DNA from: Macrostomum lignano
Lineage: Eukaryota
Assembly (NCBI GenBank): GCA_002269645.1
Contig: NIVC01001592.1
Coordinates: 124,001-188,000, forward strand
DNA: 64,000 nucleotides
Direction of reading: 5' to 3'
In this document: in pieces, positions 1-64,000 of the stretch
Numbering within the stretch: the stretch's first letter is position 1
Layout: each line of letters opens with the position of its first letter
The notes under the pieces: generated by a model
What the model saw: only the letters and a program-made list of their open reading frames with translations
Told to the model about the DNA's origin: nothing
Database searches by the model: none
Made by a program: the position numbers and the translations under genes

Positions 1-585
1 TCCCTAGGGTCCTACAATATGCCGCTGGTTCCCTAGGGTCCTACAATGAGCTGCTGGTTTCCTAGGGTCCTACAATATGCCGCTGGTTCCCTAGGGTCCT
101 ACAATAGGCCGCTGGTTCCCTAGGGTCCTACAATATGCCGCTGGTTCCCTAGGGTCCTACAATATGCCGCTGGTTCCCTAGGGTCCTACAATAGGCCGCT
201 GGTTCCCTAGGGTCCTACAATAAGCTGCTGCCTGCTGGTTTCCTAGGGTCCTACAATAGGCCGCTGGTTTCCTAGGGTCCTACAATAAGCTGCTGCCTGC
301 TGGTTTCCTAGGGTCCTACAATAGGCCGCTGGTTCCCTAGGGTCCTACAATAAGCTGCTGCCTGCTGGTTTCCTAGGGTCCTACAATAGGCCGCTGGTTT
401 CCTAGGGTCCTACAATAGGCCGCTGGTTCCCTAGGGTCCTACAATAAGCTGCTGCCTGCTGGTTTCCTAGGGTCCTACAGTATGGGCCGCTGGTTCCCCA
501 GGGTCCTACAATATGGGCCGCTGTTGGGTGACGAATCGTAGGACCCTGGGTAATCAGCTGACGCTGGTTCCCCAGGGTCCTACAC
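1..585. repeat. Intronic minisatellite, 29-bp unit CCCTAGGGTCCTACAATATGCCGCTGGTT
   Basis: Direct tandem copies ending just before the AFG1L acceptor. Confidence 0.95.
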
Positions 586-592
586 TGACCAG

Positions 593-2352
593 ATACAGCC
601 GCAACCCGTCATGCACCGCAGGGCGCCTACGACCCCATCGGGCCAGTGGCTGCCGACATCGCCAGCCGGACCCGCCTGCTCTGCCTGGACGAATTCCAAG
701 TGACGGACATCGCCGACGCGATGATTCTGAAACGCCTGTTCACCGTGCTGTTCGCCTCCGGCCTGGTGCTGGTGGCCTCGTCAAACCGGGCCCCGGACGA
801 CCTGTACAAGAACGGGCTTCAGCGGGTGAACTTCCTGCCATTCATACCCATTCTGAAGCGGCACTGCGGCATTGTGGAACTCGGCTCCGGGGTGGATTAT
901 CGCAGACTGGCCCGGGACAAAGACGCTGCTGCTGGCTCTAGCGGCTCCATGCGTACCTACTTTCTATCTGGCGATGCCGATTCTAGCGTTGCCATGGAGA
1001 CGCTTTGGAAGCGATTGTGCTCGGCCGAGGCGGGCCCGGCCGGGCCGACCCGTCTGCGCGTGTTTGGCCGAGACGTCAGCTTTGACAAGTGCAAAGGCGG
1101 CCTGCTGTGGGCGAGCTTTGATCAGCTGTGCTGCCAGCCGCTGGCGGCCGCCGACTATGTGGCCGTGTGCCAGCGCTTCCACTGCCTGTTTCTGCACGGC
1201 GTTCCAGTGCTGTCGCTGCAGAACCGGAGCGCTATGCGGAGGTTTATTACCCTGATAGATACTATCTATGATAATAGGTGAGGATTAATTTCACTTTGTC
1301 GCTTTCGGGTCTTTATTGACGCTTTTATGGTGTGGCGCTTTGTAGATTTTGGCGCTTCTGTGGTGTGGCGCTTTGTAGATTTTGGCGCTTCTGTGGTGTG
1401 GCGCTTTGTAGATTTTGGCGCTTTTGTGGTGTGGCGCTTTTGTGTAGATTTTGGCGCTTTTGTGGTGTGTCGCTTTGTAGATTTTGGCGCTTTTGTGGTG
1501 TGGCGCTTTGTAGATTTTGGCGCTTCTGTGGTGTGGCGCTTTGTAGATTTTGGCGCTTTTGTGGTGTGGCGCTTTTGTGTAGATTTTGGCGCTTTTGTGG
1601 TGTGTCGCTTTGTAGATTTTGGCGCTTTTGTGGTGTGGCGCTTTGTAGATTTTGGCGTTTTTGTGGTGTGGCGCTTTGTAGATTTTGGCGTTTTTGTGGT
1701 GTGGCGCTTTGTAGATTTTGGCGTTTTTGTGGTGTGGCGCTTTGTAGATTTTGGCGTTTTTGTGGTGTGGCGCTTTTGTGTAGATTTTGGCGCTTTTGTG
1801 GTGTGTCGCTTTGTAGATTTTGGCGCTTTTGTGGTGTGGCGCTTTGTAGATTTTGGCGTTTTTGTGGTGTGGCGCTTTGTAGATTTTGGCGTTTTTGTGG
1901 TGTGGCGCTTTGTAGATTTTGGCGTTTTTGTGGTGTGGCGCTTTGTAGATTTTGGCGCTTTTGTGTAGATTTTGGCGCTTCTGTGGTGTGGCGCTTTGTT
2001 TACTGCTTACAGGTGATTATAGCTATGATAATTATCTATAGGCCAGGCATTCTTTAATCGCTCAGTCACCCCGCACCGCTGCCTCAGGTGCCGCCTAGTA
2101 ATAAGTGCGGCCGAGCCACCCGAGAGCCTGTTCCAGCCGGGCGACTCGTTGGACGAGGCCGAGCTGCACCGGATGCGCGTCCTTCGCGACGATCTGGGCG
2201 TGTCTCAGCACGGGCCCAACGCTGAATCGGCGGGGGCGACCATCTTCACGGGCGAGGAGGAGGTGTTCGCTCACGAGCGCACTGTGTCCCGCCTGACCGA
2301 GATGATGTCAGCTCAGTACTGGAGTGTGTCAGCTAGAGATGCTATCATCTGA
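593..2352 (+). CDS. AFG1L: AFG1-like mitochondrial ATPase (LACE1), last two exons 593-1277 and 2088-2352; 5' exons lie outside the window
   Basis: [12 protein letters not shown]...[22 protein letters not shown] (Walker B region of the AFG1 family), [31 protein letters not shown]-terminal [23 protein letters not shown] at 1278 and AG at 2086-2087 join in phase 2. Confidence 0.93.
1325..2000. repeat. Intronic minisatellite, 33-bp GT-rich unit
   Basis: GTGGTGTGGCGCTTTGTAGATTTTGGCGCTTTT tandem copies in the AFG1L intron. Confidence 0.95.
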
Positions 2353-2508
2353 GGCATACAAGATTGATACAATGTTAGCCTTTTTCAATTAGATTTTAGA
2401 TTTGCTACCTCTGAGCTCAGTGAAAAACTTTTTCTTCTGTCATCAAGTTGAATCGGAAAACTGGGTGCTTCAATGCTTCACTTCTTTACCCTCGTGTATA
2501 ATGGATTA

Positions 2509-2514
2509 AATAAA
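2509..2514 (+). terminator. Candidate poly(A) signal of AFG1L
   Basis: AATAAA ~155 nt after the stop codon at 2352. Confidence 0.5.
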
Positions 2515-2686
2515 GTACACATTGTCCTTGGCCTGACACACTTTGCAGGCGCTCAGTTTCTTATTTTACGTGTATCTAGAACTTTTTGTTCTTAGATTAC
2601 AATTACGTATTTTTGATTTGATTTTTCTTGCTTCTTGCTTATAACTTGCTGATAGGTAATCTTAAACCGACTTCCTTGATATTCAG

Positions 2687-2928
2687 TGCATGTCTCCCGC
2701 TCACTCTCTTACTCCAATGTACATTCTCCCCCACTACACCAACTTCATGAATGTACAGTGTCTCCCGCTCACTCTCTTACCCCAATGTACATTCTCTCTC
2801 CCCACAACCAACTTCATGAATGTACAGTGTCTCCCGCTCACTCTCTTACCCCAATGTACATTCTCTCTCCCCACAACCAACTTCATTAATCTAGTGTCTC
2901 CCGCTCACTCTCTTACCCCAATGTACAT
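2687..2928. repeat. Short tandem array, ~69-bp unit
   Basis: GTGTCTCCCGCTCACTCTCTTACCCCAATGTACATT repeated about 4 times. Confidence 0.9.
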
Positions 2929-2952
2929 TTGAAATTGCTTTTATGCCCGCAG

Positions 2953-5143
2953 TCGACGCCAAGGATTTTCCTCCAGCCCAGATTGGCTGCGGCAGCTGCG
3001 CCGGCTTATCTGATTGGCTGCCGGCGCGGCCTGGCCAGCAAGCCAAAAACGAAGGTCTACCATGCGCTGCCATTCACCCAGCTAGTCAAGAAGCAGCTGC
3101 TCAATCTGCGCTGTGTTATAGGCTGGCGTCGGGATCCATATTTGAAGGTGGCCAAAAGTTTGTACTGCGTCTGCGCCGAGTATCCCGATCACAGCGGCGA
3201 GTGGATTGCTAGACTGGGCCTGGACGACTCTTTTGCCACCTGGCATGGCATCACCTCGCTGCACCTTTGGCTTGTTATGCAAAGACTGCGGGCAATCTGC
3301 GAGCAGACCGTGTCCAAGGGTTCGGTTGATATCGACTATTCCACTACCTATGTGCTCTACGGCATGGGCCGCCTGTTTCACGCAGACATTCGCCAACGAC
3401 TGCACGACTTCCCCACCGTGTCTACTAAAATTCGAACTGCCGGGCAGCTGTTTAATCAGTTTCAGCATGTCAACTTTCTGTACAAACTGGCCTATACAGA
3501 TACTGATATGGCTCTGGCTGAGGTGCTGTGGAAACAGGTGGGTGCTCTGACTTTTAGCGAGCTCGGTTTCATTGAGCAGCTGTTGATTCTCATTGAGTAG
3601 CTGTTGAGTCTGATTGAGTAGCTGTTGATTCTCATTGAGTAGCTGTTGATTCTCATTGAGTAGCTGTTGATTCTCATTGAGTAGCTGTTGATTCTCATTG
3701 AGTAGCTGTTGAGTCTGATTGAGTAGCTGTTGATTCTCATTGAGTAGCTGTTGATTCTCATTGAGTAGCTGTTGATTCTCATTGAGTAGCTGTTGAGTCT
3801 CATTGAGTCTCATTGAGTAGCTGTTGATTCTCATTGAGTAGCTGTTGAGTCTCATTGAGTCTCATTGAGTAGCTGTTGATTCTCATTGAGTAGCTGTTGA
3901 GTCTCATTGAGTCTCATTGAGTAGCTGTTGATTCTCATTGAGTAGCTGTTGATTCTCATTGAGTAGCTGTTGATTCTCATTGAGTAGCTGTTGAGTCTGA
4001 TTGAGTAGCTGTTGATTCTCATTGAGTAGCTGTTGATTCTCATTGAGTAGCTGTTGATTCTCATTGAGTAGCTGTTGAGCCTGATTGAGTAGCTGTTGAT
4101 TCTCATTGAGTAGCTGTAGATTCTCATTGAGTAGCTGATGATTCTCATTGAGTAGCTGTAGATTCTCATTGAGTAGCTGTAGATTCTCATTGAGTAGCTG
4201 TTGATTCTCATTGAGTAGCTGTTGATTCTCATTGAGTAGCTGTTGATTCTCATTGAGTAGCTGTTGAGCCTGATTGAGTAGCTGTTGATTCTCATTGAGT
4301 AGCTGTAGATTCTCATTGAGTAGCTGATGATTCTCATTGAGTAGCTGTAGATTCTCATTGAGTAGCTGTTGATTCTCATTGAGTAGCTGTTGATTCTCAT
4401 TGAGTAGCTGATGATTCTCATTGAGTAGCTGTTGATTCTCATTGAGTAGCTGTTGATTCTCATTGAGTAGCTGTTGAGTCTCATTGAGTAGCTGTTGATT
4501 CTCATTGAGTAGCTGATGATTCTTATTGAGTAGCTGTTGATTCTCATTGAGTAGCTGATGATTCTTATTGAGTAGCTGTTGAGTCTCATTGAGTAGCTGT
4601 TGGTTCTCATTGAGTAGCTGTTGAGTCTGATTGAGTAGCTGTTGATTCTCATTGAGTAGCTGTTGATTCTCATTGAGTAGCTGTTGAATCTGATTGAGTA
4701 GCTGTTGGTTCTCATTGAGTAGCTGTTGAGTCTCATTCAGCAGCTGAGTCTCATTCAGCAGCTGAGTCTCATTCAGCAGCTGAGTCTCATTCAGCAGCTG
4801 AGTCTCATTCAGCAGCTGAGTCTCATTCAGCAGCTGAGTTCGCACCCAAGGCTTCCTTCCCTATTGCGTTCTCAACCCCCCCCCCCAGGTTTGCCACAGC
4901 TCGCCTAACGTGGACGCCGAAAGCCTGAACCTGCTAGTCCGCTACGTGAGAGCCAATTATCGCCATTTGTCTACCGTGCCCAACTCCGATCTGGTTGACA
5001 ACGGCATAGCAACCTTTCTGCCGTTGGTGCCGAAGCCGTCTCGAGACGAGACCAAGGCCTGGATGAGGCAGCGGCTGAAGCACGCTCTGGCGCCGCAGTC
5101 CACTGTGCAGCGAGCTGGGCAGCAACAGGGCGGTAGCTATTAA
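2953..5143 (+). CDS. UQCC1: Ubiquinol-cytochrome c reductase complex chaperone (CBP3 family); exons 2953-3537 and 4889-5143; no in-frame ATG at the 5' end
   Basis: LGLDDSFATWHGITSLHLWLVMQRLR, AYTDTDMALAEVLWK and LNLLVRYVR resemble CBP3 motifs. Arg-rich, acid-free N-terminus resembles a mitochondrial presequence. GT 3538 / AG 4887-4888, phase 0. Confidence 0.82.
3565..4838. repeat. Intronic minisatellite, 21-bp unit switching to an 18-bp variant
   Basis: TTGATTCTCATTGAGTAGCTG, then TCATTCAGCAGCTGAGTC from ~4725. Confidence 0.96.
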
Positions 5144-5384
5144 TTATTAGCTATATTAAAAGCTAGTTTAATAAGCATTGTATATGCATGACTGTTCACT
5201 CGCCATGTATATGGATAGTTATTATTAAATTCTAATTGTACTGTTGGTTTGTTTTCGTGTTTTATAATCGCTAATGTATGATGTGAGATCAAGTATTGCA
5301 ACTTTTTCAGTTCTTGAATATTTGCAGTCTAAGAAACATCCTTCAGGTGAAAAATCTGTTTAAAAGACCCCTCGTCCCCGATAA

Positions 5385-5640
5385 TGTACATTCAGCCTGA
5401 CCAACCCCTCGCCCCCGATAATGTACATTCAGCCTGACCAACCCCTCGTCCCCGATAATGTACATTCAGCCTAACCGACCCCTCGTCCCCGATAATGTAC
5501 ATTCAGCCTGACCAACCCCTCACCCCCAATAAAGTACATTTAGCATTGGTCAACCCCTCGTCTCCGATAATGTACATTCAGCCTGCATGGTCAACCCCTC
5601 ACCCGCGATAATGTACATTTAGCCTGACCAACCCCTCATC
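5385..5640. repeat. Tandem array, ~41-bp unit
   Basis: ACCCCTCGTCCCCGATAATGTACATTCAGCCTGACC repeats. Confidence 0.9.
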
Positions 5641-5959
5641 CTACGTTAAAATTCTAAGTTAATTGTCCTAGCCAAGACCTCAAAGTTCTCAAACAGACTA
5701 TAATCTGTCTATTTATCTAGACAGATGTTCACTGATGCAGTTTTTCATGTCTATTTTTGTTTGCTAGTATCTCGATTTGTTCAAATTGCATCTTACAAAT
5801 ATATGATGAAAAATGTGTTGAGTTTATTCAGTACCCGATAATTCAGCCGCTTATTCTTCTCTTATGAGCTGTCTGCATTGCTTTCTCTGGTGAAGACTTT
5901 CTGGTTAATCTACTGGCCTTACAGCTCTTCAAGCTGGGTCACCGGCAGCCTTCCAGGTT

Positions 5960-6955
5960 CTCAGTTGTTAGGCCAGCCTCCCAGATCCTCAGTTGCTATT
6001 CCAGCCTCCCATATCCTCAGTCGCTGGGCCAGCCTCAAAGATCCTCAGGGGCCAGCCTCCCGGATCCTCAGTTGCTATTCCAGCCTCCCATATCCTCAGT
6101 TGCTGGGCCAGCCTCAAAGATCCTCAGGGGCCAGCCTCCCATATCCTCAGTTGCTGGGCCAGCCTCACAGATCCTCAGGGGCCAGCCTCCCATATCCTCA
6201 GTTGCTGGGCCAGCCTCCCATATCCTCAGTTGCTGGGCCAGCCTCCCATATCCTCAGTTGCTGGGCCAGCCTCTCAGATCCTCAGTTGCTGGGCCAGCCT
6301 CCCATTATCCTCAGTTGCTGGGCCAGCCTCCCAGATCCTCAGCTGCTGGGCCAGCCTCCCATTATCCTCAGTTGCTGGGCCAGCCTCCCATTATCCTCAG
6401 TTGCTGGGCCAGCCTCTCAGATCCTCAGTTGCTGGGCCAGCCTCCCATTATCCTCAGTTGCTGGGCCAGCCTCCCATTATCCTCAGTTGCTGGGCCAGCC
6501 TCTCAGATCCTCAGTTGCTGGGCCAGCCTCTCAGATCCTCAGTTGCTGGGCCAGCCTCTCAGATCCTCAGTTGCTGGGCCAGCCTCTCAGATCCTCATTT
6601 GCTGGGCCAGCCTCTCAGATCCTCAGTTGCTGGGCCAGCCTCCCATTATCCTCAGTTGCTGGGCCAGCCTCCCATTATCCTCAGTTGCTGGGCCAGCCTC
6701 TCAGATCCTCAGTTGCTGGGCCAGCCTCTCAGATCCTCAGTTGCTGGGCCAGCCTCTCAGATCCTCAGTTGCTGGGCCAGCCTCTCAGATCCTCAGTTGC
6801 TGGGCCAGCCTCTCAGATCCTCAGTTGCTGGGCCAGCCTCTCAGATCCTCAGTTGCTGGGCCAGCCTCTCAGATCCTCAGTTGCTGGGCCAGCCTCTCAG
6901 ATCCTCGGTTGCTGGGCCAGCCTCTCAGATCCTCGGTTGCTGGGCCAGCCTCTCT
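5960..6955 (+). repeat. 28-bp minisatellite family X, copy 1
   Basis: GCTGGGCCAGCCTCTCAGATCCTCAGTT tandem copies. Confidence 0.95.
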
Positions 6956-7139
6956 AGATTCTCAGATTCTCAGTGAGGGATATCCGCATCTGTATGCATG
7001 TACATGTAGTGGCCATGCATTCATGCGAATATTAGCTTCAATTCTCTTCAAAGCGCCAGCCGTCGCTACTGGTAAACTACTGCCAGTAGTATCTCAGCGT
7101 GTCTTATTATTTACACGAAAAATCTGCCTGAGCAACGCT

Positions 7140-10100
7140 ATGGCCACCGAGGTCTGCTGCTCCAGCGGTTCCCCTAGCAACAACTCAAACAGCGGCTCCG
7201 GCTCCATTGTCACCGACAGCGGGGTGAGAAACTACATCACTGGCAGCGGCAAAAGCCGCGGTCTGGTGCTCATTCACGACATCTTCGGGCTGGACATTGG
7301 CCAGACTCGCCAGTTTGCCGATGACCTGGCAGCTAAGGCCGAGGCCACTGTGGTCATGCCGGACCTGTTCCACGGCGGAGAGGCCTGGAGCTTGGTCAGG
7401 TACGGAGCTCTTGGGAGCCTTGGGAATCACCTGTTCAACTTTAGGAATCAACTGTTCAACTTTAGGAATCACCTGTTCAACTTTAGGAATCACCTGTTCA
7501 ACCTTGGGAGTCACCTGTTCAACCTTGGGAATCACCTGTTCAACTTTAGGAATCAACTGTTCAACTTTAGGAATCACCTGTTCAATTTTAGGAATCACCT
7601 GTTCAACCTTGGGAATCACCTGTTCAACCTTGGGAATCACCTGTTCAACCTTGGGAATCACCTGTTCAACCTTGGGAATCACCTGTTCAACCTTGGGAAT
7701 CACCTGTTCAACCTTGGGAATCACCTGTTCAACCTTGGGAATCACCTGTTCAACCTTGGGAATCACCTGTTCAACCTTGGGAATCACCTGTTCAACCTTG
7801 GGAATCACCTGTTCAACTTTAGGAATCAACTGTTCATCCTTGGGAATCACCTGTTCAACCTTGGGAATCACCTGTTCAACCTTGGGAATCACCTGTTCAA
7901 CCTTGGGAATCACCTGTTCAACCTTGGGAATCACCTGTTCAACCTTGGGAATCACCTGTTCAACCTTGGGAATCACCTGTTCAACCTTGGGAATCACCTG
8001 TTCAACCTTGGAATCACCTGTTCAACCTTGGGAATCACCTGTTCAACCTTGGGAATCACCTGTTCAACTTTAGGAATCAACTGTTCATCCTTAGGAATCA
8101 CCTGTTCAACTTTAGGAATCAACTGTTCATCCTTGGGAATCACCTGTTCAACCTTGGGAATCACCTGTTCAACCTTGGGAATCACCTGTTCAACCTTGGG
8201 AATCACCTGTTCAACCTTGGGAATCACCTGTTCAACCTTGGGAATCACCTGTTCAACCTTGGGAATCACCTGTTCAACCTTGGGAATCACCTGTTCAACT
8301 TTAGGAATCAACTGTTCATCCTTGGGAATCACCTGTTCAACTTTAGGAATCAACTGTTCATCCTTGGGAATCACCTGTTCAACCTTGGGAATCACCTGTT
8401 CAACCTTGGGAATCACCTGTTCAACCTTGGGAATCACCTGTTCAACCTTGGGAATCACCTGTTCAACCTTGGGAATCACCTGTTCAACCTTGGGAATCAC
8501 CTGTTCAACCTTGGGAATCACCTGTTCATCCTTGGGAATCACCTGTTTATCTCACCTCACAACCTCACAACAATGATACCTGGAATCCCCATCCGGCCGC
8601 AGATTCCCGCCCCCTGACAAGACCGAATTCGGCAACTGGCTGTCAACAACGGCCAACGCTGACAAGGCCGCGAAGGCAATCCTGGACCAGACGGTGCCGC
8701 TGTTGAAGCACCGAATCGACCCGAGCGCCAAGCTGGCTCTGCTGGGCTTCTGCTGGGGCGCCAAGCCGGCCATGCTGCTGGCAGCCGCTGCCGGTTCGCC
8801 TTTCACCTGCGCCGCCTCCGCGCATCCGGCCTTTCTAACGGCTGACCTTGTCAGGGCTGTGCGAGTGAGCGGCTGGGGAGAGGGGAACAGAGAGGGGAAG
8901 GGAAAGGGAGAAGGAAGGAGAGAGGGAGAGAAGAGAGGAGAGAAGGGGAGAAGGGAGGAGAGACGGGGGAGAAGGGAGGAGAGACGGGGGAGAAGGGAGG
9001 AGAGAGGGGAGAAGAGAGTAGAGGGGAGAAGGGAGGAGAGAGGGGAGAAGAGAGTAAAGAGGGAAGAAGGGAGGAGAGAGGGGAGAAGAGAGTAAAGAGG
9101 GAAGAAGGGAGGAGAGAGGGGAGAAGAGAGTAAAGAGGGAAGAAGGGAGGAGAGAGGGGAGAAGGGAGGAGAGACGGGGGAGAAGGGAGGAGAGACGGGG
9201 AGAAGAGAGTAGAGGGGAGAAGGGAGGAGAGAGGGGAGAAGAGAGTAAAGAGGGAAGAAGGGAGGAGAGAGGGGAGAAGGGAGGAGAGACGGGGGAGAAG
9301 GGAGGAGAGACGGGGAGAAGGGAGGAGAGATGGGAAGAAGGGAGAAGATAGGGGAAGAAGGGAGGAGAGAGTGGGAGAAGAGAGTAAAGAGGGGAGAAGG
9401 GAGGAGAGAGGGGAGAAGGGAGGAGAGACGGGGGAGAAGGGAGGAGAGAGGGGAGAAGGGAGGAGAGAGGGGAGAAGGGAGGAGAGAGGGGAGAAGGGAG
9501 GAGAGAGGGGAAGAAGGGAGGAGAGAGGGGAAGAAGGGAGGAGAGAGGGGAAGAAGGGAGGAGAGAGGGGAAGAAGGGAGGAGAGATGGGGAGAAGGGAG
9601 GAGAGAGGGGAAGAAGGGAGGAGAGAGGGGAAGAAGGGAGGAGAGATGGGAAGAAGGGAGGAGAGATGGGAAGAAGGGAGGAGAGAGGGGAAGAAGGGAG
9701 GAGAGAGGGGAAGAAGGGAGGAGAGATGGGGAGAAGGGAGGAGAGAGGGGAAGAAGGGAGGAGAGAGGGGAGAAGGGAGGAGAGAGGGGAAGAAGGGAGG
9801 AGAGATGGGGAGAAGGGAGGAGAGAGGGGAAGAAGGGAGGAGAGAGGGGAAGAAGGGAGGAGAGAGGGGAAGAAGGGAGGAGAGAGGGGAGATGGAGGAA
9901 AGGTGCTGACATTTACGAAGTAAAAATGACCATGTACTGAACTGGGGCGCAGGCGCCGCGAATAGGCCGCGAGGCCCCTATCGTAAAATGACCATGTAGT
10001 AATGAAATTCTGCACAGCTGCATGCAACTTTAGTTTATAAAAACCGCCCTGCCCAGATGCCCATCGCCCTGCTGCCGGCCAGTGACGATCCGGACATGCA

Positions 10101-10278
10101 GAAGTTGCTGGAGGAGCTGCGCGACCAGCCGTTCTACAGTCGCTGCGTTCACCGACGCTACGACGGCGTCTCGCACGGATTCTGTGCCGCCCGCGGCGAC
10201 CGCAACGACGCCAAGCAGATGGAGAAAATCCTGGACGCTCGCGACACGCTGGCCAAGTTTTTTATTGACAACGCCTGA
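7140..10278 (+). CDS. CMBL: Dienelactone hydrolase / carboxymethylenebutenolidase-like; exons 7140-7399, 8603-8864, 10057-10278
   Basis: LVLIHDIFG, VVMPDLF, nucleophile elbow GFCWG and catalytic His in YDGVSHGF. Junction phases (2, 0) are consistent. Confidence 0.88.
7420..8548. repeat. Intronic minisatellite, 21-bp unit TTGGGAATCACCTGTTCAACC
   Basis: Fills CMBL intron 1. Confidence 0.96.
8880..9900. repeat. Polypurine (GA-rich) intronic array
   Basis: GGAGAAGGGAGGAGAGAGG-type units, with almost no pyrimidines on the + strand. Confidence 0.95.
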
Positions 10279-10404
10279 GGCTGCGTGGGCCGAGAGATGG
10301 TTTTTAAGACTGCATCGTTTTTTGACTGTTTCAATATACAAAATCTTCTTCATTGAAACAGGCTTGAACTCTATGAAATATTTTGTACGTAGCTTTTTTG
10401 CTGT

Positions 10405-10925
10405 TGCTTTTTTATACAGAGTCACAGAGGGTGGGTGACGCAGACAGAGTGACTCAGAGAGGGTGGGTGACGCAGACAGAGTGACTCAGAGAGGGAGTGA
10501 CGCAGACAGAGTGACACAGAGAGGGAGTGACGCAGATAGAGTGACACAGACAGTGACACAGAGGGAGTGACGCAGACAGAGTGACTCAGAGAGGGTGGGT
10601 GACGCAGACAGAGTGACTCAGAGAGGGAGTGACGCAGACAGAGTGACTCAGAGAGGGAGTGACGCAGACAGAGTGACTCAGAGAGGGAGTGACGCAGACA
10701 GAGTGACACAGAGGGAGTGACACAGACAGAGTAACACAGACAGAGTGACAGAGAAGGAGTGACACAGACAGAGTGACACAGACAGAGTGATTCAGAGAGA
10801 GAGAGTGACACAGAGAGGGAGTGATGCAGACAGAGTGACACAGAAAGGGAGTGACGCAGACAGAGTGACTCAGAGAGGGAGTGACGCAGACAGAGTGACA
10901 CAGAAAGGGAGTGACGCTGAGGAGA
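10405..10925. repeat. ~30-bp minisatellite between the convergent 3' ends of CMBL and ENaC
   Basis: GTGACGCAGACAGAGTGACTCAGAGAGGGA repeats. Confidence 0.92.
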
Positions 10926-11129
10926 GAGGTAATGCAAAGAGAATAACTCGCGCAGGGATTTCGCAGGGAGAATCGGTGAGGCGGACTGTAAAACTCGAGC
11001 GTGAATCATTGCAGTGGCACAATTAAACACTAATATATATTTGATACATGTTTAAATCAGCCAGAAATTCTGTTCGTCAGACATTTGTAACCTACTGCTA
11101 GTAGCAATGAAAACATTTTACTGCTAAAT

Positions 11130-14100
11130 TTAATACACTGGGCCAATCTGCAGCTGCGCATCTGCAGCAGCCGTCTTTGGGGCGACGGCCACCTGCCGCA
11201 GCTGCTGTTTGCGGTCCGCATCGTTTGGCTCCATCGCACCAACGGAGGCTGACTGCCTCCTAGCCAGCACCGCCTTGCAGCAGTACACAGCGAACTCGAG
11301 CATCTCCATCAGGCCGACTACGGTGAAGCCGCTCCACAGCGCCAGGGAGCCGCCGATGGAGCTGGCCAGGTTGAAGGCGTCACTAAGCGAAGACTCGCGA
11401 AGCAGCTCAACTGATCGGGTGGGCAGGGAGACCTCGAATGCCACCAGGGAGTGGCGCAGGTCCTCGCACTCTAGGCGGAACTGCAGATACTCGAGGCTGG
11501 CCGGGTCAGGCAGCATGTCCAACCGGCTGCTGTTGCTGGCTGTGAGGTTCAGCAGGCTGTGCAGCTCGCTCAGCCTGGGGAACCGGCTGTGCAGCAGTGA
11601 CTGATCGATGCCGGGCGAGCGGAGCAGGAGGCCGAACAGGTCGAACAGGGAACCGGTTGGGAAGGCTCTGCAGGGTGATCCGTGTGCGGCAGCTAACTTA
11701 CTGTATGTACGTAGGCTGTATAACTACTTATAGTAGCTTTGAATCTATAGAGTATATGCACAGTGCATGCCGTAATGCCGTACATGTAGCGATAAAAGTG
11801 AAGAGACTATCTTATCCATCACAATACATGTACTTTTTCATGGTTTCGCGGCTCTATGCACGGGGAAAAAACCCCTATAAGCCTTAAGGCACAGAGGTGT
11901 AGCATTGTCCAATTGTTGGTGGGACAAATAACGAAGAATGAACTGCATGCAACACTTGGTAGAAGCTATTTAGCAACAGGCGGGCAGTGAAATTGTTAAT
12001 CGGTGAGACAGAAAGGGAAAGTATATAATTACTCGTAAACCGAGGCGAGGCCTCAATTATCGATAGTGAAACTATTATACCGCAGAACTACCGCTCGAAC
12101 CGCTCGAACTACGCACAAGAAGTACAAATTAAAATGGCCCGATTTGGGGCCACCAAGCCACATAGGCCAAGGCCACATAGAGAAATACGAAAAAATGGAA
12201 CATTTTTGTCAATTTAGCCATCTTATATGTAGTGACTGGCTGCTAACTGGCTATTCAGCAGCATTCACTAGCTTTCCCTAAGGGCGCTGTGATCCGCTGC
12301 ACAGTGGCTCAGTCCACCTGATCTAGTGAGAGAGGTACCCTGTGCTGGGCCTAAGTGTTTACTGCCCGATGACTCATCGCCTGAGCAGGCGTGGGCAGCC
12401 ACACTCAATGTCTTCCCACTCGCGCTGAGAGGCGTAGCCGGATGACTCATCACCTGCGCGAAGTGTAATGGCTGCCTAGAGGGAGTAAACAGGATGAATC
12501 ATCCGCCCAAGTTCTATTTTTAGCACAGAAAAGCACGTGACTGTGCACGCATGCTGTGCGTGGCCTTTGACCTTGAGTCACGCCACTGCTGCGTGACAAG
12601 GTTGCCTTATTTGGAAGTTGGCCTCGAATCACGCGTCGTTCGCATGATTTCAATGCCCAAATAAGGAAGTTTCACGCGCTCACCGCATGAAACTCACGTG
12701 ACTTTTGGGGGTCCGCTCGGCTATAAATACGGAGCATCTGCGAGCCATTTTTCTCCAGACTGCGACGTCTCGTGGAGCAACACGGAGTCAAACTGCGTAG
12801 CATCGTGGCTGACTCATGAAGCCTCCTCTGAGCTTTCCTCTCTCATTTCAGGTTTGCAGGTTTTCAGGTTCGAGCAGCATTCTACTAAGACAATCAACTG
12901 TTGAGACATTTTCAGATTTGCCTTTGCTCCGAGCGACTTTGTTATTTTTCTTTCAGGTGACGGATAGACAACTCTGCCGACGCGTCGAGTCCGCACACCA
13001 AGGTGGCAGCAACCCTACCAAGTCACGGCTAACGTTTTAGGTTCATTTTCAGGCAAATCGATAGGTAGTACAACGGTGCTATCTAGCTTCTTCAGGAGCA
13101 GCGGGTTCTAATTCTAGGAACATCTTCAAGAACCCGAGAAGGAGTAGTACTTCATATACTTCTTCACCTTTTTGAGCGGCTATCTAAGACTAGCGAACAC
13201 TATATAGACAGAGTTGCACGCTGAGAAATCAGCGTGAATGATAGCAGAATAGCAGAATGAAACCTTCATTACCTGGCCGCAAGCAGCTGCACCTCCGGCT
13301 GCGGGAACTCGCACGGCTTCGAACCGCAGCTGCTTGAAGCCGCGCCCTCCAGCTGGCGGTCCATGCAGGTCAGCAGGCTGTGGTTTGGCGCCAGCAGCCC
13401 TGCCAGCCACTGCCAGTTGCCCAGACTCTCGCAGTAGGGCAGGTGACTGTGCTCAGCCAGCTGCTGGTGCTGACTGCTCTGGCAGCTGCAGTGCTGGGCG
13501 AGGCTCTCCTGCAGTCTGAAGCTGTGGCAGGCGTCCGGGTCACGCCGGAACGGCGTCGAGGAGGACTCGCCGACCCGAAGGTTGACGAACTCCGGGTAGT
13601 TCGGGTCGCACTGACCGAATGGCGGCTGCAGCAGCTGGATGTTCCTGTGCCTGCGGTGTGATCATTCTGTGTGGTCATTCTTGTGTGGTCATTCTGTGTG
13701 ACCATTCTTGTTGTGTGATCATTCTGTGTGATAATTCTTGTGTGGTCATTCTGTGTGATCATTCTGTGTGATCATTCTGTGTGACCATTCTTGTGTGATT
13801 ATTCTGTGTGATCATTCTGTGTGATCATTCTGTGTGATCATTCTGTGTGATCATTCTTGTGTGGTCATTCTGTGTGATCATTCTGTGTGATCATTCTGTG
13901 TGATCATTCTGTGTGATCATTCTGTGTGATCATTCTTGTGTGGTCATTCTGTGTGACCATTCTTGTTGTGTGATCATTCTGTGTGATCATTCTTGTGTGG
14001 TCATTCTGTGTGACCATTCTTGTTGTGTGATCATTCTGTGTGATCATTCTTGTGTGGTCATTCTGTGTGACCATTCTTGTTGTGTGATCATTCTGTGTGA

Positions 14101-17100
14101 TCATTCTTGTGTGGTCATTCTGTGTGACCATTCTTGTTGTGTGATCATTCTGTGTGATCATTCTGTGTGATCATTCTGTGTGATCATTCTTGTGTGATCA
14201 TTCTGTGTGATCATTCTGTGTGATCATTCTTGTGTGATCATTCTCTGTGATCATTCTGTGTGATCATTCTTGTGTGATCATTCTCTGTGATCATTCTGTG
14301 TGATCATTCTCTCTGTGATCATTTTGTGTGATTATTCTTGTGTGACCATTCTTGTGTGACCATTCTTGCGTGATCATTCTCTGTGATCATTCTGTGTGAT
14401 ACTCGTAATTCTTGTGTGATTATTCTTGTGTGACCATTCTTGTGTGACCATTCTTGCGTGATCATTCTCTGTGATCATTCTGTGTGATACTCGTAATTCT
14501 TGTGTGATCATTCTGTGTGTGTGATCATTATTGTGTGATCATTCTGTGTGATTATTCTTGTGTGATCATTCTGTGTGACCATTCTTGTGTGATCATTCTG
14601 TGTGACCATTCTTGTGTGATCATTCTGTGTGACCATTCTTGTGTGATCATTCTGTGTGACATTCTTGTGTGATCATTCTGTGTGATCATTCTGTGTGACC
14701 ATTCTTGTGTGATCATTCTGTGTGACATTCTTGTGTGATCATTCTGTATGATCATTCTTGTGGGATCAATATATTGTAAGCAGTGTGACCAATATAGTGT
14801 CAGCAGTGTGACCAATATAGTGTCAGCAGTGTGACTAATATAGTGTCAGCAGTGTGACCAATATAGTGTCAGCAGTGTGACCAATATAGTGTCAGCAGTG
14901 TGACCAATATAGTGTCAGCAGTGTGACCAATATAGTGTCAGCAGTGTGACTAATATAGTGTCAGCAGTGTGACCAATATAGTGTCAGTCAGCAGATAACC
15001 GGATCCAGCTCACCTGTAGACCAGGTGGTTGATGGTGCCCGGCTGCAGCTTGTTCACCCGGCAGTCCTGCAGCATAGGCTGGTAGCCCTGCACCTGCACG
15101 TCCACCGCCAGCCCCTGCTCGGTGGTCTGCAGGCTCTCCAGCATGCAGTTCTCGCAGCGCCCGGCCTCCCGATAGTCCAAGAAGGCCAACACGTGCAGGC
15201 TCTGCACCTCGGCAGCCAGAGCGCCGTGGAAGGTGATCCTGTAGCACTTGAAGTAGCGGCTGTCCCGCACGGTGGACACCTGAGCCTCCGAGCAGCTGAA
15301 TATCCGGCCCTTGGTGTTGCGGAAGTGGCAGAGCTCCTTCACCAGCAGCTGCCCGCTGTCGAAGCCCAGGTAGTTGCTGAGATTCGCTGGCAGGTTGGCG
15401 AAGTAGCCCGGCATCGAGGCCACGTGACTGCTGAGCTGGTCGGTGAGGTTGAACTGCTGGTGCCGGCTGTCCAGCAGCTGCGACCAGGCGTGCGGCGACA
15501 GGCGGAAGTGCGCGTGCAGCTGGCCGAGCTCGAGCTGGCGCAGCTGCCTCAGCGGGATCGGCTGCAGATTGCACAGGGTCACGTCCGGGAAGGCCAGGCC
15601 GGGGGCGGTCTGAATGGCCAAAGACGGAGGGTTCGAGTTCGGGCCCCTCTCAGTAAGCGCCTCCGTAAGCGCCTCCGTAAGCGCCATCTTTCCTAGTAAG
15701 CGCCCTCTCCCAGGAGCGCCCTCCCAGTAAGCGTGCGCCTCTCTTAGTAAGCGCCTCTCTCGGTGAGCGCCCTTTTTCAGTAAGCGCCGCTTTCAGTAAG
15801 CGCACCTCTCAGTAAGCGCCTCTCTTAGTAAGCGTCGCTCTCAGTAAGCGCCCCTTTCAATAAGCGCACCCCTCAGTAAGCGCACCTCTCAGTAAGCGCA
15901 CCTCTCAGTAAGCGCACCTCTCAGTAAGCGCACCTCTCAGTAAGCGCACCTCTCAGTAAGCGCACCTCTCAGTAAGCGCACCTCTCAGTAAGCGCACCTC
16001 TCAGTAAGCGCACCTCTCAGTAAGCGCACCTCTCAGTAAGCGCACCTCTCAGTGAGCTCCGCCATTTGCCATTGTTTTTACTTCACAGAGTCGCACTACA
16101 AGTATCCTTCATCTGCTACCCGAAGTCGGCAGCCAGCAGAAGTGAATGTTCCTCACCAGGCTGATGGTCTGCATGAAGCTCTCGTACATGAGGTACCGCT
16201 GCATCAGCACAGTGAAGAAGGCGGCCGACACCAGCAGCATGAGGGTGAAGGTGACAATCCAGACCCTGCGCCAGACGTTGTCCCGCGCCCTCGGGATCCG
16301 CGCCAGGCCGCGCAGAGATGAAGTGAGCATGAATCGCAGAGCCTCGTCCCGCAGAGTCTCGTTCAGAGACAGCGGCGGTTGCACGTCTTCGGAGTTCCGC
16401 CGCTGCTCCTGCCGAGACGCCTCCTGCTCCAGTTGCTGCTCTTGTTGCTTCTTTTGGTGCTGCTGCTGCACACTGTGACTCAACGTCTGAATGATGGAGA
16501 TGTCCTTCACCTGTTCCGTAATCGTGCTAACAATTCGCGTCACCTGTTGCTGCTTTTGCTGTTGTTGCTGTTGCGGATTGCAGCCTGTATTTTGCGGGTA
16601 CCTGAGCAAGAGATGTGTAATAGAACGGTGACGGTAGTATTGGTTGAGTTCGCAGCATGTCGATGTGTAGCTAAGGAGGGCTGTCGTAGCCCAGACTCGA
16701 TTCCCAGTGCAGTCGCATTGATTTGGGGCTAAATTGGCTGCTCGGCTTGGCTCTGCTCGTGCAATTAACACCTTTGAGAGCCAACCCCCCAAGGCGCAGT
16801 GAAGTGTACATGCCTAACGATAAATAAAGTTAGGGCCGCTGTACACTCCTGTGTGAGTGTGTGCCTGCGCGTATGACTGCGTACGTATCCGCGCGCTTGT
16901 GTGCCTGCTCAGGGGAGTCGGCGGAATGGGCAGCAATACCTCTCGCCGGTTGTGTGACAATGTCGCTTAAAGTGCGCCAGGGTGCACACAGCCCATTGCC
17001 TCTAATAAGAAAAAATAGACAGGCAGCGATGAGGCAGGCAAGCAGTCGTGCTCAATAAAGCTGAACCCTGAGCACGAACACTCTCACGGATGCTTTGCAT

Positions 17101-17458
17101 AAACACGGACATTGATTTGTCAAGGCTGAGTTACATTGTTACTGTAAGTAGGTCACTAGTAAATACCGCACCATTGCTGCTGCTGCTGCTGCTGCTGCTG
17201 TTTTCTCCGACCTGCCGACTGCGGCAGCGTCGGTGTCGCAAGCCCGGCAGCCGACGGCCTCGAGTGTCGCTGGTGCTGTTCGACTCGCAACTGCTGCAGG
17301 ACGTCCTCCAAGTCCAGGTCTTCGTCTACGTAGACGGTGCTGAACTCGAAGTCGGCGTGTCGGGCACGACTTGGCCGTGGCTTCGAGCGCTGCCAAGTTG
17401 TCGGCGGCTGCGGCGAGGGCGAGGGCGACGGTGTCGGCATTGCGGTTTGGAGATCCAA
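11130..17458 (-). CDS. DEG/ENaC/ASIC-family channel subunit; exons 17172-17458 (tentative), 16157-16601, 15014-15609, 13273-13650, 11130-11667
   Basis: TM1 after SSLRGLARI, post-TM1 FPDVTLCNLQP, Cys-rich thumb (QPPFGQC...HCSC...LPYC), TM2 LASSIGGSLALWSGFTVVGLME. All junctions are GT-AG and phase-compatible. Confidence 0.88.
13655..14990. repeat. Two abutting intronic minisatellites: ~13-bp TGTGTGATCATTC (13655-14760) and 23-bp CAGTGTGACCAATATAGTGTCAG (14780-14990)
   Basis: Fill ENaC intron 3. Confidence 0.95.
15650..16032. repeat. 16-bp minisatellite CCTCTCAGTAAGCGCA
   Basis: Fills ENaC intron 2. Confidence 0.93.
16640..17000 (+). mobile_element. tRNA-derived SINE-like repeat in ENaC intron 1
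   Basis: B-box-like ACTCGATTCCC near 16697, then CAACCCCC..AAGG..AGTGTACA..AGGGCC..GTGAGTGTGTGCCTG..CTCAGG..GAATGGGCAG, shared with 47135-47270 and (rc) 54970-55240. Confidence 0.6.
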
Positions 17459-17854
17459 TTCGATTCGGAGGGAAATGAACTATTTTCTCGAGCTGGATTC
17501 GCATCTGCATTGGGTGGCCTTTTTAGGATTGGATGTTATCAGCGATTGCGAAGCGCAAACAGACAGGCAGGCAGGCAGGTACAGGTGAGCTGAGTATCAG
17601 TTGGGATTTGGGATCTTTGCTATCTGCAGCGCTCTGAGAGATGAGCGTGACTTTTTGTTTGAATCTGCATGTGCGAGTGTGTTGACCGCGGGCTGCTGCA
17701 AGTGGAGTGCAGCTGATTGACTCATGCATGGTGCATGCGCGCGGCAGCTGCCCGATCGTGCGACAGAGTTTGCAGTCTCTTGGAGCTCGCTTGGGCAACC
17801 ACGGATGAAGTTGTAGAGAATTGGCACTGCATGGGTTCTGCTTTCTTCTAGGGC

Positions 17855-18770
17855 TTGTTCTATAGACTCCTTGCCTAGCTGTTCTATAGACTCCTTGCCT
17901 AGCTGTTCTATAGACTCCTTGCCTAGCTGTTCTTTAGACTACTTGCCTAGCTGTTCTATAGACTTCTTGCCCAGCTGTTCTATAGACTCCTTGCCTAGCT
18001 GTTCTATAGACTCCTTGCCTAGCTGTTCTATAGACTTCTTGCCCAGCTGTTCTATAGACTCCTTGCCTAGCTGTTCTATAGACTTCTTGCCCAGCTGTTC
18101 TTTAGACTTCTTGCCTAGCTGTTCTATAGACTTCTTGCCCAGCTGCTCATAGACTTCTTGCCTGGCTGTTCTATAGACTCCTTGCCTAGCTGTTCTATAG
18201 ACTCCTTGCCTAGCTGTTCTATAGACACCTTGCATAGCTGTTCTATAATATAGACTTCTTGCCCAGCTGTTCTATAGACTCCTTGCCTAGCTGTTCTATA
18301 GACTTCTTGCCTAGCTTTTCTATAGACTCCTTGCCTAGCTGTTCTATAGACTCCTTGCCCAGCTGTTCTATAGACTCCTTGCCTAGCTGTTCTATAGACA
18401 CCTTGCATAGCTGTTCTATAATATAGACTTCTTGCCCAGCTGTTCTATAGACTCCTTGCCTAGCTGTTCTATAGACTTCTTGCCTAGCTGTTCTATAGAC
18501 TCCTTGCCTAGCTGTTCTTTAGACTACTTGCCTAGCTTTTCTATAGACTCCTTGCCTAGCTGTTCTATAGACTTCTTGCCTAGCTGTTCTATAGACTTCT
18601 TGCCTAGCTGTTCTATAGACTCCTTGCCTAGCTGTTCTTTAGACTACTTGCCTAGCTTTTCTATAGACTCCTTGCCTAGCTGTTCTATAGACTTCTTGCC
18701 TAGCTGTTCTATAGACTCTTTGCCTAGCTTTTCTATAGACTACTTTCCTGCCTAGCTGTTCTATAGACTC
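17855..18770. repeat. 24-bp minisatellite TGCCTAGCTGTTCTATAGACTCCT
   Basis: Intergenic tandem array. Confidence 0.95.
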
Positions 18771-19590
18771 GATCGATCCTTGCCTAATTATTTTGTATTA
18801 TTTTCCATTCAAGCATGCAAAGTCTAAACGTCTTATGCTTTGAACTGACAGGCTAATATTCGAGAAAGTATCAAAGACATTTTATAACTTTGGAAAAACA
18901 TCGACTTTCTTTCCGAATAATTTTTATTAAAGTTTGATAACAGTAGTAGCAGCTTCGTCAGAAGTTTTCAATATTCATATATACAACAATGTTGGGTGCA
19001 AACAATCGCGGACCGGCTGGGCCGCCACGGTATCTGCAAATTAAGGTCAAAGTTTTTTGTGTTTACGAGCGTACGAGGGGTGTTGCAAGTTTAGGACTGT
19101 GTTTACTGCGGACGACGGGATTGTTTAAATAAGTGAAAAATTCAACTCATAAAGTGGAGCCCGAGTAACCTATGTGCACAAATGATACATCATTCTGCCT
19201 TTTACCAACATTCTCTTTCACGTCCACGTTTGTTTAATCGAAGCATAAAATTTCACAGAAATACCATTTGTTCACGGTTCGGTGTTTGAAAAAATATTCG
19301 GGTGTTCTATATGTTCTATGTTCTATTCGGCCCGTCCCGCACACCCCTACCTATTCTTTGCCTGCTATTAACGGTTGTTGCCTTTGGCTGTAAGTTCATA
19401 AAATGGAAAATTCTTGCATTGAACCATAGACAAAAAGGAAAACACCCATGTTTGCATTCCATGTGTGAAGTTTTACGAGCTATGCTTCAATAAAACAAAA
19501 CGTGAAATGTGGGTAAACTTTTAACTTATTTACACAATCCTGCTGTCCGCAGTGAATACAGTCCGGAAACTTTTGCAAGACAACTCGACT

Positions 19591-21710
19591 TTAAGTAGGC
19601 AGGTCGCTCTTGTCCACGATGAACTTGATGAACATGGCGTCGTCCTTGACGTAGCCGCGACTGCCGTTCTCGAAGTCGGCCAGCGGCATGAACAGCGGGC
19701 AGCCCGAGGCGATGTTCATGTCCGTGCTGGGCCGCTTGAACGAAGACGACGAAGTGTCCGGCTTGAAGGCGTCGATCACGTGCTCGTCGAAGTTCTGGTC
19801 CAGCAGCATCATGGAGACCTTCTTGGCGAAGGGCCACGGCAGCAGGGCGTCGAAGGCACCGCGCATGATCACGAAGAAGAGGCTGATGTGCGTGTTCTTG
19901 CCGGCGCCGTCACCGTTCAGGTAGAGTCGTCCGCACATCTTGTAGCTGGGGCGGATGGGGTAGATTGACGGCGGATTGAGGAGCGGATTGGCGGATTGAG
20001 GGGCGGATTGGCGGATTGAGGGGCGGATTGGCGGATTGAGGGGCGGATTGGCGGATTGAGGGGCGGATTGGCGGATTGAGGAGCGGATTGGCGGATTGAG
20101 GGGCGGATTGGCGGATTGAGGGGCGGATTGGTGGATTGAGGGGCGGATTGGCGGATTGAGGGGTGGATTGGCGGATTGAGGGGCGGATTGGCGGATTGAG
20201 GGGCGGATTGGCGGATTGAAGGGCGGATTGAGGGCGAATTGGCGGATTGAGGAGTGGATTGGCGGATTGAGGGGCGAATTGGCGGATTGAGGAGTGGATT
20301 GGCGGATTGAGGAGTGGATTGGCGGATTGAGGAATGGATTGGCTGATTGAGAAGTGGATTGGCGGATTGAGGGGCGGATTGGCGAAAACTCGAACCCGTG
20401 GAAGCGTCAGTCAAAACTCACCCAGCCTTGCCCGTGTAGAACGGAGGCGAGTAGATCGAGCACACCTTGCCCTCCCGCGCTTCCTCCTTGCGTCGCCGCA
20501 CATCCGTGATCTTCCACACAAGAACCCCGTCGTAGCCAGCGTGCTCAAGAACCTCAACGCGCCGCTCAAGGTCGAGAATCTTCATCTCTTTGTAGGCCAG
20601 CAGCTTCACCAGCTCCTGGTGCTTCCGCTCGATGTCCAGCTTCTTCTCCAAGTCCTTCTGCATCCGCAGCTCGTACTGCCTGATCTTGTCGTAGCAGTTG
20701 TCAAACTGCTCCTTGATCACCTGAAGCAGCTCCTTCACCTTGTCGCCCTGCACGATGCTGCCTTGGAGGTCCTTCAGAATCTTCGCCAAGTCTGTGGGCA
20801 GCGCCATGGACTTCATCCTGGATTCCAAGGCAGCCGCCTTCTCCTTCAGCCGGCTCAGCTCTTCAAAGTCGGACCCAGTCAGCTCGGAGGCCGGCACTGA
20901 AGTTCCCGCCGCTGCACCCCTGGAGACGGGCACGAGGCTCTGCTCTGGTGGATCAGCCTGCTGCTGCTGCTGCCGCTTTGACAAGGCCAACAGCCTGTCA
21001 ATGTGGGTGGCTTGGTGCTGTATCCGGTGCTTCTCCCAGCCCTCGGACATGTCCGAACACCCGAAAGGACACTGTTCGGTGTGCCACCCGACCGGACATT
21101 CATTTAACCAGTGGGAGCTCTTGGCCTCTTCGTTGTCCTTGACGCGAGCCAAGCAGAACTCGCACTCCACTGTACTGCCAATGCAAGTTGAGCTCTTGTG
21201 CTCATCCAATGACTCAAAGGCTACTCGCTCCTTGCACACTTCGCAGGGCACAAGTCTTCTGCGGCATTTCTTCTCTTTGTGCTTAGCCAGACGCTGCATA
21301 GCAACCAATTTTCCGCACAGCTCGCAAGGCTCGGGCCTGAACTCGCACTCTTGAAGGTGATCGTCCAGCTCCCTTACCTGCATCACCTTGTCGCAAGGAG
21401 AGTTCGGGCACTGCACCTTCAGCGACTTGTTGATCTCCCTCTTGATGGCCATGTCAGGGTAGGTTCGGTCTGGCGAAATTTCTGCCCTGTCGCTGTCGCT
21501 TGAGTCGCATTCCAGGCAGAGAGACGGCTCGCCCTTCTGCTTGGCCTCGTTGAACTTGAGCTGCACGCAGTTCCTGCAGTAGCGGTGACCGCAGTCTCCT
21601 TGCATCGGCTCTCTCAGCAGCAGGTGACAGTGGGCGCACTTGTATCTGGCTTCCAGCTTGTCTATGCCGCCGATCTTGTAGCCCATCTGCAGCTGACTGC
21701 TTTCGGCCAT
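19591..21710 (-). CDS. TRAF2/3-like adaptor E3 ligase, copy 1; exons 20422-21710 and 19591-19945
   Basis: RING (CAHC...CGHRYCRNC), TRAF zinc fingers (CPNSPC...HLQEC, CELC...HKEKKC), coiled coil, TRAF-C/MATH (YDGVLVWKI, SPPFYTG..GYKMCGRLYLNGDG, WPF, GCPLF). Confidence 0.95.
19965..20385. repeat. 20-bp minisatellite GGCGGATTGAGGGGCGGATT in the TRAF copy 1 intron (shorter array at 32760-32950 in copy 2)
   Basis: Same unit in both paralogous introns (476 vs 251 bp). Confidence 0.94.
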
Positions 21711-22794
21711 TGCTTTCTTTAAAAATCCAGTTTTGAAACGAATATCAGGGGATTTGCTTTGCCCACTAAATTTCTTAGGGGTTATTTTATTTAGAGCCAA
21801 ACCAAGGCAATCCCACGGAAATTCCATTCATACATGGATCTGAACTGTAAAGCAAGTGTACACGATCTATTTTTAGAAATTTTGTAGAGATTTCCCTCCT
21901 AGACGACTTGAGGCAAACTTTATTGTGCAGCGGCCAGGGTGAATCAGCATTGCTGAGAAATTCACCGAGAAAAACAAAACTTCAAAGATTGACGCTAACC
22001 TCGGAATGAAAATTACCGTGAGAATTAGACTTTTGGCATGATACGGGCTCGTACAAAGATTGTTGAAATGGAGAGTTCATGCTGCTTTCTCATTTCGTGA
22101 CGTGAAGGATGAGTTCGCTGTGTGGCGACCCCGGCCGCGTTCGTTGTTTTCGTTTTTAACGTACACTTCAAAGACTTTTGTTTGACCCATGTTTAGAAAC
22201 GAATGCGTATGACAAGACAGACTAACTTTCTGATACTGAAAGTATTCATAATCTTTGAAAAGCCTTCTTACACCGGCTGCCAAGTAAAGCATCAGCAATC
22301 AGCATTTGTTAGAAGAATGACAATATGTCAAAGAGAGACGTTAAGCAGAAAACAAATTCTGTGACAATTCGGCTTTTGTTTTGATGCAACAATTAGTAGA
22401 AACTTGGAGCTTGTGCTTAGTTGCTTTTTGTTTTTTCGTGACCATCACTTCGCCGCCAAAAAATCTCCATGACACGTCCGTCGATCGACCGTTTCTTTCC
22501 TTTTTTAGACTAACATGTGCGAAGTAAAAAAGGACTTTCCACGGAAAATCCACGGTATTGCCGAGTGAACATGGAACCTACCTATAGTTCATTTTAATTT
22601 TGTAGGTTAATAATAAGAAGACGCAAGGAATGAACACGTTATTCGGTGCATAAGATTTCACAATTACAATGTGTAACAACTAGTAATAAATATAAATATA
22701 TTAACAGTATTCAAATAGCTATTCAGAACGGACAAATCCATAAGCAATCAAACAGACAAACTAAACACACGCTTAAAATAGTCACAAAACTAAA

Positions 22795-23103
<309 letters not shown>

Positions 23104-23500
23104 TAGACAATTTGCCAGGAAATTTCACTAATAGTATAGATGATAATGTTGTACACAGCGTGACTGACATCAATCAAAGTCCGTTGCAAAGGCCAGATTT
23201 ACAGTTCCTCAAAGAGCAATGATCGGATACAGTTAGTAAAACATTTGACAAATTACTGAATTAAGTTAAATAACGGGCGAGCGCACGGGGACAGTTGATA
23301 AAAGCGTTGATAAAACAAAGCATGAAGTTAAATAAATATTTGAAAAAGACAACGTTTAAAAACAATCGCAATCAAAAGAGACAGAAACTCCTTTGTTCTA
23401 ATTAAACTTACAACACCTTGTAATAGGGACATAGGGACACCGTGAACAGGTCACAGGCTGCTCAGATCGGGGGAGACACCGTGAACTGGTCACAGGCTGC

Positions 23501-26500
23501 TCAGATCGGGGACACCTTGAACAGGTCATAACTGGAGGGCACGTCAATCAGTGGCACGTGATTCCTATCGATCCTCATGCACACGTTGCTGGCCCGCCGT
23601 TCCACCAGCTGGGCCTCCTTGAGCTTGAGCTCCCAGTCGAGTTTCTGCACAGCGTTGAGAGCGTCAGCTTCGTGATGCTGCCTATTAGACAGGTCTTTCT
23701 GTGCCTTGGTGAACTTCACGATGATCTCGTCAATCCAGGTGACGAACTCCTGGCTGGTGAACCTGTCGGGCGAGAGATGCGTGTCCGACTGCTGCTGGCT
23801 GCCGGCCCCGCCGTTGCCGCCGCTGCCACCTCGGCCAGCGCCGCCGCCGGTTGCCGAGGTCGCCGAAGCAGCGCTGGCGGCGGCGCCGGTTCCAGCAGCG
23901 GCCGCGGCAGTCTCGGCGACGTCCGAGAAGTCGGCGCGAAGGTGGGTGAAGTCGCGGTCGGCGATGGCGGCGCAGAAGGACAGCTGGCGGCTTTGGCCGG
24001 CCATGTAGAGGGCCGCCCGGTTGTAGGCGCGGATCACCTCCTGCGGGGAAAGTTGGTGGGGAGACCATAGCAACCATAGGAATCGGTGCTAACGTGTTGT
24101 AGCATGATTTTGTACCCAGTGACACACCCAAACTAGCTAAAAACCCCTCTAGACATAATCAGAAATCCCATATACGAAAAGAGCTTTCCTACAACCATTA
24201 GAAATCCCACACTGGCATTAGAAATCCCACAACTAAAGACAAGTCCAGATTAAATCCCACACATGTAGAGGAAATCCCACACTGTCAGAGGAAATCTCAC
24301 AACGCCAGAGGAAATCCCACACCGTCAGAGGAAATCCCACAACTCCAGAGGAAATCCCTCACGTTTAGAGGAAATCCTACACGTTCAGAGGAAATCCCAC
24401 ACCGCCAGAGGAAATCCCACACCGCCAGAGGAAATCCCACCCACCTGCTCAGCAGCCAGCACCAGCCGCTCGCGCTCCGACTGCTGCGAGAGGCGCAGGC
24501 CGGCGCGGGCCTCCTCCTGCTCCAGGAACAGCGACTTGAGCGCCGGGTTCCTCACATCGGGAGGACAGTCGAGCCGCCTCGGGAGCTGCACAGCGTACTT
24601 GTTGCCGGCAATGTAGTACTTCTTGCTGGTCAGCAGGTAGTCGGCAAATCCTTTCGGCGCGCTCGGCTGCACCACGGACAGCCGGTTGAGCCGCTCGCGA
24701 AGCTGCCGTTTCACCGCGGCCAGCTTGTCGATGGGATTCTCGGGCACCTCGATCTTGATGGAGCGGGCGGACGGCGGCTCTGGCGGAGGCTGGGCGGCCA
24801 GCTGGGCCACCGCGGCCGCCACTTCGTCCGGTCTGGCGCGCAAATTTCGCTTCTTCGGCGGCGGCTGGGCGGGCTCGGCCGCCTGCGAGCGGTTGGCCTG
24901 ATGATGATGGTGCGAATGAGGCTGGGATGAGGAAGATGAAGCTGCCGATGATGACGCGGCCGCCTGCTGCTGTTGAAGCTGCGACTGGCTACCCGACAAA
25001 GATGACGAAGTGACAGCAGAGGCGGCTGCTGACTGTACGGCCGACGATGATGGAGCTGAAGAGGAGGCTGAGCCGCCGAATCCCGATGACTGCTGCTGCT
25101 GCTGAGGAGCTTGAGCAGCTGCCGGCAGCGGCTGAGACTGCTCACCGTCGCTGCTATCCCGGCCTCCGCTGCTGGTGACGCCGCCGCTCTGCGATTCGTC
25201 GCGATGGGAGCCGCGCGTTATCGATCGCAGCTGCCGACCTCCCGGATGCTGCAACTGCTTGGCCAGAGTGCCGCCGCTGCTGCTGGTGACCGGAGCCGCC
25301 TGCGGATGTTGGCAAGGCTTACAGATTACAGTTTGACATCAATGAGCTAGCGGCTCTCAACCAGAGACCAGAGCTGGCAGATTTAAAATCTCAAATATCG
25401 AGTCTTTTGAGCTGCGCTTCAGCAAGTGGAGTTGTGGAAAAGATGCAATTGAATCTCAAAACAGCTCACCCGTTAAGAACCTTACCGTGACAAGAATTGA
25501 TAAAGAGAGTCATTTCAATCAACTCACTGGCGACTCTGGGGGCGACTGTTGAGTCACGAGCGCATCACGCGAGTTGCGGAATCGTAAGAGTCGGCCAAGA
25601 GTCGTTTTGCTATGTTAGCCTTTACTTGCTACTAAATCAAGTAGACTAAATGGAGTTGTTATCAATGCGAAATGCGATTCTAATTCAATTAAGTGACGCA
25701 GATGCGCTTTAGACGCAACTCAGTGATTCTACAGCGACTCGGGCACGCCTCAGACACGACTCTACGGCCCCAAAGTCGTTACAGAAGCGCCGCATGCAAA
25801 GTCGTTTCCTAGTCGCGAACAATAAAACATCTCGCCGTTTTAGAGTCTTCTAGAGTCACTTTTTTCCTATTTTACTTGTGTTACCTGCGACGACTCTGAA
25901 ACGACGAGATGTCTCGCTATACAAGTCGCTAAAAAGTCGTCAGAGTCGCCCAAGGGTCTCAGGCTATTGTCTAAGGTCTGTCTGCTGCCTTTAGTAAGTA
26001 ATAGCTATACATTTCGCCACACGTAGGTCACACGCGGGCGGCCCTCACCTGTTGCATCTCCGAGACGTCGGGCGGCAGCCGGATTCGCAGCGGCGGCACC
26101 CGCATGCTGTCCTCATCTGAGCCAGGCGGTGTCGCCGACGCTTCCTTGGAGGCGGCCGAGCCGGAGCGGCGCCGGGATCGGCCTCCAGCCTCCGACTCGT
26201 CATCGGCTGTGGAGGCGGCCGCGGTGGCATCGTTGGACGCCTCGGCCGTGTCGGAAGCGCCGGCATCATCGACTGGACGACTGGCGGTGGCGGCAGCAGC
26301 GTCAGTGACGTCGCCAGCAGCAGCTCGACGGCTGGCAGCGGGCCGCGAGTCAGCGGAGACGCTGGCTGCCAGCTGCCGAGAGGAGCCTCCGTCATCTTTG
26401 CCGTCGTCATCCTCGCCGGCTTCAGCAGAGCGCGGCAGTCGCTGCTGCGCTGAGACGCCGGAGCCGGCAGACGAAGACGGCGCGCCGGCATCGTCGTGGC

Positions 26501-29444
26501 TTTTGACGTCCATCGCCGAGGACGAGGAGGCCGGAGGAGGCACCAGCTGCGGCGGCTGCTGGTGACGCAGCGAGGACGAAGACTCGGCGGCCATCAGGCG
26601 CATCTTCAGCGGGATGGCGCCGACGCCGCTGCCGCCGCCAACGACGCCAGAGCCGCTGCCGCAGGGCGCCACCGAGCTGGCAGAGGTCGCCATGGAATCT
26701 TCCTCGTCGTCAAAGGCGTAGGGATCTCGCTGGTGCTGCGGCTGTCGCTGCGGCAGCTGAAGCTGTTGCTGCTGGTGAGAGTCGCCGGATGAGGCAGACT
26801 GGGAAGCTGGGCCGCCGGACACGGAGCCGGGGCCAACCCGCTGCTGGAAGAATTTCTTGCCTCCGCCAGCAGCTGAGCCGGTCGCGGCAGTGACAGCGGG
26901 CGAGCTGGAGCTCACGCGTGAGTCCTCTTGGCTGCCTGAAGCTCGCTGCATCAGCGAAGCAGTGGCACCGGTAGCAGCAGCTGACGATGTTGATGACGAA
27001 GACTCCACCTCTTGAATGTCGACAGAGGGCGTCTGCGACTGCGGCAGCTGCTGCTGACTTGGCAGAGACCTCGACAATGCGCTACTGTGTGGGCCAGTGG
27101 ATCGACCGGCACTCGACGACGACACAGCGTCGGTGTCGGTTCCGGCGACCAGCATCGACTGCGGCGGCAGCGACGGCGGAGGCAGCAACGCTTGAGGCGG
27201 CGCCGATGCCTGAGGCAGCGAAGGCGGCACAGCCAGCGGCAGAGGCGCAGGGCTCCTCGACCGGTCCTCCTCGTCTTCGTTGACACCGCTGCCAACGCAG
27301 CCGCGGTCGCTGGAGGCCGGCAGCTCCGCGTCGGGCGTCGGTGTCGGTGGCGAAGCGTCGCCGTCGTCGAGTTGTTCAGCATCAGCGGCCTCGCGGTTCC
27401 CGCCTGCGTCTAGCAACTGCCGCTCCGACGGAAACGACGGCGGCGGCGACGGCAGAGATGAAGCGGCCGCGGCGGATTGCGCGATCCACGGCGGAGCCGA
27501 AGAAGCAGACGGGCCGCCGCTGGCCGTTAGCGTCGACGTGTCCGCCTGCTGATGCTGCCGACGATGGTCCATCGAGGAGGTGGACTCGGCGGCGGCCGAT
27601 GGCGTCAGAGACGGCGGCGCCGCCTGCTGGCTGGACGACGGCAGCAAGTCGGGGCAGCGGCGGCGGCGGAGGCGGCATCTGAAGAATCGGCAGCGGAGGC
27701 GGCAGCAGCGGCGGCAGCGGCGCGAGCTCCGCTAGTGGACGAATCGGCGGAGCCACGCACGCAGTCGGGACTCGAGCCGGTGCCGCTGGACTCTCCGCCA
27801 GCCAGGGTTCCTTGGGATTTGAGCAGAGGGAGATAAAATTTTAGGAGCAGGTTAAAAGGACAGGAGGATATGAGAAATAAGTAGATGGCGAATAAATGGG
27901 GGCGGATAGGCCACGAGGGGCGGATCAAGGCTACAATGGGGGCGGATAAATGCTACAATGGGGGCGGATCAATGCTACAATGGAGGCGGATCAATGCTAC
28001 AATGGGGGCGGATCAATGCTACAATGGAGGCGGATCAATTCTACAATGGGGGGGGGCGGATCAATGCTACAATGGGGGGGGGCGGATCAATGACAAAAAT
28101 GGGGGCGGATCAATGCTACAATGGGGGCGGATCAATGCTACAATGGGGGCGGATCAGTGCTACAATAGGGCGGATAAGCAATGTCTCACCGGCAAGCAGC
28201 AGGTCACGGATAGCGTCGCTGCTGGCCAGGCCCAGCGGTGTCTGCCCGGCATCGTTGGCGCAGTCGGTGCGGGCACCGTGGCGCAGCAGGCAGCGACAGA
28301 CCCGGTCGTGGCCCTGCCTGGCCGCGTCGTGTAGCGCCGTGTCGCCGTCCAATCCGCGCAGATGCGGGCTGGCGCCGGCTTTAAGCAGCGCCCGGCTGAG
28401 CTCGGCGTGGCCCCGGATGGCGCACTCGTGTAGCGCAGTCCATCCGGCATTGTCCTGCAGAGGGGAGGGAGGGAGTGGCATTTTTAGCTGCGGCTTGAAT
28501 GCCATCGCTTAATGCAGTTCGGTTTATAGGCTTGCAAAGTTTAGGTTTATATATAGGCTTGCAAATTTTAGGTTTATAAGTTTATGAAGTTTAAGATTAT
28601 ATGTTCGCAAAGTTTAGGTTTATAGGTTTGCGAAGTTTAGGTTTATAGGCTTGCAAAGTTTAGGTTAGGCATATTCTTGGTGCTGATGAACCTTTTGGAA
28701 AGCCTTATGGAACTTGAGATCACAAGAGATTCACGTAGAGATAGCAATTGTATACAACTGCATCCGCCCGTTATTCTCATTGCATAGTCCTAAAAAGCCA
28801 TCTGAGCAGCTTCGACGCACCTGCGCATTTACGTCCGCCCCAGCTGCCAGCAGCTGCTTAGCGTAGCGCAAGTCGTTCCGTTTAGCCGCCTTGTGAAGCG
28901 GCGTCTCGCCTTTGCCGTTGCGCTTGTTGGGCCGCCGGATTTCCGACTGGCCGGCGCTGACGCCGCTGACGCCGCTGCGACTTGTGCTGGCCAGGTGTTC
29001 AACTGACTGTGCCGCGGCTGCAGACGGTTGCTGCTGTTGCTGATGATGCTGGATGCTGGCCGAGTCCGAGCTGCAGCTGATGGCGGAGGAAGCTGACGCA
29101 GCCGCCGGGTGATTCGCCGCCGGGGCGGCGGCGGCGGCGGCGGCGCCGGAAGCGGCAGACGAGGACACGACATTCTTGTCGGCCGAGGCGTCGGAGGCTG
29201 GCGAGCCCGAGGCCGATGAAGCCGCCGAGGTTGACGACGGCGACGACGATGAAGAAGCCGATGACGACGAGGAGCCGCCCGAGGAGCTAGACGACGAAGA
29301 ATCGCCATGGGCCGTCGCCGCCGCGGCAGCCTCGCCTGAGAAATCCGAGTCCATGCGGCGCTTCTTGGGTGGGTTGCCGCCGCCGCCGCCGCCGCCGCCT
29401 GACGAGCTGGCGCCGGAGCGGCTGTCCGATTCTTTGCCGGACAT
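23501..29444 (-). CDS. ANKRD11/12: ANKRD11/ANKRD12-like ankyrin chromatin co-regulator; exons 28821-29444, 28190-28454, 26049-27810 (frameshift near 27650), 24445-25299, 23501-24040
   Basis: Ankyrin repeats NKRNGKGETPLH...AGWTALHE...GLDGDTALHDA. Conserved C-terminus LFLEQEEAR..LRL..ERERLVLAAEQE, FVTWIDEI..KF, RQHHEADALNAVQKLDWELKLKE, VPLIDV. The start codon may be further upstream. Confidence 0.88.
24175..24440. repeat. 20-bp minisatellite AGAGGAAATCCCACACCGCC in the last ANKRD intron
   Basis: Starts at the donor site and decays toward the acceptor. Confidence 0.9.
27905..28172. repeat. ~22-bp minisatellite GGGCGGATCAATGCTACAATGG
   Basis: ANKRD intron 2. Confidence 0.9.
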
Positions 29445-29489
29445 GCTCAGGGGGTCTGCGGGATGGGCGTCCGAGTACCGGGTCTGAGC

Positions 29490-30300
29490 ACTGTGCCTAT
29501 GAGCACCGCGTCTGATCACTGCATCTGGTCACTGTGCCTGTTCATTGTCTGATCTGGTCACTGCATCTGGTCACTGTGCCTGTTCACTGTCTGATCTGAT
29601 CACTGTATCTGGTCACTGTGCCTGTTCACTGTCTGATCTGATCACTGTATCTGGTCACTGTGCCTGTTCATTGTCTGATCTGATCACTGCATCTGGTCAC
29701 TGTGCCTGTTCACTGTCTGATCTGATCACTGCATCTGGTCACTGTGCCTGTTCACTGTCTGATCTGGTCACTGTGCCTGTTCACTGTCTGATCTGATCAC
29801 TGTATCTGGTCACTGTGCCTGTTCACTGTCTGATCTGATCACTATATCTGGTCACTGTGCCTGTTCACTGTCTGATCTGATCTGATAACTGCATCTGGTC
29901 ACTGTGCCTGTTCACTGTCTGATCTGATCTGATAACTGCATCTGGTCACTGTGCCTGTTCATTGTCTGATCTGATCACTATATCTGGTCACTGCCTGTTC
30001 ACTGTCTGATCTGATCACTGCATCTGGTCACTGTGCCTGTTCACTGTCTGATCTGATCACTGCATCTGGTCACTGTGCCTGTTCATTGTCTGATCTGATC
30101 ACTGCATCTGGTCACTGTGCCTGTTCACTGTCTGATCTGATCACTGCATCTGGTCACTGTGCCTGTTCACTGTCTGATCTGATCACTGCATCTGGTTACT
30201 GTGCCTGTTCACTGTCTGATCTGATCACTGTATCTGGTCACTGTGCCTGTTCACTGTTTATCACTGCACCTGGTTACTAAGCCCGCTCACTGTCTGATCA
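29490..30300. repeat. 42-bp minisatellite (CTGATCACTGCATCTGGTCACTGTGCCTGTTCACTGTCTGAT)
   Basis: Immediately 5' of the first recognised ANKRD exon. Confidence 0.95.
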
Positions 30301-30869
30301 CCGCTATTGATCATATTTATCATTCATCAGCTATTGATATTGGGAATTGAATGTGCCCTAATAATACATGTAAAAATATTGTTCTATATCTGACTCTATA
30401 TTGCGCGCAATTAAAAATGAAAGAAAGCAATAAAAAGTTTGTCAATAAAATGTAAATATTTTCACACTAAAACCGTGTATTTAAACTAAATAATGAAGTG
30501 TAGTCTACAGGATTAATACGAGCAATACGAGTAGTGAGTAATACGACTAAAATTATGACACAGCAACATTTCCTAACAAGCAACTGAATAAAGGTACACA
30601 TATCGTAACGTACTAATCGTAGCATTATTATTGAGGAAAATTGTCACAAAGTATTTTTGAGTGGCAATTGAAAACACTACAAGTATATAACTTGGTAACT
30701 TGTTATTTGCTCTCTAACTGCGAAGACTCAATTAACAAAAAGTGCACTTTATAAAGCAGCTATACCTGGCTTCAAACTTTTGGAATTTGGAATTATAAGC
30801 ATTGAAATTGGAGCTTTCCGGGAATTTAACGCTTTTTAAAAGCCTTGCATGTATATAGTGACCAAATGG

Positions 30870-31835
30870 AGTATGGTCATTTGGACTGTGGCTGATCGTA
30901 TGGACTGTGGCTGATCGTATGGACTGTGGCTGATCATATGGACCGTGTCTGATCGTTTGGATGTCTCTGATCATATGAATGTCTGATCATATGGACTGTG
31001 TCTGATCATATGGACTGTCTGATCATATGGACTGTGTCTGATCATATGGACTGTGTCTGATCATATGGACTGTGTCTGATCATATGGACTGTCTGATCAT
31101 ATGGACTGTGTCTGATTATATGGACTGTGTCTAATCATATGGACTGTGTCTGATTATATGGACTGTGTCTAATTATATGGACTGTGTCTGATCATATGGA
31201 CTGTGTCTGATCATATGGACTGTCTGATCATATGGACTGTGTCTGATTATATGGACTGTGTCTGATCATATGGACTGTGTCTGATCATATGGACTGTCTG
31301 ATCATATGGACTGTGTCTGATTATATGGACTGTGTCTAATCATATGGACTGTCTGATCATATGGACTGTGTCTGATCATATGGACTGTCTGATCATATGG
31401 ACTGTGTCTGATCATATGGACTGTGTCTGATCATATGGACTGTCTGATCATATGGACTGTGTCTGATTATATGGACTGTGTCTAATCATATGGACTGTCT
31501 GATCATATGGACTGTCTGATCATATGGACTGTGTCTGATTATATGGATGTGTCTGATCATATGGACTGTTTGATCATATGGATGTGTCTGATCATATGGA
31601 CTGTGTCTGATTATATGGATGTGTCTGATTATATGGACTGTTTGATCATATGGATGTGTCTGATCATATGGACTGTGTCTGATTATATGGATGTGTCTGA
31701 TCATATGGACTGTTTGATCATATGGATGTGTCTGATCATATGGACTGTGTCTGATCATATGGACTGTCTGATCATATGGACTGTGTCTGATCATATGGAC
31801 TGTGACTGATCATATGGACTGTCTGATCATATGGA
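30870..31835. repeat. 17-19-bp minisatellite ATATGGACTGTGTCTGATC
   Basis: Tandem copies. Confidence 0.95.
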
Positions 31836-32385
31836 GTTTAAGCAGCATGACTTTTAGGAGCTACAATAAATTTCATACTAAAATTAGGCACTTGCAGACG
31901 TGCTCATATTTATATAGAGCGACACAATCAACCTGAAAAAGCGTCAAATTAATAAATAAACGCTGTTAGGAGAGAGACTCTCAAGCATTCTCACTAAGCA
32001 GTCAACTAAAATGAGCCAGCTCACTGCTACAGATGAAATTAATGAAGACATGTCGCACATAAAGCTGCACAAATGCTCGAATAACTTGGATACCTTGGAT
32101 AACTTGGCGATGTGCTGCCCAATCAGAATTAGGCTTCAAGGTCAGCGAGCACCCTGCTTTGAGCAGTTTGGTCTGGCTGGCTGACAGGTAGGTGGCCTGG
32201 CCTGTGGGTCTCCTGTGTACACGTGTGCTGCGACCGCAAAACGCGCGGTGGGCAGGCGGTGACACACGGATGAGGCGCGGGAATTGGCGGTTGCTGGTGG
32301 GGTGCTTAATGTTACGTCCATTTAGTCGGAATAATCACTAGCAAAGTTTTTCTGTATTTAAACTCGATTCTCGCACGCTCGTACT

Positions 32386-34292
32386 TTAAGTAGGCAGGTC
32401 GCTTTTGTCCACGATAAACTTGATGAACATGGCGTCGTCCTTGACGTAGCCGCGACTGCCGTTCTCGAAGTCGGCCAGCGGCATGAACAGCGGGCAGCCC
32501 GATGCGATGTTCATGTCCGTGCTGGGCCGCTTGAACGAAGACGACGAAGTGTCCGGCTTGAAGGCGTCGATCACGTGCTCGTCGAAGTTCTGGTCCAGCA
32601 GCATCATGGAGACCTTCTTGGCGAAGGGCCACGGCAGCAGGGCGTCGAAGGCACCGCGCATGATCACGAAGAAGAGGCTGATGTGCGTGTTCTTGCCGGC
32701 GCCGTCGCCATTCAGGTAGAGTCGTCCGCACATCTTGTAGCTGGGGCGGATGGGGTAGATTGACGGCGGATTGAGGGGCGGATTGGCGGATTGAGGGGCG
32801 GATTGGCGGATTGAGGGGCGGATTAGTGGATTGAGGGGCGGATTGGCGGATTGAGGGGTGGATTGGCGCTGGCGGATTGAGTGGCGGATTGGCGGATTGA
32901 AGGGCGAATTGGCGGATTGAGGAGTGGATTGGCGGATTGAGGGGCGGATTGGAGAGAATTCGAACCCGTGGAAGCGTCAGTCAAAACTCACCCAGCCTTG
33001 CCCGTGTAGAACGGAGGCGAGTAGATCGAGCACACTTTGCCCTCCCGCGCCTCCTCTTTGCGCCGCCGCACATCCGTGATCTTCCACACAAGAACCCCGT
33101 CGTAGCCAGCGTGCTCAAGAACCTCAACGCGCCTCTCGAGGTCGAGAATCTTCATCTCTTTGTAGGCCAGCAGCTTCACCAGCTCCTGGTGCTTCCGCTC
33201 GATGTCCAGCTTCTTCTCCAAGTCCTTCTGCATCCGCAGCTCGTACTGCCTGATCTTGTCGTAGCAGTTGTCGAACTGCTCCTTGATCACCTGAAGCAGC
33301 TCCTTCACCTTGTCGCCCTGCACGATGCTGCCTTGGAGGTCCTTCAGCATCTTCGCCAAGTCTGTGGGCAGCGCCATGGACTTCATCCTGGACTCCAAGG
33401 AAGCCGCCTTCTCCTTCAGCCGGCTCAGCTCTTCAAAGTCGGACCCAGTCAACTCGGAGGCCGGCACTGAAGTTCCCGCCGCTGCCGCCGCCGCTGCACC
33501 CCTGGAGACGGGCACGAGGCTCTGCTCTGGTGGATCAGCCTGCTGCTGCTGCTGCCGCTTTGACAAGGCCAACAGCCTGTCAATGTGGGTGGCTTGGTGC
33601 TGTATCCGGTGCTTCTCCCAACCCTCGGACATCTCCGGACACCCGAAAGGACACCGTGTGGTGTGCCACCCGACCGGACATTCCTCCAACCAGTGAGAGC
33701 TCTTGGCCTCTTCGTTGTCCTTGACGCGAGCCAAGCAGAACTCGCACTCCACTGTACTGCCAATGCAAGTTGAGCTCTTGTGCTCATCCAATGACTCAAA
33801 GGCTACTCGCTCCTTGCACACATCGCAGGGCACAAGTCTTCTGCGGCATTTCTGCTCTTTGTGCTCAGCCAGACTCTGCATAGCAACCAATTCTCCGCAC
33901 AGCTCGCAAGGCTCGGGCCTGAACTTGCACTCTTGAAGGTGATCGTCCAGCTCCCTTACCTGCATCATCTTGTCGCAAGGAGAGTTCGGGCACTGCACCT
34001 TCAGCGACTTGTTGATCTCCCTCTTGATGGCCATGTCAGGGTAGGTTCGGTCTGGCGAAATTTCTGCCCTGTCGCTGTCGCTTGAGTCGCATTCCAGGCA
34101 GAGAGACGGCTCGCCCTTCTGCTTGGCCTCGTTGAACTTGAGCTGCACGCAGTTCCTGCAGTAGCGGTGACCGCAGTCTCCTTGCATCGGCTCTCTCAGC
34201 AGCAGGTGACAGTGGGCGCACTTGTATCTGGGTTCCAGCTTGTCTATGCCGCCGATCTTGTAGCCCATCTGCAGCTGACTGCTTTCGGCCAT
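32386..34292 (-). CDS. TRAF2/3-like adaptor E3 ligase, copy 2; exons 32992-34292 and 32386-32740
   Basis: Same domains and intron position as copy 1. 15 amino-acid substitutions plus a 4-Ala insertion by manual comparison. Confidence 0.95.
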
Positions 34293-34764
34293 TGCTTTCT
34301 TTAACTAAAATCAGCTAAATTATTCACTGATGACAGAAATGCGAAGCTAAGTTTGTATAAGCAGCAAAAGCTGGTTTCACAGTTTCCATGCACACCAATA
34401 AAACCACCACAAAACCAAAGGGCAATAATTAGCAGCTTTAATCCAACTCTAGCCTGTATATTTTTTAATCCAGAAATATGTCGGGAAAGCGCAAGTAAGC
34501 AGCCAGGCGAATGAAAAAGCTTAGCACAGCTAGAATGATTTTTGTAATGACTATAATAAAAATTCAAAGTCGAAGGTGAACGAGAGGGTAAAAGATCATT
34601 ACAATATACGATATTGAATTAATACAGTAAGACTTAAATTACATTTGCGAATATTGTAGCACCACCTGATTACTGATTAATAATAAAAAATCATTCACGA
34701 AACTTGAATATATACACGAAGAACATGTAAATGTTCTGAATGGTTTCTTGGAGACAATAGGGGT

Positions 34765-35990
34765 TCGGGAGGGTCGAGTGTACACACTGAATCACTGAGG
34801 GACGAGGGGTGTTGGGGAAGGGTTTAGTGTACACACCGAGGGACGAGAGGGGTTGGGGAATGGCCTGGTGTACACACCGAGGGACGAGAGGGGTTGGGGA
34901 AGGGTCTGGTGTACACACCGAGGGACGAGAGGGGTTGGGGAAGGGTCTGGTGTACACACTGAGGGACGAGAATGGTTGGGGAAGGGCCTGGTGTACACCC
35001 GAGGGACGAGAGGGGTTGGGGAAGGGTCTGGTGTACACTGAGGGACGAGAGGGGTTGGGGGTCTGGTGTACACTGAGGGACGAGAGGGGTTGGGGAAGGG
35101 TCTGGTGTACACTGAGGGACAAGAGGGGTTGGGGAAGGGTCTGGTGTACACACTGAGGGACAAGAGGGGTTGGGGAAGGGTCTGGTGTACACACTGAGGG
35201 ACAAGATGGGTTGGGGGAAGGGTCTGGTGTACACACTGAGGGACAAGATGGGTTGGGGGAAGGGTCTGGTGTACACACTGAGGGACAAGAGGGGTTGGGG
35301 AAGGGTCTGGTGTACACACTGAGGGACAAGAGGGGTTGGGGAAGGGTCTGGTGTACACACTGAGGGACAAGATGGGTTGGGGGAAGGGTCTGGTGTACAC
35401 ACTGAGGGACAAGATGGGTTGGGGGAAGGGTCTGGTGTACACACTGAGGGACAAGAGGGGTTGGGGAAGGGTCTGGTGTACACACTGAGGGACAAGAGGG
35501 GTTGGGGAAGGGTCTGGTGTACACACTGAGGGACAAGATGGGTTGGGGGAAGGGTCTGGTGTACACACTGAGGGACAAGATGGGTTGGGGGAAGGGTCTG
35601 GTGTACACACTGAGGGACAAGATGGGTTGGGGGAAGGGTCTGGTGTACACACTGAGGGACAAGATGGGTTGGGGGAAGGGTCTGGTGTACACACTGAGGG
35701 ACAAGATGGGTTGGGGGAAGGGTCTGGTGTACACACTGAGGGACAAGATGGGTTGGGGGAAGGGTCTGGTGTACACACTGAGGGACAAGATGGGTTGGGG
35801 GAAGGGTCTGGTGTACACACTGAGGGACAAGATGGGTTGGGGGAAGGGTCTGGTGTACACACTGAGGGACAAGATGGGTTGGGGGAAGGGTCTGGTGTAC
35901 ACACTGAGGGATGAGAGGGGTTGGGAAGGGACTGGTGACTGGTGTACACACCGAGGGACGAGAGGGGTTCGGAAGGGTCTAATGTACACA
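34765..35990. repeat. 42-bp G-rich minisatellite
   Basis: GGGTCTGGTGTACACACTGAGGGACAAGATGGGTTGGGGGAA tandem copies between the BAP31 3' end and TRAF copy 2. Confidence 0.96.
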
Positions 35991-36141
35991 CTACGAGTAC
36001 AAACTCAGCTCCTGATGAGACAGAGATAAAGTTATAATCGAAATAAAATCTGGAATATAAATATTACTATCAACAATAAAGTAGATAACTAGAATAGAAG
36101 ATAAAATATAACATAGAAATTGCAGCACCATCTGGAGTCTT

Positions 36142-37444
36142 TCAATCGGCCTTCTTATCACTACCGTCATCAGAGACGGATCCGTTAACGACACCAGCTG
36201 CTAAAGTGCTGCTCAGTTTCCGCTGAGCTTCGTCAAGTTTCCGTTGCAAATCGTTGACCTTGGCACGTTCAATAGACAAGTCCTGAGCATTGGTAATCGG
36301 AGAGATTGAGAGTAAGTTTATTCGCTTCATGCTATTCATGCACGATGTAAAACATGCATATATTAACAATCAGCAACATGTTAAAGTTTCTAACCCAAAA
36401 CCAGTGGTCAACTTTTTCTCATATCTCAACCCCGGATGACGCAATGGATGATGCAATTTGCGACACGAGGCCCAACAATGTACTCAGCAACAGCCAACCC
36501 CCCCCCTCCAAACCCACGCTGCTACACGCCCCAAAAGTTTGCATGCCATCGATGATTCAGAAATGCGAAAATGCTGCCATCGCCAAACACCAGCGCAATT
36601 GGGGCATGGGGGCTATATAATAATAATTGATTACACCTGCCCTAATGGGCAGATGCGCAACACACAGCTCAGCCGTAGCTATTGCGTGAAGCATCAGCTG
36701 TTCAGTGGAAGGACTGGGATGGGGGTCGCCACACACCCTTACATGTAATTACCCCAGCTAATGCTGGTAACCCATTTTACAGCTGGGTGAACTGAAGCAA
36801 TGCAGATTTAGGTGTCTACTAAGTGTCTTGCTCTAAGAGTTTATCTACCGGCTGGTGATCAGGGTGGCACAACAAGTGACAGTAATTTTGCATGCTTGTG
36901 GTTCCTGCACAGGATACTGAAACTGGCATTAGCTCGTAGACATTTGCTGAACTTTTGTGCCGCGTGACAGCGTGAGTTGTGGCGGAGGATTGTCACTGAG
37001 TACGTATGGATAATGTTTGGCAGCCGAGCAGCCAACTATCTGTCCGCTCACCTGCTCAAGAAACGCTCGGCCAATAAGCGAGCTCACCATCCATTTGAGC
37101 ACAAGCCAGAGCAGCAAAGCGCCGGCTGACAAAGTAAAATTGATCTGGGATCGAAATTTTCGCATCCTACTCAGCGCAAATCCGTGCGGATTAACTCGCT
37201 CATCTATGCTCAACTCCTCGAGCGCGTGCTGACGCATCTTTCTATAAGCGTCGATTAGCAATAGGATTAGAAGGCCGAAAAAGACATTAAAATATACGTA
37301 GGCAGACGAGTCGAATTTGCGCAACAAGCGCGAGCGTAGAATTCTGCGCCAGCGCTGAACGCTGATCACTGGCAGGCACATGATTAGCACCAGGGCGGCT
37401 TCCGCATAGACAAACCAGCTAATTACTGTCCATTGCAGCGACAT
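36142..37444 (-). CDS. BCAP31: BAP31/BAP29-like ER membrane protein; exons 37052-37444 and 36142-36282
   Basis: MSLQWTVI..FVYAE, three hydrophobic helices, LLIDAYR, MRKFRSQ.N..L.G..LLLWLVL, short coiled coil, C-terminal KKAD (KKXX ER retrieval). Confidence 0.85.
36755..36845 (-). mobile_element. CORE-SINE (MIR-like) core fragment in the BAP31 intron
   Basis: CCCATTTTACAGCTGGGTGAACTGAAGC...AAGTGTCTTGCTC resembles the antisense MIR core CCCATTTTACAGATGAGGAAACTGAGGC...AAGTGACTTGCCC (recalled consensus). Confidence 0.55.
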
Positions 37445-37659
37445 CTCTGATATTTGTACTGAAATTCAAATTACAAAGACTTAGCTGTTAAACTTGCTTA
37501 CTTGCACATGCTTGTACAATTATCTGTGGCAACAGACAGTACCAAAATGTCATCAGGATGTTTAGACAGACGCTGAGATGTTTCAGCTAGATAGAGGAAT
37601 CTTTGAAGTTCTTGCACTCAGGGTGAATAGCTGAAATGCTGACTCAGCAGGGCTGGTTA

Positions 37660-38590
37660 AGAGCGAATTTCAATATCGAAAAAAATCTAGAAGTCAAAAT
37701 TTTGGAAGTGTCTAAAAAAGTTGCTAAAAATAAACTGATTTCTGCTACATATACATGTTTTTTGTTTTGCATTAGCAGTAAATTGAAAGTAAAAAAGTGA
37801 GTGTTAGTCATACTAAACTTTGTTTTTCTGAATTTTGATTTTGAAGAATTTCAATTTCAATTTTGGAAAGTTAACAAATTTTTATTTCGACAAAACGGAA
37901 CATCTCTAATAATCCTAAAGCACCCCTATTGGAATAAATGTTAAAAACCCGCGGACGCGCGCTTTAGAAAAGAGTCAAACTATTTTACCGCGCTTTAGGA
38001 TTATTACAGATGTTCCGAAAGATCTGCAGTTTCGTCGAAATCAAAATTCGCTAACTTTCCAAAATCAAAATTGAAATTTCCCAAAATCATAATTCAGAAA
38101 AACAAAGTTTAGTATGATCAACACTCACTTTTCTACTTTCAATTTACTGCTTAAGCAAAAACTAATATATGTATATGTAGTAGAAATTAGTTTATTTTTA
38201 GCGACTTTTTAAACACTACCAAAAATTTCACTTTTTAAATTTTTTTCGAAATTGAAATTTGCTCTAAAAAATTTCAAATTTTGGAAAATTGAAATTGAAT
38301 TTTCAGAACATCTCTAAGCTTAATAAATTACGAGTGTATAAGCCCCTTCAACAGAGGTATTATACCCATTTCCATGTATATGTATTTGCTAGAGCAGCAG
38401 CCAGTAAGAAAGGGCAGCGCGCGCGCAGGCGATGCGCCTGTGCGCGCGCTGCGCTTTAGAAAAAGCTCAAAAGTGCGCCGGACACCGTCCGCGGTTTTAC
38501 AACTTTTTCCTATAGGGTAAAGCACAATAAAATAGTTTGACTCTTTTCTAAAACACGCATTCGTAGGTTTTCAACATTTATTCCAATAGG
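37660..38590. mobile_element. Foldback/palindromic AT-rich element with nested inverted repeats
   Basis: 37660-37921 is an imperfect reverse complement of 37991-38265. Loop motifs CCTATTGGAATAAATGTT and TTTAGAAAAGAGTCAAACTATTTT recur inverted at ~38530-38590. Confidence 0.7.
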
Positions 38591-39982
38591 GCCTATCAAG
38601 AATACAGACTCATTTCTGAAATAATCTGGATTCTGAGATGTTGAGTCTGAAAGCAGTATTACTAAGATGTATTTCCTAAGGATGGCTTAGGATGGCTTTC
38701 CTAAGGTGTTAGGGTTAAAGGTAGGGTTTAACCATAGAATAATCACCATGTAAACCATAGAAGACTCATGGGTTGAATTAAGGGAATTGCTAAGATGTCA
38801 AGGCTCATGGGGAAAATTGCTAAGATGTCAAAGCAATGTCACAAAGCTTTAGACCTAAAAAAATTTTAGATTATAGCTTAAGTCTCATAAAAAAGCTAAA
38901 ATCAACTAAATGAATTTGAGCCAAAGAAAAGAAGAAACATTATTATTAATATTAAAAAAGAACATATTATGATATAGTAATATAAAGCCAGCCCCCATCT
39001 TATAATGCAAAAAAGAAAATACTTTAAACTTACTAATACTAGTCAATAAAAGAAAATATTCAATAAAATAGAAAATTTTGCTTATTAGGAAACATATTGT
39101 GCCTAAGCAATGCATGCTTTGCTGCATGCTAGGGGTCGGACGTGATCACGATTGTGATCACAATTTCATGAATTCACGACCATTTTTTTCACAATTGTGA
39201 TTTCCCATTCACAACAGTCGTGAATTTCTACTTTATTACATTTTTATTAGAAGTATAACTTTTCTACTTGGTTTACCAAAATATGTGAACACAAGTATGT
39301 AAAAGAGTAATAAATTTTAAATTTGTTGACTTGACAGCATTACCCAGTAGCTATTATCAATTTATAAATATTTCTTTTCTTGTTTTGTTATTTTCAACAC
39401 TTGCAACTTACAAGCTCAAAATACATGTATGCAAATATAAATTCACGATCACAATCACGCTTGACTTTGAAAATTTCACAAAATTTCACACCCGACCAAA
39501 ATTTTCTACTTGTCCAACCTCTACTGCATGCATGCTATTTAGGCACGCAGCGTATGCCACGCATGTGGTGCATGCTGGCCCCAGACCAGACCCAGTTATG
39601 CCTAGGAATAACCCTTACAGAATAGCATACTTGGGAATGTGGGTTGGCTTTAAGCTATAAAAAAATAAAGCTTAATTTTCTATTCTGCAGTGTTTACACC
39701 ATGAAAAACATGGAAATTTGGAAATAAATTATAATCCTATTAACTTATTGTAGATTGTATTACATGTATGCTGAAAAGTATTTAGCTATCTAGTATACTA
39801 GGAATTTAACCAATAAGGTATTCTAGTAACTTTTTTGTATGTCACTAATGACTAAAAATTGCAAGACTAATAAGCATATGACTTATGTAACAAGCAGTAG
39901 ATGCAGCAAATAATTGTTGAAAAAATGAAACTAGGCTCTATTTAATATCATTTAAAGAAAAAATAATTAGTAGGCCTAAAAC

Positions 39983-41173
39983 CAGTGTTGGGCACCGTTA
40001 ATGAAAATCTTAACTTCCGTTAATAGCAAAAGCATTAGCGTTAAAACAAAAAAATCTTAACTTTTTAACCCTTAATTTTGTTAAGTTAACTAAAAGTTAA
40101 CTGATAATTGTTAATAAGCATTAATCCGTTAAAGTTAACATAGAAAATACGGAAATCTTGCACGTTTTTTCCAAAACAGACTTCGTATTGCATTTCTTTG
40201 CTATTCCATCTTTTTAGCGAAACACAGAGGTCATCTAAGCGATTTGAAAGCTAAAAAAGTAATAAATAATAAAATTTGCATGCATAATACTACTAAAAAT
40301 AAAGCATATGGTAAAAAAGTAACTTATTTTATTTGAAGCTTAAAAGCTAATAATGAGAAATTCATAATTAAATACGCATAGGAAGGTTGTTTCAGTACCA
40401 TTAGCAGGCGCAGCAGAAAGTTGCAAAAGATTGGGACAGAAGTGAATCAAAGCGATCGATGCTCACGCGCAAGAAATAATGCTGGTAGAGTCGCTTGCTT
40501 GGCGAGAAGAATAAATAGAAAGCTTAACATCAACATTTGAATATGATTGCAATTTCTAACAACTTCAATGCGTTTGATTAAACAATTGATTAAAGCCAAG
40601 TTAAAGCCAAGTTGTAATCAATTGTTTTCAATCTTACCCTCCTTACCTGTGTACATTGCAAAACCAATATTTAATCAATCGCTTTCAATCTCAATTTCTC
40701 AAATCGTTCTAATAAAATCCTGACGATGCACCATGGTGTGCAAAAGGCATTGAAGTTGTTAGAAATTGCGAGAAATAAAGTTTCATTTCACACTATTTTC
40801 TTTAATTATTTTAAAGTTTATTTGTAAGAAGTTGTTAATTACATGTATGTCTGTATGATCATTAGGCCTATCATAAATAAAGAGATTATATTTAGGCATA
40901 TAGGTAAGCTCAAATACGTTCGTAATGTTTAAACTTCTTGTAAGACTTCTATTTTTCATTCTTTCTTTGCGTCTTTGGTCATTGACATAGACACTACCAT
41001 TAGGCCCTAATGATAAATTTATCATTAATTCACAAAAATTTTAACGCAAATTTGTTAATCCGTTAGTTCAAAAAAATCTTAACAACAATCCGTTAACGTT
41101 AATGAAAAATCTTAACACTTATTAACACTTATTAATGGATTAATGCTTATTAACGGACTGGTGCCCAACACTG
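39983..41173. mobile_element. Non-autonomous hAT-type DNA transposon, 1.19 kb
   Basis: TIR CAGTGTTGGGCACC / GGTGCCCAACACTG, exact 8-bp TSD CCTAAAAC on both sides, subterminal CCGTTAA/TTAACGG repeats. Confidence 0.9.
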
Positions 41174-41961
41174 CCTAAAACAAAATATTTATGTATATTA
41201 TTATTGATTTAGTTTTATTTGTACAAGTTAGTAGTAACTGTAAAAAAGTTTAGTATATTATTTAAAAACTCACTTTTTTGTCTTTATTTTGAAATTAACT
41301 TTATTATAGCAAAAGATTGTTTAGCATAATTTATGCAATTAAGACACATACTTCAATGCTTTTGTACAATGTGCCATAAGCTTGAACATGTATAGGCCTA
41401 GTTAAAAATTGTAAGCCAATGTCATTGGCAATGATCAAAAAGTTATAATTCCTCCTTATACACCAGCTAAAGCATTTGTACACAGGAATTTTCTAGTACA
41501 CAATACATCTTCCGCAATATAGCCTATTGAAACAGAAACTATTTTATCTAGGCCTACCTAGAGTATAAGAAGTCTATAAATTTTACTACATAATGATGAT
41601 GTCATAATTTCGATTTATTAGCATTGAAAGCCTAGAAAGCTAATAAAATAAACATTTTGTCTAGGTTAAACCACTTAAACTCATAGCATAGGCCATAGCA
41701 TAGAGTCCGACCGAGTACTCAATCTCGATCTCAAATTTCGAGACTTCAGCCTTTTTAATTTTCGAAATTTTGAGAATGGGCTTAGAATTAAAAAACAGTC
41801 GAGTGAGATTAAATTCAATACAGAAAGTGTAAAATATTGTGAATCGCTAAATAAAAGAAACAAGTAATGCATTTGTCTAATGCATAATTAGGCCTAGCAT
41901 TTTTTTGTTTGTCGGTGTATTCACGGCTTTTTCAATTATACTACGTTAACATTGTATTTCT

Positions 41962-42660
41962 CAAGGACGACTTAAGTAGAAGGACGGGAAACCTCGTTTC
42001 TTAGAAAATTTTTGAAGGCACTTTTTGCCGAAAAAATACACTACGGAGATAGGAAATATTCATTTTTTCAGCACAAAAATTGCTATTACTTTTGATAGGA
42101 TGCAGATCCAGTGCTCATCTTTTGATATGTTGTGCCTTTTTTTATTGCTCTATCGATATTTATAAAGCTTTTAGTTCAGAAAATTAGGATTCTATGTAAA
42201 TTTTTTATTCTCCGTATATTTTCACGTGTCTTGTGATTGAAATACATTAGAATGCCACGGCTCGGCTCTTTGGTTTTAGAAGTCTATTTTATCATTCTTA
42301 ACTGACTGTTTAGCAAATATTCGTAACAGAGATGATAAAACAGGTTCATAAAAGCAAATATTGGAGCTGTGTCATGCATTTTTGTGATTTTCAGATACAG
42401 GAAATGTACGTAGAATAAAAAATTGACATATAATCCTAATTTTCTGAACAAAAAGCTTTATAAATATCGATAGAGCAATAAAAAAGGCACAACATATCAA
42501 AAGATGAGCACTGGATCTGCCTCCTATCAAAAGTAATAGCAATTTTTGTGCTGAAAAAATGAAAATTTCCTATCTCCGTAGTGTATTTTTTCGGGAAAAA
42601 GTGCCTTCAAAAATTTTCTAAGAAACGAGGTTTCCCGTCCTTCTACTTAAGTCGTCCTTG
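41962..42660. mobile_element. MITE with ~260-bp TIRs (CAAGGAC terminus), P/hAT-like
   Basis: Near-perfect inverted arms 41962-~42220 and ~42401-42660. 8-bp TSD GTATTTCT. Confidence 0.92.
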
Positions 42661-42886
42661 GTATTTCTATAAAACAAATTCAAATACAAGTTTTACCAGT
42701 ATATTTCACACGGAAATATTGTTTTAGTATTAAAAATACAGATAACCCCCAAGGCAAAATTTTATATATAACTTATCATAAGTATTCCTACTATTCTACT
42801 ATTCCTATTCCTACTATTCCTACTATTCCTAACTATTCTTCCTGTACAAATTCACAATCGTAGCTAGATCACCAATTCTCCTAAAC

Positions 42887-45254
42887 TAGGGACTACTTAA
42901 ACTAGGGACGGGAAACATGGCCAGATCATGCAGAAAATAGTTGGAGGCTGGTTTTTTCAAGCGCTCCCTAGAATTTATTATTGAACGTATTAAAAAGCTG
43001 GTTTTTTCGCCATCTTGTACAGAATTTATCCCTTTAAAAGATGCACAACTTAGTTTTTGTCGATCTTTATTTTGAGAGGAGTGGTGAGCTTTTTACAGGA
43101 GCCCCCTTTTATCTAGAGAATTTTACCGCAAATGCTTTATTGAAATGTCTAGCTATAGGGTTTCTGCACAAGCATCATCGCTATTCAGTTAAGTTTGTAG
43201 CCGCTTCGCTGCGTCGTCTAAAAATTAGCCTTGAATAACAAAATAAATTCTTGTTATTACTCTGAAAGTTGCTCTGCAATTACTCTGAAACCGAGCCACG
43301 CGAATTTGAGGGGGGGGGGGGCAATGGAAAAGAGTAAAGGGAAAACAAAAGACGATTTTTTTCACAGAGTCGCAGTCGGTGACTGTACGTACGTACTGCT
43401 AGGTATATTTGTGGACATATAAGCATTCAAAATTTCACAAATATGTATTATAAACCTCTACATGATATCGTGTGTCAGTCAGTCTCGACTCATGGCACAT
43501 TAACAGTGGACAGCCGAATTTGGTCTTTGGTCTTATAGCGCTGGACAAGGTCTTCAAAAAAGCAATTCGACAGTCGCTTGAGACAGCAGTTGCTGGAAAG
43601 TCGTGACCAGAAAAGAAATTAAGTATTCGGCAATGCTCAGAAAAAAGTTATGAACACGAGAGGCACAGCTTGGAGACTGCAGTGTAAAGCTGGCGGAGCG
43701 GATAGACGAGAAAATGGAAACAGCCACTCAGGCCGCTATGTCAGCTTCCCCTGGAAACCATCTCCAGGAAATCGGAGGAATCAGAGCTCCCCGCGCCTGC
43801 ATGCTTCTTGCGGTCAATTTTCCTTTACTGTGAGCTTGCTCGGAGTCGCCGGTTCATGCGAAGTCTCGATTTCACGCAGGTCTCTAGCCGTCTGGCTGAA
43901 CTCTTCGATGAATCGGTGGTAGAACCCCCGAGGAACCGCTTCATCTCTTTGACCGACTTTGGGCTAGGGATGCTGCGAATGACCTCAAACTTGCTGGGGT
44001 CCGGTGCAATACCCTGCTCGCTGATCAGGTGTCCCAGGTACAGTACCCGGCGATGGCCGAACTGCACGCTCTTCGCATTGTGCAGTTTGAGACCCGTATC
44101 TCGCAGCCGTTAAAAAACACGCCTAAGTCTCACCAGATGCTCGTCAAAGGTCCTGCTGAAGACGATGATGTCGTCGATGTAAGTCAGCACGGAGTCCAGG
44201 ACAGACCGGACATCACCAGCTCCATCAGCCGCGCTGGAACGTTCGCTGGGGCATTGCAAATACCAAAGCCCGTCAAAGGCCGCGGCTCAAATAGAAGGCA
44301 GTTTTAAACCGGTCCTCTTCTGCCACCTTCACCTGGTGGTAGCCCTGCCGACAGTCGATGGTGGAGAACCAGGAGCACCCGACCAGAGCATTCATGCTTG
44401 CTGCATGTGCGGCAGCGGGTACGCGTTCTTGACCGTGCAGGCATTCAGCTGCCGCCAGTCCTGCATTTTGCCGTTCTTCTTACGGACCACCAGCAGGTTG
44501 CTCGCCCATGGCGACGACGACGGCTCGATGATGCCGCTGTCCAGCATCTGTACGATCTTTCTAATCCACCTGATCTCGTACAGACAGAGGCAGATGACGC
44601 TGCTTGGATTTGCCGGTGCGGCCCGAGTTCCCGGTTCCAGTTCGACCTGGTGCTGTAGCAGCTCCGTCGTGTCCAGGTCGAACTCATGCTTGGCGAACAA
44701 GTTCTCGTTGCGCTTTAGCAGCTGCCGCAGCCTCGCTACATCCCGTCCGGGTAGCTCTGCGTTGATGATCCACTCGACGGGAGTCTCGTGAGCTTGGCTC
44801 AAAAAAAGTTGGCTTGCTAGAGTTTCTTTCGCCTTTAGCTAAGCTCTTCATTCATATATACATGTACATATAAGGCTCAATTAGTCATCAGGCAGACTAA
44901 AGCAAAGCCTTCGTTGCATGATCAATTGATACACAAGTGTTATAGTGATGCGTTTTATACCATAGACAAAAAGCCGTCTGACTGCAGATTTTTATGACAT
45001 TCTCTATATAAAACACCATGAAAAAGGGGGTTACTGTACAAAGAAGCTCACCGCTCCTCTCAAAATGAAGCTTGATAAAAACTAAGTTGTTGCATCTTGT
45101 AGAGGAATAAATTCTGTACAGGATGGCGAAAAAACCAGCTTTCTACGTTCAATAATAAATTCTAGGGAGCGCTAGAAAAAACCAGCCTCCCAACTATTTT
45201 CTGCATGATCTGGCCATGCAGTTTCCCGTCCCTAGTTTAAGTCCCTAGTCCCTG
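42887..45254. mobile_element. TIR element (~250-bp arms) enclosing the Gypsy RT fragment
   Basis: 42890-43150 is the reverse complement of ~45000-45250. Terminus (C/T)AGGGACTA..CTTAAACTAGGGACGGGAAAC resembles the 41962 element. No TSD found. Confidence 0.75.
43820..44800 (-). pseudogene. Degenerate Gypsy/Ty3 reverse transcriptase fragment
   Basis: [41 protein letters not shown] (44170-44181), YLGHLISEQGIAPDP.K...KEMKRFLG. In-frame TAA at 44110-44112, frameshifts, and loss of the RFCV motif. Confidence 0.88.
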
Positions 45255-47134
45255 AATAGTCCTTGCTGACTGACTGCTGGATTCATGGAGTTATATAAAA
45301 ATTAAAGGATATAAACCTAATTATAAGTAGGAATTAAAGAATGATTAAAGCGTGAAACATAAAAACACTAAGTACATGAAACGGAGGCATGGGCAGTAGG
45401 CATTCACCGCGTACACTACACTCAACGTGGCTTCTGACGCAGTGCACAGTATACATGAGATCTCTTTATATGCGTTTAAACAAAATATACATCTACAATA
45501 TGTATGTACATGATATACATGTACACATTACACGAACAATTTAAAGACAATTATCGGCTGTCAAGTCTCTTGAAACGTGGAGCGAGAACAGCTGCTTTTT
45601 TCGCCGCCCGATCCGGAGTTCGCACAATGAAGTCTGCGATCGAGGGGGCGGCATCTCTAGCCGAATCAATCATCGAACTCCGAGAGGAATGGAATTCTGT
45701 TCTACTTGCTTATTCGCGTCTACTGTCTCGTCAACTCTGTATTAGTACCCGCCTTTTTGTCGCAAGGTGCTAGTGGCGCTATCAAACGAGAGTCAGCATA
45801 CCCCGACAAGCAAAGGCACCGTTCTAGCGCTCTCGCCTCTACACAGAGCTGCTAACACATGTACATGTATAATAGGCGCATGCAGTCCTTGCTCGATCAA
45901 TGCTACATGATCTGTGTGAAAAATCCGCTACTTTTTTTCACTGTTTGAATGGACTTTAATTGATCAGTCTTGAATGCACTAAAAGCACTAGATTCAATAA
46001 ATATGAGTTCCTTTGCTTTACAGCTAGGGTCCTCCTGCTCATTTCTAAGAAATCGTAGTCCATACTATATAGTAATTGTCAATTTCCGTCTTATCAAATA
46101 ATTTTAATAAAACATAAATTGTACTCTCTCTTATTTAGCTTTGTCAAACACAGTAACAATAAGCACAATTCATTGCAGGGCTATGCACTACTGAAATTGT
46201 AGAAGTTTATTTTGAGTTAATATATGCAGAAAATTCTTTGCTGACAATTGGAATCTATGGCGTCATATTTTAATGACTGAATATGGGTCTCATATGGTAG
46301 TGCATTAGGATTAATGTTGGAACATTTAGCATCGATTGGAGCTCAGATCAATGTAACGAATTTGATGGTAAATTTACGAAGAAGTCATCGATTGGCATAA
46401 AAATTTTACAATTATAACCAGCAAATGAAAGCTGCAATTTTAAAGAAGAAAGGAAATTGTTAGTCAAATTAGATAAAAACTATTCAATCTCTCTACGGAC
46501 AAAGATCTGAATAAAGCATAGGCATTGGACAACGGATAGACAAAAGACAGACAAAAGAGCGCATAACAGAGCTGCGGTATATGCTGGGGGCACTTTTAGA
46601 CCTAAAAGAAGCAAGTGTGCATTGTACTGAGCCAGAAACAATTGTTAAAATACTGGGGCATTGCAAATTCGGAGATGACACTGAAAACCAATTACAATCC
46701 AATTTTCTCTTTAAAAGTACTTCGATGCCCAATGTTTTGCTCTCTAGTTTGTGACAAATTATATTTTGTTTTATTTAAAATAGCCTTACAAGTTAGAACG
46801 TTTCACCTACAAACAGTAGAGTAGTACGTATAGAATGGGACTTTTTAAATTCTTTCAAACTCCACAGAAACTCTAATATAAGCGCTACATGTACGGCTAC
46901 TCAGAACTAATGTTTAAAATCCGAAACCCAATGAAGCAACAACGAATTGCTAAGGCTATCCCTGGTCACCCTGGATTTTTACGAGCGAAGCAGGAGAACA
47001 CTGACAGTGTCTCACCTTCTAGACTTCCAAGTTTCATAGGGAACAAGCGTGTGCTTCGCCCAAGATTGGTTCACAAGTAGATCGCGAGAAAAAATTAAAA
47101 GCAGTAAATTTAGACAACGGCAAAATGCTCAAAC

Positions 47135-47270
47135 GTTAGGGCCGCTGTAAACTTCAGTGTGAGTGTGTGCCTGCTCAGGGGAGTCGGTGGAATGGGCAGC
47201 AATGCCTCTCGCCGGTCGTGTGACAATGTCGCTTAAAGTGCGCCAGGATGCACACATAACCCTGCCTCTT
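47135..47270 (+). mobile_element. 5'-truncated copy of the same SINE-like repeat
   Basis: Near-identical to 16829-16995 (GTTAGGGCCGCTGTA...GTGCCTGCTCAGGGGAGTCGG..GAATGGGCAGCAAT..CGCTTAAAGTGCGCCAGG). Confidence 0.75.
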
Positions 47271-47278
47271 ATAAAAAA

Positions 47279-47451
47279 CAAGGACCACTAGCAGTATACC
47301 AGGACGCTACACTCGTGATTTGTGGAAATTTTTTGGAGGCCGATTTTAACTGTTGATCCTGACTCTACAGAAGATGTATGGACGGCATAATTTCTGGCCA
47401 ATAGGTGTGTCAGAATGCGTACTCTACAGGATATGCTGCTAGTGGTCCTTG
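47279..47451. mobile_element. 173-bp MITE with CAAGGAC terminus
   Basis: TIR CAAGGACCACTAGCAG / CTGCTAGTGGTCCTTG. 8-bp TSD ATAAAAAA. Confidence 0.85.
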
Positions 47452-47725
47452 ATAAAAAAATTGATCGACTGCCTGTTATCGGTAGCAGTTCAGGAGAAAT
47501 AGCTAGTCCAGAAGATATCGGGAACTCAGTACTAATGCATTTTGAACTCCAGTGAGATTTTCACCATCTGCGAGCATCCTTCTGCTTACAGCTGTCCATG
47601 GGAAAAGCGGGACAAGAAACTTTGAAACCATTCGGCAAAATGGTATCATATTTTTAGAAAACAAGATATATAAGAAAGGCAGCAACTTTCATTAACATAC
47701 ACAATTAACAAAATCCAAGCGGCCG

Positions 47726-50700
47726 CTACTTCAATGGAGTTTTTAACAGCGCTCTGAGGTAGGACCCAAGCGAGATGGCCTCGTCTGAGTCGTACATGCG
47801 CGGGAACTCCAGCTCCTGCAGGCCCGCTAGCCTTGTTCTCTCCTTTGTATCCTTGCGCAGGCAGCAGTCAACGAATTCGCAGAATTGCTCGCTGAAGGCG
47901 AAGCTGGGCAGCTTCGGCGGCTGCTGGTAGACAATGTAGGAAAGCAGCTCGAATATTGCCATCTGGGTGGGCCCGGTCTGCGAGTCGCTCATGCCTGGGA
48001 GCGGGCAATTTTTTAGGGGTAGAATTTGTATCGGCTGCATATCCTTGCATAAGAATGATGCACGTCAGCTCTTCCTTTAACACTTGCTCCCTCACCCACC
48101 TCACTCCCTCACCCGCCTCACTCCCTCACCCACCTCACTCCCTCACCCGCCTCACTCCCTCACCCACCTCACTCCCTCACCCACCCCACCATGCTTGGGT
48201 GCAACCTAGGGATTCACCCGGTCGTTTCTATTGGCAACACACACGTGTAAGTCGCTATTGGACGGAATAGTAGTCACGTGAATGCTCTCAGCCAATAGCG
48301 ACTTAAATGTGTGTGTTGCCAATAGAAACGGCCGAGTGATTCCCAAGGTTGCTCATGTATGCACCCCACTCTCCAATGTCTCAGCCCCTACCTTTAAGCG
48401 GTTTCCCTTGCACAGCGGCCTCCCGGTGGTCCAGCAGGTTCTGCTGGCGGTCGCTGCTGAAAACGCTGGTGTAATCCCGGCTGTCCGGCTCCGGGATCGG
48501 GTAGCGCCCGGTGGAAACTTCGATCAAGCTCAGGCCGAGAGACCAGATGTCTGACAGGATGGAATATTCCTCGCCGTTCAGCCGCTCGGGCGCCATGTAC
48601 GATCTGGTGCCAACGAAGCTGTCAGCCATGCTGTCAATCAGCTGGCCGGACACGCCGAAGTCGCACAGCTTGCACTCGCCATCGAGGTTTACCAGAATGT
48701 TGGACGGCTTCACGTCTCTGTAAATGGGGCAGCGGCGTACGGAGCTGCTTTGTTGGAGTTGAAACTCGGTTGATAAATCGTCCTAGGTCAGTTCCTCGTC
48801 CTACTTGATCCTAGGCTGTTGAATTCTCCCAGCACTCCTGTGCATCATCCGTATTTCACATTTTCATTAATTTTTCATTAATTCTACCAGTCTCCAGCTT
48901 CTCTAGTTGCTTCATCTGAAATATTTTTAACGGCCATCGCCCAATAGGAAATCCCAGATATCAACACTAATTAGGCATCACTCCGCCCACCTACCTGTGC
49001 AAGCAGTTGATCTGTCGCAGATAAACCAAACCTCGAAGCACGGACTGGGTGATCTTGGCCACAATCGGTTCGGGCAATCTGCCAGCCTGCTTGAGCACCA
49101 GATCCAGGGAGCCAGCGTTCATGTACTCCATGCAGATGCAGATGGTGGCGGAAGAGTCAGCTAGGAATGAGCCGAAGTAGCCAACAATGTAGGGACTTTT
49201 GCAGGAGTGCAGGACCTGGAATTTGGGATTGACCGTTTGAATTGGTAGGTTTACACTGAGATTGAGTAGCCACGACGGTTAGATGCAAGTCTTAGGTAGG
49301 ATTGGTAGGTTAGAGAGGGATTGGGTAGGTTAGAGGGATTGGATAGGTTAGAGAGGAATTGGGTAGGTTAGAGGGATTGGGTAGGTTAGAGAGGGATTGG
49401 GTAGGTTAGAGGGATTGGATAGGTTAGAGAGGAATTGGGTAGGTTAGAGGGATTGGGTAGGTTAGAGAGGGATTGGGTAGGTTAGAGGGATTGGGTAGGT
49501 TAGAGAGGAATTGGGTAGGTTAGACAAGGATTTGGATAGGTTAGAGATGGATTTGGGTAGGTAAGAGAGGGATTGGGTAGGTTAGAGATGGATATGGGTA
49601 GGTTAGAGACGGGTTTGGGTAAGTTAGAGACGGATTTGGGTAGGTTAGAGATGGATTTGGGTAGGTTAGAGATGGATTTGGGTAGGTTAGAGAGGGATTG
49701 GGTAGGTAAGATAGGGATTGGGTAGGTTAGAGAGGGATTGGGTAGGTTAGAGATGAATTGGGTAGGTTAGAGATGGATTGGGTAGGTTAAATACGGGTTT
49801 GGGTAGGTTAGATAGGGATTGGGTAGGTTAGACAGGGATTTGGGTAGGTTAGAGATGGATTTGGGTAGGTTAGAGAGGGATTGGGTAGGTTAGAGAGGGA
49901 TTGGGTAGGTTAGAGAGGGATTGGGTAGGTTAGAGATGGATTGGGTAGGTTAAAGACGGGTTTGGGTAGGTTAGAGGGATTGAGTAGATTAGAGATGGAT
50001 TTGGGTAGGTTAGAGACGGGTTTGGGTAAGTTAGAGACGGGTTTGGGTAAGTTAGAGACGGATTTGGGTAGGTTAGAGATGGATTTGGGTAGGTTAGAGA
50101 TGGGTTTGGGTGGGTTAGACATTGATTTGGGTAGGTTAGAGATTTGGGTAGGTTAGAGATGGGTTTGGGTGGGTTAGACATTGATTTGGGTAGGTTAGAG
50201 ATTTGGGTAGGTTAGAGATGGGTTTGGGTGGGTTAGACATTGATTTGGGTAGGTTGGTCTCACTGCTCAATTCTTCAATGCTCGGTATCAATGCTCAGTA
50301 CTCAATGCTTAATGCTCAGTTCTCATTTCTAAATGCTCAGTGCTTAATGCTCAGTGCTCAATGCTCAATGCTCAGTGCTCAATGCTCAATGCTCGGTGCT
50401 CAATGCTCAGTGCTCAATGCCAATGCTCAGTGCTCAGTGCTCAATGCCAATGCTCAGTGCTCAATGCTCAATGCTCAGTGCTAAATGCTCAATGCTCGGT
50501 GCTCAATGCTCAGTGCTCAATGCCAATGCTCATTGCTCACCTCCAGCTCGCGAATGATCTGCGATCGCACAGTAGGTTTGATCTCCAAATAAATGAGCTT
50601 TCTGGCCATCACTTGGCCCGTGGGCTGGTGCAGCACTCGTTGCACCACGCCGGAGGAGCCGCTGCCCAATTCGACTATGTCGGTGAAATCGTCGTTTCGC

Positions 50701-50990
50701 AGCTCGGCAATTGCGCGCTTTCGCTGCACAAACTCGAGCAGCTTCTTTCGCTGGCTGGCGTCTAGCTCGGCGCCATCGTCGTTGAGCTTCGCGCTGGCGT
50801 CTATCGACTCCGACGCCGCTGCGCCCGAAGCGAATGCGCCCGACGACGACGTGATCGTTGAGGCGGCTGAATCTGACGGTCCCGAGGATGAGCTGGGCGA
50901 CGGCGTTGCTATGGTTACCGTAGCGGTCAGGGTCAGGTTGACCGGCTTCTTCCTGCCCGTTGGCGGGGCCGCCGGTTGGTCTGATGACAT
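47726..50990 (-). CDS. MAP2K1: MAP kinase kinase MEK1/2; exons 50541-50990, 48995-49215, 48392-48717, 47726-47994
   Basis: D-site [89 protein letters not shown]. Junction phases (0, 2, 1) are consistent. Confidence 0.96.
49290..50535. repeat. MEK intron 1: G-rich GGGTAGGTTAGAGAGGGATT array (49290-50255) plus TGCTCA(A/G) heptamer array (50265-50535)
   Basis: Two adjacent arrays. A smaller 17-bp array lies at 48085-48190 in intron 3. Confidence 0.94.
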
Positions 50991-51179
50991 CGGGACTGCG
51001 TCTGGCTGTGTCCGCTTCCTGGGATTGGCAAGGATTCGGAATGCAAGCTGAAGCTGTTTATTGGCTTATGAATCGATTGAACTTGATCTGGGCTTCAACT
51101 GCAACGGCGGTTCAGGGGCGGAGAAATTGGTCGGGACCAGCTGGGGTGGAGGAACTGGGCGGACCATGAGGGAGGCGGA

Positions 51180-51785
51180 AAAAGAGCAGATCGGGAGCGG
51201 AAAAGAACGGCGGACCACCAGGGGGGGGGGGGAGAACAGGGCGGACCAGGGAGCGGAAAAGAACAGGGCGGACTACCAGGGGGGGGGGAACAGGGCGGAC
51301 CAGGGAGCGGAAAAGAACGGCGGACTACCAGGGGCCAGGGGGGGGGAACAGGGCGGACCACCAGGGAGCGGAAAAGAACAGGGCGGACTACCAGGGGGGG
51401 GGGAGAACAGGGCGGACCGGGGGCAACCGGAAAAGAACAGGGCGGACCATCAAGGGGGGGGAGAACAGGGCGGACCGGGGAGCGGAAAAAGAGCAGACGA
51501 AGAGCGGAAAAGAGCAGGGCGGACCGGGGAGCGGAAAAAGAGCAGACGAAGAGCGGAAAAGAGCAGGGCGGACCGGGGAGCGGAAAAAGAGCAGACGAAG
51601 AGCGGAAAAGAACAGGGCGGACCAGGGAGCGGAAAAGAACAGGGCGGACTACCAGGGGGAGGAGAGAACAGGGCGGACCAGGGAGCGGAAAAGTACAGGG
51701 CGGACTTCCAGGGGGGGGGGGAGAAAAGGGCGCACCGGGGAGCGAAAAGAGCAGACGAAGAGCGGAAAAGAACAGGGCGGACCAC
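51180..51785. repeat. Compound G/A-rich tandem repeat upstream of MEK
   Basis: GAGCGGAAAAGAACAGGGCGGAC modules with variable G-runs. Confidence 0.9.
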
Positions 51786-53794
51786 TGGAGACTTAAACTG
51801 GAACTTAAAACCATACCCGATCTGCCATCAGCAGTATAGCTCGAAGCAATAGCAAGGACATAGTCAAGCTTGTACATGAAGTGTCAGTGAGGGCAACTGA
51901 CGAAGATTTGAAACAGTAGGAAAAAACGAATATCTTTCTTTCGGCAGGCTTATCTTATCTCCGTCTGTAGTCGGGTTTGAGTTTTTCTTTAATTTAATAC
52001 ACCCATGTTTACGACTCCGTGCTATCGGATCGTTATTTTATAAATATAATGTAATATAATGTTCTAAAAAATTTGAAATATATATTCAGAAAACAGAAAT
52101 GAGTTAATTAATGACTCGGGTTCCAGCTTGCTAGCTATATAGCTCAGTAAAGTAGGCCTTTTTAACGCTTTAAAAATAATCAATAAAACGATGGATGGAA
52201 GTAACAATTATAACAAACAATCAGGGCTAACACAAGCCGCATGTACGTACGGGGTACGGCCAAGCAGTTGAATAATTGCCTTAATTAGCCACATTTAAAA
52301 GGGTGCGAGTTTTTTCTGGCGTGATTCGTACACACACAGTCACAGCCACAGGTAAAGTTTTAGATTAAAAAATCTGTGTCAAATGCGAGAAGTTGGTTAA
52401 TGGTTTTGTTTGTATGCGTCATAATAACAGAACCAATTTCAATTTGAATACTAGCGCTAAGTAAGTTCTGGTCAATCAAGACGCACTCCTTTTTAACTGC
52501 TGGCCCAATGCCAAAACGATGCGACAACGAATGCCAATTTAACAGACAAACAAAATTTACTTACAGCAACACGCTTATTGATTGGCGCAAATAATAGAAC
52601 TGATTTAATAAAAAGCCTTCTCGAAGCTTGTTGTTTTAATACAAGAATTTCTGCACCAGAGTTGTTTAGTCAATCTTAAGCGGTCAATTATTCGATACAA
52701 ACATTGCTTCTTAATTCCGTCTGTCTATCTTTGTTTGTTGCTCGGTTTGCTTTTATTTTGTCGAGTACGGATCGGGCCAGTGTTGAGAGCTATCTTCTTC
52801 TGTCTCTCGTCCGCTCCTCGTCTCTCCTGTCCTGCCGTGCACTGGCCTCTCAGTCTGTTACTTTCAAGTCGAGACCAAAAAGCGACCGGGCGGCTCGTAA
52901 ATGTAAGAATAAGTTCTGTCTGTCTCAACTAGAGGGGGTGGGTGGGACGGCCTGCTGGGGCTGGCGAAAGAAAATACGGAGAGCAGAGACAGAAAAAAGG
53001 AGGGGCGGCTGGTTCGTGATTAATTGTAATTTTTAGAGGCGCAGCGGGGCCTGGACACGGAAAGAAAACGAGAAAAGAGAAGACAGGAGAGAAAGGTAGG
53101 GAGGTAAAAAGAAGTCCAAGCCTAACCGAACAACTGCGCGCGCGCGTATTTGACGGCAGAGGGGCAGGAAAAGAATTAGAGGCCCGAAGCCAATGAAAAT
53201 CGTCCCTGACCAGAAGTTCAGAACAGACTGGCGAGGACTGCGCGGGCAGAAGGGGGAAGAGAGGAAGGAGTCCTGGCGCACTCTACTTTCCTAACCCGCC
53301 TCCCCTCCACTCCAGAGCGGGGCAGAGAATTTGGCGGCTGGAACGCCCAGGGTCAGAGAGTGAGGAGAGGGCCATACTAACTAACTAACACACGCTGGCA
53401 TGCCCATTACACATCCAGGGTCCGAGCCGACGCGGCCTACCCTGGATTATTTCATATGCTCCCCCACACAGCCCGCCTTCGCTCAATTCACTCTCGTCGC
53501 TCAGCTTAAAGTGCAACTAAGGCCGCAAGGGACGGCGACCCGACCCGAGACTGCCGGTTCATCCAGGGTTGGCCCCGTTTCCAGGGTTCGATCACATCCT
53601 CCACCTCCAATAAACTAATGTCAATAGGAAAATGAAGGTTAAGTGGCGATGACGCCCGAAAACAGTGAGCCTTACTACAGGCCCCACAATCATAGATATT
53701 TCAATAGTAATATTATTCCCGGTAATAGATCAGTGCCGAAATAATCGACCCAGAAATTCCAATAAAACTTTAATTAGAATCTATCTTACAAGTG

Positions 53795-54119
53795 CAGTGG
53801 CGGCGCAGAGGGGGCAGGGGGGCAGCTGCCCCCGGGTGACCACAGGTCACTGCCTCAAGGGGGTGACCACCCCATCCCCACGGCCCTCAAAAAGACCCAA
53901 GGAAGGGAGGGCAGATAGTCACCCCCTGCTATGCAACTTGCATCAATGATAAAAAATGCATTTTTATAAGAAATTTCGTGTTGTTCATTCATTTTGTAAG
54001 AAGTGTGTCATAATTTGTTCGTAATTTTTTACTTTCTTAGAAGGGGGTTACCACCTAAGGGGAAGGGGGGTGACCACCTAACTACTGCCCCCCTAATCAG
54101 AGATACTGCGCAGCCACTG
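53795..54119. mobile_element. Probable hAT-like MITE
   Basis: TIR CAGTGGCGGCGCAG vs rc CAGTGGCTGCGCAG (13/14), internal GGGTGACCACC repeats. TSD not matching. Confidence 0.55.
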
Positions 54120-54895
54120 TGTACCAATTCAGCAAACTACTGTACTTACCTACGGGCCATCGCCATGACCATTAACTCAATTAATTTTGCCTACACTGTA
54201 CATAACCGCTTGTACTACCTTTCCCAAAAGTTCAGCAGCTTTATTACTCTTCGATAGGTTAAGCGACCCATGACTTACGTGAGTGACGTCCCTCAAATCA
54301 GCGTGACCTCCCTCGATCATATCTATGTGACCTTCCTCCGATCAGTGTGACCTCCCTCAGGTTAATGCAATCTTCCTCAGATTGATGTAATCGCCTTCAA
54401 ATCAACGTGACCTTCCTAAGATCAACATGACCTCCACCTCCCCGGGATCAATGTGACCTCCTGATCAATAATAATCCTTGTCGCAAATGTTGGTGTTTTC
54501 AATCAACTTTATGAACACAAAGATAAAGCACTATAAAAGCAATATTTATTAGTTTGTACTTGATCAATAAAAAATCATAGTAAGAGCTGACCAAAAAAAT
54601 TGCTTAACAAAGCAGAGTGTAGCAAAAACAGTGAAGCGCAGTTGAGCATTCATTGAATTCAGTGGATAAATTTGAGCAGCTAGTCCAAAAAGCGGCTAGG
54701 AAAAGATAATAAAAATATCGTATAAAAATTAGAGAGAATAAAAACAACAAAAAGTGAGAAAAGTTGCAAAAAAACTGATTTTACGAGCAATTTAGCGAAA
54801 GAATTTAGGAATGAACAAAACATAAGCAATTTAGTCTGTCATGCTTTTATTTTCGATCTCGTCCGCCACGGCTTCAGAGATCCATCGCACATCGG

Positions 54896-57800
54896 TCACC
54901 ACTGCTGGGCGTAGTTGATCGACTGGAAATGAAAATTTAATAACTATTTGCATAAAAGCCTATGTTTCTACTTTTAGTAGCACAGTTTGCCACTTCTCTG
55001 TGCTGAGGTGATTCTGCCCATTTCGCTGATCCTGAGCACATACAAGCGCACCAGTACTGTACACAGGCACGCACTCATACACAGAGGCCCTGACCGTCGG
55101 GCATGTGTACACTCTATTCCTTGGGGGTTGTTCAAGTTTCCTGCACGAGTCTCAAATTAATGTAGCCGTGCACAGAATCGAACCTCGAACCTTAGTCGTG
55201 GCGCGAGAGTCAGCTGCGTTTACCGCATGAGCCGATCGTCCGGACCCAAATAGTGAGGACCCTACGCTTGCGATCAGAAAACACATTTAAGACGACCAAT
55301 TAGTAGTACAAGCAGAACCTATTAAGTAGTATAATTCAGCAACCCACCGTGAAGCGGCGCGGCAGCTTAGCCGAAGACTCGGTAGTCGCGTCGGCGCCAC
55401 TGGCGGTGGCGGCAGCGTCGGCCGTCAGCTCGGCGTGTCGCCTGGTCGCCGCGTCTAAAGCCTGCTGTTGGGCGCGCAACTCGCTGTCCAAGGTGCCCTT
55501 CATTGACGGGTCCGAGCCGGCGGCCTGATCAAATAGATGTATATGAATAGCAAGTTTGACTCAGCAATGCTAGCTATCTAGCTGTATAATGTGGATAAAT
55601 TGACCAGGCAAATGTTGACAAAATCAAATGTTACAGCCTGGGATCTGGGAGGATGGCCCAGCAACTGAGGATCTGGGAGGATGGCCCAGCAACTGAGGAT
55701 CTGGGAGGCTGACCCAGCAACTGAGGATCTGGGAGGCTGACCCAGCAACTGAGGATCTGGGAGACTGGCCCAGCAACTGAGGATCTGGGAGGCTGACCCA
55801 GCAACTGAGGATCTGGGAGGCTGACCCAGCAACTGAGGATCTGGGAGGCTGGCCCAGCAACTGAGGATCTGGGAGGCTGGCCCAGCAACTGACACTCTGG
55901 GAGGCTGACCCAGCAACTGAGGATCTGGGAGGCTGACCCAGCAACTGACACTCTGGGAGGCTGACCCAGCAACTGAGGATCTGGGAGGCTGACCCAGCAA
56001 TGGATGATCTGGGAGACAATCAGAAAAATCGACCAGACCGAACGCACCTGAATTTGCTGCTGCGCAAAGGCCCGACGCTGGAACTGACGCTCCCGCCGCA
56101 GCGCCTCCCAGTGTTGCTGATTGGCCGACATCCGCAACATAAATTGCAGGGGTGTTTGGTCATCCTGCAGTCTGCAATCTCACCGGTTCCCCCACACTGC
56201 CACCTCACCTGTTCCCCCACACTGCCATCTCACCTGTTCCCCAACACTGCCACCTCACCGGTTCCCCCACACTGCCATCTCACCTGTTCCCCCACACTGC
56301 CATCTCACCTGTTCCCCCACACTGCCATCTCACCGGTTCCCCCACACTGCCATCTCACCGGTTCCCCACACTGCCATCTCACCGGTTCCCCACACCGCCA
56401 TCTCACCTGTTCCCCCACACTGCCATCTCACCTGTTCCCCAACACTGCCACCTCACCTGTTCCCCCACACTGCCACCTCACCGGCTCCCCCCACACTGCC
56501 ATCCCACCTGTTCCCCAACACTGCCATCTCACCAGTTCCCCCACACTGCCATCTCACCGGTTCCCCACACTGCCATCTCACCGGTTCCCCCACACTGCCA
56601 TCTCACCTGTTCCTCCACACTGCCATCTCACCTGTTCCCCCACACTGCCATCTCACCGGTTCCCCACACTGCCATCTCACCGGCTCCCCCACACTGCCAT
56701 CTCACCTGTTCCCCCACACTGCCATCTCACCTGTTCCCCCACACTGCCATCTCACCGGTTCCCCCACACTGCCATCTCACCGGTTCCCCCACACTGCCAT
56801 CTCACCGGTTCCCCCACACTGCCATCTCACCTGTTCCCCCACACTGCCATCTCACCGGTTCCCCCACACTGCCATCTCACTGGTTCCCCCACACTGCCAT
56901 CTCACCTGTTCCCCCACACTGCCATCTCACCGGTTCCCCCACACTGCCATCTCACCTGTTCCCCCACACTGCCATCTCACCTGTTCCCCCACACTGCCAT
57001 CTCACCTGTTCCCCCACACTGCCATCTCACCGGTTCCCCCACACTGCCATCTCACCGGTTCCCCCACACTGCCATCTCACCTGTTCCCCCACACTGCCAC
57101 TTCACATGTTCCACATACTACCATCTAGATACAGCTGACTTAGAATTTAATTTATAAAAAGAAATTTGTTTCTAAAAAGAGGTTTCAAAGCAAATTCCAT
57201 TTAAATATAGTGGTTCAATTGCACACATTATTATTTAGAAATTGTTTGTATTAAATACAGATTGAAAAAAAAGAATCCAGTTTTTCATATGAGATATTTA
57301 CTTATTTATAGTTTCACATTATGGTCTACACTCTACAGAGTCAGAAATTAAGACAAGAAACCTACAAGCAAACATAAAAGCAAAGTAGACAGGCATATTC
57401 ACAGCTTAGAATTCAAACAGAGAAGCTTAAAGGGTACCGAAAGATATCGGAGTGGGGTAGCAGCATACCGAGGGATATTGGAGTGGGGTAGCAGCACACA
57501 GAGGGATAGAGGTTGGCTGGTTGGGGGTAGCAGCACACAGAGGGATAGAGGTTGGGGGTGGCAGCACACAGAGGGATAGAGGTTGGGGGTAGCAGCACAC
57601 AGAGGGATAGAGGTTGGGGGTAGCAGCACACAGAGGGATAGAGGTTGGGGGTAGCAGCACACAGAGGGATAGAGGTTGGGGTAGCAGCACACAGAGGGAT
57701 AGAGGTTGGGGGTAGCAGCACACAGGGGGATATTGGAGTGGGGTAGCAGCACACAGAGGGATATTGGAGTGGGGTAGCAGCACACAGAGGGATATTGGAG

Positions 57801-60706
57801 TGGGGTAGCAGCACACAGAGGGATATTGTAGTGGGGTAGCAGCACACAGAGGGATATTGGAGTGGGGTAGCAGCACACAGAGGGATATTGGAGTGGGGTA
57901 GCAGCACACAGAGGGATATTGTAGTGGGGTAGCAGCACACAGAGGGATATTGGAGTGGGGTAGCAGCACACAGAGGGATATTGGAGTGGGGTAGCAGCAC
58001 ACAGAGGGATATTGGAGTGGGGTAGCAGCACACAGAGGGATATTGGAGTGGGGTAGCAGCACACAGAGGGATAGAGGTTGGGGGTAGCAGAACACAGAGG
58101 AATAGAGATGGGATGGCAGCACACAGAAATTGCCCGTGCATCGCGGCAAAATTATGAGTAAAAGTACAAATCAATGCACACAGCCTCAAAGCATCGCAGC
58201 TCACAACAATCGGTAAACAACAGATAGCATTAGCAGAGAAGTCGCACGACACTAAATTACTGTAGAAAGATTCACACTCGAACTACAGCAACAATGACAA
58301 CTCCTGCAGCATTAACAACAGGAGTTAAAAGCAAATAACCAATATGCTAATACGGTATTTACACTACCACAACAACGACACCAATAAAAACTGTTCTTTT
58401 GATCATTGGTAACTGTTAGAAAAAAAAAACTAGAAGAAATTATGAGTAGTAACTACCGGTACATAAAATAATTCTGACATACCTGCAAATAACAGTTACT
58501 AAACATTTCCAAAATTTCGATAATAATATTAGAATTGGGATCTAAAAAAAGAACTTGGAGTCAGAATAGCTAGAAATTACCTGGAGATATGGGATCAGAC
58601 TATCGGGGGATATGGGATCAGACTATCGGGGGATATGGGATCAGACTATCGGGGGATATGGGATCAGACTATCGGGGGATATGAGATCAGACTATTTCGG
58701 GATATGGGATCAGAATCAGACTATCGGGGGATATGGGATCAGACTACCAGGGGATATGGGATCAGAATATTTCGGGATATGGGATCAGACTATCGGGGGA
58801 TATGGGATCAGACTATTAGGGGATTAGAGATCAGACTTTTTGGGGGTATGGGATCAGACTATTGGGGGATTAGAGATCAGACTTTTTGGGGATATGGGAT
58901 CAGACTATTAGGGGATTAGAGATCAGACTTTTTGGGGATTTGGGATCAGACTATCAGGGGATATGGGATCAGACTACTAGGGGATTTGGGATCAGACTAC
59001 TAGGGGATTTGGGATCAGACTATCAGGGGATATGGGATCTAGGAGATATGAGATCAGACTATTAAGGGATATGGGATCAGACTATTAAGGGATATGGGAT
59101 CAGACTATTTGAGGATATGGGATCAGAAGTATCTGTGGGGCTCGCTGACGGGAAGGCCGAGCGCCAGCACGTGCTGTAGAACTTCATTAGCCAGCGGCGG
59201 CAGTGGCCGGCCCTCCAGGTTAAGTGTCCGGTCCATGTAGCCGAGAGCGAGCAGCTGGGCTGCCATCAAGTCGTTGTGCAGCTGCAGCAGGACACCCAGG
59301 CGCACTCCGCCGCGACAGGCCTGACGGAGCCTGCGAAGGTACCCCAGCTGCAGCTCTTCAATGGCGGCCTGATTGGCCCAATCAAAGTAGCAGCTGCTCT
59401 CCAGGAACAAAACATAGCTTAAGAGATTTGTCTCCAGCGGGGTCACGTTGAGCTGCGTGTAGCGCTGGCAGATTGTGCGCACCCGGGGGTCAATGCGGGG
59501 CAGGCGGAAGCTGTTCGCCTGGGTTGATGGGTTGACAAGGTTGATAGATTTGTTGATAGATTGACACGATTGATAGATTTGATTGATAGATTGACACGAT
59601 TGATAGACTTGATTGATAGGTTGACAAGGTTGATAGATTTGATTGATAGGTTGACAAGGTTGACAATTTTGATTGATAGGTTGACAAGGTTGATAGACAT
59701 GATTGATAGGTTGACAAGGTTGACAGATTTGATTGATAGTTGTCAGAATTCACAGATTTGATTGATAGTTGTCAGAATTCACAGATTTGATTGATAGTTG
59801 TCAGAATTCACAGATTTGATTGATAGGTTGACAAGGTTGATAGATTTGATTAGCTGACAAATTTGATAAGATTACAAGGTACCAAAATTGACAGGTTGAC
59901 GATATGATCGAAAAGCTGATAGATAAAAATATTGAATGCAATTAGCTTACCTGCTCTTCGCTCAGCTGGAAATTGCTACAAAAGTGCAGCGTGTCCGTGT
60001 ACGGATGCGAACTGCGGGCCATCCCCAGTATCATCACCACCATCCAGCGGCGCTGTATCAGGGCCACTCGGTCCTGCATGATCAGCTGATTGAAGCCAGA
60101 CACTCGCTTGGCCCAGACAATCAGAGAGCTTAAAAATCCGTCGCAGGCCAGAGTGACGGACCGGATGACCCGCTCCTCCAATGGCAGTCCGTCCAGGCCG
60201 GACTGATCAATGGTGAACTGCTCAATCTCGACCAGATCGGCCTCAACTGCAGAGACCGCGGCTTCCACAGACGGAGTGGCGGCGGCTGCGGCAGCGACGG
60301 TGGCGGTCGATGAGGCCAAAGACGATGCCTGATCCTGATCGTCGTTGACACAGTCGCTCAACGACCTAACCAGCTGGGGCCGCATCCCGACGCGAAGGCA
60401 TTTCCTGAATCGGCAGTAGCCGCAGGCGCGGGTCCGCTCGGACACGAGAGCGCAGTGGCGGGCCAGCCGCATGCAGGCGTAGGCCAGCGAGTGTTGCACT
60501 GTGCGCTTGAAAAACGACTTGCAGGCGTGGCAGGTCACCGCGCCGTAATGGCAGCCCGCTGGCCTGTCGCAGCCGCACACGGAGCAGACTGAGCCTGCCT
60601 CCCCCTGCGGCTGCTGTTGCTGAGCATCCGCCAGCTCACTCAGCTCAGACTGCTGGCGCTTCTGAAGCCGCCAGGCTTGCTGCTTTGATTCGCGTTGCTT
60701 TGGCAT
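54896..60706 (-). CDS. Nuclear hormone receptor, divergent NR3/ERR-like; exons 59951-60706 and 59150-59518 (or to the stop at 59123), plus probable 3' exons 56048-56164, 55348-55524, 54896-54922
   Basis: C4 DBD (CSVC...HYGAVTCHACKSFFKRT...CRFRKCLRVGM). LBD signature IVWAKRVSGFNQLIMQDRVALIQRRWMVVMILG, and HPYTDTLHF similar to ERR helix 5-6 region. Helix-12-like PLPPLANEVL. The 3' exons are inferred from phase-0 GT-AG chaining only. Confidence 0.8.
54970..55240 (-). mobile_element. tRNA-derived SINE
   Basis: A-box-like CGGCTCATGCGG (55223-55234 rc) and B-box GGTTCGATTC (55175-55184 rc). Body resembles the 16780-16990 repeat. Confidence 0.65.
55630..56000 (-). repeat. 28-bp minisatellite family X, copy 2
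   Basis: Reverse complement of the 5960-6955 unit. Confidence 0.93.
56175..59125. repeat. Three distinct minisatellites: 25-bp (56175-57110), 31-bp (57445-58115), 23-bp (58585-59125)
   Basis: TCACCTGTTCCCCCACACTGCCATC; GGGGTAGCAGCACACAGAGGGATATTGGAGT; GATATGGGATCAGACTATCGGGG. Confidence 0.94.
59525..59850. repeat. ~30-bp minisatellite in the nuclear receptor intron
   Basis: TTGATTGATAGGTTGACAAGGTTGATAGAT repeats. Confidence 0.9.
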
Positions 60707-60754
60707 GGGAAAAACAATAGTTAGGATAGTGCGATTGCAGCGCTTGACTGGCAA

Positions 60755-61420
60755 CCTGGGAGGCTGGCCCAGCAACTGAGGATTTGGGAGGCTGGCCCAG
60801 CACCTGAGGATCTGAAAGGCTGGCCCAGCAGCTGAGGATCTGGGAGGCTGGCCCAGCACCTGAGGATCTGGGAGGCTGGCCCAGCAGCTGAGGATCTGGG
60901 AGGCTGGCCCAGCACCTGAGGATCTGGGAGGCTGGCCCAGCAGCTGAGGATCTGGGAGGCTGGCCCAGCACCTGAGGATCTGGGAGGCTGGCCCAGCAGC
61001 TGAGGATCTGGGAGGCTGGCCCAGCAGCTGAGGATCTGGGAGGCTGGCCCAGCAGCTGAGGATCTGGGAGGCTGGCCCAGCACCTGAGGATCTGGGAGGC
61101 TGGCCCAGCAGCTGAGGATCTGGGAGGCTGGCCCAGCACCTGAGGATCTGGGAGGCTGGCCCAGCAGCTGAGGATCTGGGAGGCTGGCCCAGCACCTGAG
61201 GATCTGGGAGGCTGGCCCAGCAGCTGAGGATCTGGGAGGCTGGCCCAGCACCTGAGGATCTGGGAGGCTGGCCCAGCAGCTGAGGATCTGGGAGGCTGGC
61301 CCAGCACCTGAGGATCTGGGAGGCTGGCCCAGCAGCTGAGGATCTGGGAGGCTGGCCCAGCAGCTGACACTCTGGGAGGCTGGCCCAGCAGCTGAGGATC
61401 TGGAGGCTGGCGGTGGTTTA
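60755..61420 (-). repeat. 28-bp minisatellite family X, copy 3
   Basis: GGAGGCTGGCCCAGCAGCTGAGGATCTG tandem copies. Confidence 0.94.
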
Positions 61421-61702
61421 GCAACTGAGGATATGAGACAATGGAAATATACAAATAAATAATAAAACTTTAGCTGCAAAAATGTTAAAGAACTTAAAGT
61501 TTATCTGATGAAACAATTATGTATTTATAAGCAGCTTGTGAATTTTACAAGAAATCCTACACGAATAAAATGATTTTTTGTATGGAACAAATGCTTGACT
61601 TTCAGAATAAATTTAGTACATAGGCGTGCAACTATTTTATTGCGGACATTAAGGCGGCTTGAAGATCTTTTTTAGGGTTCTGAAGTCTTCGCTCCGAGTC
61701 CC

Positions 61703-62148
61703 GATTTGACAGCTTTGAGTCCCGATTTGACAGCTCGGGACTTGAAGCTGTCAAATCGGGACTTGAAGCTGTCAAATCGTAACTTGAAGCTGTCAAAACG
61801 GGACTTGAAGCTGTCAAATCGGGACTTGAAACTGCCAAATCGGGACTTGAAACTGACAAATCGGGACTTGAAGCTGTCAAATCGGGACTTGAAGCTGTCA
61901 AATCGGGACTTGAAGCTGTCAAAATGGGACTCGAAGCTGTCAAAACGGGACTTGAAGCTGTCAAAATGGGACTTGAAGCTGTCAAATCGGGACTTGAAGC
62001 TGTCAAATCGGGACTTGAAACTGTCAAATCGGGACTTGAAGCTGTCAAAATGGGACTTGAAGCTGTCAAAATGGGACTTGAAGCTGTCAAATCGGGACTT
62101 GAAGCTGTCAAATCGGGACTTGAAGCTGTCAAATCGGGACTTGAAACT
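61703..62148. repeat. 21-bp minisatellite GGGACTTGAAGCTGTCAAATC
   Basis: Tandem copies. Confidence 0.94.
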
Positions 62149-62324
62149 TCTACTTTATTAAGAATGGACAAAATAATGAACAAACTATTGACAATAATTA
62201 AATTAAGCCCTACCACGATCACACAAGTAAGTACATTTTTAAGCAAATATTAAGCTATAAGCATCGGACTTATAATTAGTAGACAAACAGTTTTTGAAAT
62301 CTCGACAATTATTACACATCTTTC

Positions 62325-62524
62325 TCATTGGCTATAGGAAGATACCCCAGCAGAATCCTGTCTATGTGTAGAAGATTTAGCCGATTGAGAAACAGGATTA
62401 GCAGCAGCTGAAGAGTTGCCGCCACCCAGCTCGCAGCAGCTCTGCCGTACGTGACGAAATCTTGCGCAACAATCAATCAGATTTTGCACAGCCGAGCGAC
62501 ACTCCTCCGGGTTGTAGTTGTGAC
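62325..62524 (-). CDS. CMC4: Last exon of a small twin-Cx9C mitochondrial protein (CMC4/p8-MTCP1-like)
   Basis: HNYNPEECRSAVQNLIDCCARF contains Cx9C followed by CC, like ANSYMESKCQAVIQELRKCCAQY of CMC4. Acceptor TTTTCAACAG at 62525. First exon not located. Confidence 0.6.
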
Positions 62525-62640
62525 CTGTTGAAAAGCTCAAGTACAGCATATAATGCACTAAGTAACTAAGTCGCAACAGTCATGATTATACACAGATACT
62601 AGAAAAACTAGATGGGCCACTCAGCACATTTGCGTGTGAA

Positions 62641-62935
62641 CTACTTTCAGTTCAGTAGTAAGTTAAACAGAAGCATTTTAATGTATTTTTAAAGCCAAGG
62701 CTCATTTATTGGCTCTTACCCCCAGCTTAAACCCTCAAATCGAGCCTTTCAACACTACCCCCCGCCACCCAATTTTTATTGCCTTTCAGTGGACTGGCTA
62801 ATGTACATTATTGCTGAACCAATTAGCAAGCTGCAAGCTGTTTACGCCTGCAAGCTTGGGCTTCTAAACTTATCAAAGTCATTTCAGCTGCCTTTATTTT
62901 TTATAAAATAGCTTATGCTACTGAACTGAAAGTAG
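62641..62935. mobile_element. Small MITE-like element
   Basis: Perfect 18-bp inverted repeat CTACTTTCAGTTCAGTAG. No convincing TSD. Confidence 0.5.
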
Positions 62936-64000
62936 AAAGCCTTTTTACTAAGCATATATGCCTGAGTGGCTGATCTAGTTATTTTAGTATCTGTGTGATT
63001 ATAAGAAAAGTGGCTTACGCGCCAGACAGTCCTGTATGGCACAGGCAAACTTCTGACAGGGGGACGACTGAAAAAATAATTAAAATATAGTACTGACTTT
63101 TGGGATTGTTGTTACTTTTAGTGATAGATACAATAACTAGCATTAGTATTGTTACTAATGAGTAGTATTAGTTCAGACTCCCTATTATAATAAAATAGGA
63201 CAATGCATCAGGGATCAAGTCTACCAGTATACTTATGAAATTTTGAGTGCATATTTGCCAATAGATTGTACACTAGTTGATGATGAGAACAGGCCTATAT
63301 AATACATTCTGATAGACCCATGTGATATACCCTGTGTGATAGGCCTCTATGATACATTCTGTATGATGGACCCATGTGATATACATTGTATGACAGGCCT
63401 ATTTGATACATCCTATATTACAAGCCTATGATAGCCTTTTGCAATATGTTTAGATGACAAGCCTATGTGATGGACAAAAATGATAGTTCTAAATGTGTTT
63501 GCATATAGATATAAACTATGTGCATGCTTAAGGGTTAATTAAAATCAAATAGATATGACTCCTTGCCTCCTTATGGTCATATAGTATAAATAAATAAAAA
63601 TTGCTTCAATTTGTATAATAGTATCTAAAATCTTCCTAAAAGCAAAAATGTACCATCTTGAAATAAAACAATATTATAATAATTATATTTTATACCTTAG
63701 TTAGCATTTTCGGACTTTTTTGGCTTGTCCCTTTTTACTAAAATTAATTGAAAATGCTTCTCCTTGCAAACTACACATGTTTACAATTGTAGTCTATACT
63801 TTATAATAATCTAATTTATCATTCATCAAAGCATAGTTGTTGATATCAATGACTGTAAACTTATTTAATAAATAGAAAATAGACTTAATTCATTATTAAT
63901 ATGTTTATATTTAATAGAAAAAGAGTATAGGCTAATTCAAAAGGTTTATTTATTATATAGGCCTACTATATTTAGGAATTTTACTACATTTTTCAGATAT

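Follow-up and report, generated by a model that had tools for sequence, protein, structure and literature searches.

Our analysis of the Macrostomum lignano UQCC1 gene indicates that its start codon is probably supplied by the spliced leader; we put the probability of this reading, taken as a whole, at roughly 0.7. In the proposed pathway, AFG1L and UQCC1 would be transcribed as one precursor, the AATAAA at 2509 would direct cleavage and polyadenylation of AFG1L, and the 35-nt leader (...TTGCATG) would be trans-spliced onto the CAG acceptor at 2952|2953. The terminal AUG of the leader would then stand directly before TCG ACG CCA and serve as the initiator codon, giving a product that begins M-STPRIFLQPRLAAAAAPAYLIGCRRGLASK..., with a predicted presequence followed by the CBP3/UQCC1 domain. 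Without trans-splicing, UQCC1 would have no usable start codon. All positions refer to the window, i.e., the whole 64,000-nt stretch analyzed, which comes from contig NIVC01001592.1 of M. lignano assembly Mlig_3_7, and all AFG1L and UQCC1 features described lie on the + strand.

Gene structure and the ATG-less reading frame of UQCC1

The upstream gene, AFG1L (Mlig001086g1), was examined in its penultimate coding exon at 622-1277 (acceptor CACCGCAG|GG, donor TAG|GTGAGG at 1278) and its last coding exon at 2088-2352, which ends in a TGA stop codon at 2350-2352; the annotated CDS end, position 9394 of locus L003, corresponds to window position 2352. Translation of these exons (622-1277 + 2088-2352) gave 100% identity over 100% of the length to PAA66074.1. 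PF03969 is recorded on this product, which places it in the AFG1-like ATPase family, and the named proteins nearest to it are AFG1-like ATPase / ATPase N2B, at ~50% identity.

UQCC1 is annotated in GenBank as Mlig001086g2, with a CDS flagged as 5'-partial. Exon 1 (2953-3537, 195 codons) is followed by an intron (3538-4888; 9.8-bit donor, acceptor CCCCCCCAG|G) that consists almost entirely of 21- and 18-nt tandem repeats, and by exon 2 (4889-5143), which ends in TAA at 5141-5143. The spliced product corresponds to PAA66075.1, also flagged 'partial', and is identical to it from 2959 onward. It matches Pfam PF03981 (Ubiq_cyt_C_chap) with E = 9.8e-17 and 61.8 bits (cut-off 21.5) over profile positions 2-138 of 140, and its nearest relatives are flatworm UQCC1 proteins. 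A distant UQCC1 homologue is carried by Logan contig L004 and was uninformative. No M. lignano transcript contigs were present in the protein and contig collections searched, where the UQCC1 cluster held only NCBI and UniRef members; Mlig001086, Mlig004120, Mlig029659 and UQCC1 were not found in the searchable supplementary tables of M. lignano papers, and an Rfam search of the window returned no match.

Positions 2941-2955 read TTATGCCCGCAG|TCG, with AG at 2951-2952, and the frame that opens at 2953 (STPRIFLQPRLAAAAAPAYLIGCRRGLASK...) is free of stop codons as far as the donor CAG|GTGGGT (3537|3538), beyond which it continues through exon 2 to the TAA. Upstream of 2953, the same frame extends for 21 open codons to a stop at 2887-2889 and contains no ATG. 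An ATG placed before 2953-3537 yields 196 open codons that run on into exon 2, i.e., the leader AUG is in frame. The sequence-only reading, which had UQCC1 opening at CAG|TCG in phase 0, thus agrees with the DNA at every coordinate. It had also placed the first in-frame ATG (3277-3279, codon 109 of exon 1) inside the conserved CBP3 domain, and this holds as well: PF03981 spans residues 88-236 of the protein formed by the leader Met and the exons, so that the Met encoded at 3277, residue 110, lies 22 residues inside it. The ATG at 2943 is in frame +2; an indel that would bring it into frame was rejected as a general solution because neither the two paralogs nor the ML2 models contain this ATG. 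Phase 0 at a single acceptor would arise by chance in one case out of three. All three paralogous genomic copies, the other two being on contigs NIVC01000282.1 and NIVC01000356.1, lack an in-frame ATG before codon 109, and in each the frame is closed by a stop 7-21 codons before the junction; given this common pattern, the ATG-less phase-0 opening is more than chance.

The AFG1L-UQCC1 spacer and the extent of the proposed operon

The region between the AFG1L stop and the proposed acceptor (2353-2952) comprises the AFG1L 3'UTR and the intercistronic spacer, i.e., the putative UQCC1 outron. It contains an AATAAA poly(A) signal at 2509-2514, which is kept in 3/3 genomic copies and lies 439 nt before 2953, in line with the ~440 nt given earlier. 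Most of the spacer is a 69-nt tandem repeat present in 3.5 copies (2691-2929, 239 nt). A distance of 606 nt, including this 239 nt of repeat, separates the AFG1L stop from the point where the annotated UQCC1 CDS begins, and the repeat-adjusted spacer is ~180 nt. The array comprises 3.5 copies in the window, ~7 in L001 and ~28 in L002, and with such variable copy number it behaves as neutral filler. Between paralogs the spacer shows ~7% divergence with 15 gap columns; exon 1 shows 1.2-2% divergence and no indels.

The proposal that AFG1L and UQCC1 form an operon is supported by their strand, their annotation and this short repeat-adjusted spacer. Gene tables of three loci list AFG1L and then UQCC1 on the same strand, with no opposite-strand gene between them. 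The two genes have a common unit prefix in the window (Mlig001086g1/g2) and in a second copy (Mlig029659g1/g2), and the unit is split in the third; judging from the naming scheme, the Mlig prefix denotes a transcriptional unit defined from RNA-seq, which trans-splice and poly(A) signals served to divide into genes. Published M. lignano operons were defined by a repeat-adjusted intergenic distance of <1 kb (PMC8629364), and the AFG1L-UQCC1 distance, with 439 nt from AATAAA to acceptor and 239 nt of repeat, is well within this value. CMBL had been suggested as a possible third member. It was found to be Mlig020230g1, another unit; no AG immediately precedes its annotated 5' end (7035), and an ATG of its own is present at 7140. 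Its separate unit and own ATG place it outside the operon. Comparison with orthologous loci, which the sequence-only reading had advised, did not reveal a conserved arrangement: AFG1L was absent within 10 kb of UQCC1 in the Schistosoma mekongi and Cichlidogyrus loci, so the pairing is not common to these two parasitic flatworms, and the UQCC1 genes of both have an ATG encoded in the genome.

Possible spliced-leader traces and the predicted N-terminus

M. lignano has a single spliced leader of 35 nt, CGGTCTCTTACTGCGAAGACTCAATTTATTGCATG, which ends in ...TTGCATG; by published counts, 30% of its genes are trans-spliced and 15% are in operons, and its trans-splice acceptor motif is [T/C]TNCAG (PMC8629364). 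An AUG-ending leader has been noted for the genus Macrostomum as well (PMC10468722). That the host organism possesses such a leader, assumed in the sequence-only reading, is confirmed by these last three bases, ATG. The leader sequence itself has no match of at least 12 nt in the window, and its tail, at 8 nt or longer, is absent from the window and the loci. Matches of 6-7 nt to the leader tail in the window and the loci are attributable to chance.

The M. lignano assembly was polished with RNA-seq, and the bases at the two junctions suggest that this left a trace of the leader. The window carries CAG|TCG at the UQCC1 junction, where L001 and L002 have CTG|TCG, with a -2 base (T) equal to that of the leader; ML2-derived protein models of the same paralog types have Q (= CAG) at this junction codon. 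The AFG1L junction is TCAG|G in L003, TATG|G in L002 and CATG|G in L007. Every one of the 6-7 variant bases at these two junctions agrees with the leader tail, and four cis acceptors keep their AG in every copy. The leader-tail bases support the view that they are an indirect RNA trace introduced during polishing; the UQCC1 footprint consists of one base, which could also be a genuine polymorphism abolishing the acceptor in two of the copies. AFG1L is itself trans-spliced, with the leader AUG out of frame at its junction. The dependence of UQCC1 on the leader for its start codon is supported by these bases in the paralogs, by its annotation as a 5'-partial CDS and as gene 2 of the AFG1L unit, and by the lack of a cis alternative.

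With the start at 2953, M. lignano UQCC1 would have 70 residues before the LxxxCAEYP block, versus 62-65 in flatworm orthologues. The claim that its predicted leader-initiated N-terminus is acid-free proved correct, as D/E are absent until position 62, leaving 61 residues without an acidic side chain. The first 30 residues include 4 K/R and carry a net positive charge, and a crude helical hydrophobic moment of 0.32-0.35 was obtained, lower than the 0.61-0.68 of the orthologues. This basic N-terminus would most likely act as a mitochondrial presequence. Furthermore, the 108 codons upstream of the first ATG are indel-free across copies and include domain residues, and must therefore be translated.

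The proposed trans-splice acceptor, TTTTATGCCCGCAG| (2939-2952), ends in the first AG after a CTTAC branch-like site (read by eye, unscored), and its hexamer, CCGCAG, fits the [T/C]TNCAG motif only in part. A perfect match to the motif, CTCCAG|, lies at 2971-2976 and is kept in 3/3 copies, including those with CTG at 2950-2952. Its exon start, 2977, is also in phase 0, and a leader joined there would give M-PRLAAAAAP.... The principle would be the same, with the junction moved 24 nt downstream (CTCCAG|CCC, 2976|2977) and a protein reading M-PRLAAAAAPAYL..., whose N-terminal region, at 62 residues, would be just as long as in the UQCC1 proteins of Protopolystoma and Schistosoma. Nevertheless, this AG is the third past the pyrimidine tract in the window copy (again read by eye), all annotated UQCC1 CDSs begin upstream of it, and the leader footprint seen at 2953 is absent at 2977 in every copy, so we regard this junction as unlikely, if the most serious of the alternatives. 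Between the two sites lies another AG (2962-2963; AAG|G, exon start 2964). Here the junction would read |GATTTTCC and the leader AUG would be out of frame, opening an 83-codon ORF; were this the main site, UQCC1 synthesis would be inefficient and depend on a non-AUG codon or leaky scanning, or transcripts with this 5' end would be non-productive. GenBank starts the UQCC1 CDS at 2959 in the window copy and at the equivalent of 2965 in two paralogs, neither of which is 2953 (6-12 nt off). What speaks for a junction at 2964 is that the paralog starts are exactly 1 nt past the AG of the AAG|G equivalent, the same +1 pattern that AFG1L shows at its real junction in L003 and L007. However, of the 7 annotated 5' ends inspected, 3 are not preceded by an AG, and such ends are therefore unreliable to the nucleotide. 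An 'AG filter' in the annotation pipeline was considered as a cause of the shifted CDS starts and rejected, since the L007 AFG1L CDS starts at the junction despite the CATG upstream. By general splice-site preference AAG is a weak acceptor, no leader footprint was seen at the 2964 junction in the genomic copies compared, and the out-of-frame product begins with an acidic residue and has no homology. Translation of the 108 upstream codons also counts against a main junction at 2964, which we consider improbable.

An overlooked, cis-spliced 5' exon with its own ATG, in the spacer or farther upstream, would be the conventional explanation for an ATG-less exon, and had been named beforehand as the outcome that would speak against leader initiation. 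The sole decent donor between the genes, TAG|GTAATC (GT at 2656, 5.8 bits), is kept in the paralogs; as the sequence-only reading had pointed out, it would put TAG in frame, the last exon codon (2653-2655) being TAG. No ATG-initiated exon with a usable donor was found in 2353-2952, where every ATG-to-GT combination scored <=2.5 bits, versus 9.6-9.8 for real donors of the window. Moreover, the spacer is mostly a repeat array of variable copy number, and the N-terminus matches the length of its orthologues without an added exon, all of which leaves such an exon very improbable. We give equally little weight to translation from the first in-frame ATG at 3277, or to the copy being a decaying paralog without a functional protein, even though M. 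lignano, as a hidden polyploid, carries redundant copies: with a start at 3277, the presequence, 22 residues of the Pfam domain and the conserved CAEYPD block would be lost, and the upstream codons are open and indel-free in 3/3 copies. Initiation from the leader AUG joined at 2952|2953 is the reading that we favor.

Relation to known systems and implications

Leader-AUG initiation in flatworms was established by Cheng, Cohen, Ndegwa & Davis (2006, J Biol Chem 281:733), as summarized in PMC9851317 and PMC12582326, and >40 Schistosoma mansoni cDNAs are reported to need the leader AUG. As in those mRNAs, UQCC1 would combine an AUG-ending leader with a recipient exon that lacks a start codon and whose main ORF is in frame; the differences are that the host is a free-living macrostomid, that the gene has not been described before in this respect, and that initiation is predicted from sequence. 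The arrangement also resembles the operons described in M. lignano (Wudarski 2017, PMC5730564; Ustyantsev & Berezikov 2021, PMC8629364), with a same-strand pair, a poly(A) signal followed by a trans-splice acceptor, a spacer that is inflated by tandem repeats and short after their subtraction, and a unit prefix common to both genes. Reading frame and leader-AUG dependence are not discussed in those studies, and the first gene of AFG1L-UQCC1 is itself trans-spliced. In the slORFs detected by slORFfinder (PMC9851317), the start codon likewise comes from the leader, but the evidence for these is ribosome footprints from nematodes, Oikopleura and trypanosomes, and most of them use non-AUG codons, whereas UQCC1 would use a canonical AUG on a conserved housekeeping ORF. 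Finally, as in the SL2-type operons of Caenorhabditis elegans, a polycistron would be resolved by 3' end formation coupled to trans-splicing, the two events lying ~100 nt apart once repeats are subtracted, but in M. lignano one and the same leader serves every position. Nematode leaders are not known to end in AUG or to donate the initiator.

UQCC1 would thus be a clean new example of a mechanism that is already published, as are M. lignano operons, and the novelty originally attached to it was overstated; since leader-AUG initiation has been textbook knowledge for flatworms from 2006 on, it holds little biological surprise. Its wider implications may reach further. We consider it somewhat better than an even bet that all M. 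lignano UQCC1 copies have lost the genomic start and are obligately dependent on trans-splicing, that a sizeable share of the '5'-partial' CDSs in the M. lignano annotation are complete leader-AUG ORFs, and that the reference assembly carries leader-derived bases, put in by mis-polishing, in place of the AG at real trans-splice acceptors. If this is true, such bases could be used to map junctions. The GenBank and UniProt entries of UQCC1, which are truncated or over-extended, could be completed by the leader Met, and many further M. lignano CDSs flagged 'partial' can probably be corrected in the same way. Transgenes built from leader-AUG genes would have to supply an ATG or keep the acceptor. 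Altogether, UQCC1 would offer a concrete case, from a free-living model flatworm, in which expression of a conserved housekeeping mitochondrial protein is firmly tied to trans-splicing.

UQCC1 gene structure and its N-terminus

The spliced translation of window positions 2953-3537 and 4889-5143, which served as the UQCC1 query, had matches in two Macrostomum lignano protein clusters. From residue PRIF onward it is identical to PAA66075.1 (BOX15_Mlig001086g2, labeled 'partial'), which is encoded on contig NIVC01001592.1 of assembly GCA_002269645.1 (Mlig_3_7); contig position 124001 corresponds to window position 1 and to base 7043 of L003, the fetched locus that contains the window copy. These protein and contig matches place the window in a flatworm nuclear genome, as the sequence-only reading had assumed. 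The acceptor that it proposed, TTATGCCCGCAG|TCG, is present with its AG at 2951-2952, and all of its coordinates hold. The frame that opens at 2953 has no stop up to the donor CAG|GTGGGT at 3537|3538, and exon 2 (4889-5143) follows the acceptor CCCCCAG|GTT at 4889 and ends in TAA at 5141-5143. On the 5' side of 2953 there are 21 in-frame sense codons without ATG and then a stop at 2887. As had been read, the first in-frame ATG is at 3277 (Met at residue 110), 22 residues within the Pfam domain PF03981 (Ubiq_cyt_C_chap; residues 88-236 of the M+exon protein), the donor TAG|GTAATC (GT at 2656; the sole spacer donor above 3 bits) would place TAG in frame, and AATAAA lies at 2509-2514. The ATG at 2943 is in frame +2.

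Acidic residues are absent from the first 61 positions of the protein, and 4-6 K/R fall in the first 30; the R-G-L|A-S stretch of this N-terminus presumably resembles an R-3 cleavage motif. Judged from its composition, the N-terminus most likely acts as a mitochondrial presequence. At the other end of the protein, the copies differ by a short insertion right at the stop (...GGSY-TAA at window 5132-5143 vs ...GGS-TAG in two paralogs, L001 11956-11967).

Source of the start codon

None of the three genomic UQCC1 copies (the window copy and the paralogs at loci L001 and L002) has an in-frame ATG before codon 109, and in all three an in-frame stop lies 7-21 codons 5' of the junction. Paralogs differ by 1.2-2% in exon 1, without any indel, and by ~7% plus 15 gap columns in the unique spacer; in the 60 nt 5' of 2953, five of six paralog differences fall in the last 25 nt. 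Among ATG-to-GT combinations in 2353-2952, all donors scored ≤2.5 bits, vs 9.6-9.8 for the two real donors of the window. The nearest non-Macrostomum relatives in a full HMMER scan were UQCC1 of Cichlidogyrus, Protopolystoma and Schistosoma mekongi, and homology as a rule begins 40-70 residues N-terminal to the internal Met. In these three, 62-65 residues precede the L-x-x-x-CAEYP block, and in the M. lignano protein 70 would precede it with a start at 2953 or 62 with a start at 2977; therefore, no long missing exon is expected. Together, the ATG-less copies, the weak spacer donors and the orthologue-like length suggest that the start must be supplied by the spliced leader, unless translation began, less plausibly, at a non-AUG codon.

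The M. lignano leader is CGGTCTCTTACTGCGAAGACTCAATTTATTGCATG (PMC8629364), and Macrostomum genome authors name its final ATG the 'translation start codon' (PMC10468722). Cheng et al. 2006 established that a flatworm leader AUG can serve as initiator Met, and PMC12582326 says so again.

Candidate acceptors and a probable leader footprint in the reference assembly

Three AGs were considered as trans-splice acceptors, at 2953, 2964 and 2977. CAG|2953 is in frame and, in our own reading of the sequence, is the first AG 3' of the pyrimidine tract. The leader joined at AAG|2964 would be out of frame and open an 83-codon ORF; the paralog GenBank CDS start (2965 equivalent; L001/L002 10001) is 1 nt past this AAG|G. 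Joining at CTCCAG|2977 would be in frame, at a perfect match, conserved in all copies, to the enriched M. lignano trans-acceptor motif [T/C]TNCAG (PMC8629364). The 5'-partial GenBank starts lie 12 nt (paralogs) and 6 nt (window copy, 2959, which follows no AG) 3' of the proposed junction. Exact starts are within the reach of the annotation pipeline, since the AFG1L CDS in L003 and in L007, a further AFG1L copy, begins 1 nt past its junction; three of seven annotated 5' ends inspected follow no AG. The start at 2959 keeps 2964 and 2977 alive as alternatives.

The first UQCC1 acceptor is CTG in L001/L002 (9986-9988) vs CAG in the window (2950-2952), which, taken alone, argues against 2953. For these two types of paralog, UniProt models that derive from the earlier ML2 assembly read Y-P-Q|S-A-P-R, i.e., CAG. 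The AFG1L 5' junction is TTTCAG|GCTTC in L003 (variant bases 6049-6052), TTTATG|GCTTC in L002 (4634-4636) and TTCATG|GCTTC in L007 (2996-2999), TCAG becoming TATG or CATG. All 6-7 variant bases at the two junctions equal the leader tail ...GCATG at the same offset, whereas AG is retained at each of the four cis acceptors that were compared across all copies. Mlig_3_7 was polished with RNA-seq, and the simplest reading would be that leader-bearing reads overwrote the bases right 5' of true trans-splice junctions, so that the variants look like mis-polishing that erased real AG acceptors. The T at -2 in L001/L002 would then be an unintended trace of reads with ...TG|TCGGCG, which would put leader addition at exactly the equivalent of 2953. 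No such footprint is found at AAG|2964 or CTCCAG|2977. We put the probability that the leader is joined at 2953 at about 0.7 and consider 2977 quite unlikely. The footprint is the most original by-product of this analysis.

The annotated AFG1L-UQCC1 dicistron

The upstream gene is PAA66074.1, Mlig001086g1 (AFG1-like ATPase, PF03969), and UQCC1 is Mlig001086g2; a second genomic copy carries the pair as Mlig029659g1 and g2, and in a third the unit is divided between Mlig001086g4 and Mlig004120g1. RNA-seq assembly yielded the M. lignano transcriptional units, which were divided into genes at trans-splice and poly(A) sites mapped by experiment, genes of one unit receiving a common name prefix (PMC5730564). 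The shared Mlig001086 prefix therefore means that the operon proposed by the sequence-only reading is already annotated. Its possible third member, CMBL, falls away: the CMBL-like gene, a dienelactone hydrolase (window 7035-10278), belongs to a different unit, Mlig020230g1, and carries an ATG of its own at 7140. Its 282-aa 5'-partial CDS in the annotation adds 35 codons of 5'UTR, to 7035, with no AG before it; for a paralog copy the annotation gives 247 aa, counted from the ATG.

AFG1L, too, is trans-spliced, at TTTCAG|G (L003 6053), ~990 nt before the window begins. At that junction the leader AUG does not match the AFG1L frame; it opens an ORF of 42 codons that overlaps AFG1L's own ATG, which lies 13 codons 3' of the over-extended GenBank CDS start (flagged partial). 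The leader AUG thus plays a different part in each cistron. In the mechanism judged most likely, a single precursor would span both genes, the AFG1L 3' end would form after AATAAA (2509), and the leader AUG would initiate UQCC1.

A 69-nt tandem repeat in the spacer (window 2691-2929) has 3.5 copies vs ~7 in L001 (~9450-9965) and ~28 in L002 (~8030-9965), giving AFG1L stop-to-UQCC1 CDS distances of 606, 869 or 2287 nt. In M. lignano, ~30% of genes are trans-spliced and ~15% are in operons, whose spacers are repeat-inflated, with a mode near 100 nt after repeat subtraction (PMC8629364). Over the window's first 11 kb, a tandem-repeat array is present in each intron and in the two spacers between genes, and each array has a different unit of 10-69 nt (1-523, 1316-1965, 3569-4839, 5367-5641, 5946-6965, 7418-8547, 8902-9892 and 10416-10917). 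Other gene fragments of the window, all on the (-) strand (15010-15687, 20418-21827, 28731-29519, 32988-34292 and 59942-61195), comprise an ASC/ENaC-type channel, two TRAF-like RING/zf-TRAF genes, an ankyrin-repeat ORF and a nuclear hormone receptor with zf-C4 and ligand-binding domains.

UQCC1 of S. mekongi and Cichlidogyrus casuarinus (L005 and L006) has a genome-encoded ATG, whereas M. lignano UQCC1 has none before codon 109, and no AFG1L neighbour was found within 10 kb of either; these two parasitic flatworms thus do not share the ATG-less, AFG1L-linked arrangement. Because leader-AUG initiation and M. lignano operons are both published, M. lignano UQCC1 adds a well-supported new case to a known mechanism, within a dicistron that the annotation already contains.
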